Shown here: one piece after another, positions 1-32,000 of the stretch | Numbering within the stretch: position 1 is the stretch's first letter | Layout: each line of letters starts with the position of its first letter | NCBI RefSeq assembly: GCF_000186885.1 | Contig: NC_014972.1 | Span: 2,010,001-2,042,000 of the forward strand | DNA: 32,000 bases | Source of the DNA: Desulfobulbus propionicus DSM 2032 | Lineage (GTDB): Bacteria; Desulfobacterota; Desulfobulbia; Desulfobulbales; Desulfobulbaceae | Direction of reading: 5' to 3' | Notes under the pieces: model-generated | What the model was told of the DNA's origin: nothing | Seen by the model: only the letters and a program-made list of their open reading frames with translations | Databases searched by the model: none | Position numbers and translations under genes: made by a program

Positions 1-369
1 CTGATGCTGCCCCTGGCGCGTCCCAAGGTACTGATCGTGGTTGACGCCGAATTCGTGTCCGGACAGCCGCCCGGACAGGTGCGGCACTGCACGCCAAGGG
101 AGCTGGAACGGCGCAAGGTGGCTGATTTTTCCCTGCACCAGTTTCCCACGGTCAATCTCCTGGCCGAACTGGAAGAGGAGAGCGGCATCGAGGTGCTGTT
201 GCTGCTGGCCCAGGCGGCCTCCCTGCCTGACCACGTCGCTCCGGGACTGTCGCCTCCCATGCAGGCGGCCGTCGACACGGCCTGCGCGCGCCTGCTCGAC
301 CTTGTCGGCTTGCACACCGCTTGCCGACACCACAGTCCCGCAACCGTCCTGGAGGCCGCCGCGTCATGA
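1..369 (+). CDS. [NiFe]-hydrogenase maturation endopeptidase (HybD/HycI/FrhD family), C-terminal part; the 5' end lies outside the window
   Basis: The frame is open from the window edge to TGA 367-369. The translation ...KVLIVVDAEFVSGQPPGQV...FSLHQFPTVNLLAEL... carries the D-A/PG and S-x-H-Q blocks typical of hydrogenase C-terminal proteases. The stop overlaps the next start (ATGA at 366-369). Confidence 0.7.
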   Translation: MMLPLARPKVLIVVDAEFVSGQPPGQVRHCTPRELERRKVADFSLHQFPTVNLLAELEEESGIEVLLLLAQAASLPDHVAPGLSPPMQAAVDTACARLLDLVGLHTACRHHSPATVLEAAAS

Positions 370-1844
370 TCTATGAGGTCAAGGTCAATGATTTGGCCGA
401 AGAGTTCGGGGTCCATCGCAACACTATTCGCAACTGGATCAATTCCGGCGTCCTGCCGGCCCAGGAAGGACCGGGCCGGCGTTACCTGATCCAGTGGGAA
501 GATTACAAACGGCTGTGCGACAAGTACGGCCGCGAACCCCGCATCGCCCCCGATGCGGCAGCGGCCAGCGAACCGTCGCCCGCGCCGCGAACCAACGGCG
601 CGGTACCGGTGCCGGTCCGCCTGGAGGCAAAAACCAACCCGCTCTACACCTCGCCGATTTTGGCCGATGTCTGCCTCACCTGCGGTTCCTGCGCCGGCGC
701 CTGCCCGATCTCCGGCGTTGACGACCTCGATCCGCGCAAAATCATCCGCATGGCCTTCCTCGGCCTGGACGACGAACTGGTGGAAAGCGATTGGCCCTGG
801 AAATGCACCATGTGCGGCAAGTGCGAGGTGGTCTGCCCGATGAACGTCGAGATCGTCCAGCTGCTGCGCCGCATTCGCGCCCGCCGTTCCCGCGACAAAG
901 TGCCGCCAGCGATTCAAAAGGGGGTCATGACCTGCCTGGAGAAGGGCAACAACCTTGGCATTCCCAAGGACGATTTTCTGGCGTTGCTCAAGGAACTGGG
1001 CGAGGAACTCGCCGAGCGGTCATGCCCCGGCTTTGTCACCCCGGTGGATGTGCGCGGCGCGCGGTTGCTGGTGACCGTCAATTCCAAACAGCCCTTTGCC
1101 GAGCCCGACAGCCTTACCTGGTGGTGGAAGATCTTCCATGCCGCCGGCGAATCGTGGACCATCTCCTCCGAATATTGGGAGGGGGTCAACTGGGGGCTGC
1201 ATTCCGGCGATTACAGCGCCATGCGCACCATTGTCAAGCGGATCATCGACAATATCGAACGGCTCAACTGCAAGGCCCTGCTCCTGCCCGAGTGCGGCCA
1301 CGCCTACTACGCCACCCGCTACGCCCTGGAACGCTGGTTTCCCGAGTCGCTCCAGCAATTCAAAATCTACACCGTGTTTGACCTGCTGCTCGAATATCTC
1401 GACCAAGGCCGGATCACGCTCAATCCCAACATCCACACCCAGCTGGCGACCTTCCACGACTCCTGCAACTACGGCCGCAAGTCATTGAAAACCTTTGGCC
1501 ACGGGTATTTCGACGAGGCCCGGACCCTGACCCGCGCTTGCTGTCCCAACTACATCGACATGATCCCCGACCGCGAGGAAAATTACTGCTGCGGGGCCGG
1601 CGGCGGCGCCTGGGCCAGCCCGTTCTGGGCCGAGCGGGTCTATCATGGCCGGATCAAGGCCCGGCAAATCAGCGAGTCCGGAGCCAAGGTGGTGGTCACC
1701 GCCTGCCAGAACTGCCGCGACCAGCTGCAGACCTCGCTCAACCGCGAATTCAATCTCAACATCGACGTCCAATTTGTGTGGGAACTGGTGGCCAATTCCC
1801 TGATCACCCAACCCTCGGATGTCGTGGAGGGCCGCCATGCCTGA
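366..1844 (+). CDS. HdrD-like Fe-S/CCG-domain oxidoreductase fused to an N-terminal excisionase/MerR-type HTH domain (492 aa)
   Basis: ATG 366 is translationally coupled to the upstream stop. The N-terminus MIYEVKVNDLAEEFGVHRNTIRNWINSGVLPA...YLIQWEDYKRL looks like an HTH_17/excisionase-type DNA-binding domain. An Ala/Pro-rich linker follows. There are two CxxCxxCxxxCP motifs (CLTCGSCAGACP at 672-707, CTMCGKCEVVCP). Cys-rich CCG-type blocks (FHDSCNYGR, NYCCGAGGG, TACQNCRDQL) resemble HdrD/HdrB-like proteins. Codons are GC3-rich throughout, including the HTH part. Confidence 0.85.
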   Translation: MIYEVKVNDLAEEFGVHRNTIRNWINSGVLPAQEGPGRRYLIQWEDYKRLCDKYGREPRIAPDAAAASEPSPAPRTNGAVPVPVRLEAKTNPLYTSPILADVCLTCGSCAGACPISGVDDLDPRKIIRMAFLGLDDELVESDWPWKCTMCGKCEVVCPMNVEIVQLLRRIRARRSRDKVPPAIQKGVMTCLEKGNNLGIPKDDFLALLKELGEELAERSCPGFVTPVDVRGARLLVTVNSKQPFAEPDSLTWWWKIFHAAGESWTISSEYWEGVNWGLHSGDYSAMRTIVKRIIDNIERLNCKALLLPECGHAYYATRYALERWFPESLQQFKIYTVFDLLLEYLDQGRITLNPNIHTQLATFHDSCNYGRKSLKTFGHGYFDEARTLTRACCPNYIDMIPDREENYCCGAGGGAWASPFWAERVYHGRIKARQISESGAKVVVTACQNCRDQLQTSLNREFNLNIDVQFVWELVANSLITQPSDVVEGRHA

Positions 1845-4800
1845 GCAGACCATGATCGGTTCGGTGCTGGTGGTGGGCGGCGGCATCTCCGGGATGCAGG
1901 CGGCGCTCGACATGGCAGATTCGGGTTACTACGTCTACCTGGTGGAAAAGACCGGAGCCATTGGCGGGGCCATGCCTCAATACAACAAGGTCTTTCCCAC
2001 CAACGACTGCTCGATGTGCATCATCGCGCCCAAGCTGGTCGAGTGCGGCCGCCACCCCAACATCCGTATCATGACCCTGTCGACCGTGCTCGATGTCAAC
2101 GGCCGGGCCGGCAATTTCACCGTGCGGGTGCGCGAATATCCCCGCTACGTCGACACCGCCAAGTGCATCGCCTGCGGCCAGTGCAGCGGCAGCTGCCCGA
2201 AAAGCGTCGACGACTCCTTCAATGCCAACATCACCAAGCGCAAGGCGATCTACATCAAATACCCGCAGGCGGTGCCGCTCAAGTATCAGATCGATCCCCA
2301 GGCGTGCATCCATCTTAACAACGCGGAGAAATGCGGTCTCTGCGCCGAGATCTGCCCACCGGGAGCGATCAATTTCGCCGATCGCGAACGCGACCACGAG
2401 CTCCGGGTGGGCGCGGTGGTCATGGCGCTCGGCTTCCAGGTCTTTGATCCGTCCACGGCCAAGGTCTGGGGCTATGGGGTGTATCCCAACGTGATCACCT
2501 CGCTCCAGTTCGAGCGCTACCTGTCACCGGGCGGTCCCACCGAGGGCCTGCTCACCCGTCCCTCGGACCGCAAGCCAGTGAAGAAGATCGCCTTTCTCCA
2601 GTGCATCGGCAGCCGCGACAAGAACCGCTGCAACAACGAGTACTGCTCGGCGGTGTGCTGCATGTATGCGATCAAGGAGGCGATGACCGTCAAGGAGGCC
2701 AATCCCGAGCTTGAAGTGACCATTTTTTACATGGACATGCGCACCCCGGGCAAGGAGTTCGACCGCTACCTGGAACGGGCGCGCAACGAGTACGGGGTTC
2801 GTTTTGTCCGCTCCCGCATCCACGGGGTCGAACCCAAGGGGCGCAAGGGCGACCTGCGGCTGCATTACATCAGCGTTCAGGGCAAGCAGGTGGAAGAGGT
2901 GGTCGATCTGGTGGTGCTGTCGGTCGGCCTGGAAACCCCGGATTCGATGATCCGCCTGGCGGAAAAGATCGGCATTCACATGACGCCGGACCGCTTTGCC
3001 TCGATCTCGGCCTTCATGCCGGTACACACCTCCAAGCGGGGCGTGTTCACCTGCGGCGCCTTCAACGGCCCGCGCGACATTCCCCAATCGGTGATCGGCG
3101 GCTCGGCGGCGGCGGCCAGCGTCTCGGCCCTGCTGACTCCGGCGCGCCACACCCTGACTCGCACCCTGCCGCCGCCGATGGAACAGGATGTCAGCGGCGA
3201 GGCTCCTCGTATCGGCGTGTTCATCTGCCATTGCGGCACCAACATCGCCGGGGTGGTCGATGTCGAGGAGGTGGCCGCCTATGCTGCCTCCCTGCCGCAG
3301 GTGGTGCACGTGACGCGCAACCTGTTCACCTGTTCCCAGGACACCCAGGATCTGATGGTGCAACAGATCAGGGAAAAAGGCCTCAACCGGATCGTGGTCG
3401 CCGCCTGCACCCCCCGGACCCACGAACCGCTGTTCCGCAAGACCCTCAAGTCGGCCGGGATCAACGAATACCTGATCGAGATGGCCAACATCCGCAACCA
3501 AAACGCCTGGGTGCACAACCAGGAGCCGGACATGGCCACGGCCAAGGCCAAGGATCTGGTCCGCATGGCGGTGGCCAAGGTGACCAGCCAAACGGCCCGC
3601 AAGCCGCTGCGCATCCCCATCGCCCCGTCGGTGCTGATCATCGGCGGCGGCGTGGCCGGGATGACCGCGGCCCTCAACCTGGCCGACCAGGGATACCAGA
3701 TCCATCTGGTGGAAAAAACCACCCAGCTGGGCGGCAATGCCCTGCACCTGTTTCAGACCTGGAACGGTGAGCATGTGCCCCGGTTTTTGAAGGAGCTGAA
3801 AGAGCGGGTGCAGCAGCATCCGCTGATCGAGGTGGCCTACACCAGCACGGTGCTGGCGGTCAGCGGCCATGTGGGCAACTTCACCACCACCATCCGCACC
3901 GGTTCCAGCCGTAAACGGACCATCGAGCACGGGGCGGTGATCATCACCACCGGTGCCAAACGCTACATTCCTGAGGAATTCGAATACGGCAAGATCCCCA
4001 AGGTGGTGGCCTCGATCGAGTTCGACAAACTGCACATGCACAATGAGACCCGGGTGGCGGGCGGCAAGTCCTTTGTGTTTATCCAGTGCGTCGGTTCACG
4101 CAATGAGGAGCGGCCCTACTGCTCCAAATCGTGCTGCACCCACTCGATCCAGAGCGCCATCAAGCTGAAAAAAGAAGTCCCCTCGCGCCAGATCTACATT
4201 CTCTACCGCGAGATCCGCACCTACGGCCAGCGCGAGCGGATCTACAACCAGGCCCGGGAGCTGGGCATCGTCTTCATCAACTACGAGCTACACGGCCCAC
4301 CGCAGATCAAGAAGGCCGATAACGGCGTGCTGGTCGAGGTCTGGGACCATGTGCTCCACCGCCCCCTGGAGATCCGCGCCGATGTGGTCATCCTCGCGGC
4401 CGCCACCCTGGCCAGCCCGGAGGCCGCGGAACTGGCCAGCCTGTTCAAACTGCCGCTCAACAGCGACGGATTTTTCCAGGAGGCGCACGTCAAGCTGCGG
4501 CCGGTGGAGTTCAACGTCGACGGCGTGTTTGTCGCCGGTCTGGCCCACTATCCCAAGCCGCTGGAGGAGTCGATCTCCCAGGCCCTGGCGGCCGCCGCCA
4601 AGGCCGGCCGGCTGCTGGCCCGCAAGGAGATCAATCTGGAGCCCAATGTCGCCCTGGTGAATCCGATCCTCTGCGATGGCTGCGGCCTGTGCGTCGAGGT
4701 TTGCCCCTACCAGGCCATCACCCTGGCGGAATACCGCGATGAGAGCGGAGAACCGCGTAAAACCGTGCATATCGATCAGGTGTTGTGCAAAGGCTGCGGC

Positions 4801-4920
4801 ATCTGCCAGGGCACCTGTCCCAAACGGGGCGTGGATGTGGCCGGCTTCACCTATGCACAGATCGAGGCACAGATCGACGCGGCCCTGGAAATAGCCGAAC
4901 CGGCGGAGGAAGAGGCATGA
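1837..4920 (+). CDS. hdrA: HdrA-like FAD/Fe-S flavoprotein with tandem-duplicated flavoprotein core (about 1027 aa)
   Basis: There are two dinucleotide-binding motifs (VLVVGGGISGMQAALDMADSGY and VLIIGGGVAGMTAALNLADQGY). There are two QC(I/V)GSR blocks (FLQCIGSRDKNRC..., FIQCVGSRNEERPYC...). An HdrA N-domain-like block sits between them (GVFICHCGTNIAG...AACTPRTHE). An inserted ferredoxin (CIACGQCSGSCP...CGLCAEICP) and a C-terminal ferredoxin (CDGCGLCVEVCP...CKGCGICQGTCP) are present. The start is uncertain: ATG 1837 overlaps the upstream stop, and 1819 or 1852 are alternatives. Confidence 0.9.
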   Translation: MPEQTMIGSVLVVGGGISGMQAALDMADSGYYVYLVEKTGAIGGAMPQYNKVFPTNDCSMCIIAPKLVECGRHPNIRIMTLSTVLDVNGRAGNFTVRVREYPRYVDTAKCIACGQCSGSCPKSVDDSFNANITKRKAIYIKYPQAVPLKYQIDPQACIHLNNAEKCGLCAEICPPGAINFADRERDHELRVGAVVMALGFQVFDPSTAKVWGYGVYPNVITSLQFERYLSPGGPTEGLLTRPSDRKPVKKIAFLQCIGSRDKNRCNNEYCSAVCCMYAIKEAMTVKEANPELEVTIFYMDMRTPGKEFDRYLERARNEYGVRFVRSRIHGVEPKGRKGDLRLHYISVQGKQVEEVVDLVVLSVGLETPDSMIRLAEKIGIHMTPDRFASISAFMPVHTSKRGVFTCGAFNGPRDIPQSVIGGSAAAASVSALLTPARHTLTRTLPPPMEQDVSGEAPRIGVFICHCGTNIAGVVDVEEVAAYAASLPQVVHVTRNLFTCSQDTQDLMVQQIREKGLNRIVVAACTPRTHEPLFRKTLKSAGINEYLIEMANIRNQNAWVHNQEPDMATAKAKDLVRMAVAKVTSQTARKPLRIPIAPSVLIIGGGVAGMTAALNLADQGYQIHLVEKTTQLGGNALHLFQTWNGEHVPRFLKELKERVQQHPLIEVAYTSTVLAVSGHVGNFTTTIRTGSSRKRTIEHGAVIITTGAKRYIPEEFEYGKIPKVVASIEFDKLHMHNETRVAGGKSFVFIQCVGSRNEERPYCSKSCCTHSIQSAIKLKKEVPSRQIYILYREIRTYGQRERIYNQARELGIVFINYELHGPPQIKKADNGVLVEVWDHVLHRPLEIRADVVILAAATLASPEAAELASLFKLPLNSDGFFQEAHVKLRPVEFNVDGVFVAGLAHYPKPLEESISQALAAAAKAGRLLARKEINLEPNVALVNPILCDGCGLCVEVCPYQAITLAEYRDESGEPRKTVHIDQVLCKGCGICQGTCPKRGVDVAGFTYAQIEAQIDAALEIAEPAEEEA

Positions 4921-5339
4921 GCGGGCAAGCCAAGATCATTGCCTTCTGTTGCAACTGGTGTTCCTATGCCGCGGCCGACCTGGCCGGCATCTCCCGATTG
5001 CAGTATCCGGGCTCGATCCGCATCATCCGCGTGATGTGCTCGGGCATGGTCCATCCGGAGATGGTCCTCCATGCTCTCAACCGGGGGGCCGAAGGGGTGA
5101 TGATCATCGGCTGCCATCTGGGTGAATGCCACTATATCCGGGGCAACGAGATGGCCCTGGCCCGAGCCGAGGTGATTGCCGATACTCTTGAGGATTTGGG
5201 CTACGAGAGCGAACGGTTCCAGCTCACCTGGGTTTCCTCGGCGGAACCCGAACGGCTGGCCGACGCCTTCCGTTCCATGAGCGCCCGCCTCGCCGTTCTG
5301 CGAGGCGAGACGCCGGCCGAAACCGAGGCCGGCGAGTAG
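4917..5339 (+). CDS. mvhD: Methyl-viologen-reducing hydrogenase delta subunit (MvhD)
   Basis: ATG 4917 overlaps the hdrA stop (ATGA). The translation MSGQAKIIAFCCNWCSYAAADLAG...YPGSIRIIRVMCSGMVHPEMVLHAL..GAEGVMIIGCHLGECHYIRGN matches the MvhD Cys pattern. Confidence 0.9.
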   Translation: MSGQAKIIAFCCNWCSYAAADLAGISRLQYPGSIRIIRVMCSGMVHPEMVLHALNRGAEGVMIIGCHLGECHYIRGNEMALARAEVIADTLEDLGYESERFQLTWVSSAEPERLADAFRSMSARLAVLRGETPAETEAGE

Positions 5340-5346
5340 GGGAGTC

Positions 5347-6273
5347 ATGCGGCCCCGGCTCAGTTTCGAATGGCTCCATGCCTGCTGCGGCTGCGAAATT
5401 GCCCTGCTCAACAGCGGCGAGTCGCTGCTGCGCCTGCTGGAGCGGGTGGAGATCGTTCATTTTCCCCTGCTGATGGACCACAAATACCACTCCAGGGGCG
5501 AGACCTTCGACCTGCCCGAGGCCGAGATCGGCGTGGTCTCCGGCGGGGTGGCCGACAGGGCGCAGCTGGCGATGCTGAAAACCATGCGTGCCCGCTGCCA
5601 CACCTTGATTGGACTGGGCACCTGCGCCACCCACGGCGGTATTCCCGCCCTGCGCAACCAGTGGAGCGTCGAAACCACCTTGGACACGGTCTATGGACAG
5701 AGTGCGGGCGAACAAGGACTGGTGCCGGCTGCGCTCGCCGCCCCCTTGGATCGGGTCTACAGCGTGGACGAACAGGTGCGGCTCGACCTCTGCCTGCCCG
5801 GCTGTCCACCCCGGCCGGAAACGATCGTGGAGGCGATCGTCGCCCTGATTGACCACAACTCGCCGCGCCTGCCGCGCAAGAGCGTGTGCGAGACCTGCCC
5901 CGCCCAGCGGCAGGGCAAGGGGGCGGAACGGCTGCGCCGTTTTCTCGACAATGCCGATCATGGGGCGGATGAACCTGTCGAGCGAATGCGCTGCCTACTC
6001 GAACAGGGATTGCTGTGCATGGGACCGGTCACCGCCGGCGGCTGCGGCGGCCAGGAGGCGCCACTATGCATCCAGGCACGGGTGCCCTGCCGGGGCTGCT
6101 ACGGTCCGGTGCGGACGGACGGCAACCCCCTGCTGGACATGCTGGGTGCCCTGGCGAGCAACGGTATCGAGTATCGCGGCCTGGTTGACCGCAAGTCGCT
6201 GCTGCGCTTCAGCGGCGCCCACGGCCTGCTCAAGCCGCAACGCCGGCCGAATCTCCACGACCAAGGAAAATAG
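5347..6273 (+). CDS. mvhG: [NiFe] hydrogenase small subunit, group 3c (MvhG-like)
   Basis: A GGGGAG RBS precedes ATG 5347. Proximal-cluster motifs are HACCGCEIALL, GLGTCATHGGIPAL and LPGCPPRPE. The C-terminal Cys-rich ferredoxin-like part is CETCP...CMGPVTAGGCGG...CRGCYGP. Confidence 0.9.
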   Translation: MRPRLSFEWLHACCGCEIALLNSGESLLRLLERVEIVHFPLLMDHKYHSRGETFDLPEAEIGVVSGGVADRAQLAMLKTMRARCHTLIGLGTCATHGGIPALRNQWSVETTLDTVYGQSAGEQGLVPAALAAPLDRVYSVDEQVRLDLCLPGCPPRPETIVEAIVALIDHNSPRLPRKSVCETCPAQRQGKGAERLRRFLDNADHGADEPVERMRCLLEQGLLCMGPVTAGGCGGQEAPLCIQARVPCRGCYGPVRTDGNPLLDMLGALASNGIEYRGLVDRKSLLRFSGAHGLLKPQRRPNLHDQGK

Positions 6274-6302
6274 GGCGACGCGTGCGCCTCACAGGGAGCG
6301 GT

Positions 6303-7748
6303 ATGTCACAGGTCATCAGCATCCATCCGGTCACCCGCATCGAAGGCCATGCCCGGGTCGATATCCACCTCGACGAGGTGGGTCGGGTGCGCGACGCCCG
6401 GGTGGCCATCGCCGCCCTGCGCGGGTTCGAACAGTTCGTCATCGGTCGGCCGGCCGAGGAAATTCCCCGGATCGTCAGTCGAATTTGCGGCATCTGTCCG
6501 TGGATGCACCATCTGGCCGCGGTCAAGGCCGTGGATGGCTGCTTTGCCGCCTCGGTACCGCCCGCCGGTCACCTATTGCGCGAACTTTGCCAGATATTGG
6601 CGCATATCCACGACAAAATCCTTCATTTCTTTTTTCTCGCCGCCCCGGACTTCGTGCTTGGACCCGGGGGCGACTACGCCGTGCGCAACATCATGGGTCT
6701 GGTCAAACAGGAACCGGAACTGGCGGCACGGGTGGTGTGCATGCGCCAGCTGGCCACGGCCATGCTGGCCCGTTTCGCCGGCAAGGATATCCATCCGGTG
6801 GCCGGCGTGGTGGGTGGCTTCTCCAAACCGATGCGCAAGGAGGAACAAGCGGCGATGCGGGCCGATGGCCAGCACCTGCTCGATTTCGCCTCCTTTGCCC
6901 TCGATTTCGCCAAGACCAGGGTATTCGCCCGCTTTCAGGAGGAATTGCAGTCTCTGGGCACGATCACCACCGGTTTTCTTGGCACGGTCGATGACCAGGG
7001 CAGCCTGCGACTCTACGACGGCAATCTGCGGCTGATGCGGGCCGATGGCCGCAGTGTCGATTTCCCGGTCAGCGATTATGAGCGGTTTCTTGCCGAACAT
7101 GTCGAATCCTGGTCCTCGGCCAAAATGGTCTATGCCAAGTGCTGGGGCGAGGGCTTTCGCCTCGACCCAAAGGCGCCCCAGGGGATTTACCGGGTCAATA
7201 CCCTGGCCCGGCTCAATGTCTGCGACCAGATCGCCACCCCCCGTGCCCAAGCCGAGTTGGAGGCATTCCGTGAACGCTTCGGCCGCCCGGCCCAGGGAAC
7301 CCTGCTCTATCACTGGGCGCGATTGATCGAACTGGTCCACGCCTGTGAACGGGCCTTGGAACTGCTGGCGGACGACCGGATCACCGCCCCCCAGGCGCGC
7401 CTGCCGGCGCAGCCCGCAGCGGGCAGGGGAATCGGCCATGTCGAGGCGCCGCGCGGCACCCTGATCCACGACTACACCACCGATGACAACGGCTGCATCA
7501 CCCGGGCCAATCTCATTGTCGGCACCACCCACAACATCGCGCCGATGAACCTGAGCGTGCACCAGGCCGCAGCCCGCCTGATCGCCGACGGTGAGGTGGA
7601 CGAGGAGATCCTCAACCGGATCGAGATGGCCATCCGGGCCTACGACCCGTGAATTTCCTGCGCCACGCACCGCCTGGATGGCGGGCTGCCACTGACTGTA
7701 ACCCTGGTTGACCATCACGGCGCGCCGGTCCGTTTCCTGCGGCGCTAA
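6303..7748 (+). CDS. mvhA: [NiFeSe] hydrogenase large subunit, group 3c (MvhA/VhuA-like), with in-frame UGA (7650-7652) read as selenocysteine U450; 481 aa
   Basis: A GGGAG RBS precedes ATG 6303. The N-terminus has ISIHPVTRIEGH and the RICGICPWMH ligand motif (6480-6509). The tracked ORF ends ...AIRAYDP at TGA 7650-7652. The same frame continues ISCATHRLDGGLPLTVTLVDHHGAPVRFLRR to TAA 7746-7748, which gives the canonical DP-(C/U)-xx-C-xx-H C-terminal Ni ligand motif plus a protease-cleavable tail. Confidence 0.8.
7659..7691 (+). promoter_or_regulatory. Candidate bacterial SECIS-like stem-loop downstream of the UGA
   Basis: The core is CCGCC(7670-7674)-UGGAU-GGCGG(7680-7684). It can be extended outward with single-nucleotide bulges to about 7659/7691. 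The upper stem starts roughly 16-18 nt 3' of the UGA. Folded by eye only. Confidence 0.4.
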
Positions 7749-7763
7749 CAAATGACCATCCTC

Positions 7764-7781
7764 GCGGGCCGCATGGCCCGC
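7764..7781 (+). other. Perfect GC-rich stem-loop (GCGGGCC-GCAT-GGCCCGC) 16 nt after the extended mvhA stop; intercistronic stabiliser or weak terminator
   Basis: A 7-bp perfect inverted repeat with a 4-nt loop, read directly from the sequence. No U-tract follows. Confidence 0.45.
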
Positions 7782-7793
7782 CCTTGGTACCCT

Positions 7794-8048
7794 ATGAACG
7801 AAAACATGGAAGAAAAGCATCGCAAAATCGTCCGGGTCGAGGCCCCCAACTGCGCCTGCGGCTGCGTCGGCCACATGACCGCCGACGAGCTCAAGCAACG
7901 AGCGGCCAATGACGACATGGACCTCTCCTGTCCGATCTGCGGCCTGATCCACCTCAGCCGCGAAGAGATCGACGACCTGGAGAAGCAGAAAGTGGTCAAC
8001 TCGAAACGGTACCGGGAAATCCAGCGTCAAGCCGAATCCGTGGGATGA
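7794..8048 (+). CDS. Small Cys-rich hypothetical protein (84 aa; CxCxC...CPxC, acidic/helical C-terminus)
   Basis: The ORF track has 7752-8048. I prefer ATG 7794 (or 7806) because the 7764-7781 hairpin lies upstream of it. Codons are GC3-rich. The sequence is ...VEAPNCACGCVGHMTADELKQRAANDDMDLSCPICGLIHLSREEIDDLEKQK.... I do not recognise a family. No clear RBS. Confidence 0.55.
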   Translation: MNENMEEKHRKIVRVEAPNCACGCVGHMTADELKQRAANDDMDLSCPICGLIHLSREEIDDLEKQKVVNSKRYREIQRQAESVG

Positions 8049-8225
8049 CGACGCGGCGGTTGCCCACTATCCGGCACGCAGAGCAGGCTATGCCAGTTGG
8101 GCAAGATGTTCACAAAAGAAAAAAGATGGTGCAAAAGACTGCTTGCTGCTAGACTGCTTTTTGTGGTCGAAGCCGGCATTTGATCCATTCCCCGCAAGGG
8201 ATCTTCCACCCGTTCACGAATCAGC

Positions 8226-10547
8226 ATGTCCCAGGCCATCCAATCTTCCTCCCCTCTGACCGGCGCGTTGCGGATCTCTATCCACGGAATCGTGCAGGGG
8301 GTCGGTTTCCGCCCTTTTGTCTACCGATTGGCCCATCAGCTCGGCCTGGACGGATCGGTGGTCAACAACGGCGAAGGAGTGGCCATTCATGTGGGCGGAC
8401 CGTTGCCGCTTCTCGAACAGTTTGTGCAATCCCTGCGGGAGCAGGCGCCGCCAATGGCCCGGATCGTGTCCCTTGACGCGCGGCCGACCGACCGCCCCCC
8501 CGCACCGGGCGCGTTTCGCATTCTGCCCAGCCAGCAGGGGGGCCGGCCGAACACCCAGATCGCGCCGGACATCGCGGTGTGCGACGATTGCCTGGCCGAG
8601 TTGTTCGACCCCGGCAACCGCAGGTTCCGCTATCCGTTCATCAACTGCACCAACTGCGGCCCACGGTTTTCCATTGTCGAGCGCATCCCCTACGACCGGC
8701 CCAACACCTCGATGCGCGTTTTTCCGCTGTGCGCCGACTGCGCCCGCGAATACACGGATCCGCTGGACCGTCGTTTTCATGCCCAGCCCAATGCCTGCCC
8801 GGTCTGCGGACCGCAGCTGAGCTGGCATGACCGCGAAGGACGCGGGCTGCCGGGGGACTGCCTCGCCTTGGCCGCCCGTGCCTTGGCCGAGGGCGGGGTG
8901 GTGGCCATCAAGGGGTTGGGCGGCTTTCATCTGGCCGTGGACGGTTGTTCGGAGGAGGCGGTGGCCCTGCTGCGGACCCGAAAGAACCGGCCCGCCAAAC
9001 CGCTGGCGATCATGATCCGGGATCTGGAGACGGCCGAACGTTTTGCCTGGCTGTCCGAGCAAGACAAGGCTCTACTGACCTCGCCGGAACACCCGATTGT
9101 GCTCATGGACCGCAGGAGCGGCAGCCCGTTGGCCGAAGGGGTGGCTCCGGGACTGGGGGCGATCGGTCTGATGCTGCCCTACACGCCGCTGCACCACCTG
9201 CTGCTCGACCAGCCCGGAATACCCGAAGCCCTGGTGATGACCAGCGGCAACCGCAGCGACGAGCCGATCTGCACCGGCAACGACGAGGCCCTGCGCCGAC
9301 TCCGTGACCTGGCCGACTTCTTTCTCCTCCATAACCGGGAGATCGTCACCCGGGTCGACGATTCGGTGGCCCGGATCATCGATGGCAGATCCCGGCTGCT
9401 GCGGCGGGCCCGCGGCTACTCGCCGGTGCCCCTGCAGCTGCGTCGACCCACCGCCGATATCCTGGCCTGCGGTGGCGAGATGAAGAACAGTTTCTGCATC
9501 GTCCGCCGCAACGAGGCCTATCTCAGCCAGCACATCGGCGAGCTAACTGGAGTGGAACAGTACGATTTTTTTCAGGAAAGCATCGCCCATCTGCAGGCGG
9601 TGCTGGAGGTGACGCCGCCCAACGTGGCCTGCGATCTCCATCCCGACTACCTGAGTTCCCGCTATGCCCACGGTCTGGCCATGCCCTGCCGGGAGGTGCA
9701 GCACCACCATGCCCATATCGGCGCGGTCCTGGCCGAGCAGGGACTCGATGGACCGGTGCTGGGCATCGTCCTTGACGGCACCGGCTACGGCGGCGACGGT
9801 ACCGTGTTTGGCGGCGAGCTCTTCCGGGCCGACCGCGGCGGATTCCTCCGCCTCGGCCGTCTATCCCATCTGCCGCTCCCCGGCGGCGACCGGGCGGCGC
9901 TGGAGCCTTGGCGCATGGCCCTGGCCTTGCTCTATGCGGGTTCGCCCGCGCCCTCGCTCGATCAGCGCCAACTGCCGGCGAGCCTCGCTCCCATCGCCGT
10001 GGACAAGCAGCGACTGCTCTGGCAAATGATGGCCAAGGGGCTGAACTGCCCGCGCACGTCCAGTTGCGGGCGATTGTTCGACGCGGTTGCCGCGCTGCTC
10101 GGGCTTTGTCTGGTCAGTCAGTATGAGGGACAGGCGGCGATGCTGCTCGAACACCACGCCACCTTGGCGACAACGACCACGACGGAACCCGCCTATGCGG
10201 TGACCATCTACGAGGAGGGGAGGGAACAGGTCATCGATTCGGCGCCGCTGGCCGGCTTGCTGCTTCGCGATCTGGCCGACTCGGTGCCGACAGCGGTGAT
10301 CGCCCGTCGTTTCCATCTCTGGTTGGTCGAGGCCCTGATCGAACTGATGCGGCGCGTCCACTCGCAAACCGGCCTCGACCAAGTGGTGCTTGCCGGCGGC
10401 TGCATGCAAAATAAACTCTTGTTTGAAACCCTGGCCGAACGGTTGCGCGAAGCCGCCTTTTCGGTCCATGCCGGCGAACTGGCGCCGATGAACGACGGCG
10501 GCCTTTCCCTGGGTCAGGCCTATCTAGGAGGTTCTCTATGTGTCTAG
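8226..10547 (+). CDS. hypF: Carbamoyltransferase HypF
   Basis: 773 aa. It has an acylphosphatase-like N-terminus (IHGIVQGVGFRPFVYRLA) and paired Zn-finger motifs (CDDCLAE...CTNCGPRFS; CADCAREY...CPVCGPQL). YrdC-like and Kae1-like C-terminal domains are also present. Confidence 0.95.
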   Translation: MSQAIQSSSPLTGALRISIHGIVQGVGFRPFVYRLAHQLGLDGSVVNNGEGVAIHVGGPLPLLEQFVQSLREQAPPMARIVSLDARPTDRPPAPGAFRILPSQQGGRPNTQIAPDIAVCDDCLAELFDPGNRRFRYPFINCTNCGPRFSIVERIPYDRPNTSMRVFPLCADCAREYTDPLDRRFHAQPNACPVCGPQLSWHDREGRGLPGDCLALAARALAEGGVVAIKGLGGFHLAVDGCSEEAVALLRTRKNRPAKPLAIMIRDLETAERFAWLSEQDKALLTSPEHPIVLMDRRSGSPLAEGVAPGLGAIGLMLPYTPLHHLLLDQPGIPEALVMTSGNRSDEPICTGNDEALRRLRDLADFFLLHNREIVTRVDDSVARIIDGRSRLLRRARGYSPVPLQLRRPTADILACGGEMKNSFCIVRRNEAYLSQHIGELTGVEQYDFFQESIAHLQAVLEVTPPNVACDLHPDYLSSRYAHGLAMPCREVQHHHAHIGAVLAEQGLDGPVLGIVLDGTGYGGDGTVFGGELFRADRGGFLRLGRLSHLPLPGGDRAALEPWRMALALLYAGSPAPSLDQRQLPASLAPIAVDKQRLLWQMMAKGLNCPRTSSCGRLFDAVAALLGLCLVSQYEGQAAMLLEHHATLATTTTTEPAYAVTIYEEGREQVIDSAPLAGLLLRDLADSVPTAVIARRFHLWLVEALIELMRRVHSQTGLDQVVLAGGCMQNKLLFETLAERLREAAFSVHAGELAPMNDGGLSLGQAYLGGSLCV

Positions 10548-10816
10548 CCATTCCCATGCAGGTGGTGGCCATTCAAGGCGGCAGCGACGAGCTGCTCGAT
10601 CCCCAGGTCGCCCTGGTGGAAAGCGACGGTATCCGCAAGGAGATCCGGCTGGAGATGGCCGACCGGGTGCCGGCGGTGGGCGAATACGTGATCATCCATG
10701 CCGGTTTCGCCATCCGCACCCTGACTGAGGAGGAGGCGGAGTACAACCTTAGCCTGATGCGGCGGATGGCCGAGGTCCTGGAACAGGAGGGACGCCTGCC
10801 CGGAGCACCCGAATGA
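10538..10816 (+). CDS. hypC: Hydrogenase assembly chaperone HypC/HupF
   Basis: MCLAIPMQV... is the canonical N-terminus with Cys2. 92 aa. The start overlaps the hypF stop and a GGAGG RBS is present. Confidence 0.93.
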   Translation: MCLAIPMQVVAIQGGSDELLDPQVALVESDGIRKEIRLEMADRVPAVGEYVIIHAGFAIRTLTEEEAEYNLSLMRRMAEVLEQEGRLPGAPE

Positions 10817-11934
10817 AGTGCGTGGACGCCTTTCGCAGCCGGGAGATCACCGCGCCGCTGGTGGAGGAAATTGCCCGCGTCTTGACCCGACCGGTGCGGA
10901 TCATGGAAGTCTGCGGCACCCATACCATGTCGATCTTCCGCCATGGAATCCGCTCGCTGCTGCCCGAGGGGATCACCCTGCTTTCCGGCCCGGGGTGCCC
11001 GGTCTGCGTCACCCCGGCCGGCCATATCGATGCCTTCCTCGCCGCCGCCCGCTTGCCCCAGGTGACGATCGCCACCTTCGGCGATCTGATCCGGGTGCCG
11101 GGCAGCGAAGGATCTCTGGCCGAGGCCCGCGCCCAGGGGGCCAGAGTGGAGATCGTCTACTCGCCCATGGATGCGCTGACCCTGGCCCGGCAGCAGCCCG
11201 AGCGGACCGTGCTGTTCGCGGCCATCGGTTTTGAAACCACGGCCCCGACCATTGCCGCCACCATCCTCCAGGCCGAGCGGCTGGGCGTCGACAATTTCCT
11301 CATCATCACCGCCCTCAAGACCATGCCCCAGGCCCTGGAGGCGCTGCTGGCCGACCCGGAGCTGCGCATCGACGGCCTGCTCTGCCCGGGACACGTCAGT
11401 GCCATCATCGGCAGCGACGCCTACCAGCCGTTTGCCGAACGTCATCGCTTGGCCTGCGCGGTGACCGGGTTCGAACCCGCCGACATTCTGGCCGGCCTGC
11501 TCGGTCTGATCCGCCAGATCAGCGAGGAGCAGCCGCGGGTCGACAACTGCTACACCCGGGCGGTGAGCGCGGCTGGCAACATCAAGGCCCAGCGGTTGAT
11601 CGACACGGTGTTCGAGCCGGTCGACAGCGAGTGGCGCGGCCTGGGCCCGATTCCCGGCAGCGGCCTGGCGCTGCGGGACGCCTACCAGCGGTTCGACGCC
11701 ATAAAACGGCTGTCCCTGTGTGTGCCGCCGGCGCACGATCCCAAGGGCTGCCGCTGCGGCGAGATCCTCAAGGGTCGCCTGCTGCCGCCGCAGTGCTCCT
11801 TGTATGGCACGGCCTGCACCCCGCTGCGGCCAATTGGTCCCTGCATGGTATCCAACGAGGGCACCTGTGCCGCCTACTTTCGCTACAGCGGCCACAAGGG
11901 CCGCCAGGACGGGCAAACGACATCTTTTCGTTAA
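10813..11934 (+). CDS. hypD: Hydrogenase formation protein HypD
   Basis: 373 aa, coupled to hypC by ATGA. Motifs are MEVCGTHT, GPGCPVCVT and a C-terminal Cys cluster (CRCGEILKG...CSLYGTACTP..PIGPCMVSNEGTCAAY). Confidence 0.95.
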   Translation: MKCVDAFRSREITAPLVEEIARVLTRPVRIMEVCGTHTMSIFRHGIRSLLPEGITLLSGPGCPVCVTPAGHIDAFLAAARLPQVTIATFGDLIRVPGSEGSLAEARAQGARVEIVYSPMDALTLARQQPERTVLFAAIGFETTAPTIAATILQAERLGVDNFLIITALKTMPQALEALLADPELRIDGLLCPGHVSAIIGSDAYQPFAERHRLACAVTGFEPADILAGLLGLIRQISEEQPRVDNCYTRAVSAAGNIKAQRLIDTVFEPVDSEWRGLGPIPGSGLALRDAYQRFDAIKRLSLCVPPAHDPKGCRCGEILKGRLLPPQCSLYGTACTPLRPIGPCMVSNEGTCAAYFRYSGHKGRQDGQTTSFR

Positions 11935-11952
11935 CTCTGGATCAGGAGATTC

Positions 11953-12969
11953 ATGAAAGCAGACGCCATTATCAGCCTTGACCACGGAAGCGGTGGCTTG
12001 GCCAGTCAGAACCTCATCAGCGGCCTGTTCCTCAAGTATCTGACCTCGCCGCAGCTGCGCGACCTGGAAGACTGCGCCGTGCTCGGCGAATACGCGGGCC
12101 GCATCGCTTTCTCCACCGACAGCTACGTGGTCGATCCGCTCTTCTTTCCCGGCGGCGATATCGGCGCCTTGGCGGTGCATGGGACCATCAACGACCTGGC
12201 CATGCGCGGCGCCCGGCCGATCGCCCTCAGCCTGGCCCTGATCATCGAGGAAGGCTTTCCGGTGACCGATTTGGAACGGATCATCGCCTCGGTGGGCCGC
12301 TGCTCGGAACAGGCCGGGGTGGCGGTGGTCACCGGCGACACCAAGGTGGTGCCGCGAGGCAAGGCGGATGGCCTGTTCATCAACACCACCGGCATCGGCA
12401 TTGCCTCGCATCGCCACGATATTTCCGGCAAGAAAGGGTTGCCCGGCGACGCGGTCATCCTCTCCGGCACCCTGGCCGACCACGGCATCACCATCATGAG
12501 CCGCCAGGCCGGCATCGATATCGGCGGCGACATCGCCAGCGACACCCAGCCCCTGCACCGGCTGGTCGGCGCCGTGCTGGAAGGGGACGCGGGCCTGGTG
12601 CATGTGCTGCGCGACCCGACCCGGGGCGGCCTGGCCACCTCCCTGTGCGAGATTGCCTGGGCCTCAGGAGTCAGCATCACCATCGAGGAAGACCGGCTGC
12701 CGATCCGGCCCGCGGTCAACACCGCCTGTGAGATGATCGGCCTGGACCCCCTCTACCTGGCCAACGAGGGCAAATGCATCATCCTCTGCGACCAGGACGG
12801 TGCCGAGGACATTCTCCAGTTGATCCGCCGCCTGCCCGAGGGCCGGGATGCCGCCCTGATCGGCTGGGTGGGCGAGGGCAGTTCCGGCCGGGTCAGCCTG
12901 ACCACCCGCATCGGCGGCTCGCGCTTGCTCGAACCGCTGACCGGTCAACCGTTGCCGAGGATCTGCTGA
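11953..12969 (+). CDS. hypE: Hydrogenase expression/formation protein HypE
   Basis: 338 aa with an AGGAG RBS. It has an AIR-synthase-like fold and the characteristic C-terminal ...PRIC. Confidence 0.95.
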   Translation: MKADAIISLDHGSGGLASQNLISGLFLKYLTSPQLRDLEDCAVLGEYAGRIAFSTDSYVVDPLFFPGGDIGALAVHGTINDLAMRGARPIALSLALIIEEGFPVTDLERIIASVGRCSEQAGVAVVTGDTKVVPRGKADGLFINTTGIGIASHRHDISGKKGLPGDAVILSGTLADHGITIMSRQAGIDIGGDIASDTQPLHRLVGAVLEGDAGLVHVLRDPTRGGLATSLCEIAWASGVSITIEEDRLPIRPAVNTACEMIGLDPLYLANEGKCIILCDQDGAEDILQLIRRLPEGRDAALIGWVGEGSSGRVSLTTRIGGSRLLEPLTGQPLPRIC

Positions 12970-13003
12970 TGGTCATCAAATTTTTCCAAGGAGATTGAAC
13001 CCG

Positions 13004-13390
13004 ATGCATGAACTGTCACTGGCCCAGAGCCTGCTCGGCCAGCTGCTCGACCTGGCCCGGGAGCATGGGGCCCAGCGGATTACCCGGGTATCGGTCACCA
13101 TCGGTCCCTTTTCCGGGATTGTCCGCGATTCCTTCGAATTTGGCTTCAATACCCTCAAGCTCTCCCAGGAGCTGACCCGCGAGGCCCACCTGGCGGTGGA
13201 AACGCCGGATCCGGTCTATCAGTGTCTGGACTGCGGCAAGGTGTCGGTCATTCCCTTTGCCCTGCCCGGCGACCGGCTGGAATCGCTGCTGTCCAGCCAC
13301 TATCCCAAGAAATGCCCCTGGTGCTGCCTGTCGCGGCTTTCCCCCAAAGGCGGGACCGAACTCATCCTCAACCAAGTAGAAATGGAGTAA
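13004..13390 (+). CDS. hypA: Hydrogenase nickel incorporation protein HypA
   Basis: An AAGGAG RBS lies 8 nt before ATG 13004. The N-terminus is MHELSLAQSLL (the MHE Ni site). The Zn site is CLDCG...CPWCC. The loop between the two Cys pairs is longer than I expect for HypA. Confidence 0.9.
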   Translation: MHELSLAQSLLGQLLDLAREHGAQRITRVSVTIGPFSGIVRDSFEFGFNTLKLSQELTREAHLAVETPDPVYQCLDCGKVSVIPFALPGDRLESLLSSHYPKKCPWCCLSRLSPKGGTELILNQVEME

Positions 13391-13394
13391 GCTC

Positions 13395-14105
13395 ATGTGT
13401 GATACCTGCGGCTGTCAACTGCACGACCATCACCACCACGACAGCAAGGTGGTCGAGGTCAACCGGAGTCTGCTGGAAGCCAATCAGCAGCAGGCCCATG
13501 CCAACCGGCACCATATCGAAGCCATGGGCGCGGTGGCCATCAACCTGATCTCCAGCCCCGGTTCGGGCAAGACTACCCTGCTGGAGCGGACCATCGAGAC
13601 CCTCAAGGGAACCGTCAATATCGGGGTGATCGAGGGCGACATCGAAACCGAACGCGACGCCGACCGTATCCGCGCCAAGGGTGTGCCAGCGGTGCAGCTG
13701 ACCACCGGCGGCGCCTGTCACCTGGACGCGCCCATGGTCCATGGCGGCCTCCATGTGCTCGAACACTTTGGCAAGGGACAGAAATTCGATCTGATCTTCA
13801 TCGAAAACGTTGGCAACCTGGTCTGCCCTGCCACCTTTGACCTGGGCGAACACCAACGGGTGATCCTCTTGTCGGTGCCGGAAGGATCGGACAAGCCGGC
13901 CAAGTATCCGGCCACCTTCCGCAGCGCCGACCTGGTGCTGATCACCAAGACCGACCTGCTGCCCCACTTTGATTTCTCGCTCGACGAGGCCACCCGTGAG
14001 GCCCAGACCCTCAAACCAGGAGTGCCGATCCTGCCCCTTTCGGCCACCAGCGGCGACGGGTTTGATCGCTGGATCGACTATCTTACCCGGTTGCTGCACA
14101 AGTAA
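13395..14105 (+). CDS. hypB: Hydrogenase nickel-incorporation GTPase HypB
   Basis: The N-terminus MCDTCGCQLHDHHHHD carries a CxxCGC site plus a His stretch. The P-loop is SSPGSGKTTLL, followed by a G3E GTPase core. Confidence 0.95.
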   Translation: MCDTCGCQLHDHHHHDSKVVEVNRSLLEANQQQAHANRHHIEAMGAVAINLISSPGSGKTTLLERTIETLKGTVNIGVIEGDIETERDADRIRAKGVPAVQLTTGGACHLDAPMVHGGLHVLEHFGKGQKFDLIFIENVGNLVCPATFDLGEHQRVILLSVPEGSDKPAKYPATFRSADLVLITKTDLLPHFDFSLDEATREAQTLKPGVPILPLSATSGDGFDRWIDYLTRLLHK

Positions 14106-14138
14106 CCCACAGCGGCCTTCCTTCTCCCTCCCTTCCCC

Positions 14139-14168
14139 GCACCATCGGCCGCACCCGGCCGATGGTGC
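14139..14168 (+). terminator. 13-bp perfect hairpin after hypB (GCACCATCGGCCG-CACC-CGGCCGATGGTGC); probable operon-end terminator
   Basis: Perfect inverted repeat read directly, 34 nt after the hypB stop. Only a weak T-tract follows (GCGCGGATTTCC). Confidence 0.5.
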
Positions 14169-14267
14169 GCGCGGATTTCCCCCTTCCCATCCGCAAATTG
14201 ATAACGCAAGATTTCACTAAAGTGCAAACTTGTATTATCATGTGAAAACCTCAAGAAGCAGCACGAC

Positions 14268-14281
14268 GCAACGATCGTTGC
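14268..14281. promoter_or_regulatory. Perfect 14-bp palindrome GCAACGATCGTTGC; candidate activator (UAS) site
   Basis: Read directly. It is centred about 50 bp upstream of the TGGCAC element, with an A/T-rich tract in between. Confidence 0.35.
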
Positions 14282-14323
14282 TTCAATATACTGTTATTCC
14301 GATTTTTTTCTTTCACCCTCGGC

Positions 14324-14339
14324 TGGCACGGCGTTTGAT
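14324..14339 (+). promoter_or_regulatory. Sigma-54-like promoter element TGGCACGGCGTTTGAT
   Basis: It matches TGGCACG-N4-TTGC(A/T) at the -24 element and at TTG of the -12 element. The conserved C of the -12 GC is an A. It lies about 150 nt upstream of the kinase start. Confidence 0.35.
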
Positions 14340-14486
14340 ATTCGTCAGTCGAAAGGAAAGAGGCAGGGACTCCAGGAGGTTTCGACGACGCCATCCGGAC
14401 GGTCACGCGGCCGGGTGTCTTTTGCTGCTCCCCATTGTCCGTCCTGGTTGTCGACGTGACCGCCGACCCGGCAAACCAAAGACCCC

Positions 14487-16937
14487 ATGCAGCTTCCCAA
14501 ACCACAACGCATACAAACAAAATTCATCACCGGTCTGATGCTGGCCGCCATGCTCCTCGGGGTCGCCTCCTCGGCCGGGTTTTATCTCCATCTGCGCAAC
14601 GTGCTGGAGGAGGAGGTGCGGGACAAGGCCCGGCTGATCCTCATGCATGTGGATTCGATCCAACACTATGTACGCGATGTGCTCCGGCCGACCATGTACG
14701 AGCGGCTGCCCGAGGCCTTTGTCATCCAGGCCATGTCGTCGTCCTATATTTCACGCAAGATCATGGCCCCGATCAATGCGCTTCACGAAGGAGCCATCTT
14801 CCGCCGGGTGGCCATCGATGCCCGCAATCCAGAGTACGAGGCCAACGACCACGAGCGCGAATTGATCCGCGCCTTTCGCGACAACGCCGAGCTCAAGCTG
14901 TGGCAGGGATATCGGGTGCTCAACGACGAGAAATACTTTCTCCTGGTCCGACCGGTGCGCTTTGAGCAGGAGTGCATGTATTGCCACGGCGATCCCCAGG
15001 ACGCGCCCGCCGACCTGCTCAAACTCTACGGCCAGCGCGGGTTCGGCAAACGCCAGGGGGATATTGCCGGCGTGGACTTTGTCGGTATTTCGGTCCACGG
15101 CAGCGTCGGCCGGGTGGAACGGACCATTTTCACCTATTTCGCCTTGTTCGCCCTGGTGGTGTTGCTGGTCTTTTTCGCCGCCAATGTGCTGTTCAAGGTG
15201 CTGGTGGTCAACAACCTCAAACGGCTCAACGCGGTATTCCGCCGCAACGTTACCGACGATGCGGGGTCGGCCCTGCTGCACCAGCTGGAACAGGGCGACG
15301 AGATCGACGAACTGGTCGATGGCATGGAGCAGATGAGCGAGCACCTGTTCGAGGCCAGGAGCCAGCTTCAGGATTACGCCGAAAACCTGCGCCGCATGGT
15401 CGACGAGCGCACCGACGCCCTCAGCTCCGAAGTGGAGGCGCGGCGGGCGGATGTGCGCCTCTTCGTCCGCCTGCTCGAGGACATGTACAAGAGCCGTTCG
15501 CGCGCCCAGCTGTGGCGGATGGCCCTGCCGCAGATCTGCTGCCGTTTCGCGGCCGAACGCATCGCCTATGTGTGCACCATGGGTTCGCAGAGCTCCTTTG
15601 TCTGGCCGGAGCAGGCCGCCATGCCCGAACTGCCGGACAATTTCGTCGAGGTTCTGACCGGCAGCGCCTGCGTGGCCGTGGACAATCGTCTGTTCGTGCC
15701 GGTGGAATCGAGCACCGGCAACGCCGAAGGGCTGTTGATCCTCCTGTGGCCGACCGAGGCCGAGGCCGCCCGCCATGACCGGGATGTGCTGCTCGCCCTG
15801 GGCAGGCAACTGGGCATCGCCGCCGAGAACCTGACCGCCATAGACAGCCTGTTTCGGCAGATGAATGTCCTGGAAACCATTGTCGAGGGCATCTCCGATC
15901 CCCTGGTGCTGATGGACGGCTGTTGCACCGTGCTCACCGCCAACCAGGCGGCCAGGACCCTGGCCTCGGAACTCACCGGGGGCGCACGCAGCGACGGCAA
16001 CATCCTGGCCCTGTTTTTCGACCTGCATGCCGCAGATTGTCCCATGCGCGAGGTTCTCTCCCGTGGCGCCTCGGATCTGCGCGAGGTCAGCCTGCCGGGC
16101 GGGCGCTCCTTTGCCCTGGCTCTCTATCCGGTGGGCGGCCGCGACGGCATCGCCGATCAGGTGGTGGTTTATTTGCGGGAGACGACCATGGAGAAACGGA
16201 TGCGGATGCAGGTCTGGCAGTCGGAGCGCATGGCCACGGTCGGCAAGCTGACCGCTGGCCTGGCCCATGAAATCAACAATCCCCTGGGGGTCATTCTCTG
16301 CTATGCCGGCCTGTTGCGGCAGTCGATCACCGACCCGCAGCAGATCACCGACCTGGAAATCATCGAGCGCCACACCCGCCAGGCCCAACGGGTGTTGCGC
16401 GATCTGCTCGATTTCGCCCGGCCCAAGGCCGCGGGCTCGGGCACGGCCGATGCCTGCGGGGTCGCTGCCGCCATGATCGAGGTGTTCTCGGTGCAGGCGA
16501 CCAAAAAAGGGGTGGTCCTGACCTTGGATCGCCCGCCGGAGCGGCTCGTGGTGCGCATGGGAGTCGGCGAGCTGGAGCAGGTGCTCAGCAACCTGATGAT
16601 CAACGCGCTGGATGCGGTTGATCAGCACACGGGCCTTGTCCGGGCACGGGTTGCCGTCGTCGATGACGACATGGCGATCCTCGAGGTCGAAGATAATGGG
16701 CCTGGGGTAAGCGCGGACGATGCGGCCCATATCTTTGATCCCTTCTACTCCACCAAGGAGATCGGCGCCGGCACCGGCCTGGGGCTGACCGTGGTCTACG
16801 GCATGGTCACCGATGTCGGCGGCACGGTGGAGGTGGACCGTTCGCCCGATCTGGGCGGAGCGCGGTTCAGGGTCACCCTGCCCAGAGGTGGGGAGCAGGG
16901 CGGGGAACAACAACTCGGGTTGGGGGGCACATCGTGA
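14487..16937 (+). CDS. Sensor histidine kinase with periplasmic heme-c (CxxCH, DUF3365/Tll0287-like) sensor, HAMP, GAF/PAS-like region, HisKA and HATPase
   Basis: TM1 is FITGLMLAAMLLGVASSAGFYL. The periplasmic part carries CMYCH (14973-14987). TM2 is IFTYFALFALVVLLVFFAANVLF. The H-box is LAHEINNPL. ATPase boxes are NLMINALDA, DNGPGV and GTGLGL. The start has no clear RBS. Confidence 0.88.
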   Translation: MQLPKPQRIQTKFITGLMLAAMLLGVASSAGFYLHLRNVLEEEVRDKARLILMHVDSIQHYVRDVLRPTMYERLPEAFVIQAMSSSYISRKIMAPINALHEGAIFRRVAIDARNPEYEANDHERELIRAFRDNAELKLWQGYRVLNDEKYFLLVRPVRFEQECMYCHGDPQDAPADLLKLYGQRGFGKRQGDIAGVDFVGISVHGSVGRVERTIFTYFALFALVVLLVFFAANVLFKVLVVNNLKRLNAVFRRNVTDDAGSALLHQLEQGDEIDELVDGMEQMSEHLFEARSQLQDYAENLRRMVDERTDALSSEVEARRADVRLFVRLLEDMYKSRSRAQLWRMALPQICCRFAAERIAYVCTMGSQSSFVWPEQAAMPELPDNFVEVLTGSACVAVDNRLFVPVESSTGNAEGLLILLWPTEAEAARHDRDVLLALGRQLGIAAENLTAIDSLFRQMNVLETIVEGISDPLVLMDGCCTVLTANQAARTLASELTGGARSDGNILALFFDLHAADCPMREVLSRGASDLREVSLPGGRSFALALYPVGGRDGIADQVVVYLRETTMEKRMRMQVWQSERMATVGKLTAGLAHEINNPLGVILCYAGLLRQSITDPQQITDLEIIERHTRQAQRVLRDLLDFARPKAAGSGTADACGVAAAMIEVFSVQATKKGVVLTLDRPPERLVVRMGVGELEQVLSNLMINALDAVDQHTGLVRARVAVVDDDMAILEVEDNGPGVSADDAAHIFDPFYSTKEIGAGTGLGLTVVYGMVTDVGGTVEVDRSPDLGGARFRVTLPRGGEQGGEQQLGLGGTS

Positions 16938-18403
16938 TGAACAACCGGTCCGCGACATCTCCAACCAACCGGGACAGCTTGGTTGACATCGTCATCGTCG
17001 ACGATGAGCAGGATTTTGCCCGTGGCCTGGCCCGCCTGGTATCCGGACGTTTTCCCGAGGCGCGGGTGGAAGCGGCCCTGAGCGGTGCGGAGGCTTTGCG
17101 CCTGCTTGCCGCGCGCAAGGTGCAGCTGATGATCACCGACCTGCGCATGCCGGAGATGAACGGCATGCAGTTGCTCACCGAGGCCCTCAAGCTCGATCCG
17201 GATCTGAGCATGGTAGTGCTTAGCGCCTACGGCACCATCGAGACCGCGGTCGAGGCACTGCACGCCGGCGCCTACGATTTTCTCACCAAACCCATCGAAC
17301 CGGAGCAACTGTTCCGGGTGGTGGCCAAGGGGCTGGAACGCAGCCGGCTGCTGACGGAAAACAATCGGCTGCGTCAGATCCTCTCGCAACAGGATTCCCA
17401 GGGAGAACTGGTGGGCGAGGGACCAGCCATGCGCACGTTGCGCCAGGCCATCGGCGCGGTCGCCCAGTCCGACTACACGGTGCTGATCCGGGGAGAGTCG
17501 GGCACGGGCAAGGAACTGGCCGCCCGCCTGATCCACCGCCTGGGAGGACGGGCCGACAATCCCTTTCTCGTGGTCAACTGCCCGGCGATCCCGGAAAACC
17601 TGTTGGAAAGCGAGCTGTTCGGGCATGTCAGGGGGGCCTTCACCGGTGCCGACAAGGCGCACCAGGGGTTGTTCGCCGCCGCCCACACCGGTACCCTCCA
17701 CCTGGATGAGATCGGCGACATCAGCCCTGCGGTCCAGACCAAACTGCTGCGTTTCCTTCAGAACGGCGAGATCCGGCCGGTCGGTTCCAACGAATCCCAA
17801 TCGGTCGATGTCCGGGTGATCGCCTCCACCAACCGCGATCTTGAAGCCAGCCTGCGCGACAACGCCTTCCGCGAGGATCTCTACTATCGTCTCAATGTCC
17901 TCACCCTGACCCTGCCGGCCCTGCGCGAGCGCCCCGAGGACATTCCCCTCCTCGCCGGCCATTTTCTCCGCCGCTCCTGCGAGGAGATGGGGCTGGCCGG
18001 CAAGGAGATGGACGCGGAAGTCCTGCAATGGCTGACCGCGCGCCCCTGGCCGGGCAACGTGCGCGAACTGCAGAGTTTCATCCGCCGGTTGGCGGTGTTC
18101 TGTACCGGCGAACGGCTGGACATGGCCCTGGTGCGGCGCGTCCTGGAAGGCAGCGGCCAAACCGACCGGCCTCATCGGCCCGTCCACGGCCGGCCGACCA
18201 GGCCAATGGCCTACAAGGAGGCCAAGGCCGAGGTGGTGCATGCCTTCACCCAGGACTACGTCAGGAATCTGTTGACCCTGACGCGCGGCAATGTGTCCGA
18301 GGCGGCACGGATCTCGGGCCTGTCGCGGGTGGCCTTGCAAAAGATCCTGGCGCGGATGGGCGAACAGGCCGCCACCTTCCGCTCCCAGAAGGGCGCGCCC
18401 TAG
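16934..18403 (+). CDS. Sigma-54-dependent response regulator (NtrC family: REC + AAA+ + Fis-type HTH)
   Basis: The REC domain is IVIVDDE...MITDLRMPEMNG. Walker A is GESGTGKE and the GAFTGA loop is present. The C-terminal HTH is GNVSEAARISGLSRVALQKIL. GTG 16934 / ATG 16937 overlap the kinase stop. Confidence 0.93.
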   Translation: MMNNRSATSPTNRDSLVDIVIVDDEQDFARGLARLVSGRFPEARVEAALSGAEALRLLAARKVQLMITDLRMPEMNGMQLLTEALKLDPDLSMVVLSAYGTIETAVEALHAGAYDFLTKPIEPEQLFRVVAKGLERSRLLTENNRLRQILSQQDSQGELVGEGPAMRTLRQAIGAVAQSDYTVLIRGESGTGKELAARLIHRLGGRADNPFLVVNCPAIPENLLESELFGHVRGAFTGADKAHQGLFAAAHTGTLHLDEIGDISPAVQTKLLRFLQNGEIRPVGSNESQSVDVRVIASTNRDLEASLRDNAFREDLYYRLNVLTLTLPALRERPEDIPLLAGHFLRRSCEEMGLAGKEMDAEVLQWLTARPWPGNVRELQSFIRRLAVFCTGERLDMALVRRVLEGSGQTDRPHRPVHGRPTRPMAYKEAKAEVVHAFTQDYVRNLLTLTRGNVSEAARISGLSRVALQKILARMGEQAATFRSQKGAP

Positions 18404-18450
18404 GATGCGCTCCGGAGCAGGTGTTGCGGAGCGGGAAGAGCAACGTTGGC

Positions 18451-18488
18451 TGCATTCGTGAAAACCAGCCTCGGCTTGCACGAATGCA
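18451..18488 (+). terminator. 10-bp perfect inverted repeat (TGCATTCGTG-N18-CACGAATGCA) with inner AGCC/GGCT pairing, followed by TCATTTTAAA; terminator/attenuator or operator
   Basis: Read directly. It lies between the regulator stop (18403) and the transporter start (18515). Confidence 0.4.
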
Positions 18489-18514
18489 TCATTTTAAACC
18501 AAAAAGGAGGTTGT

Positions 18515-20287
18515 ATGGAGCAAGACAACACGCACAACAAATCGGGAGAGGGAGGAGGCTTTATCAGCGAGGACTGGCTGGCGCTGATTCTGGGCCTCGT
18601 CATTTTCGGTCTCAGCCTGATGTCGTTCAAGGGAACGGATATCCTTGGCTGGGGCGCCAAAACCGGGGTGTGGATCGATCCGGGCAAGGCGATCACCGCC
18701 ATTTCCAGCAAGTATCAGACCGTGGCCGGCGAGATCACCAAGATCGACGGCCAGAAGATAACGGTCAAGAAAAAGGATGGCAAGGAGGCGTCGGTCACCG
18801 TTGACGGTGACGTTTCCGCGCTGAAAGTCGGCGACAAATTCGAGAAGAAGGGCATGTCCTCGATCATGTCGGTCGCCCTGACCTACCTGTTCGCCCTGGC
18901 GATCATGACCATCGGCGCCGTCGCCCTGGGGGCCAACGTGCCCAAGTTCATGTTCGGCTTCACCCTGGCCTTCTGGCTCAGCTACCTGTGCTGGTTCATG
19001 GGCCATTTCGCCTACATCGCCGCCACCAAGGATCAGGCCGCCAAGTTTGGCATCCCCTGGGCGATGAGCATGAGCGGCGAGTTTGGCTTCATCCTTGCCC
19101 TGATCCTCGGTCTGATCATCGGCAACTTCTTCCCCGGTCTGGCCAACCTGATGAAGGAAGCGGCCCGGCCCGAGCTGTACATCAAGACCGGTATTGTCAT
19201 CATGGGCGCCGGCCTGGGCATCAAGGCCGCCGAATCCTTTGGTCTGGCCAGCAACATCATGTTCCGGGGCTTCTGCGCCATTGTCGAGGCCTATCTGATC
19301 TACTGGGCAGTGGTCTACTACATTTCCCGCAAATATTTTAAATTTAGCCGTGAATGGTCGGCGCCGCTGGCCTCGGGCATCTCGATCTGCGGCGTGAGCG
19401 CTTCCATCGCCACCGGCGGTGCCATCCGCGCCCGGCCGATCGTGCCGATCATGGTTTCGTCGCTGGTGGTGATCTTCGTGGCCGTGGAGATGGTCATCCT
19501 GCCGTTCATCGCCAAGTTCTATCTGTGGACCGAGCCGCTGGTCGCCGGCGCCTGGATGGGCTTGGCGGTCAAATCCGACGGCGGCGCCATTGCCTCGGGT
19601 GCCATCACCGACGCCCTGATCCGCGCCCAGGCCCTGGATGCGGCGGGCATCAACTACGCAGAAGGCTGGATCACCATGACCGCCACCACTGTCAAGATGT
19701 TCATCGATATCTTCATCGGCGTGTGGGCCTTTTTGCTGGCCTACATCTGGGTTGCCAAGATCGACGTCAAGCCGGGACAGAAGGTCGATGCCGCCGAGAT
19801 CTGGCATCGTTTCCCCAAGTTCGTCATCGGCTACGTGCTCACCTTTGTCATCCTGGTGGTGATGTGCTGGCCTGCGGCCAAGGTCATGGGACCGGCCGAA
19901 AAAGAGGCGGCCGAACTGAAGGCGGCGGTGACCTCCATTGAAACCAAGATGAAGGCCACCACCGATGCCACGGCGCTCGCCGCGCTAAAAATCGAACTGG
20001 ACGGCGTCAAGGCCCAGCAAAAAGCGGTCAACGACACCATGAAGGAGCCCAAGAGCTTCCTGAGCAAGGCCAAATCCGCCAGCAGCCAGGGCGATGTGTT
20101 CCGTGGCCTGTTCTTCCTGCTTTGCTTCTTCACCATCGGCCTGGTGTCCAACTTCAAGAAGCTGATGGAAGAGGGACTGGGCAAGCTGGCGGCGGTCTAC
20201 TGCATCAGCCTGTTCGGTTTCATCATCTGGGTCGGCCTGTTCATCTCATGGCTTTTCTTCCATGGCGTCAAGCCGCCCACCATCTAG
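18515..20287 (+). CDS. YeiH/UPF0324-family (putative sulfate exporter family) membrane transporter, enlarged (590 aa)
   Basis: An AAAGGAGG RBS precedes ATG 18515. There are many hydrophobic segments. PLASGISICGVSASIATGGAIRARP matches the family SICG-x-SA signature as I recall it. Two soluble inserts are extra: a Lys/Val-rich segment after TM1, and a coiled-coil-like AEKEAAELKAAV...LKIELDGVKAQQKAVND. Confidence 0.75.
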   Translation: MEQDNTHNKSGEGGGFISEDWLALILGLVIFGLSLMSFKGTDILGWGAKTGVWIDPGKAITAISSKYQTVAGEITKIDGQKITVKKKDGKEASVTVDGDVSALKVGDKFEKKGMSSIMSVALTYLFALAIMTIGAVALGANVPKFMFGFTLAFWLSYLCWFMGHFAYIAATKDQAAKFGIPWAMSMSGEFGFILALILGLIIGNFFPGLANLMKEAARPELYIKTGIVIMGAGLGIKAAESFGLASNIMFRGFCAIVEAYLIYWAVVYYISRKYFKFSREWSAPLASGISICGVSASIATGGAIRARPIVPIMVSSLVVIFVAVEMVILPFIAKFYLWTEPLVAGAWMGLAVKSDGGAIASGAITDALIRAQALDAAGINYAEGWITMTATTVKMFIDIFIGVWAFLLAYIWVAKIDVKPGQKVDAAEIWHRFPKFVIGYVLTFVILVVMCWPAAKVMGPAEKEAAELKAAVTSIETKMKATTDATALAALKIELDGVKAQQKAVNDTMKEPKSFLSKAKSASSQGDVFRGLFFLLCFFTIGLVSNFKKLMEEGLGKLAAVYCISLFGFIIWVGLFISWLFFHGVKPPTI

Positions 20288-20301
20288 CACGGAGGTATAG
20301 G

Positions 20302-20478
20302 TATGGAAAAGAAACAACAGCCCAAACTGGCTGAGGAAATCAAAAAGATGGAGTACGAACCGCTGCTGCCGGCCGAGTTGTCGCTGATTCGCTGGAGCAT
20401 CGGTATCGGCGTGGGTTCGCTGTTCATTCTCTACTATCTGAGCAAGTGGCTCTTCCCCGGCGGCCACTGATCGGCTGA
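20302..20478 (+). CDS. Small single-TM membrane protein (58 aa), absent from the ORF track
   Basis: GGAGG (20290-20294) lies 7 nt before ATG 20302. My own translation is MEKKQQPKLAEEIKKMEYEPLLPAELSLIRWSIGIGVGSLFILYYLSKWLFPGRPLIG*. Codons are GC3-biased. It starts 15 nt after the transporter stop. Confidence 0.5.
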
Positions 20479-20504
20479 GCAACGGGAAAGACCCGAAAAC
20501 GGCT

Positions 20505-20531
20505 GCGGGGTGCGCGCGATGCGTACCCCGC
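20505..20531. terminator. Hairpin GCGGGGT-N13-ACCCCGC between convergent genes; probable bidirectional terminator
   Basis: A 7-bp GC stem read directly. On the minus strand it is followed by AGCCGTTTTCGGG. Confidence 0.45.
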
Positions 20532-20550
20532 TGGAACGATCTATTTCTTG

Positions 20551-20832
20551 TCAATCACCGCGCGAGGCCGAAATGCGCATCATCTCCAAGGCTTCGCGGT
20601 ATTCCTCGAGGCGCTGTTCCCATTGGGGCAGCGCCTCGACGTCGTCCCGCCATCGGGCCATCTCCGCGTCGCTGATGGCCAACCGCCCTTCAGCCACGGC
20701 CTTGGCCGCTTCGGCATAGGTCATGCCGTGGTTCTTCTCCCGCTCGGCCAACGCGGCCCGGGTCGTGTTCACCACCTGTCGGCAGTGGTTGCGTTCACGG
20801 GTGAGGGAAATCTCGTATTCGTCGGTGTGCAT
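20551..20832 (-). CDS. Hypothetical helical protein (93 aa)
   Basis: A GGAGG RBS lies about 9 nt upstream of the ATG on the minus strand. The composition is charged and helical (…AEREKNHGMTYAEAAKAVAEGRLAISDAEMARWRDDVEALPQWEQRLEEYREALE…). No family recognised. Confidence 0.6.
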   Translation of the reverse strand: MHTDEYEISLTRERNHCRQVVNTTRAALAEREKNHGMTYAEAAKAVAEGRLAISDAEMARWRDDVEALPQWEQRLEEYREALEMMRISASRGD

Positions 20833-20879
20833 AGTTCTTTTCCTCCATGCAATAACAAGCCAAGCGGCGAGAGCCGTCT

Positions 20880-21488
20880 TCAGGCCAAAAGCACCAATCC
20901 GGCCAGGAGGCCCATGACCGTTTGGTCGATGGCGGTTTGCCTCGGATCAATTGGTTTGCAGTCCCATCCCGCGCTGGCGGCCAGGGCCATGAAATCCACC
21001 CCCATGGCCGAGAGGGAGGGCCGGGCCAGATCGGGATGACGGCAGGGTTGCCGCCTGCTCAACACCATGCAGGCCTCGTCCTGGGCGCAGAACAATTCCT
21101 TGCAGGAACCGGCGGCCAACCCCTGCGCCCGCCTCATGCCGCAGCTAAGCGCCGTCCGCTCCAGGGTGGCGGCGATACGATGGATGTCGCGGGCAATGGG
21201 CAGACGTCGTTCGTCCATCAACACCTCCGCCGGGACATCGATCTTGAACGCCACAACATGATAATAGTCGCGCAGATGCCGGCGAAAGACCGCCGGCGGG
21301 ATGGCGTGCGGTGGACAACCAGGCGCCAGGCCATAGCTCGGGCAACGAGTCGGGCCGGCGCATAGGGCGGCGAAACGGTCCTCGATCACCAGGGATTCGG
21401 CCGGAAGGACCGCCGCTGCCGTGGCGCCGAGCGACCGGGCCAGGGTGATCAAGTCATCAAGCACATCTGTTTGCTTGTTCATCACCAT
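20880..21488 (-). CDS. Cys-rich predicted metal-binding protein, DUF2284-like
   Basis: 202 aa. ...ALCAGPTRCPSYGLAPGCPPHA... and later Cys residues (SCKELFCAQDEAC...CRHP) resemble the C-x-C-x2-YG-x-CPP pattern I associate with DUF2284. The family call is from memory. The start is uncertain (ATG 21488 or 21482). Confidence 0.55.
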   Translation of the reverse strand: MVMNKQTDVLDDLITLARSLGATAAAVLPAESLVIEDRFAALCAGPTRCPSYGLAPGCPPHAIPPAVFRRHLRDYYHVVAFKIDVPAEVLMDERRLPIARDIHRIAATLERTALSCGMRRAQGLAAGSCKELFCAQDEACMVLSRRQPCRHPDLARPSLSAMGVDFMALAASAGWDCKPIDPRQTAIDQTVMGLLAGLVLLA

Positions 21489-21550
21489 GCATTCGACGGA
21501 ATGAGCCGCCCGATTGATCCGGACAAAAACGGTCGATTGGCCGCGTCGGT

Positions 21551-22597
21551 TCAGATCAACCGCTGATGGCGGAGCAGGGTCTGCAGACTACGGTGCGCCG
21601 CCAGGTAGCGTCCGTCCTCGGCATAGGTGGTCGGGTAGACCGTGGGCACCGGGTGGTGGGCCAGGTCGGCATCGACATTGGCAAAGGTGAACAGGCAGGA
21701 GTTGGACAGGGCCTTGGCGGTCCGATCTCGGCTGATGCGCTCGATGCCCGCCTCGACGCACACATAGCTGTCCTTGGTGTAGACCACCCGGGAGGTGAAG
21801 TGCAGCTTGTCGCCCATGCGCACCGGATGAAAAAAGTTGATCCGGTTGACGCCGGCGATGATCGACCGATTGGGTGCCACCAGCTCGGAGCAGATCGAAG
21901 ACAATTCAAAGGCACGGCGGATCAGGTAGCCGCCAAAGATGGTGAACGGCACGTTTTCCTGATCCGGGTACGTTCGTTCCCAGGCATCGGTAACCAACCG
22001 GCCGCACAACGATCCGCAGAAAGCCGGATCATCCTGGGCCTGGTGGAGCGCGGTCAGCAGTTCGTACTCGTCCCGACTGGGCGGCTCGCGCAGGGCCAGC
22101 TGCTGGTGGCGGTACTCCTCTCGTCGGGCCAGAGCCTTGCCCGCCCGCCGCTTCTCGATCGGCAGGGCGTAGTCAAGCGGCGGCAGGGCCACACTGACCA
22201 CGTTCTCGCCGTAGCCGGAGCGGGCCACCATGGTGAAGTAGCAGGAGGCGATGTGCAGGTGGGGTTCGCCAGGCTGTTCCACCCGAATACCGACCTCAAG
22301 CGAACTGCGGCCGACATGGTTGATGGTGGCGGCAAAAGTCAGATCACGGCGCACATCGACGGCATGACGGACCACGATGTTGTCGATGGCCGCGGTCACC
22401 ACCCGGGCGTCGGGGTGGAAACGGTTGACATAGGTGAGGGCCGCTTCCTCGGCCACCTTGTCGAGGATCTCGAGCAGCAAGCCGAAACGCATGTTGCCCT
22501 GGATAGGCTCATCGACCACCATGTAACGGCGGCGCAGGGCAGGGTCGCTGCCCAGGGACAGGGTACGGTGGTAAACGGTTTCACTGGGTTGGGTCAT
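21551..22597 (-). CDS. Acyl-CoA thioesterase, tandem hotdog-fold (ACOT/BFIT-like)
   Basis: 348 aa. It has two halves with hotdog-type motifs (NMRFGLLLEILDKVAEEAA...; TIFGGYLIRRAFELSSI...HFTSRVVYT). Confidence 0.7.
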   Translation of the reverse strand: MTQPSETVYHRTLSLGSDPALRRRYMVVDEPIQGNMRFGLLLEILDKVAEEAALTYVNRFHPDARVVTAAIDNIVVRHAVDVRRDLTFAATINHVGRSSLEVGIRVEQPGEPHLHIASCYFTMVARSGYGENVVSVALPPLDYALPIEKRRAGKALARREEYRHQQLALREPPSRDEYELLTALHQAQDDPAFCGSLCGRLVTDAWERTYPDQENVPFTIFGGYLIRRAFELSSICSELVAPNRSIIAGVNRINFFHPVRMGDKLHFTSRVVYTKDSYVCVEAGIERISRDRTAKALSNSCLFTFANVDADLAHHPVPTVYPTTYAEDGRYLAAHRSLQTLLRHQRLI

Positions 22598-22933
22598 GGG
22601 ATGTTCTCACTTCTCGCGAACAAGGGTCGGGACAGCGGCATTCCGCTGCCAGTGCAATCAGAGCGGTATTAACCACGTTTTCCCGATCCTGTCGATCTCC
22701 TTGCCACGAAAATCTCCACTGAGTCATGATGGCTTTCCTCCCACACGGCAAGCGGGGGACGACAACGGAGGTCCCGGTTGGTCAAACCGCTTGCTGCCGC
22801 CTTCTGTCCCTGGGGGGCTCAGCTATCCTCATCGTGTCGAATCGACGGTGCCGGATGGACGTCAGCGTTTGACCGTGCTCAGAATTTACTGATCGAACAA
22901 CGGCAATTATTTATAAATATTTTTATTCTTCAA

Positions 22934-22953
22934 ATACTTATACAAATAAGTAT
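22934..22953. promoter_or_regulatory. Perfect 8-4-8 AT-rich palindrome ATACTTAT-ACAA-ATAAGTAT inside an AT-rich island; candidate operator upstream of sodA
   Basis: Read directly. A second 12-bp palindrome, TATTTATAAATA, lies at 22908-22919. Confidence 0.4.
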
Positions 22954-22973
22954 AAATTATTATTTTGTATTAT

Positions 22974-23001
22974 TTGACAATAAAATTTCCGGATTTACTG
23001 T
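22974..23001 (+). promoter_or_regulatory. Sigma-70-like promoter: TTGACA, 16 nt spacer, TACTGT
   Basis: The -35 element is perfect at 22974-22979. The -10 candidate is at 22996-23001. It lies about 150 nt upstream of the sodA ATG. Confidence 0.4.
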
Positions 23002-23149
23002 TTTGTTTACAACAGGGAGGGACGAGGTCCAGTTTCTACGAACAAGGGTATTTTTCTCCCGGATCATCCGAACGCGCTGTTGGTTGACCAGCATCTGCCC
23101 TGATCGCAGGTGCTTGCAAAACGACAACAATCAATGGACGAGGTATCCC

Positions 23150-23755
23150 ATGGAACATACACTGCCCCCATTACCCTACGCCTATGACGCATTGGAACCC
23201 TTCATCGATGCCCGCACCATGGAGATTCACCATACCAAACATCACCAGGCCTACATCACCAACCTCAACGCTGCACTCGGAGAACAGCCCGCTCTCGGCG
23301 AATTGAGCGTGGAAAAACTCCTGCACAATCTCAACGAGGTACCCGAGAACATCCGCACAGCAGTGCGCAATCACGGTGGCGGTCATGCCAACCACAGCTT
23401 CTTCTGGCCTCTGTTGAAGAAGGATGTGGCGGCCAAGGGGCCAGTGATCGAGGCCCTTAGCGATAAATACGGCGATTTCGATGCCTTCAAGGATCAATTT
23501 TCCACGGCCGCGATCAAGCTGTTCGGCAGTGGCTGGGCCTGGCTGGTGGTGGACAAGGGGAACCTGGAAATCATCACCACCCCCAATCAGGACAGCCCGC
23601 TCATGAACGGCAAGATTCCGGTGCTTGGCCTTGATGTTTGGGAACACGCCTACTACCTGCTCTATCAGAACCGGCGGCCCGACTATGTGGCTCAGTTTTT
23701 CAAGGTGATCAACTGGGAGAAAGTCAACGAGCACTATCTTGCGGCCATCGGCTGA
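23150..23755 (+). CDS. sodA: Fe/Mn-family superoxide dismutase with Mn-type signature residues
   Basis: The translation begins [35 protein letters not shown].... [13 protein letters not shown] and TPNQDSPL resemble the Mn-type pattern, and DVWEHAYYL is a ligand block. The tracked ORF 22778-23755 is an upstream in-frame extension through intergenic AT-rich DNA. Confidence 0.9.
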
Positions 23756-23781
23756 CGCAGTCGATACCGGTTGCCAGTGCA

Positions 23782-23821
23782 AGCCCTTGTTCTTTCCCAT
23801 GGAAAGGGCAGGGGCTTTTTT
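23782..23821 (+). terminator. Rho-independent terminator after sodA
   Basis: The outer stem is AGCCC/GGGCT and the inner stem is CTTTCC/GGAAAG (loop CAT). A T6 run follows. Confidence 0.75.
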
Positions 23822-23884
23822 GTGGGTCGATCACCCGATCTGATCGCGCACCCCCATCCAAGAGACGAAAGCAACAGCAATATC

Positions 23885-23912
23885 TGGACTCCAGCCGCCA
23901 TTCCGCTATAAT
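23885..23912 (+). promoter_or_regulatory. Sigma-70-like promoter: TGGACT, 16 nt spacer, TATAAT
   Basis: The -10 TATAAT is perfect at 23907-23912. It lies about 80 nt upstream of ATG 23994. Confidence 0.45.
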
Positions 23913-23993
23913 AAAGAATCACTTCTCCATGTTTGCCGTGCTCAGCCGTTGTATCGGCGACGATTTTTCTTTTTCCTCCCGTTGCGGTTGTCC

Positions 23994-26447
23994 ATGAAGT
24001 GTTCTTTTCTGTGTGTGCTCAGCCTCCTGCTCCTTCTTCTCACCCCGCCGGTCATCCGTGCCGACAACCGGTTGCAAACCGTGACCCTGCAGCTCAAATG
24101 GACCCATGCCTTCCAGTTTGCCGGCTATTACACGGCCCTGGAAAAGGGCTATTACCGGGAGGCCGGCCTGGATGTCCGCATTGTCGAGGGACAGCCGGGG
24201 AGCAATCCGGCTGATGCGGTGCTGCGCGGCGAGGCCCAGTACGGCATCGGCAACACGTGTCTGCTGCTCCGACGCAGTCAGGGGCAGCCGGTGGTGGTGC
24301 TGGGCGTAATCTTCCAGCATTCGCCCATGGTCATTCTCGCACGAAAAACCGGACCGACGCAGAGCATCCATGACCTGGCCGGCAAGCGGTTGATGCTTGA
24401 ACCGGAAACCGACGAGCTGACGGCTTATCTCAACAAGGAGGGTTTGAAGGATAAGGTGACCTTGGTGGAACACCGCTTTGACATGCAACCGCTGCTTGAC
24501 GGTTCGGTGGATGCCATGGCCGCCTTTGTCTACGACGAGCCCCACCAGCTGGAGCATGTGGATTTTGCCTATGCGCTGTTCAATCCACGCTCGGCGGGCA
24601 TCGATTTCTACGGCGACAACCTGTTCACCACCGAAGCTGAAATCAGACAGCATCCCCGGCGCGCCGAGGCCTTCCGGGCCGCCAGCCTGCGCGGCTGGCA
24701 GTATGCCATGGCCCATCCCGAGGAAATCATCCATCTCATTCTCGCCAAATATCCCACTCGGCAAGACCGGGGCGCCCTGCTCCACGAGGCACGGCAAATG
24801 AAGGAGCTGATGCAGCCGGACCTGATCGAGGTGGGTTACATGCATCCCGGGCGCTGGCGGCACATCGCCGACACCTATGCCGAACTGGGCATGCTCCCCG
24901 GCGACTTCCGCCTGGAGGGATTTCTCTACCAGCCCGATCCCTTTTTCCGCTACGACCTGCTGCTGCGGTGGAGCGCCGGGATCCTGGTGGTGCTGACCGT
25001 CTCGGTCTGGCTGATGATCCGTTTTTCCCGCATTGCCCGCAAGGCGAGGCAGAGCGAGCAACGCCACCGGCTGCTGGCCGATAATGTCACCGATGTGATC
25101 TGGACCTTGGACCTCGAGGGACGATTCACCTATGTCAGCCCCTCGGTCAAAAAACTGCGCGGCTACACCCCCGAGGAAGTGATGCGCGGCACCCTCCTGG
25201 ACACGCTGACCCCGGAATCAGCCACGGTTGCCAAGCAAAAACTGATCGAATTCAGGAAGGAGGTGCGGTCGGGCAGTGCATTGCGCCTCTTTCGCGGCGA
25301 ACTGGAACAGCCCTGTAAAGGCGGCGGAACGGTCTGGACCGAGGTCAACTGCGCGCCGCTGGTGGGCGCCGACGGCACGGTGGTCGGGATTGTCGGCGTG
25401 ACCCGCGACATCAGCGAGCGCAAACGGATGGAGGCGGAATTGCGCCGGCTGGCCACCACCGATCCACTGACCGGGGCCTACAACCGGCGTTTTCTCTACG
25501 AAAAGGCAACACAAGAACTGGAGCGAAGCCGCCGTTTCAAGCAACCGTTGAGCTTTCTCCTGGTGGATATCGACTGGTTCAAGCGGATCAACGATGCCCA
25601 CGGCCACGACATCGGCGACGAAGTGCTCAAGACGATGAGTCGGGCCTGCATGGGGCTGCTGCGGTCCATCGATCTGTTCAGCCGTTTGGGCGGCGAGGAG
25701 TTCGGCATCCTCCTGGTCAATACCGGCCGAGAGGGCGGGCACGTTTTTGCCGAACGGCTGCGCCATCATCTGGAACAGCTGGAGGTCGCCTGTCCGGGCG
25801 GCCCGATCCGCTTCACGGTCAGCATTGGCCTGGCGGTGTCCGACGACACGGTGGGCACGGTCAACGATCTGATTAAACAGGCGGATCTGGCCCTGTATGT
25901 GGCCAAGGCCAATGGCCGCAACCGAGTGGAATCAGCCGGCAGCTGCCGCCGCTCGCCGCAACCTGCGGGCACGTCGCTCAGCGCCGTCGCCCACCTGATC
26001 TGGGACGATCTGATGTGCTGCGGTCAGCCCACCATCGACGAGCAGCACCGTCGGCTGTTCGCCTTGGCCAACCAACTGCTCGACACCCCGTGGCCCGGAG
26101 AAAATGGTCAGTTGCCGGATGTCGCGCCGGTGGAGGCTTTTCTCGCCGAAATCACGGCCCACTTCCATGACGAGGAAAGCCTGCTGCGGACCGCCGGCTA
26201 TCAAGAAGTCAGCGAGCATGCGAAACTGCATCTTACCCTGGTCAATCAGGCTCGTGCCCTGCTGGAGCAGTGCAGAAACGGCAGTCTGTTGCCGGGTGAC
26301 CTGTCGCGCTTCATTGTCCAGGATCTGATGCACAATCACATGCTGCGCGACGACACCCGGTTTTATCCGTTGTTTGCGAATCCCCCGGCCCATGCGGCCA
26401 ACACGTCTGATCACCCTCCGGTCCACCCGGCAGACAGCCGGGCCTAG
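23994..26447 (+). CDS. Membrane diguanylate cyclase: periplasmic SBP-like (NMT1/SsuA-type) domain, TM, PAS, GGDEF (GGEEF), C-terminal hemerythrin-like domain
   Basis: The signal peptide is MKCSFLCVLSLLLLLLTPPVIRA. The SBP-like block is TLQLKWTHAFQFAGYYTALEKGYYREAGLDV. The TM is LLLRWSAGILVVLTVSVWLMI. A PAS domain is present (DVIWTLDLEGRFTYVSPS...). The GGEEF motif is at 25689-25703. The C-terminus has the hemerythrin ligand pattern (WDD...IDEQHRRLF; AHFHDEE; HAKLH; HNHMLRDD). Confidence 0.88.
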   Translation: MKCSFLCVLSLLLLLLTPPVIRADNRLQTVTLQLKWTHAFQFAGYYTALEKGYYREAGLDVRIVEGQPGSNPADAVLRGEAQYGIGNTCLLLRRSQGQPVVVLGVIFQHSPMVILARKTGPTQSIHDLAGKRLMLEPETDELTAYLNKEGLKDKVTLVEHRFDMQPLLDGSVDAMAAFVYDEPHQLEHVDFAYALFNPRSAGIDFYGDNLFTTEAEIRQHPRRAEAFRAASLRGWQYAMAHPEEIIHLILAKYPTRQDRGALLHEARQMKELMQPDLIEVGYMHPGRWRHIADTYAELGMLPGDFRLEGFLYQPDPFFRYDLLLRWSAGILVVLTVSVWLMIRFSRIARKARQSEQRHRLLADNVTDVIWTLDLEGRFTYVSPSVKKLRGYTPEEVMRGTLLDTLTPESATVAKQKLIEFRKEVRSGSALRLFRGELEQPCKGGGTVWTEVNCAPLVGADGTVVGIVGVTRDISERKRMEAELRRLATTDPLTGAYNRRFLYEKATQELERSRRFKQPLSFLLVDIDWFKRINDAHGHDIGDEVLKTMSRACMGLLRSIDLFSRLGGEEFGILLVNTGREGGHVFAERLRHHLEQLEVACPGGPIRFTVSIGLAVSDDTVGTVNDLIKQADLALYVAKANGRNRVESAGSCRRSPQPAGTSLSAVAHLIWDDLMCCGQPTIDEQHRRLFALANQLLDTPWPGENGQLPDVAPVEAFLAEITAHFHDEESLLRTAGYQEVSEHAKLHLTLVNQARALLEQCRNGSLLPGDLSRFIVQDLMHNHMLRDDTRFYPLFANPPAHAANTSDHPPVHPADSRA

Positions 26448-26995
26448 GCGGCGTGCTGTCGGACCCAGGCCACGTAGCGATCCATCCACCCCTGGAGAAA
26501 CGCTCTGCTGTCTGGGCCAATATTGCCCTCGGCATCGAAAAAGCCTTCCTTGACCTGAAGAAACGCCTCGGGCGCGCCCATGGTGGGTGTATCGAGATAG
26601 GCAAGAATATTACGCAAATGCTGTTGTGCCAGGGCGGTGCCGATAACCCCTATCGAAATGCCGAGCACGCCGGCCGGCTTCCCGGCCCAGACGCTCTGAC
26701 CATAGGGCCGGGAAGCGTGATCAATGGCATTCTTAAGCACGCCGGGGATGGAACGATTGTATTCCGGGGTGACAAACAACACCGCCTGGGCGGCGGCGAT
26801 TTCGCTCTTGAGCCGTTTGACCGATGGCGCCTGATTGGCGTCGTCATCCTGGTTGTACAACGGCAGATCACCGATCTCCACCTGTTTGAAAGTGAACTCC
26901 GGCGGCGCCAGCTTGGCCAAGGCCCTGGCCAGGGAACGGTTAAAGGAATCCTTGCGCAGACTTCCGATAACAACGGCGATGGTGTAGTGATTCAT
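26444..26995 (-). CDS. NAD(P)H-dependent FMN reductase (flavodoxin-fold, SsuE/YieF/ChrR-like)
   Basis: An AAGGAG RBS lies 7 nt before ATG 26995. The translation is MNHYTIAVVIGSLRKDSFNRSLA...LFVTPEYNRSIPGVLKNAIDHASRP. The tracked ORF extends to 27103, but the upstream part has no RBS support. Confidence 0.85.
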   Translation of the reverse strand: MNHYTIAVVIGSLRKDSFNRSLARALAKLAPPEFTFKQVEIGDLPLYNQDDDANQAPSVKRLKSEIAAAQAVLFVTPEYNRSIPGVLKNAIDHASRPYGQSVWAGKPAGVLGISIGVIGTALAQQHLRNILAYLDTPTMGAPEAFLQVKEGFFDAEGNIGPDSRAFLQGWMDRYVAWVRQHAA

Positions 26996-27127
26996 GAGAC
27001 GCTCCTTGAAAAAATGGGGCCAGCAGCAGGCGTGCCCCGGTTCTCCGCGATCATCGGCAACATGATCGACAGGCAATATGATGACTGTGGTTCGTCCTGA
27101 CAAACTATTGATCTGGATGCGATCTTA

Positions 27128-27146
27128 GTCAATAATTATTATCATC
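27128..27146 (-). promoter_or_regulatory. Fur-box-like operator overlapping the putative -35 of the FMN reductase promoter
   Basis: The minus strand reads GATGATAATAATTATTGAC, which matches 14 of 19 positions of GATAATGATAATCATTATC. In the 7-1-7 view it is TGATAAT-A-ATTATTG, with a perfect left half and 5/7 in the right half. The adjacent minus-strand TTGACT, 17 nt spacer, AATAGT is a plausible promoter. Confidence 0.45.
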
Positions 27147-27259
27147 TTCCACCGAAAACGAACTGTGCCCGTGACGATACCAAGGCATGATCCTCCCGCA
27201 ATGGTTGTGGCCACGACCTGTCGTCCCGGCTGTGCCGATGTTTGCTTCCCGACAAGGGC

Positions 27260-27288
27260 TTGACTTTGCCTTTTGCATGCCCTAAAAT
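27260..27288 (+). promoter_or_regulatory. Strong sigma-70-like promoter: TTGACT, 17 nt spacer, TAAAAT
   Basis: The -35 is at 27260-27265 and the -10 at 27283-27288. Spacing is optimal. It lies about 100 nt upstream of ATG 27394. Confidence 0.55.
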
Positions 27289-27326
27289 TACCAAACAGTA
27301 ATCTTAAACGTTCGAGACGCAACATC

Positions 27327-27364
27327 CACTCGGGTGCATCGACAACACCCGACGCACCCGAGTG
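27327..27364 (+). other. Leader hairpin: 11-bp perfect inverted repeat CACTCGGGTGC-N16-GCACCCGAGTG with alternative pairings
   Basis: Read directly. CGGGTG (27331-27336) can also pair with CACCCG at 27346-27351. GTGC (27362-27365) can pair with GCAC (27374-27377), just before the RBS AGAGGA. Confidence 0.4.
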
Positions 27365-27393
27365 CTACCGAGTGCACAACAGAGGAACCGACA

Positions 27394-27588
27394 ATGGAAA
27401 TCAATGGATTGAGTGGCACCATGGCCAGCCAACTGTACCAGCAGCAGACGCAAAAGAGCGCGGGACAGGTTGTGCAGCCCGCTCCGCCACCCCAACCGCA
27501 GCCCGAGGAAAGTGTTGCCACCCAAAACAGGGACACTGCCCAAGGCGCCGAAGCCGTGGCGTCAACGTCGATCAACGTCTACGCCTAA
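27394..27588 (+). CDS. Small Gln/Pro-rich hypothetical protein (64 aa)
   Basis: An AGAGGAA RBS precedes ATG 27394. The translation is MEINGLSGTMASQLYQQQTQKSAGQVVQPAPPPQPQPEESVATQNRDTAQGAEAVASTSINVYA. A strong promoter lies upstream. The sequence is low-complexity, so coding status is not certain. Confidence 0.45.
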   Translation: MEINGLSGTMASQLYQQQTQKSAGQVVQPAPPPQPQPEESVATQNRDTAQGAEAVASTSINVYA

Positions 27589-27598
27589 GACCAGTCGC

Positions 27599-28930
27599 TC
27601 ACCGCTCGCGGTCCTTCGCGGCCGTGACGGTGGGAGTGACGCAAAGGTTCTCCACCGGGCCGGCCAGGCGGCGCAGGGCGGAAAGAAAACGGGAGCGCAG
27701 GGTGTCGCCGAGCAGCGCTCGTTTGACCGGGGAGAGCCGCAAAAAACCGCCGACCAGACCGCGCATGAATGCCTGGGTCCGGCTCGCCGGATTGTCAAAA
27801 AGCAAGGTGTTCAGGGTGTCGCGCTCCAAGGCCTGGAGGATGACCCGCTCGAAACTGTCTTCCGGATGCACCACCTGCTGTTGCCGCTCGTGCAGTTTTA
27901 GGGCGCCGGTGGGACACCGCAGGGCGCAGACCCCGCACCCGAGGCAGAAGGAGCCGATCCGGGCGATTTTCTTGGCAGGCCGCGCCGGATCGTTCGCCGG
28001 TTCCATCCAGATCGCCTGGATCGGACACGCCTGGGCGCACAAGCCGCAGCCCTGGCAGCGGCTCGAATCCACCTGGGCCTCGAAGCTCGACGTTACCAAA
28101 ATTCCGGGATATCCTGTCTCCCGGATTCCCCGCAGCAAATTGCAGCAACACCCGCAACAATGGCAGATGAAACCCGCGCCCTGGCGCACGTTGTCCGTGG
28201 ACAGGGTCAGGCCCATATCCCGCGATCTGGCCAGGATGTCGCGCATCTGGGCCTTGTCGATGGGATGGGCGAAGCCGTTTCGGATCAGGAACTGGGCACC
28301 CGACCCCATGGAGGTGCAGGTTTCCATGGGTGTGCGGCACGGTTCGCGCCCCAGATGGTGTTTTTCATGGCGGCAGGAACACAGACCGAGAGCAAACTCG
28401 GATTGATCCTCGACCAGGGCCGAGGCCTTCTCGTAATCCAGAATCTCCACATGGTCGCCCAAGGTCTGTTCGTGGGGCAGGGCGCGCATCACCGACACCC
28501 GTTGACCATCGCCGAAATTGGCCGCGAGGAATGCCTTCTCCTTGAACATGTATCTTTCAAACAGTTCAGCCCAGCGGGCCAGGGGCAACTCCGGGCCGGT
28601 GCGCATCATCGTGAATTCAAAAAATCCGATCACCAGCGGGCTGACCATGTAGAGGTAACGGGCGCCATTCCAGATATCGAGCACCAATCCTTTGGCGCAC
28701 AACCCCTCAAGCATGGGCCGCAGCCGCTGCTCGGGCTCGCCGGTCATGCGGGCGATGCGCTCCAGGGTCGATGGGCGGTACGGCAGGCGGATAACCAACG
28801 CGGCCTCCGCCGGCTCATAGAGCGCTTCCACCAATTGCCGGAACACTGGCGTCCAAGGCGTGCGCACCGGTGCCTGATCGAGCCTCCTACCTAATTGGCG
28901 ATACAGGTCTTTGCCGATGACGTGTCCCAT
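27599..28930 (-). CDS. Fe-S protein: N-terminal winged-helix-like region, Cys-rich core with HCCGCCC motif, C-terminal 2x[4Fe-4S] ferredoxin domain (443 aa)
   Basis: A GGAGG RBS lies 7 nt before ATG 28930 (MGHVIGKDLY...), so the tracked start at 28957 is less likely. The wHTH-like block is STLERIARMTGEPEQRLRPMLEGLCAKGLVLD. Cys motifs are CSCRHEKHH...C...C, ICHCCGCCCN (28142-28165), CQGCGLCAQACP and CLGCGVCALRCP. Confidence 0.8.
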   Translation of the reverse strand: MGHVIGKDLYRQLGRRLDQAPVRTPWTPVFRQLVEALYEPAEAALVIRLPYRPSTLERIARMTGEPEQRLRPMLEGLCAKGLVLDIWNGARYLYMVSPLVIGFFEFTMMRTGPELPLARWAELFERYMFKEKAFLAANFGDGQRVSVMRALPHEQTLGDHVEILDYEKASALVEDQSEFALGLCSCRHEKHHLGREPCRTPMETCTSMGSGAQFLIRNGFAHPIDKAQMRDILARSRDMGLTLSTDNVRQGAGFICHCCGCCCNLLRGIRETGYPGILVTSSFEAQVDSSRCQGCGLCAQACPIQAIWMEPANDPARPAKKIARIGSFCLGCGVCALRCPTGALKLHERQQQVVHPEDSFERVILQALERDTLNTLLFDNPASRTQAFMRGLVGGFLRLSPVKRALLGDTLRSRFLSALRRLAGPVENLCVTPTVTAAKDRER

Positions 28931-29396
28931 GTTGTTCCTCCTGCCGTAAACGGTCACCCGATACCGTGCCCCTTTTCCCGCGTCCCAGAAACGGTCGATT
29001 TAGCGGGACCAAATCCAGTTTTCCGGGTCTTCCGGCGAGTTCCAAGCTGGTCACCGCGAAAAACCGTTGCGTCGACCAACACGCTTCCCGCCTATTCCTG
29101 CTGGGCCAACTTCTGAGGCATGGAATTACCTTGTTCTGCAATCAGGCAGAATGTAATGCAACATTCCACACAATGCCAAGGATGAACTCGACTCCGTGTC
29201 GTCGGCAACCGCCGCGCTGGCGGGCCTGGGCACCAACGGGCAGCAGGACACGCCCCCGTCACGGTCGCTCCGCACTTGAGGCCTGGATTTTCTTGCTTTT
29301 TGCTGGCAGACCCGTTAAGCCAAGACCATCTCTTGGCGGATAGACCTCATGCCTTCATCCGCTTCACCACGTTTTTTCATTGGGAACGGCGGCGCC

Positions 29397-29690
29397 ATGA
29401 CAGCAGACTCGCATCCATCGCCGGTTGAACCGCAGCAGCCGGACAGCAACCTGTCTAAGGCAAACAGGAAAAAACGCTATGATATCGCCTTTTATCACGA
29501 CTGGTGCAAGGCCTGCGGTCTCTGCATGGCCTTCTGTCCCCGGCAGGTCATTCAAGCAGACGAACACGGCAAGCCGCTGGTGACCGAGCCGGATGCCTGC
29601 ATCGGCTGCCGTTTCTGTGAGACCCACTGTCCGGATTTTGCCATCACGGTTAGTGAGCGCCAACCCCGGAGGAGGAAGGACGATGTCTGA
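29397..29690 (+). CDS. korD: 2-oxoacid:ferredoxin oxidoreductase delta (ferredoxin) subunit, KorD/OorD-like
   Basis: The dicluster motifs are CKACGLCMAFCP...CIGCRFCETHCPDFAI. The start is ambiguous (ATG 29349 or 29397, neither with a strong RBS). The stop overlaps the korA start. Confidence 0.8.
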   Translation: MTADSHPSPVEPQQPDSNLSKANRKKRYDIAFYHDWCKACGLCMAFCPRQVIQADEHGKPLVTEPDACIGCRFCETHCPDFAITVSERQPRRRKDDV

Positions 29691-30822
29691 GATCCAGGCC
29701 AAACGGCAACTCCTTCAGGGCAACGAGGCCATTGTCCACGGCGCCCTGGCGGCCGGCTGCCGCTTCTTTGCCGGCTACCCGATCACTCCGGCCTCGGAGA
29801 TCGCCGAACAACTGGCCGCGCTGCTGCCCAAGGTGGGGGGCACTTTCATCCAGATGGAGGACGAGATTGCCAGCATGGGCGCGATCATCGGTGCCTCCTT
29901 GGCCGGCGTCAAGGCCATGACCGCCACCTCGGGCCCTGGTTTCTCGCTGATGCAGGAAAATCTCGGCTACGCCTGCGCGGCCGAGGTGCCCTGCGTGGTG
30001 GTGAATGTGATGCGCGGCGGCCCCTCCACCGGCCTGCCCACCAGTCCGGCTCAGGGCGACGTGCAGATGGCGCGCTGGGGCACCCATGGCGACCACCCCA
30101 TCATCGTCCTGGCCGTGTCCACGGTCAGCGACTGTTTCAGCCTCACGGTCAAGGCCTTCAACCTCTCCGAACAGTTCCGCGTGCCGGTGATTCTCCTCTC
30201 GGATGAGATCGTGGCGCACACCCGGGAGTGCGTCCAGCTGCCCGATGCCGCCGAACTGCGCATCCTCAATCGCCTCAAGCCGAGCGTGCCGCCGGACTGG
30301 TACAAACCCTACGAGGGCGACAGCCGGGGCGTGCCCGCCATGGCCACCTTGGGCGACGGCTACCGCCATCATGTCACCGGCCTGGTCCACGACGATCTCG
30401 GTTTTCCCACCGAAAAATCCAACGAGATCCTCAATTTTCAACAACGGCTGATGCACAAGATCACCCGTGGCTTCCCCGAAATCATGCTGACCCGCAGCTA
30501 CCGGTTGGAGGATGCCGAGGTCGCGATCATTGCCTACGGGTCCGTGGCCCGCTCGGCCATGCGGGCGGTGGACGAGGTGCGGCAGCGCGGCATTCCGGCC
30601 GGCCTGCTGCAGTTGATCACCCTCTTTCCCTTTCCGCGCAGCCATGTGACCCCGGTGCTCAAGCAGTGCCGCGCCGTGCTGGTGCCGGAGATGAACATGG
30701 GCCAGATCAGCCGCGAGGTGCAGCGGGTCAATCAGGGGATGTGCACCGTGGTCAAACACAACCGGGTCGACGGCCAGTGCATCACCCCCGATGAACTCGA
30801 GGCCCGGCTGGTCAAGCTGTAG
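29683..30822 (+). CDS. korA: 2-oxoacid (probably 2-oxoglutarate):ferredoxin oxidoreductase alpha subunit
   Basis: A GGAGGAGGAAGGA RBS precedes ATG 29683. The translation is [42 protein letters not shown]..., 379 aa. The D-A-B-C order and subunit sizes resemble OorDABC/KorDABG. Substrate specificity cannot be fixed from the sequence alone. Confidence 0.88.
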   Translation: [379 protein letters not shown]

Positions 30823-30831
30823 GAGGTGCGC

Positions 30832-31674
30832 ATGACTGTTCCCGCCCAGGCCATTCGCCACGAGTATCTGCGCCACAACAAGAAGTTTCCCCATGTCTGG
30901 TGCCCGGGCTGCGGCAACGGCATTGTCATGGCTGCCCTGCTGCGGGCCATCTACCGGTTGGAGCTGAGCAAGGACGAGGTGGTGCTCGCCTCGGGCATCG
31001 GCTGCTCCGGCCGCATGCCCACCTATCTCGATTTCAACACCCTGCACACCACCCACGGCCGGGCCCTAACCTTTGCCACCGGCGTCAAGCTGGCCAACCC
31101 GGCCCTGAATGTGGTGGTGATCATGGGCGACGGCGATGCCACCGCCATCGGCGGCAATCACTTCATCCATGCCGCCCGCCGCAATCTCAACCTGACCGCG
31201 ATCATCATCAACAATTCGATCTACGGCATGACCGGTGGCCAGTATTCGCCGACCACGCCCTTTGGCGCCCGCTCGACCACCTCGGTCTACGGCCACATCG
31301 AACAGGCCTTTTCCATCGCCGAGCTGGCGGTGACCGCCGGCGCCGCCTTTGTCGCCCGGTCCACCGTCTACCACGCCGACCTGATCGACCAGCTGATCGA
31401 ACAGGCCATGCGCAAGCAGGGGTTTGCCGTGGTCGAGGTGATCTCCAACTGTCATGTCCAGTACGGCCGGCGCAATCAGCTGGGGGATGCGGTGGAGATG
31501 CTCACGAGATTCAGGGACCAGGCGATCACGGTGAGCAAGGCGGCCAAGCTGTCAGCCGAGGAGCTGGCGGGCAGGATTACCATCGGCGTGCTTGCCGACC
31601 GCGACCTGCCCATCTCCACCGAGGAGTACGACAAGGTACGGCAGCGGGCCAGCGAGGAGGGGATGCTGCGATGA
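30832..31674 (+). CDS. korB: 2-oxoacid:ferredoxin oxidoreductase beta (TPP-binding) subunit
   Basis: An AGGAGG RBS lies 5 nt before ATG 30832. Motifs are FPHVWCPGCGNG and GDGDATAIGGNHFIHAARRN (TPP motif). 280 aa. Confidence 0.9.
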   Translation: MTVPAQAIRHEYLRHNKKFPHVWCPGCGNGIVMAALLRAIYRLELSKDEVVLASGIGCSGRMPTYLDFNTLHTTHGRALTFATGVKLANPALNVVVIMGDGDATAIGGNHFIHAARRNLNLTAIIINNSIYGMTGGQYSPTTPFGARSTTSVYGHIEQAFSIAELAVTAGAAFVARSTVYHADLIDQLIEQAMRKQGFAVVEVISNCHVQYGRRNQLGDAVEMLTRFRDQAITVSKAAKLSAEELAGRITIGVLADRDLPISTEEYDKVRQRASEEGMLR

Positions 31675-32000
31675 AGCTTCCCGTGAAACGACGCTACGAG
31701 ATGCGGTTCAGCGGTTCCGGCGGCCAGGGGCTGATCATGGCCGCAGTCGTCTTTGCCGAGGCGGTCGGAGTGTATGACGGCAAGTATGTCTGCCAGACCC
31801 AGAGCTACGGACCGGAAGCCCGGGGCGGCAAGTCCAAGGCCGAGGTGGTGATCAGCGATGCGCCCATCGATTATCCCAAGGCCCGGCGGCTTGACCTGCT
31901 GTTGGCCATGAATCAGACCGCCTGCGATGCCTATTACCGCGATCTCAATCCCGATGGCTTGCTGGTGGTCGACAGTTCGCTGGTCAGCCAGTATCCCACC
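31671..32000 (+). CDS. korC: 2-oxoacid:ferredoxin oxidoreductase gamma subunit, N-terminal part (runs off the window)
   Basis: ATG 31671 overlaps the korB stop (ATGA). My own translation is MKLPVKRRYEMRFSGSGGQGLIMAAVVFAEAV...QSYGPEARGGKSKAEVVIS, which is the typical gamma-subunit motif. The frame is open to the window end. Confidence 0.85.
   Translation, partial: MKLPVKRRYEMRFSGSGGQGLIMAAVVFAEAVGVYDGKYVCQTQSYGPEARGGKSKAEVVISDAPIDYPKARRLDLLLAMNQTACDAYYRDLNPDGLLVVDSSLVSQYPT

What the first reader, a model, noticed from the sequence alone, without database searches (positions are those of the whole stretch)
366..1844. DNA-binding HTH fused to an HdrD-like heterodisulfide-reductase-type protein
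One uninterrupted, GC3-rich reading frame joins an excisionase/MerR-type HTH (residues about 1-55) to a complete HdrD-like module through an Ala/Pro-rich linker. The HdrD-like module has two [4Fe-4S] motifs plus CCG-type Cys blocks. No ATG lies between the HTH and the first Fe-S motif, so the fusion is not an artefact of start choice unless an internal GTG or TTG start is used. HdrD-type proteins are normally catalytic partners, not DNA binders. The fusion suggests a redox- or thiol-sensing one-component regulator, or an enzyme tethered to DNA, encoded as the first gene of the hdrA-mvhDGA cluster.
Basis: partly seen in the sequence, partly recalled or inferred. Interest (0 to 1): 0.65.

Follow-up and report, generated by a model that had tools for sequence, protein, structure and literature searches.

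The report
DNA-binding domain on a hydrogenase-complex subunit
A conserved iron-sulfur subunit of a hydrogen-using, electron-splitting enzyme complex in sulfate-reducing bacteria carries a genuine DNA-binding domain, and a matching repeated DNA motif sits at the start of its own operon in related genomes, so this enzyme subunit probably also switches its own genes on or off.

Summary
ORF 366..1844 (+, 492 aa) fuses an HTH_17 (Xis/BldC/MerR-like) winged helix (res 1-55), through a disordered linker of about 40 aa, to an HdrD-like Fe-S protein.

Two corrections:
- Only the C-terminal CCG domain is intact.
- The gene is second in its operon. A hycI-like protease gene precedes it with an ATGA overlap.

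The fusion is conserved full-length in at least 531 species genomes (Desulfobulbales, Syntrophobacterales, Desulfobacterales). A fused double HdrA gene followed it in 81 of 81 loci. MvhD, MvhG, MvhA and a small Cys protein usually come next. The HTH is as conserved as the enzyme body, and its recognition helix HRNTIRNW is invariant in the aligned homologues.

New here: tandem 9-bp direct repeats (TTGCACAAn, 2-3 copies) lie at the 5' end of the operon.
- 79 of 83 related loci have them, against about 4 expected.
- They follow HTH-hdrD even where the hydrogenase genes are absent.
- Nine bp is the repeat unit bound head-to-tail by BldC.

Best reading: a trigger-enzyme-like subunit, that is, the high-potential Fe-S subunit of an Mvh-HdrA2 complex that also autoregulates its operon. 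DNA binding is inferred, not shown. I found no description in the papers I could search.

The parts
1..369 (+). 3' part of a hycI-type [NiFe]-hydrogenase maturation protease gene, cut by the window start. Its stop TGA 367-369 overlaps ATG 366-368 (ATGA).
   Evidence: Pfam HycI, E 3.5e-13. The full 164-177 aa gene precedes HTH-hdrD in L001, L082 and L083, and in 75 of 82 loci overall.
350..354 (+). Shine-Dalgarno GGAGG, 11 nt before ATG 366
   Evidence: Read from the sequence.
366..1844 (+). HTH_17-HdrD-like fusion gene (492 aa)
   Evidence: ORF list and sequence. Pfam HTH_17 + Fer4_8 + CCG. 583 homologues; all but three of the 120 listed carry PF12728, and two of those three (P0103, P0119) are 5'-truncated gene calls.
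366..530 (+). N-terminal winged helix (res 1-55), Xis/BldC/MerR-like. Recognition helix H17-W24 (HRNTIRNW) is invariant in the aligned homologues.
   Evidence: Pfam 36.3 bits against cut-off 27. AF2 pLDDT 88.7 with beta-alpha-alpha-beta-beta-alpha topology. Foldseek hits RacA-DNA, BldC-DNA (TM 0.76, rmsd 2.2 A) and Pukovnik Xis. Profile against PDB: Pukovnik Xis, E 1.4e-4. Invariant columns.
531..650 (+). Ala/Pro-rich flexible linker (res 56-95)
   Evidence: pLDDT 30-36. Mean pairwise identity 0.21. Absent from the nearest HTH-less relatives, which start about 25-30 aa before the first Fe-S motif.
651..890 (+). HdrC-like ferredoxin domain with two CxxCxxCxxxCP motifs (672-707 and 804-839)
   Evidence: Pfam Fer4_8. 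PDB HdrC 5odc_C, E 4e-15.
891..1415 (+). Degenerate first CCG-like (HdrB-like) domain. Only C302 is invariant.
   Evidence: Alignment A1. No Pfam CCG hit in this stretch. HdrB/LutA-like fold.
1416..1841 (+). Intact C-terminal CCG domain: C367, C392, C408-C409, C447xxC450. Presumed site of a non-cubane [4Fe-4S] cluster.
   Evidence: Pfam CCG 39.3 bits. These Cys are invariant. Foldseek hits HdrB 5odc_B and EtfD 9ojn.
1819..4920 (+). Fused tandem HdrA (HdrA2, 1027-1033 aa). The likely start ATG 1837 overlaps the hdrD stop (ATGCCTGA).
   Evidence: PDB HdrA 5odc_A, E 3e-175, three stretches. NCBIfam HdrA2, 986 bits. Follows HTH-hdrD in 81 of 81 loci.
4917..5339 (+). MvhD. ATGA overlap with the hdrA2 stop.
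   Evidence: Pfam FlpD, E 3e-50. Present in 71 of 73 loci.
5347..6273 (+). MvhG-type [NiFe] hydrogenase small subunit
   Evidence: Pfam Oxidored_q6.
6282..7652 (+). MvhA-type [NiFe] hydrogenase large subunit
   Evidence: Pfam NiFeSe_Hases. An MvhA match is present downstream in 60 of 68 loci, where MvhG also precedes it.
7794..8048 (+). Small conserved Cys/His protein (84 aa; the mechanical ORF starts at 7752). Last conserved gene of the operon, function unknown.
   Evidence: No Pfam or NCBIfam hit. Present in 63 of 68 loci, including those without mvhGA. Conserved CG...HMT.DEL...CPxCG..HL.

Best explanation
The gene encodes a bifunctional, trigger-enzyme-like subunit.

Enzyme role. The body has an HdrC-like 2x[4Fe-4S] domain and one intact CCG domain. 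It is the HdrBC/HdrD-equivalent partner of the fused double HdrA (HdrA2), MvhD and the MvhGA [NiFe] hydrogenase. It would take the high-potential electron of a flavin-based, electron-bifurcating, H2-oxidising complex. This is the role BamD plays next to the fused-HdrA BamE in class II benzoyl-CoA reductase. The acceptor is unknown.

Regulatory role. The N-terminal BldC/Xis-type winged helix hangs on a disordered linker of about 40 residues. It binds head-to-tail to tandem 9-bp direct repeats (consensus A[T/G]GCAC[A/T]nTTTGCACAA, unit TTGCACAAn, 2-3 copies). These repeats overlap the transcription start, 5'-UTR and start codon of the first operon gene. A second, inverted set often lies 55-180 bp upstream. 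The subunit would thereby repress, or otherwise tune, its own operon, and in some genomes an adjacent periplasmic [NiFe] hydrogenase operon. The response would be to redox or assembly state, by analogy with PutA.

Shown here: the fusion, its conservation, its fold, its synteny, and the existence, position and statistics of the repeats.

Inferred: that this HTH is the protein that binds the repeats, the direction of regulation, and the signal.

In the window itself the operator would lie about 165 bp upstream of base 1, so it cannot be seen here.
For: Fusion and fold:
- Pfam HTH_17 + Fer4_8 + CCG in one ORF.
- AF2 winged helix, disordered linker and confident body.
- All top Foldseek neighbours of the N-terminal domain are DNA-binding wHTH domains, several solved on DNA: RacA, BldC, Pukovnik Xis, NmlR, MtaN, CadR.
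- The body matches EtfD, LutA, HdrB and HdrC.

Selection:
- HTH identity 0.61 against linker 0.21 and body 0.60-0.68.
- H17 R18 N19 T20 R22 N23 W24 are invariant across homologues of 50-87% identity.

Distribution:
- At least 531 species genomes.
- 85 of 85 loci include the N-terminus.

Subunit role:
- HdrA2 follows in 81 of 81 loci, MvhD in 71 of 73, MvhGA in 60 of 68.
- The genes overlap (ATGA at 366, ATGCCTGA at 1837, ATGA at 4917).
- No other HdrB/C/D gene is in the operon.
- BCRII precedent: fused-HdrA BamE plus HdrD-like BamD, whose distal cluster is lost in most homologues.

Operator:
- The 8-mer TTGCACAA occurs in 47 of 80 operon 5' regions, against a shuffle maximum of 14.
- The tandem pattern TGCACANNNTGCACA with at most 2 mismatches occurs in 79 of 83 loci, against a shuffle mean of 4.1 and maximum of 9. 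Exact matches occur in 15 loci, against 0.
- Of exact hits, 18 lie in the 2% of sequence at operon starts and 3 lie elsewhere.
- Those 3 precede a neighbouring NiFe hydrogenase operon.
- The position is fixed at 35-44 bp before the conserved HycI core in 47 of 66 loci.
- The repeats sit just downstream of predicted -10 boxes.
- The motif sits upstream of HTH-hdrD itself where hycI and mvhGA are absent: L013, L015, L056 and L085, all exact.
- It is also present in Syntrophobacterales: L082 and L083.
- It is absent upstream of two HTH-less paralogues.
- BldC, a MerR-like wHTH without a dimerisation domain, binds 9-bp direct repeats head-to-tail as 2-4 protomers (PMC5859096).

Concept: PutA and BirA are enzymes that repress their own operons (PMC6978683).
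Against: - Nothing links this HTH physically to the repeats. A regulator encoded elsewhere could bind them.
- The motif is invariant and so is the recognition helix, so no co-variation test is possible.
- A stoichiometric subunit of a probably abundant enzyme is an unusual transcription factor.
- A winged HTH serves as a protein-protein interface in the related BCRII complex (BamF-BamI).
- In the nearest relatives (L001-L011) the tandem site coincides with the annotated first codons of hycI (MHISHN), and no clear distal site is seen.
- The metagenome-wide scan for the motif was uninformative.
- Only two HTH-less control loci were examined.
- The promoter region is not in the window.
Confidence: 0.5

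Rival explanations
1. The winged helix is a structural or docking module, not a DNA binder. It would contact another subunit or the electron acceptor of the Mvh-HdrA2-HdrD complex. The TGCACAA repeats would be the operator of an unrelated regulator of hydrogen metabolism.
For: - In class II benzoyl-CoA reductase the MvhD-like BamF carries a winged HTH that forms the interface with BamI.
- The protein is a constant partner of HdrA2.
- The repeats also precede a separate periplasmic hydrogenase operon in L065 and L078. That fits a general hydrogenase regulator.
- There is no direct binding evidence.
Against: - A disordered, poorly conserved tether of about 40 residues is odd for a fixed interface.
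- The invariant residues lie in the canonical recognition helix, and basic residues recur in the wing.
- The domain is a bona fide HTH_17 whose nearest structures are DNA complexes.
- The repeats have the 9-bp head-to-tail layout typical of dimerisation-less MerR-like domains.
- The repeats follow HTH-hdrD where hydrogenase genes are absent.
- No other regulator gene is conserved in the neighbourhoods.
Confidence: 0.27
2. The protein is a dedicated one-component transcription factor. Its HdrD-like part would be only a redox- or thiol-sensing Fe-S module, as in SoxR or FNR, and not a working subunit of the enzyme.
For: - One CCG domain is degenerate.
- Scores against HmcF, TmcB and DsrK lie far below the equivalog cut-offs.
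- MerR-type HTH regulators with sensory cofactor domains exist: SoxR and CarH appear among the structural neighbours.
Against: - HdrA-type bifurcating modules need an HdrBC/HdrD-type high-potential branch, and this is the only candidate in the operon.
- It is linked to HdrA2 in 81 of 81 loci, with overlapping genes, which implies stoichiometric co-translation.
- All eight cubane Cys and the full C-terminal CCG Cys set are invariant.
- BamD homologues and DsrK-type proteins also work with one intact non-cubane site. For BamD. For DsrK this is from general knowledge.
Confidence: 0.15
3. Start-codon artefact. Translation would begin at an internal GTG or TTG (res 82 or 99), and the HTH-coding stretch would not be part of the protein.
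For: In-frame GTG at 609 and TTG at 660 exist. The nearest HTH-less relatives begin at about this point.
Against: - GGAGG lies 11 nt before ATG 366, and there is an ATGA overlap with hycI. No SD precedes the internal codons.
- The HTH region shows coding-type GC3 of 0.75.
- It shows protein-level conservation of 0.61 across at least 531 genomes.
- All 85 loci keep the frame open from residue 1.
Confidence: 0.03

Closest known systems
HdrD / HdrBC of methanogen heterodisulfide reductases (e.g. 5odc chains B and C)
   Same: An HdrC-like 2x[4Fe-4S] domain followed by an HdrB-like CCG fold. Encoded next to HdrA, MvhD, MvhG and MvhA.
   Different: Only one of the two CCG Cys sets is intact. It carries an N-terminal DNA-binding domain and linker. 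There is no HdrE-type membrane partner. The organisms are bacteria in which, from general knowledge, CoM-S-S-CoB is not expected.
BamD of class II benzoyl-CoA reductase (BamDEF module; bioRxiv 10.64898/2026.04.10.717634)
   Same: A soluble HdrD/HdrBC-like subunit that sits on a fused double HdrA (BamE, matching HdrA2 here) with an MvhD-like adaptor. Its distal non-cubane cluster is lost in most homologues. It forms the high-potential exit of the bifurcation.
   Different: Electron input here is an MvhGA hydrogenase, not BamGHI. There is no BamBC. BamD is not reported to carry an HTH. No direct sequence comparison with BamD was possible, because it is not in the PDB copy I searched.
DsrK / HmcF / TmcB (HdrD-like subunits of sulfate-reducer membrane complexes)
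   Same: These are the best NCBIfam matches (177, 174 and 150 bits) over res 101-483.
   Different: The scores lie far below the equivalog cut-offs (750, 735 and 400). No DsrM/HmcE/TmcC-type membrane gene is adjacent. Those proteins have no HTH.
BldC (Streptomyces), mycobacteriophage Pukovnik Xis, RacA: MerR-like winged helices without a MerR coiled coil
   Same: Same fold (TM 0.69-0.76, rmsd 2.2 A). Pukovnik Xis is the best sequence match in the PDB (E 1.4e-4). BldC binds 9-bp direct repeats head-to-tail, which is the period of the repeats found here.
   Different: Those are stand-alone proteins of 55-70 aa. Here the domain is tethered to a 400-aa Fe-S enzyme subunit. The repeat sequence differs from BldC's AATTnnnn(C).
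PutA and BirA (trigger enzymes)
   Same: One polypeptide carries both an enzyme and an N-terminal DNA-binding domain that represses its own operon. From general knowledge, PutA's switch is redox-driven.
   Different: The DNA-binding folds and the chemistry differ: ribbon-helix-helix in PutA and biotin ligase in BirA. Regulation here is only inferred.
SoxR (MerR-family HTH with a redox-sensing [2Fe-2S] cluster) and HdrR (regulator of hdrBCA in Methanosarcina barkeri)
   Same: SoxR combines a MerR-type HTH with an Fe-S redox sensor, and is a weak structural neighbour. HdrR is a DNA-binding regulator of an hdr operon (PMC11218639).
   Different: SoxR is a coiled-coil dimer on a palindrome, and its sensor is not an enzyme subunit. 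HdrR is a separate protein and is not fused to an Hdr subunit.

Membership tests
HdrD-like CCG-domain Fe-S proteins (HdrD, HdrBC, DsrK, HmcF, TmcB, BamD) | Two ferredoxin-type CxxCxxCxxxCP motifs (HdrC-like domain) | tested here: met
   C103-P114 and C147-P158 are invariant. Pfam Fer4_8. HdrC 5odc_C, E 4e-15.
HdrD-like CCG-domain Fe-S proteins (HdrD, HdrBC, DsrK, HmcF, TmcB, BamD) | C-terminal CCG domain (Cys...CCG...CxxC) on an HdrB-like fold | tested here: met
   C367, C408-C409 and C447xxC450 are invariant. Pfam CCG 39.3 bits against cut-off 20.6. Foldseek HdrB 5odc_B, E 3.6e-5, and EtfD, E 9e-13.
HdrD-like CCG-domain Fe-S proteins (HdrD, HdrBC, DsrK, HmcF, TmcB, BamD) | A second (N-terminal) complete CCG Cys set, as in HdrB and canonical HdrD | tested here: not met
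   Only C302 is invariant and C310 varies. Pfam finds a single CCG stretch.
DsrK / HmcF / TmcB equivalogs | Score above the NCBIfam equivalog cut-off, and an adjacent membrane partner gene | tested here: not met
   177, 174 and 150 bits against cut-offs 750, 735 and 400. No such neighbour was found.
HdrD-like CCG-domain Fe-S proteins (HdrD, HdrBC, DsrK, HmcF, TmcB, BamD) | Disulfide or heterodisulfide reductase activity, and non-cubane cluster content | not testable with these tools
   Needs biochemistry and EPR.
HTH_17 / excisionase-MerR-like winged helix (BldC/Xis type) | Pfam HTH_17 above the gathering score | tested here: met
   36.3 bits against 27, res 7-42. The narrower TIGR01764 'excise' model falls just short: 24.9 bits against 28.8.
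HTH_17 / excisionase-MerR-like winged helix (BldC/Xis type) | beta-alpha-alpha-beta-beta-alpha winged-helix fold, without a MerR coiled-coil dimerisation helix | tested here: met
   AF2 pLDDT 88.7, with E2-6 H7-14 H18-27 E32-35 E39-43 H44-54, followed by a disordered linker. BldC TM 0.76 and Xis TM 0.69.
HTH_17 / excisionase-MerR-like winged helix (BldC/Xis type) | Sequence-specific binding to DNA direct repeats, head-to-tail | tested here: inconclusive
   Tandem 9-bp direct repeats occur at operon 5' ends in 79 of 83 loci, and the period equals BldC's. No binding data exist.
Trigger enzymes (PutA/BirA type) | Enzyme and DNA-binding domain in one polypeptide | tested here: met
Trigger enzymes (PutA/BirA type) | Binds an operator in its own operon, with a substrate- or redox-dependent switch | tested here: inconclusive
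   A candidate operator was found by comparative genomics. The switch cannot be tested here.
Mvh-Hdr type flavin-based electron-bifurcating hydrogenase complex | HdrA flavoprotein, MvhD, MvhG and MvhA encoded together with an HdrBC/D-type subunit | tested here: met
   HdrA 5odc_A, E 3e-175. FlpD, Oxidored_q6 and NiFeSe_Hases. Synteny I-A2-D-GA-s in 58 of 68 loci.
Mvh-Hdr type flavin-based electron-bifurcating hydrogenase complex | Physical complex and bifurcating activity | not testable with these tools
   Needs purification and enzyme assays.

The most novel reading that the evidence does not exclude
The whole Mvh-HdrA2-HdrD complex works as a direct H2/redox-to-DNA transducer. The electron-bifurcating hydrogenase would sit on its own operator, and on those of other hydrogenase operons, through the tethered winged helices of its HdrD-like subunits. 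It would leave or bind the DNA according to the reduction state of the non-cubane cluster, that is, according to the balance between H2 supply and the high-potential acceptor. That would be a hydrogenase that regulates transcription itself, with no separate sensor, kinase or regulator.
Probability: 0.25. Interest if true: 0.8.

Novelty: new variant of a known kind. Interest (0 to 1): 0.62.

Why it matters
HdrA-based electron-bifurcating modules are central to the energy metabolism of anaerobes. In sulfate reducers, syntrophs and related bacteria their regulation and their physiological high-potential acceptors are largely unknown.

A conserved HdrD-like subunit with its own DNA-binding domain, together with a predicted operator, gives a concrete and testable link between the redox state of such a complex and the transcription of hydrogenase genes.

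It would add an Fe-S, bifurcation-linked member to the short list of trigger enzymes. It would extend the BldC-type head-to-tail binding mode to a domain fused to an enzyme.

The predicted operator (TTGCACAAn repeats) can be used at once for EMSA, for reporter assays and for regulon prediction in Desulfobulbales and Syntrophobacterales.

Tried and rejected
1. Metagenome-wide scan for TTGCACAANTTGCACAA. Only 1 of 120 loci (L134) carried hyd/hdr genes, and there the site lies next to an unrelated ORF. The pattern also matches by chance, so the scan says nothing about regulon specificity.

2. Sigma-54 promoter reading of GGCACTGTTTGCA. Rejected, because the GG-to-GC spacing is N8 rather than the strict N10, and most loci have no GG (my reading of the output).

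3. Cis-regulatory RNA. There is no Rfam hit in the L018 5' region. Inverted upstream copies, and copies before other genes, argue for a DNA-level element.

4. Conservation of an N-terminal HycI peptide as the source of the motif. Rejected, because in most loci the motif lies upstream of the ATG, occurs in both orientations, and occurs before HTH-hdrD and hyn genes.

5. HTH as a separate gene. The short representatives P0206-P0210 stop matching the family within or after the linker. The tail of one of them resembles the window's +1 frame, so I read them as frameshifted or partial gene calls, without checking each one. P0103 and P0119 are 5'-truncated calls.

6. Membership in DsrK, HmcF or TmcB. 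Rejected on score and on context.

7. Literature. Five of the six full-text searches were aimed at this fusion or its concept, and none found a description of it. Pereira et al. 2011 is not held in the library, so an earlier mention cannot be excluded.

8. The nearest HTH-less family (P0123 and relatives, 42% identity) was examined as a negative control. Its contexts differ, and no motif lies upstream. Only two loci were checked.
Full report
**1. What is in the window**

ORF 366..1844 on the + strand encodes 492 residues.

- Pfam places HTH_17 at res 7-42 (36.3 bits, gathering score 27), Fer4_8 at res 101-161 and one CCG domain at res 362-454.
- NCBIfam's best matches are HmcF, TmcB and DsrK (177, 174 and 150 bits). 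All lie far below the equivalog cut-offs of 750, 735 and 400. The 'excise' HTH model falls just below its cut-off.
- The sequence shows two CxxCxxCxxxCP motifs (672-707 and 804-839).
- It shows one complete CCG Cys set: C367 at 1464, C408-C409 at 1587-1592 and C447xxC450 at 1704-1715.
- The first CCG-like region keeps only one invariant Cys, C302. The HdrD-like module is therefore not complete. It resembles DsrK-type proteins and most BamD homologues, which keep a single intact non-cubane site (for BamD).

**2. Start codon and operon position**

- ATG 366 overlaps the TGA (367-369) of the upstream ORF, giving ATGA. GGAGG lies 11 nt upstream.
- The upstream ORF (1..369) is the 3' part of a hycI-type hydrogenase maturation protease gene. 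The HTH-HdrD gene is therefore the second gene of the operon, not the first.
- There is no in-frame ATG before residue 129. In-frame TTG, GTG and TTG codons at residues 10, 82 and 99 have no Shine-Dalgarno sequence.
- GC3 is 0.75 in the HTH part and 0.83 in the body.
- Downstream come a fused tandem HdrA (1819 or 1837..4920), MvhD (4917..5339), MvhG, MvhA and a small conserved Cys protein. HypF, HypD, HypE and HypB follow.
- The tandem HdrA matches HdrA 5odc_A at E 3e-175 in three stretches and NCBIfam HdrA2 at 986 bits.
- The hdrD/hdrA2 and hdrA2/mvhD junctions overlap.

**3. Structure**

- AlphaFold2 on a 19-sequence alignment gives mean pLDDT 78. It shows an N-terminal beta-alpha-alpha-beta-beta-alpha winged helix, a disordered linker (res 62-90, pLDDT about 30) and a confident body.
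- The isolated domain (res 1-60) reaches pLDDT 88.7.
- Foldseek against the PDB matches the body to M. smegmatis EtfD (E 9e-13), LutA, HdrB and HdrC.
- It matches the N-terminal domain to RacA-DNA, BldC-DNA (TM 0.76, rmsd 2.2 A over 50 residues), Pukovnik Xis, NmlR, lambda gpNu1, MtaN, CadR and SoxR.
- E-values for the small domain are modest (about 0.01-0.03), but probabilities are about 1.
- A profile of the domain finds Pukovnik Xis as the best PDB sequence match (E 1.4e-4).
- No coiled-coil dimerisation helix follows the domain. It is therefore BldC/Xis-like rather than a classical MerR.

**4. Conservation of the fusion**

- A search of 5.8 billion proteins returns 583 homologues. All but three of the 120 listed carry PF12728 with the Fer4 and CCG domains, down to 51% identity.
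- They come from Desulfobulbus, Desulfogranum, Desulfopila, Desulforhabdus, Syntrophobacteraceae and Desulfobacteraceae. Source names are generic: '4Fe-4S dicluster domain-containing', 'helix-turn-helix domain-containing' and 'excisionase family DNA binding protein'.
- Two of the three listed exceptions are 5'-truncated gene calls.
- At least 531 species-representative genomes encode a relative. All 85 fetched loci match from residue 5 or earlier.
- In the 50%-clustered library only one full-length representative keeps the HTH. The next full-length relatives (35-42% identity, about 405-442 aa) start about 25-30 residues before the first Fe-S motif. The HTH plus linker is thus a clade-specific addition.
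- Short HTH-only representatives look like frameshift or partial-call artefacts, though I did not check each one.
- Mean pairwise identity is 0.61 for the HTH, 0.21 for the linker and 0.60-0.68 for the body.
- A11, G15, H17, R18, N19, T20, R22, N23, W24, G28, L30, G37, C51 and G55 are invariant in the 19-sequence alignment. These include the recognition helix HRNTIRNW.

**5. Synteny**

| Gene relative to HTH-hdrD | Loci with it / loci with enough sequence |
|---|---|
| HycI (precedes) | 75 / 82 |
| HdrA2 (follows) | 81 / 81 |
| MvhD | 71 / 73 |
| MvhGA | 60 / 68 |
| small Cys protein | 63 / 68 |

- The order hycI, HTH-hdrD, hdrA2, mvhD, mvhG, mvhA, small gene holds in 58 of 68 loci.
- Variants lack hycI and mvhGA: L013, L015, L022, L043, L044, L056 and L085.
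- In one Syntrophobacteraceae genome the operon sits behind a Hox-type hydrogenase cluster.
- The constant core is HTH-hdrD plus hdrA2, usually with mvhD.
- No other HdrB/C/D gene is present. The protein is therefore the obvious HdrBC-equivalent partner of HdrA2.
- The recent cryo-EM study of class II benzoyl-CoA reductase describes the same logic. BamE is a fused HdrA dimer. BamD is HdrD/HdrBC-like, forms the high-potential exit, has usually lost its distal cluster, and docks ETF. In that complex a winged HTH in BamF serves as a protein interface.

**6. New finding: a candidate operator**

I took the 5' regions of the operons in the related loci.

- The 8-mer TTGCACAA occurs in 47 of 80 dereplicated regions, against a shuffle maximum of 14.
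- It is part of tandem direct repeats with a 9-bp period, in 2-3 copies. The position weight matrix reads A[T/G]GCAC[A/T]nTTTGCACAA, and the flanks carry no information.
- The pattern TGCACANNNTGCACA with at most 2 mismatches is found within -300..+74 of the operon start in 79 of 83 loci. The dinucleotide-shuffle mean is 4.1 and the maximum 9. Exact matches occur in 15 loci, against 0 in shuffles.
- Over 1.43 Mb, 18 exact hits fall in the 2.1% of sequence at operon starts and 3 fall outside.
- Those 3 (L065 at 18169; L078 at 17845 and 17861) lie directly upstream of an adjacent periplasmic-type [NiFe] hydrogenase operon.
- The forward-oriented site starts 35-44 bp before the conserved HycI core codon in 47 of 66 loci.
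- It lies just downstream of predicted -10 hexamers in L001 and L018.
- A site in the inverted orientation is present in 37 loci, typically 55-180 bp upstream. In L018, for example, two inverted tandem sets bracket the promoter.
- Where hycI and mvhGA are absent, exact sites lie upstream of HTH-hdrD itself: L013 at -69, L015 at -70, L056 at -169 and L085 at -261. Syntrophobacterales loci also have them: L082 at -61 and L083 at -49.
- Two loci of the HTH-less sister family have none.
- BldC is a MerR-like winged helix without a dimerisation domain. It binds 9-bp direct repeats head-to-tail as 2-4 protomers (PMC5859096). The period and layout found here are what such a domain would be expected to bind.
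- The window starts inside hycI. The corresponding site would lie about 165 bp upstream of base 1, and no good site is present in the window.

**7. Interpretation**

I think the protein is both of the following:

- the HdrBC-equivalent Fe-S subunit of an H2-dependent HdrA2-type bifurcating complex;
- an autoregulator that binds the repeats through its tethered winged helix.

That makes it a trigger enzyme in the sense of PutA or BirA. The fusion, fold, conservation, synteny and motif statistics are shown. Binding of this domain to the motif, the sign of regulation and the signal (redox state, acceptor availability or assembly state) are inferred.

Three rivals remain:

- The domain is a docking module, and another regulator binds the repeats (0.27).
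- The protein is a pure sensor-regulator whose Fe-S body is not catalytic (0.15).
- It is a start-codon artefact (0.03).

**8. What led nowhere**

- Rfam gave nothing for the 5' region.
- A sigma-54 reading fails on spacing.
- None of the full-text searches aimed at this fusion found a description of it. The key comparative paper of Pereira et al. 2011 is not held, so an earlier mention cannot be excluded.

**9. Verdict**

- It is a new variant of known kinds: an HdrD-like subunit, a BldC/Xis-type HTH and the trigger-enzyme concept.
- Interest is 0.62.

Noticed in passing
window 7752..8048 (likely start 7794): A small ORF of 84-98 aa follows mvhA. It is conserved in 63 of 68 related loci, including operons that lack mvhGA. 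The conserved pattern is VR..(n)p..aCG...HMT.DEL...fD..CPxCG..HL, with three Cys and two His. It has no Pfam or NCBIfam hit. It could be a Zn-ribbon-like partner, a maturation factor or the redox acceptor of the HdrD-like subunit.
   Followed up: partly
L078 17836-17877; L065 18169-18183 and 18295-18309: The same tandem TGCACAA repeats lie directly upstream of an adjacent periplasmic-type [NiFe] hydrogenase operon. That operon encodes a small subunit with NiFe_hyd_SSU_C and either a large subunit (L078) or a HybA-like Fe-S protein (L065). In L078 the repeats form four units arranged as a back-to-back palindrome. This suggests a small hydrogen-metabolism regulon.
   Followed up: partly
window 1819..4920: The HdrA here is a fused tandem of two HdrA-like halves (1027-1033 aa). 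This is the architecture reported for BamE of class II benzoyl-CoA reductase. Its likely start, ATG 1837, overlaps the hdrD stop (ATGCCTGA), and mvhD overlaps its stop (ATGA at 4917-4920).
   Followed up: partly
L083 / L084 1484-7250: In one Syntrophobacteraceae genome the hycI, HTH-hdrD, hdrA2, mvhD operon lacks mvhGA. It sits immediately behind a HoxEFUYH-type NAD-linked [NiFe] hydrogenase cluster. The repeat motif lies between the two, directly before hycI.
   Followed up: no
L082 5678-6970; L085 189-1490: A protein of about 430 aa with SEC-C and HEAT_2 domains is encoded just upstream of the operon in two distant members (Desulforhabdus amnigena and a homologue of 51% identity). Its function is unknown.
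   Followed up: no
window 8098-8112 (- strand): A weak match (2 mismatches) to the tandem motif lies in the intergenic region between the small gene and hypF. It is probably chance, but it sits where L078 and L065 have strong sites.
   Followed up: no
window 14487..18403: A histidine kinase with a Tll0287-like sensor domain and a sigma-54-dependent response regulator lie right after the hyp genes. This pair does not appear in the gene tables of the three more distant loci I inspected (L082, L083, L085); I did not search for it across all related loci.
   Followed up: no
window 23949..26447: An 832-aa protein with an unusual architecture: NMT1/THI5-like binding domain, PAS, GGDEF, then a C-terminal hemerythrin domain. 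It may be an O2- or iron-sensing diguanylate cyclase.
   Followed up: no
window 22778..23755: The Fe/Mn superoxide dismutase domains start only at residue 126 of the mechanical ORF, which has a TTG start. Either the ORF is over-extended or the SOD carries a long N-terminal extension.
   Followed up: no
L086 8001-9320; L087 8001-11389: The nearest HTH-less sister family comprises (Fe-S)-binding proteins of about 440 aa at 42% identity. In one metagenome contig the gene lies next to a single 686-aa HdrA-like gene. On a contig carrying the identical protein annotated for Desulforhabdus amnigena (P0368), it stands alone. D. amnigena also has the HTH-fused version (P0076).
   Followed up: partly

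What the first reader, a model, noticed from the sequence alone, without database searches (positions are those of the whole stretch)
7620..7748. In-frame UGA at the first Cys of the DPCxxCxxH nickel motif: MvhA is most likely a selenocysteine [NiFeSe] large subunit that ORF callers truncate
The tracked ORF ends ...AIRAYDP at TGA 7650-7652. The same frame continues ISCATHRLDGGLPLTVTLVDHHGAPVRFLRR to TAA 7746-7748. Together this gives DP-U-IS-C-AT-H, the C-terminal metal-ligand motif of [NiFe] large subunits with Sec in place of the first Cys. That is the arrangement in known [NiFeSe] enzymes. The N-terminal ligand pair RICGICPWMH is intact (6480-6509). A protein stopping at 7652 would lack two active-site ligands and the tail removed by the maturation protease. 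A strong hairpin sits just after the TAA, not after the TGA.
Basis: partly seen in the sequence, partly recalled or inferred. Interest (0 to 1): 0.7.

Follow-up and report, generated by a model that had tools for sequence, protein, structure and literature searches.

The report
Selenocysteine codon in MvhA hydrogenase gene
The apparent stop codon inside this hydrogenase gene most likely encodes selenocysteine at the nickel site; this is a known kind of [NiFeSe] enzyme in sulfate-reducing bacteria, and gene callers routinely cut it short.

Summary
TGA 7650-7652 interrupts the mvhA frame exactly at the first Cys of DPCxxCxxH. The frame continues ISCATH plus 25 residues to TAA 7746-7748.

The selenocysteine reading is strongly supported:
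- All 80 species-level relatives fetched carry TGA at this codon, never TGC, TGT, TAA or TAG. Their true stop codons vary.
- Coding periodicity continues past the TGA.
- The codon aligns on the Sec of the solved Methanococcus VhuU chain (9sfi_M).
- A conserved 5-bp hairpin with loop UGGAU (7670-7684) starts 21 nt from the U of UGA. It keeps pairing through compensatory changes and has frozen synonymous sites.
- The hairpin has the same register and loop as the one after the Sec codon of mvhD in relatives.
- A HycI-family maturation protease gene lies at the head of the operon.

The "strong hairpin after TAA" exists but is not conserved and has no U-tract.

The Sec-insertion genes are not in the window and could not be tested for this genome. 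Published surveys list Desulfobulbus propionicus and other relatives as Sec users.

This is the glpC-hdrA-frhD-frhG-frhA selenoprotein operon described in Deltaproteobacteria in 2006. Here three of its four Sec sites have become Cys. It is a new member of a known kind, of low interest.

The parts
1..369 (+). 3' end of a HycI-family hydrogenase maturation endopeptidase gene, the first gene of the operon. The full 230-aa gene is seen on contig L081.
   Evidence: Pfam PF01750 matches window 1-369 at E = 3.5e-13 and the full gene L081:2411-3103 at E = 5e-16. Gene map.
366..1844 (+). GlpC/HdrD-like Fe-S protein (HTH_17 + 4Fe-4S dicluster + CCG domain). Its Cys codon TGC 1293-1295 is TGA (Sec) in 39 related loci.
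1819..4920 (+). Double-length HdrA-like flavoprotein (1033 aa from the ORF lister; the gene caller starts at 1837). Its Cys codon TGC 2017-2019 is TGA in 42 related loci.
4917..5339 (+). MvhD/FlpD subunit. Its Cys codon TGC 5112-5114 is TGA in 44 related loci.
   Evidence: PF02662 at E = 3.3e-50..
5347..6273 (+). MvhG small subunit.
   Evidence: PF01058. Best NCBIfam hit is VhuG.
6303..7748 (+). Full mvhA: 449 codons, then UGA (Sec450), then 31 codons, then TAA. Gene callers stop at 7652.
6480..6509 (+). N-terminal Ni/Fe ligand motif RICGICPWMH.
   Evidence: Read directly from the sequence. Invariant in alignment A1.
7644..7670 (+). C-terminal ligand motif D-P-U-I-S-C-A-T-H.
   Evidence: Aligns with DPCLSCATH of MvhA and DPXYSCAAH of VhuU.
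7650..7652 (+). In-frame UGA, read as selenocysteine (residue 450).
   Evidence: TGA in 81 of 81 sequences. TGA is an ordinary stop for 9 of 18 other genes in the window.
7670..7684 (+). SECIS candidate. Stem 7670-7674 pairs with 7680-7684; apical loop UGGAU at 7675-7679 (+21 to +35 from the U of UGA).
   Evidence: All 395 cells paired and two pairs with compensatory changes. Synonymous sites are frozen only here. Same register and loop as the mvhD hairpin in relatives.
7671..7745 (+). 25-residue C-terminal tail RLDGG...FLRR. It is inferred to be removed by the HycI-type protease after Ni insertion.
   Evidence: The tail is homologous to the tails of Cys-type MvhA. Coding periodicity holds through it. 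Cleavage itself is inferred.
7764..7781 (+). GC-rich hairpin GCGGGCC-GCAU-GGCCCGC in the 45-nt gap before the next ORF.
   Evidence: -19.6 kcal/mol, z = -2.8. No U-tract. Not conserved in close relatives.
7794..8048 (+). Small Cys-rich ORF (CxCxC...CPxC, 84 aa from ATG 7794) that follows mvhA.
   Evidence: tblastn finds it in 76 of 80 loci. No Pfam or NCBIfam family.
8226..14105 (+). hypF, hypC, hypD, hypE, hypA and hypB maturation genes.

Best explanation
mvhA (6303-7748) encodes a 481-residue large subunit of a cytoplasmic Mvh/Vhu-type (group 3c) hydrogenase. UGA 7650-7652 is decoded as selenocysteine.

Proposed mechanism:
1. The 15-nt hairpin at 7670-7684 (5-bp stem, loop UGGAU), 17 nt past the UGA, acts as the bacterial SECIS.
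2. SelB bound to Sec-tRNASec binds this hairpin and delivers Sec to the ribosome, so translation continues through ISCATH and the tail.
3. Sec450 and Cys453, together with Cys62 and Cys65, bind the Ni-Fe centre. This makes a [NiFeSe] enzyme.
4. The Hyp proteins insert the metals. The HycI-family protease encoded at the head of the operon is then expected to remove the 25-residue tail after His456.
5. The enzyme works with MvhG, MvhD, the HdrA-like flavoprotein and the GlpC/HdrD-like Fe-S protein. This would be an H2-oxidising, probably electron-bifurcating, complex.

Shown here: the UGA, the conserved downstream frame, the conserved hairpin and the operon content.
Inferred: SelB binding, selenium incorporation, tail cleavage and the physiological electron acceptor.
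For: Conservation of the codon
- TGA in 81 of 81 sequences, while the true stop of the same gene varies (TGA 42, TAG 21, TAA 18).
- The 120 best database homologues cover only 93% of the extended query, and nearly all are 449-450 aa. They are cut at the same place.

Translation continues past the TGA
- ISCATH is invariant at the protein level while its third codon positions vary freely (1.0-1.85 bits).
- Tail entropy at codon positions 1/2/3 is 1.34/0.57/1.75.

Homology
- The protein matches 9sfi_g VhuA at 4e-112, 9sw2_F at 6e-108 and 5odc_F MvhA at 1e-105.
- The TGA aligns on the Sec of VhuU chain 9sfi_M.
- 57 more distant full-length relatives have DPCxxCxxH followed by a homologous tail.

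Hairpin
- All 395 cells pair. G23-C33 becomes A-U in 8 loci (7 distinct sequences) and C21-G35 becomes U-A in 2.
- 0 of 500 shuffles reach the observed pairing or covariation score.
- Synonymous sites inside the hairpin are frozen: Arg 0.33, Leu 0.00, Gly 0.47 bits, against 1.7-1.9 bits at flanking four-fold sites.
- G is at apical-loop position 2, as in the bacterial SECIS consensus (PMC13582414).

Hairpins track TGA in the neighbouring genes
- Equivalent hairpins follow TGA in mvhD, hdrA and glpC of relatives in 43/44, 40/42 and 39/39 cases.
- They are absent from the Cys-codon versions: 0/28, 2/22 and 0/21.
- 118 of 135 hairpins of this type in 1.9 Mb lie exactly 20 nt after a TGA.

Operon context
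- HycI-family protease and hypFCDEAB are in the operon.

Literature
- MvhA/VhuA/VhuU is a recognised selenoprotein family with a UxxC motif (PMC13188914).
- The same five-gene operon with Sec was described in Desulfotalea and Syntrophobacter (PMC1794560).
- D. propionicus is listed as Sec-utilising (PMC5029168, Table S2).
- Ca. D. rimicarensis DR15, which is locus L019, has all the Sec biosynthesis genes (PMC7117923).
Against: - selA, selB, selC and selD are not in the window, in the 37-kb parent contig stretch examined, or in any fetched locus. Sec capacity of this genome is therefore only inferred.
- The conserved stem has only 5 bp, and no conserved lower stem was found.
- Folding the single sequence is not better than shuffles (z = -0.25).
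- Rfam has no match.
- The compensatory changes may represent as few as two independent events.
- In the window's own clade the other three Sec sites of the operon have become Cys, so Sec use there is reduced.
- No protein or selenium data exist.
Confidence: 0.93

Rival explanations
1. The UGA is read through with the help of SelB and the SECIS, but the residue inserted is cysteine, always or when selenium is scarce. A tRNAReC-type tRNACys would deliver it. Near-cognate read-through without SelB is a weaker variant.
For: - tRNAReC has been reported to recode UGA next to a SECIS (PMC13582414, citing Vargas-Rodriguez 2018).
- The window's clade has replaced Sec by Cys at the three other sites of the operon. 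This could reflect life with little selenium.
Against: - If Cys were the wanted residue, TGC or TGT would be simpler. That change was in fact made at the other three sites, but never here in 81 species.
- D. propionicus is listed with 8 selenoproteins.
- No tRNA of any kind is seen in the window.
Confidence: 0.04
2. The TGA is a genuine stop. The gene makes a 449-residue protein without the C-terminal ligands: a decaying or non-catalytic hydrogenase remnant.
For: - Every gene caller and RefSeq annotate it this way, for example WP_448872668.1 at 449 aa.
- TGA is a normal stop elsewhere in the window.
Against: - The 31 codons after the TGA are under protein-level selection across relatives with 64-81% identity.
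- They contain the invariant CxxH ligand motif.
- A remnant would not keep TGA in 81 of 81 sequences while its true stop varies.
- A remnant would not keep a covarying hairpin, a dedicated tail protease and a full hyp set.
Confidence: 0.02
3. The enzyme is split as in Methanococcus. A VhuA-like large piece ends at the TGA, and a separate VhuU-like peptide is translated from the downstream frame.
For: NCBIfam matches residues 5-426 to VhuA and residues 431-458 to the selenopeptide VhuU as separate models. In the solved Methanococcus complex the two are separate chains.
Against: - The archaeal split lies about 18 residues upstream of the Sec, and VhuU contains the Sec.
- Here the frame has no stop upstream of the TGA, and no start codon or ribosome-binding site follows it (the next codon is AUU, AUG or CUG, directly abutting).
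- A peptide starting after the TGA would lack the Ni ligand.
Confidence: 0.01

Closest known systems
Five-gene glpC-hdrA-frhD-frhG-frhA selenoprotein operon of Deltaproteobacteria (Syntrophobacter fumaroxidans, Desulfotalea psychrophila; Zhang et al. 2006, PMC1794560)
   Same: Same gene order and domain content. The hydrogenase large subunit, called FrhA in that paper, carries Sec. Desulfotalea belongs to the same order as the relatives found here. In 39-44 related loci all four proteins carry TGA, as described in the paper.
   Different: In the window and its closest relatives (L001-L018, L020), GlpC, HdrA and MvhD have Cys codons and only the large subunit keeps UGA. The operon here is preceded by a HycI-type protease gene and followed by a small Cys-rich ORF and hypFCDEAB.
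Methanococcus Vhu [NiFeSe] hydrogenase (VhuA + VhuU; PDB 9sfi) and the Cys-type MvhA of Methanothermococcus/Methanothermobacter (5odc, 9sw2)
   Same: Best structural relatives, at E = 1e-105 to 4e-112. RxCGxC and DP(U/C)xSCA(T/A)H ligand motifs are shared. Sec sits at the same position as in VhuU. Partners are MvhG, MvhD and HdrA.
   Different: - This is a single fused polypeptide, not a VhuA/VhuU split.
- It is bacterial, with the SECIS inside the coding region directly after the UGA, not in the 3'-UTR as in archaea.
- Scores are below NCBIfam's equivalog cut-offs: VhuA 433.7 against 800, VhuU 43.9 against 70.
- A GlpC/HdrD-like protein stands in place of HdrBC.
Desulfobacterium autotrophicum HRM2 MvhA2DG, a cytoplasmic selenocysteine-containing hydrogenase next to Sec-HdrA1 (PMC2702500)
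   Same: A sulfate reducer with a Sec-containing Mvh large subunit clustered with hdrA and mvhD. That genome carries selA, selB, selC and selD.
   Different: Different family (Desulfobacteraceae). The HRM2 sequence was not compared directly here.
Periplasmic group 1a [NiFeSe] hydrogenases (Hys of Desulfovibrio vulgaris, Desulfomicrobium baculatum; PDB 5jsu, 1cc1)
   Same: Sec replaces the first Cys of the C-terminal pair (UxxC), as stated for groups 1 and 3 in PMC13582414. The Pfam family is the same, PF00374.
   Different: Only distant homologues, at E about 1e-37 to 1e-38. They are periplasmic, with different small subunits and electron partners.

Membership tests
[NiFeSe] group 3 (Mvh/Vhu-type) hydrogenase large subunit | Full-length homology to MvhA/VhuA large subunits | tested here: met
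   PDB hits 9sfi_g at 4e-112, 9sw2_F at 6e-108 and 5odc_F at 1e-105, covering residues 5-473. PF00374. The best NCBIfam model is VhuA, but the score is below its equivalog cut-off (433.7 against 800), so this is a relative and not an equivalog of the Methanococcus protein.
[NiFeSe] group 3 (Mvh/Vhu-type) hydrogenase large subunit | N-terminal RxCGxC metal-ligand motif | tested here: met
   RICGICPWMH at 6480-6509. Invariant in alignment A1.
[NiFeSe] group 3 (Mvh/Vhu-type) hydrogenase large subunit | C-terminal DP-U-xx-C-xx-H with an in-frame UGA at the first Cys position | tested here: met
   DP-TGA-ISCATH at 7644-7670. TGA in 81 of 81 sequences. Aligns on the Sec of VhuU chain 9sfi_M.
Bacterial selenoprotein gene | SECIS stem-loop directly 3' of the UGA, with G at apical-loop position 1 or 2 | tested here: met
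   Hairpin at 7670-7684 with loop UGGAU. All cells paired, two pairs with compensatory changes, 0 of 500 shuffles as good. Synonymous sites frozen. Same type of hairpin tracks TGA against TGC/TGT in neighbouring genes. The loop criterion comes from PMC13582414. Binding to SelB was not tested.
Bacterial selenoprotein gene | Cys-containing homologues exist at the UGA position (Sec/Cys pair) | tested here: met
   57 of 80 listed representatives of at least 430 aa have DPCxxCxxH. The three closest 50%-identity clusters end in ...DP.
Bacterial selenoprotein gene | The genome encodes selA, selB, selC (tRNASec) and selD | not testable with these tools
   None found in the 32-kb window, in L081 or in the 80 loci. 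The rest of the genome is not available. Relatives are reported as Sec users.
Bacterial selenoprotein gene | Selenium is actually incorporated into the protein | not testable with these tools
   This needs 75Se labelling or mass spectrometry.
glpC-hdrA-frhD-frhG-frhA selenoprotein operon (Zhang et al. 2006) | Gene order GlpC-like, HdrA, FrhD/MvhD, FrhG/MvhG, FrhA/MvhA | tested here: met
   Window genes 366-1844, 1819-4920, 4917-5339, 5347-6273 and 6303-7748. Operon described in PMC1794560.
glpC-hdrA-frhD-frhG-frhA selenoprotein operon (Zhang et al. 2006) | Sec in GlpC, HdrA and FrhD as well as in FrhA | tested here: not met
   The window has TGC at 1293, 2017 and 5112. TGA is found at those positions in 39, 42 and 44 related loci. 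The window therefore has a partly Cys-converted version of the operon.
[NiFe] large subunit matured by C-terminal cleavage | A C-terminal extension after the His of the motif, plus a cognate endopeptidase | tested here: met
   A 25-residue tail (7671-7745) that is homologous to the tails of Cys-type MvhA. A HycI-family gene at the operon head. Cleavage itself was not tested.

The most novel reading that the evidence does not exclude
In the window's Desulfobulbus clade, Sec has been replaced by Cys at the three other Sec sites of the operon (GlpC-like, HdrA, MvhD). The UGA and SECIS at the nickel ligand were never replaced in any of the 81 species examined. The most novel reading is that this site is kept as a conditional recoding site. 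SelB would read the same UGA and SECIS with either Sec-tRNASec or a Cys-charged tRNAReC, depending on selenium supply. One gene would then give a [NiFeSe] or a [NiFe] enzyme, instead of the two isoenzyme operons (Vhu and Vhc) used by Methanococcus.
Probability: 0.06. Interest if true: 0.5.

Novelty: new member of a known kind. Interest (0 to 1): 0.2.

Why it matters
This matters mainly for annotation.
- Every public homologue found is recorded as a protein of about 449 residues without its C-terminal nickel ligands. This includes the RefSeq entry for Desulfobulbus propionicus.
- Genome-based metabolic reconstructions of Desulfobulbales therefore list a plain [NiFe] Mvh enzyme and undercount selenoproteins.
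- The corrected model predicts a selenium requirement for cytoplasmic H2 oxidation and electron bifurcation in these sulfate reducers, sulfur disproportionators and cable-bacteria relatives.

The comparative data also give a clean natural experiment on SECIS evolution. The hairpins are present whenever the codon is TGA and lost whenever it is TGC or TGT.

No new biology of Sec decoding or of hydrogenases is implied.

Tried and rejected
- Single-sequence folding of 7641-7720 gave nothing significant (z = -0.25). The SECIS only became visible through comparison.
- Rfam at gathering threshold found no match in the window.
- tRNA scans of the window and 82 loci found no tRNASec.
- Family scans of the other window genes found no selA, selB or selD.
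- I could not reach the rest of this genome, or the full genomes of relatives, to test for Sec machinery.
- A conserved lower SECIS stem was looked for (pairs 18-37 and 19-36). It was rejected because those columns vary without covariation.
- The post-TAA hairpin was considered as a terminator and rejected: no U-tract, and not conserved.
- Genome-wide UGA reassignment was rejected because 9 of 18 genes in the window end in TGA.
- Structure prediction was not run. Sequence identity to solved MvhA/VhuA structures already fixes the ligand positions.
Full report
**What is in the sequence**

The frame that opens at ATG 6303 has a GGGAG ribosome-binding site a few bases upstream. The ORF lister offers GTG 6282 as an alternative start. 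The frame reads 449 sense codons ending ...EMAIRAYDP and meets TGA at 7650-7652. It then continues ISCATHRLDGGLPLTVTLVDHHGAPVRFLRR to TAA at 7746-7748. RICGICPWMH lies at 6480-6509.

**Gene context**

The gene sits in one co-directional cluster:
- a HycI-family maturation protease, of which only the 3' end is in the window (1-369); the full gene is on the parent contig L081;
- a GlpC/HdrD-like Fe-S protein (366-1844);
- a double-length HdrA-like flavoprotein (1819-4920);
- MvhD (4917-5339);
- MvhG (5347-6273);
- MvhA (6303-7748);
- a small Cys-rich ORF (7794-8048);
- hypF, hypC, hypD, hypE, hypA and hypB (8226-14105).

**Is it more than chance?**

A search of 5.8 billion proteins returned 120 best homologues (64-100% identity). 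All cover only 93% of the extended query, and nearly all are 449-450 aa long. Every gene caller, RefSeq included, stops at the same place.

I fetched the DNA of 80 species-level relatives. They belong to Desulfobulbus, Desulfocapsa, Desulfurivibrio, Desulfogranum, Desulfopila, Desulfofustis, Desulfoprunum, Desulfacinum and many metagenome-assembled genomes.
- In the window and all 80 loci the codon is TGA, never TGC, TGT, TAA or TAG. It is followed by [I/M/L]SCATH[R/H]LDG and a stop about 25 codons later.
- The true stop of the same gene is TGA in 42, TAG in 21 and TAA in 18.
- TGA is also the ordinary stop of 9 of 18 other genes in the window, so the genetic code is not reassigned.

**Translation continues past the TGA**

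After the TGA the six residues ISCATH are fixed at the protein level, apart from I/M/L at the first. Their third codon positions vary freely (1.0-1.85 bits). In the tail, entropy at codon positions 1/2/3 is 1.34/0.57/1.75, the signature of a translated frame.

The extended protein aligns over residues 5-473 with archaeal MvhA/VhuA structures: 9sfi_g at 4e-112, 9sw2_F at 6e-108 and 5odc_F at 1e-105. Those proteins read IRAYDPCLSCATH where the window reads IRAYDP-TGA-ISCATH. In 9sw2_F the tail aligns as well.

The 27-residue VhuU chain of the solved Methanococcus maripaludis Hdr-Vhu-Fwd complex (9sfi_M) reads [25 protein letters not shown]. Its Sec (X) falls exactly on the TGA.

An exhaustive search of 1.84 billion cluster representatives shows a clear split. 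The three closest clusters (65, 50 and 44% identity) end in ...DP. Fifty-seven more distant full-length relatives have DPCxxCxxH followed by a homologous tail, for example THSLPGQMPLEVVIRNADGEVIDVL. A member of the 44% cluster was checked at the DNA level and reads RAHDP-TGA-ISCATH....

**The SECIS element**

That is wrong.
- Position. Counting the U of UGA as +1, bases +21 to +35 (window 7670-7684) form CCGCC-UGGAU-GGCGG.
- Pairing. Across 81 sequences (79 distinct) all 395 cells pair.
- Covariation. Two pairs keep pairing through changes on both sides. G23-C33 becomes A-U in 8 loci (7 distinct sequences). There a non-synonymous Arg-to-His change is matched by a synonymous GGC-to-GGT change. 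C21-G35 becomes U-A in the two Desulfacinum loci. No shuffle out of 500 reaches the observed pairing or covariation score, and slid registers pair far worse. These changes may represent as few as two independent events.
- Synonymous sites. Inside the hairpin they are frozen: Arg CGC 0.33 bits, Leu always CUG at 0.00 bits, and Gly GGC 0.47 bits (the changes there are only the compensatory ones). Four-fold sites just outside are free: Ala 1.73, Thr 1.85 and the next Gly 1.72 bits.
- Loop. G is at the second loop position, which meets the bacterial SECIS criterion quoted in PMC13582414.
- Limits. No conserved lower stem was found, and folding the single sequence alone is not significant.

**A natural control from the neighbouring genes**

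tblastn of the window's neighbours against the loci showed in-frame TGA exactly where the window has Cys: GlpC-like Cys325 (39 loci), HdrA Cys67 (42 loci) and MvhD Cys66 (44 loci). Each of these TGAs is followed by its own conserved hairpin:

| Gene | Stem | Loop |
|---|---|---|
| glpC-like | +21-25 / +31-35 | GGUCC |
| mvhD | +20-25 / +31-36 | UGGAU |
| hdrA | +26-30 / +36-40 | GGUCG |

The mvhD hairpin has the same loop and register as the mvhA hairpin.

The full hairpin is present in 39/39, 43/44 and 40/42 TGA versions (glpC-like, mvhD, hdrA). It is present in 0/21, 0/28 and 2/22 Cys-codon versions, the window's own included. The hairpins therefore go with the UGA, not with the protein sequence.

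In 1.9 Mb of sequence counted on both strands, 118 of 135 hairpins of the type "5-bp stem plus UGGAY loop" lie exactly 20 nt after a TGA. These sites come from two gene families, so they are not 118 independent events.

**Sec-insertion machinery**

No tRNA gene, and no selA, selB or selD, lies in the window, in the parent-contig stretch L081, or in any fetched locus. I could not reach the rest of the genome, so this defining feature is untested for this organism.

Indirect support comes from two directions. First, purifying selection on the TGA, the frame and the hairpin holds within the window's own clade. Second, published work covers relatives:
- Ca. [quoted passage not shown] That paper nevertheless calls its Mvh a plain [NiFe] enzyme (PMC7117923).
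- D. propionicus DSM 2032, whose MvhA is 79% identical, is listed among Sec-utilising organisms with 8 selenoproteins. D. japonicus, D. mediterraneus, Desulfocapsa sulfexigens, Desulfotalea psychrophila and Desulfurivibrio alkaliphilus are listed with 11-16 (PMC5029168, Table S2).

**How it most likely works**

SelB carrying Sec-tRNASec binds the 7670-7684 hairpin and inserts Sec at UGA 7650-7652. Sec450 and Cys453, with Cys62 and Cys65, bind the Ni-Fe site. The Hyp proteins load the metals. The HycI-type protease encoded at the head of the operon removes the 25-residue tail after His456. The mature large subunit works with MvhG, MvhD, the HdrA-like flavoprotein and the GlpC/HdrD-like protein as a cytoplasmic, probably electron-bifurcating, H2-oxidising complex.

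The UGA, the frame, the hairpin and the gene set are shown here. SelB binding, selenium content, cleavage and the electron acceptor are inferred from established knowledge of bacterial Sec decoding and of [NiFe] maturation.

**Rival explanations**

- A genuine stop (0.02). This is contradicted by selection on the downstream frame, the invariant TGA and the retained maturation genes.
- A VhuA/VhuU-like split (0.01). There is no stop upstream of the Sec codon and no start after it. In Methanococcus the split lies about 18 residues earlier, and VhuU carries the Sec.
- SelB-dependent insertion of Cys through a tRNAReC, or plain read-through (0.04). This cannot be excluded without the genome or protein data. 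It is unlikely as the main outcome, because a TGC or TGT codon would give Cys more simply. That substitution was made at the three other sites and never here.

**Comparison with what is known**

MvhA/VhuA/VhuU is a listed prokaryotic selenoprotein family with a UxxC motif (PMC13188914). [quoted passage not shown]

Zhang et al. 2006 described this very five-gene operon, glpC-hdrA-frhD-frhG-frhA. They found Sec in GlpC, HdrA, FrhD and FrhA in Syntrophobacter fumaroxidans and Desulfotalea psychrophila (PMC1794560). Desulfobacterium autotrophicum has a Sec-containing MvhA2DG (PMC2702500).

The window is therefore a new member of a known kind. What differs is that three of the four Sec sites are Cys in its clade. 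The bacterial protein is also a fused VhuA+VhuU equivalent, and it scores below NCBIfam's equivalog cut-offs.

**Verdict**

Novelty is low and interest is about 0.2. The practical value is the correction of a systematic truncation in public annotation. A smaller evolutionary point is that the nickel-ligand Sec is the one Sec of this operon that is never exchanged for Cys.

Noticed in passing
window 1293-1295, 2017-2019, 5112-5114; loci L019-L080: The GlpC-like, HdrA and MvhD genes have Cys codons (TGC) in the window and its closest relatives. They have in-frame TGA in 39, 42 and 44 more distant loci. The operon has lost three of its four Sec sites in this clade, while mvhA keeps its Sec site in 81 of 81 sequences.
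   Followed up: yes
loci L019-L080, +20 to +40 nt after the TGA of glpC-like, hdrA and mvhD: Each Sec codon in these genes has its own conserved hairpin, with loops GGUCC, GGUCG and UGGAU. The hairpin is present in nearly all TGA versions and absent from nearly all Cys versions. The mvhA and mvhD hairpins share loop and register, and both force a Leu-Asp-Gly peptide (CUG GAU GG).
   Followed up: yes
window 7794-8048 (the ORF lister starts it at 7752): A small Cys-rich ORF (CxCxC...CPxC, 84 aa) lies directly downstream of mvhA. tblastn finds it in 76 of 80 related loci. It matches no Pfam or NCBIfam family. It may be a zinc-ribbon accessory protein of this hydrogenase.
   Followed up: partly
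window 1-369; L081 2411-3103: The HycI-family protease at the head of the operon is 230 aa long. The protease domain covers only residues 79-207, so it has an N-terminal extension of about 78 residues with unknown function.
   Followed up: partly
window 366-1844: The GlpC/HdrD-like Fe-S protein carries an N-terminal HTH_17/MerR-like DNA-binding motif (PF12728, E = 7e-9) fused to its 4Fe-4S and CCG domains. This is an unusual combination for an electron-transfer subunit.
   Followed up: no
window 1819-4920: The HdrA-like protein is double length (1033 aa) and has two FAD/NAD-binding regions. NCBIfam's HdrA2 model matches it in three stretches.
   Followed up: no
window 7764-7781: A GC-rich 7-bp hairpin lies in the 45-nt gap between mvhA and the small ORF. 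It has no U-tract and is absent from the closest relatives. Some distant relatives (L058, L067) have a true terminator-like hairpin with a U-run at this place instead.
   Followed up: partly
L083 3244-3300: A distant Sec-type MvhA cluster (44% identity, in a different gene neighbourhood) has TGA-ISCATH followed by a much shorter tail (LVQGVRIVSKERP). Its candidate hairpin is different (CCUG-GUA-CAGG with a bulged A). This suggests that Sec at this position predates the Desulfobulbales clade.
   Followed up: partly
window 14487-18403 and 23949-26447: Downstream of the hyp genes lie a sensor histidine kinase and a sigma-54-dependent response regulator. Further on is a PAS-GGDEF-hemerythrin protein. 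These may be redox or O2-responsive regulators near the hydrogenase cluster.
   Followed up: no
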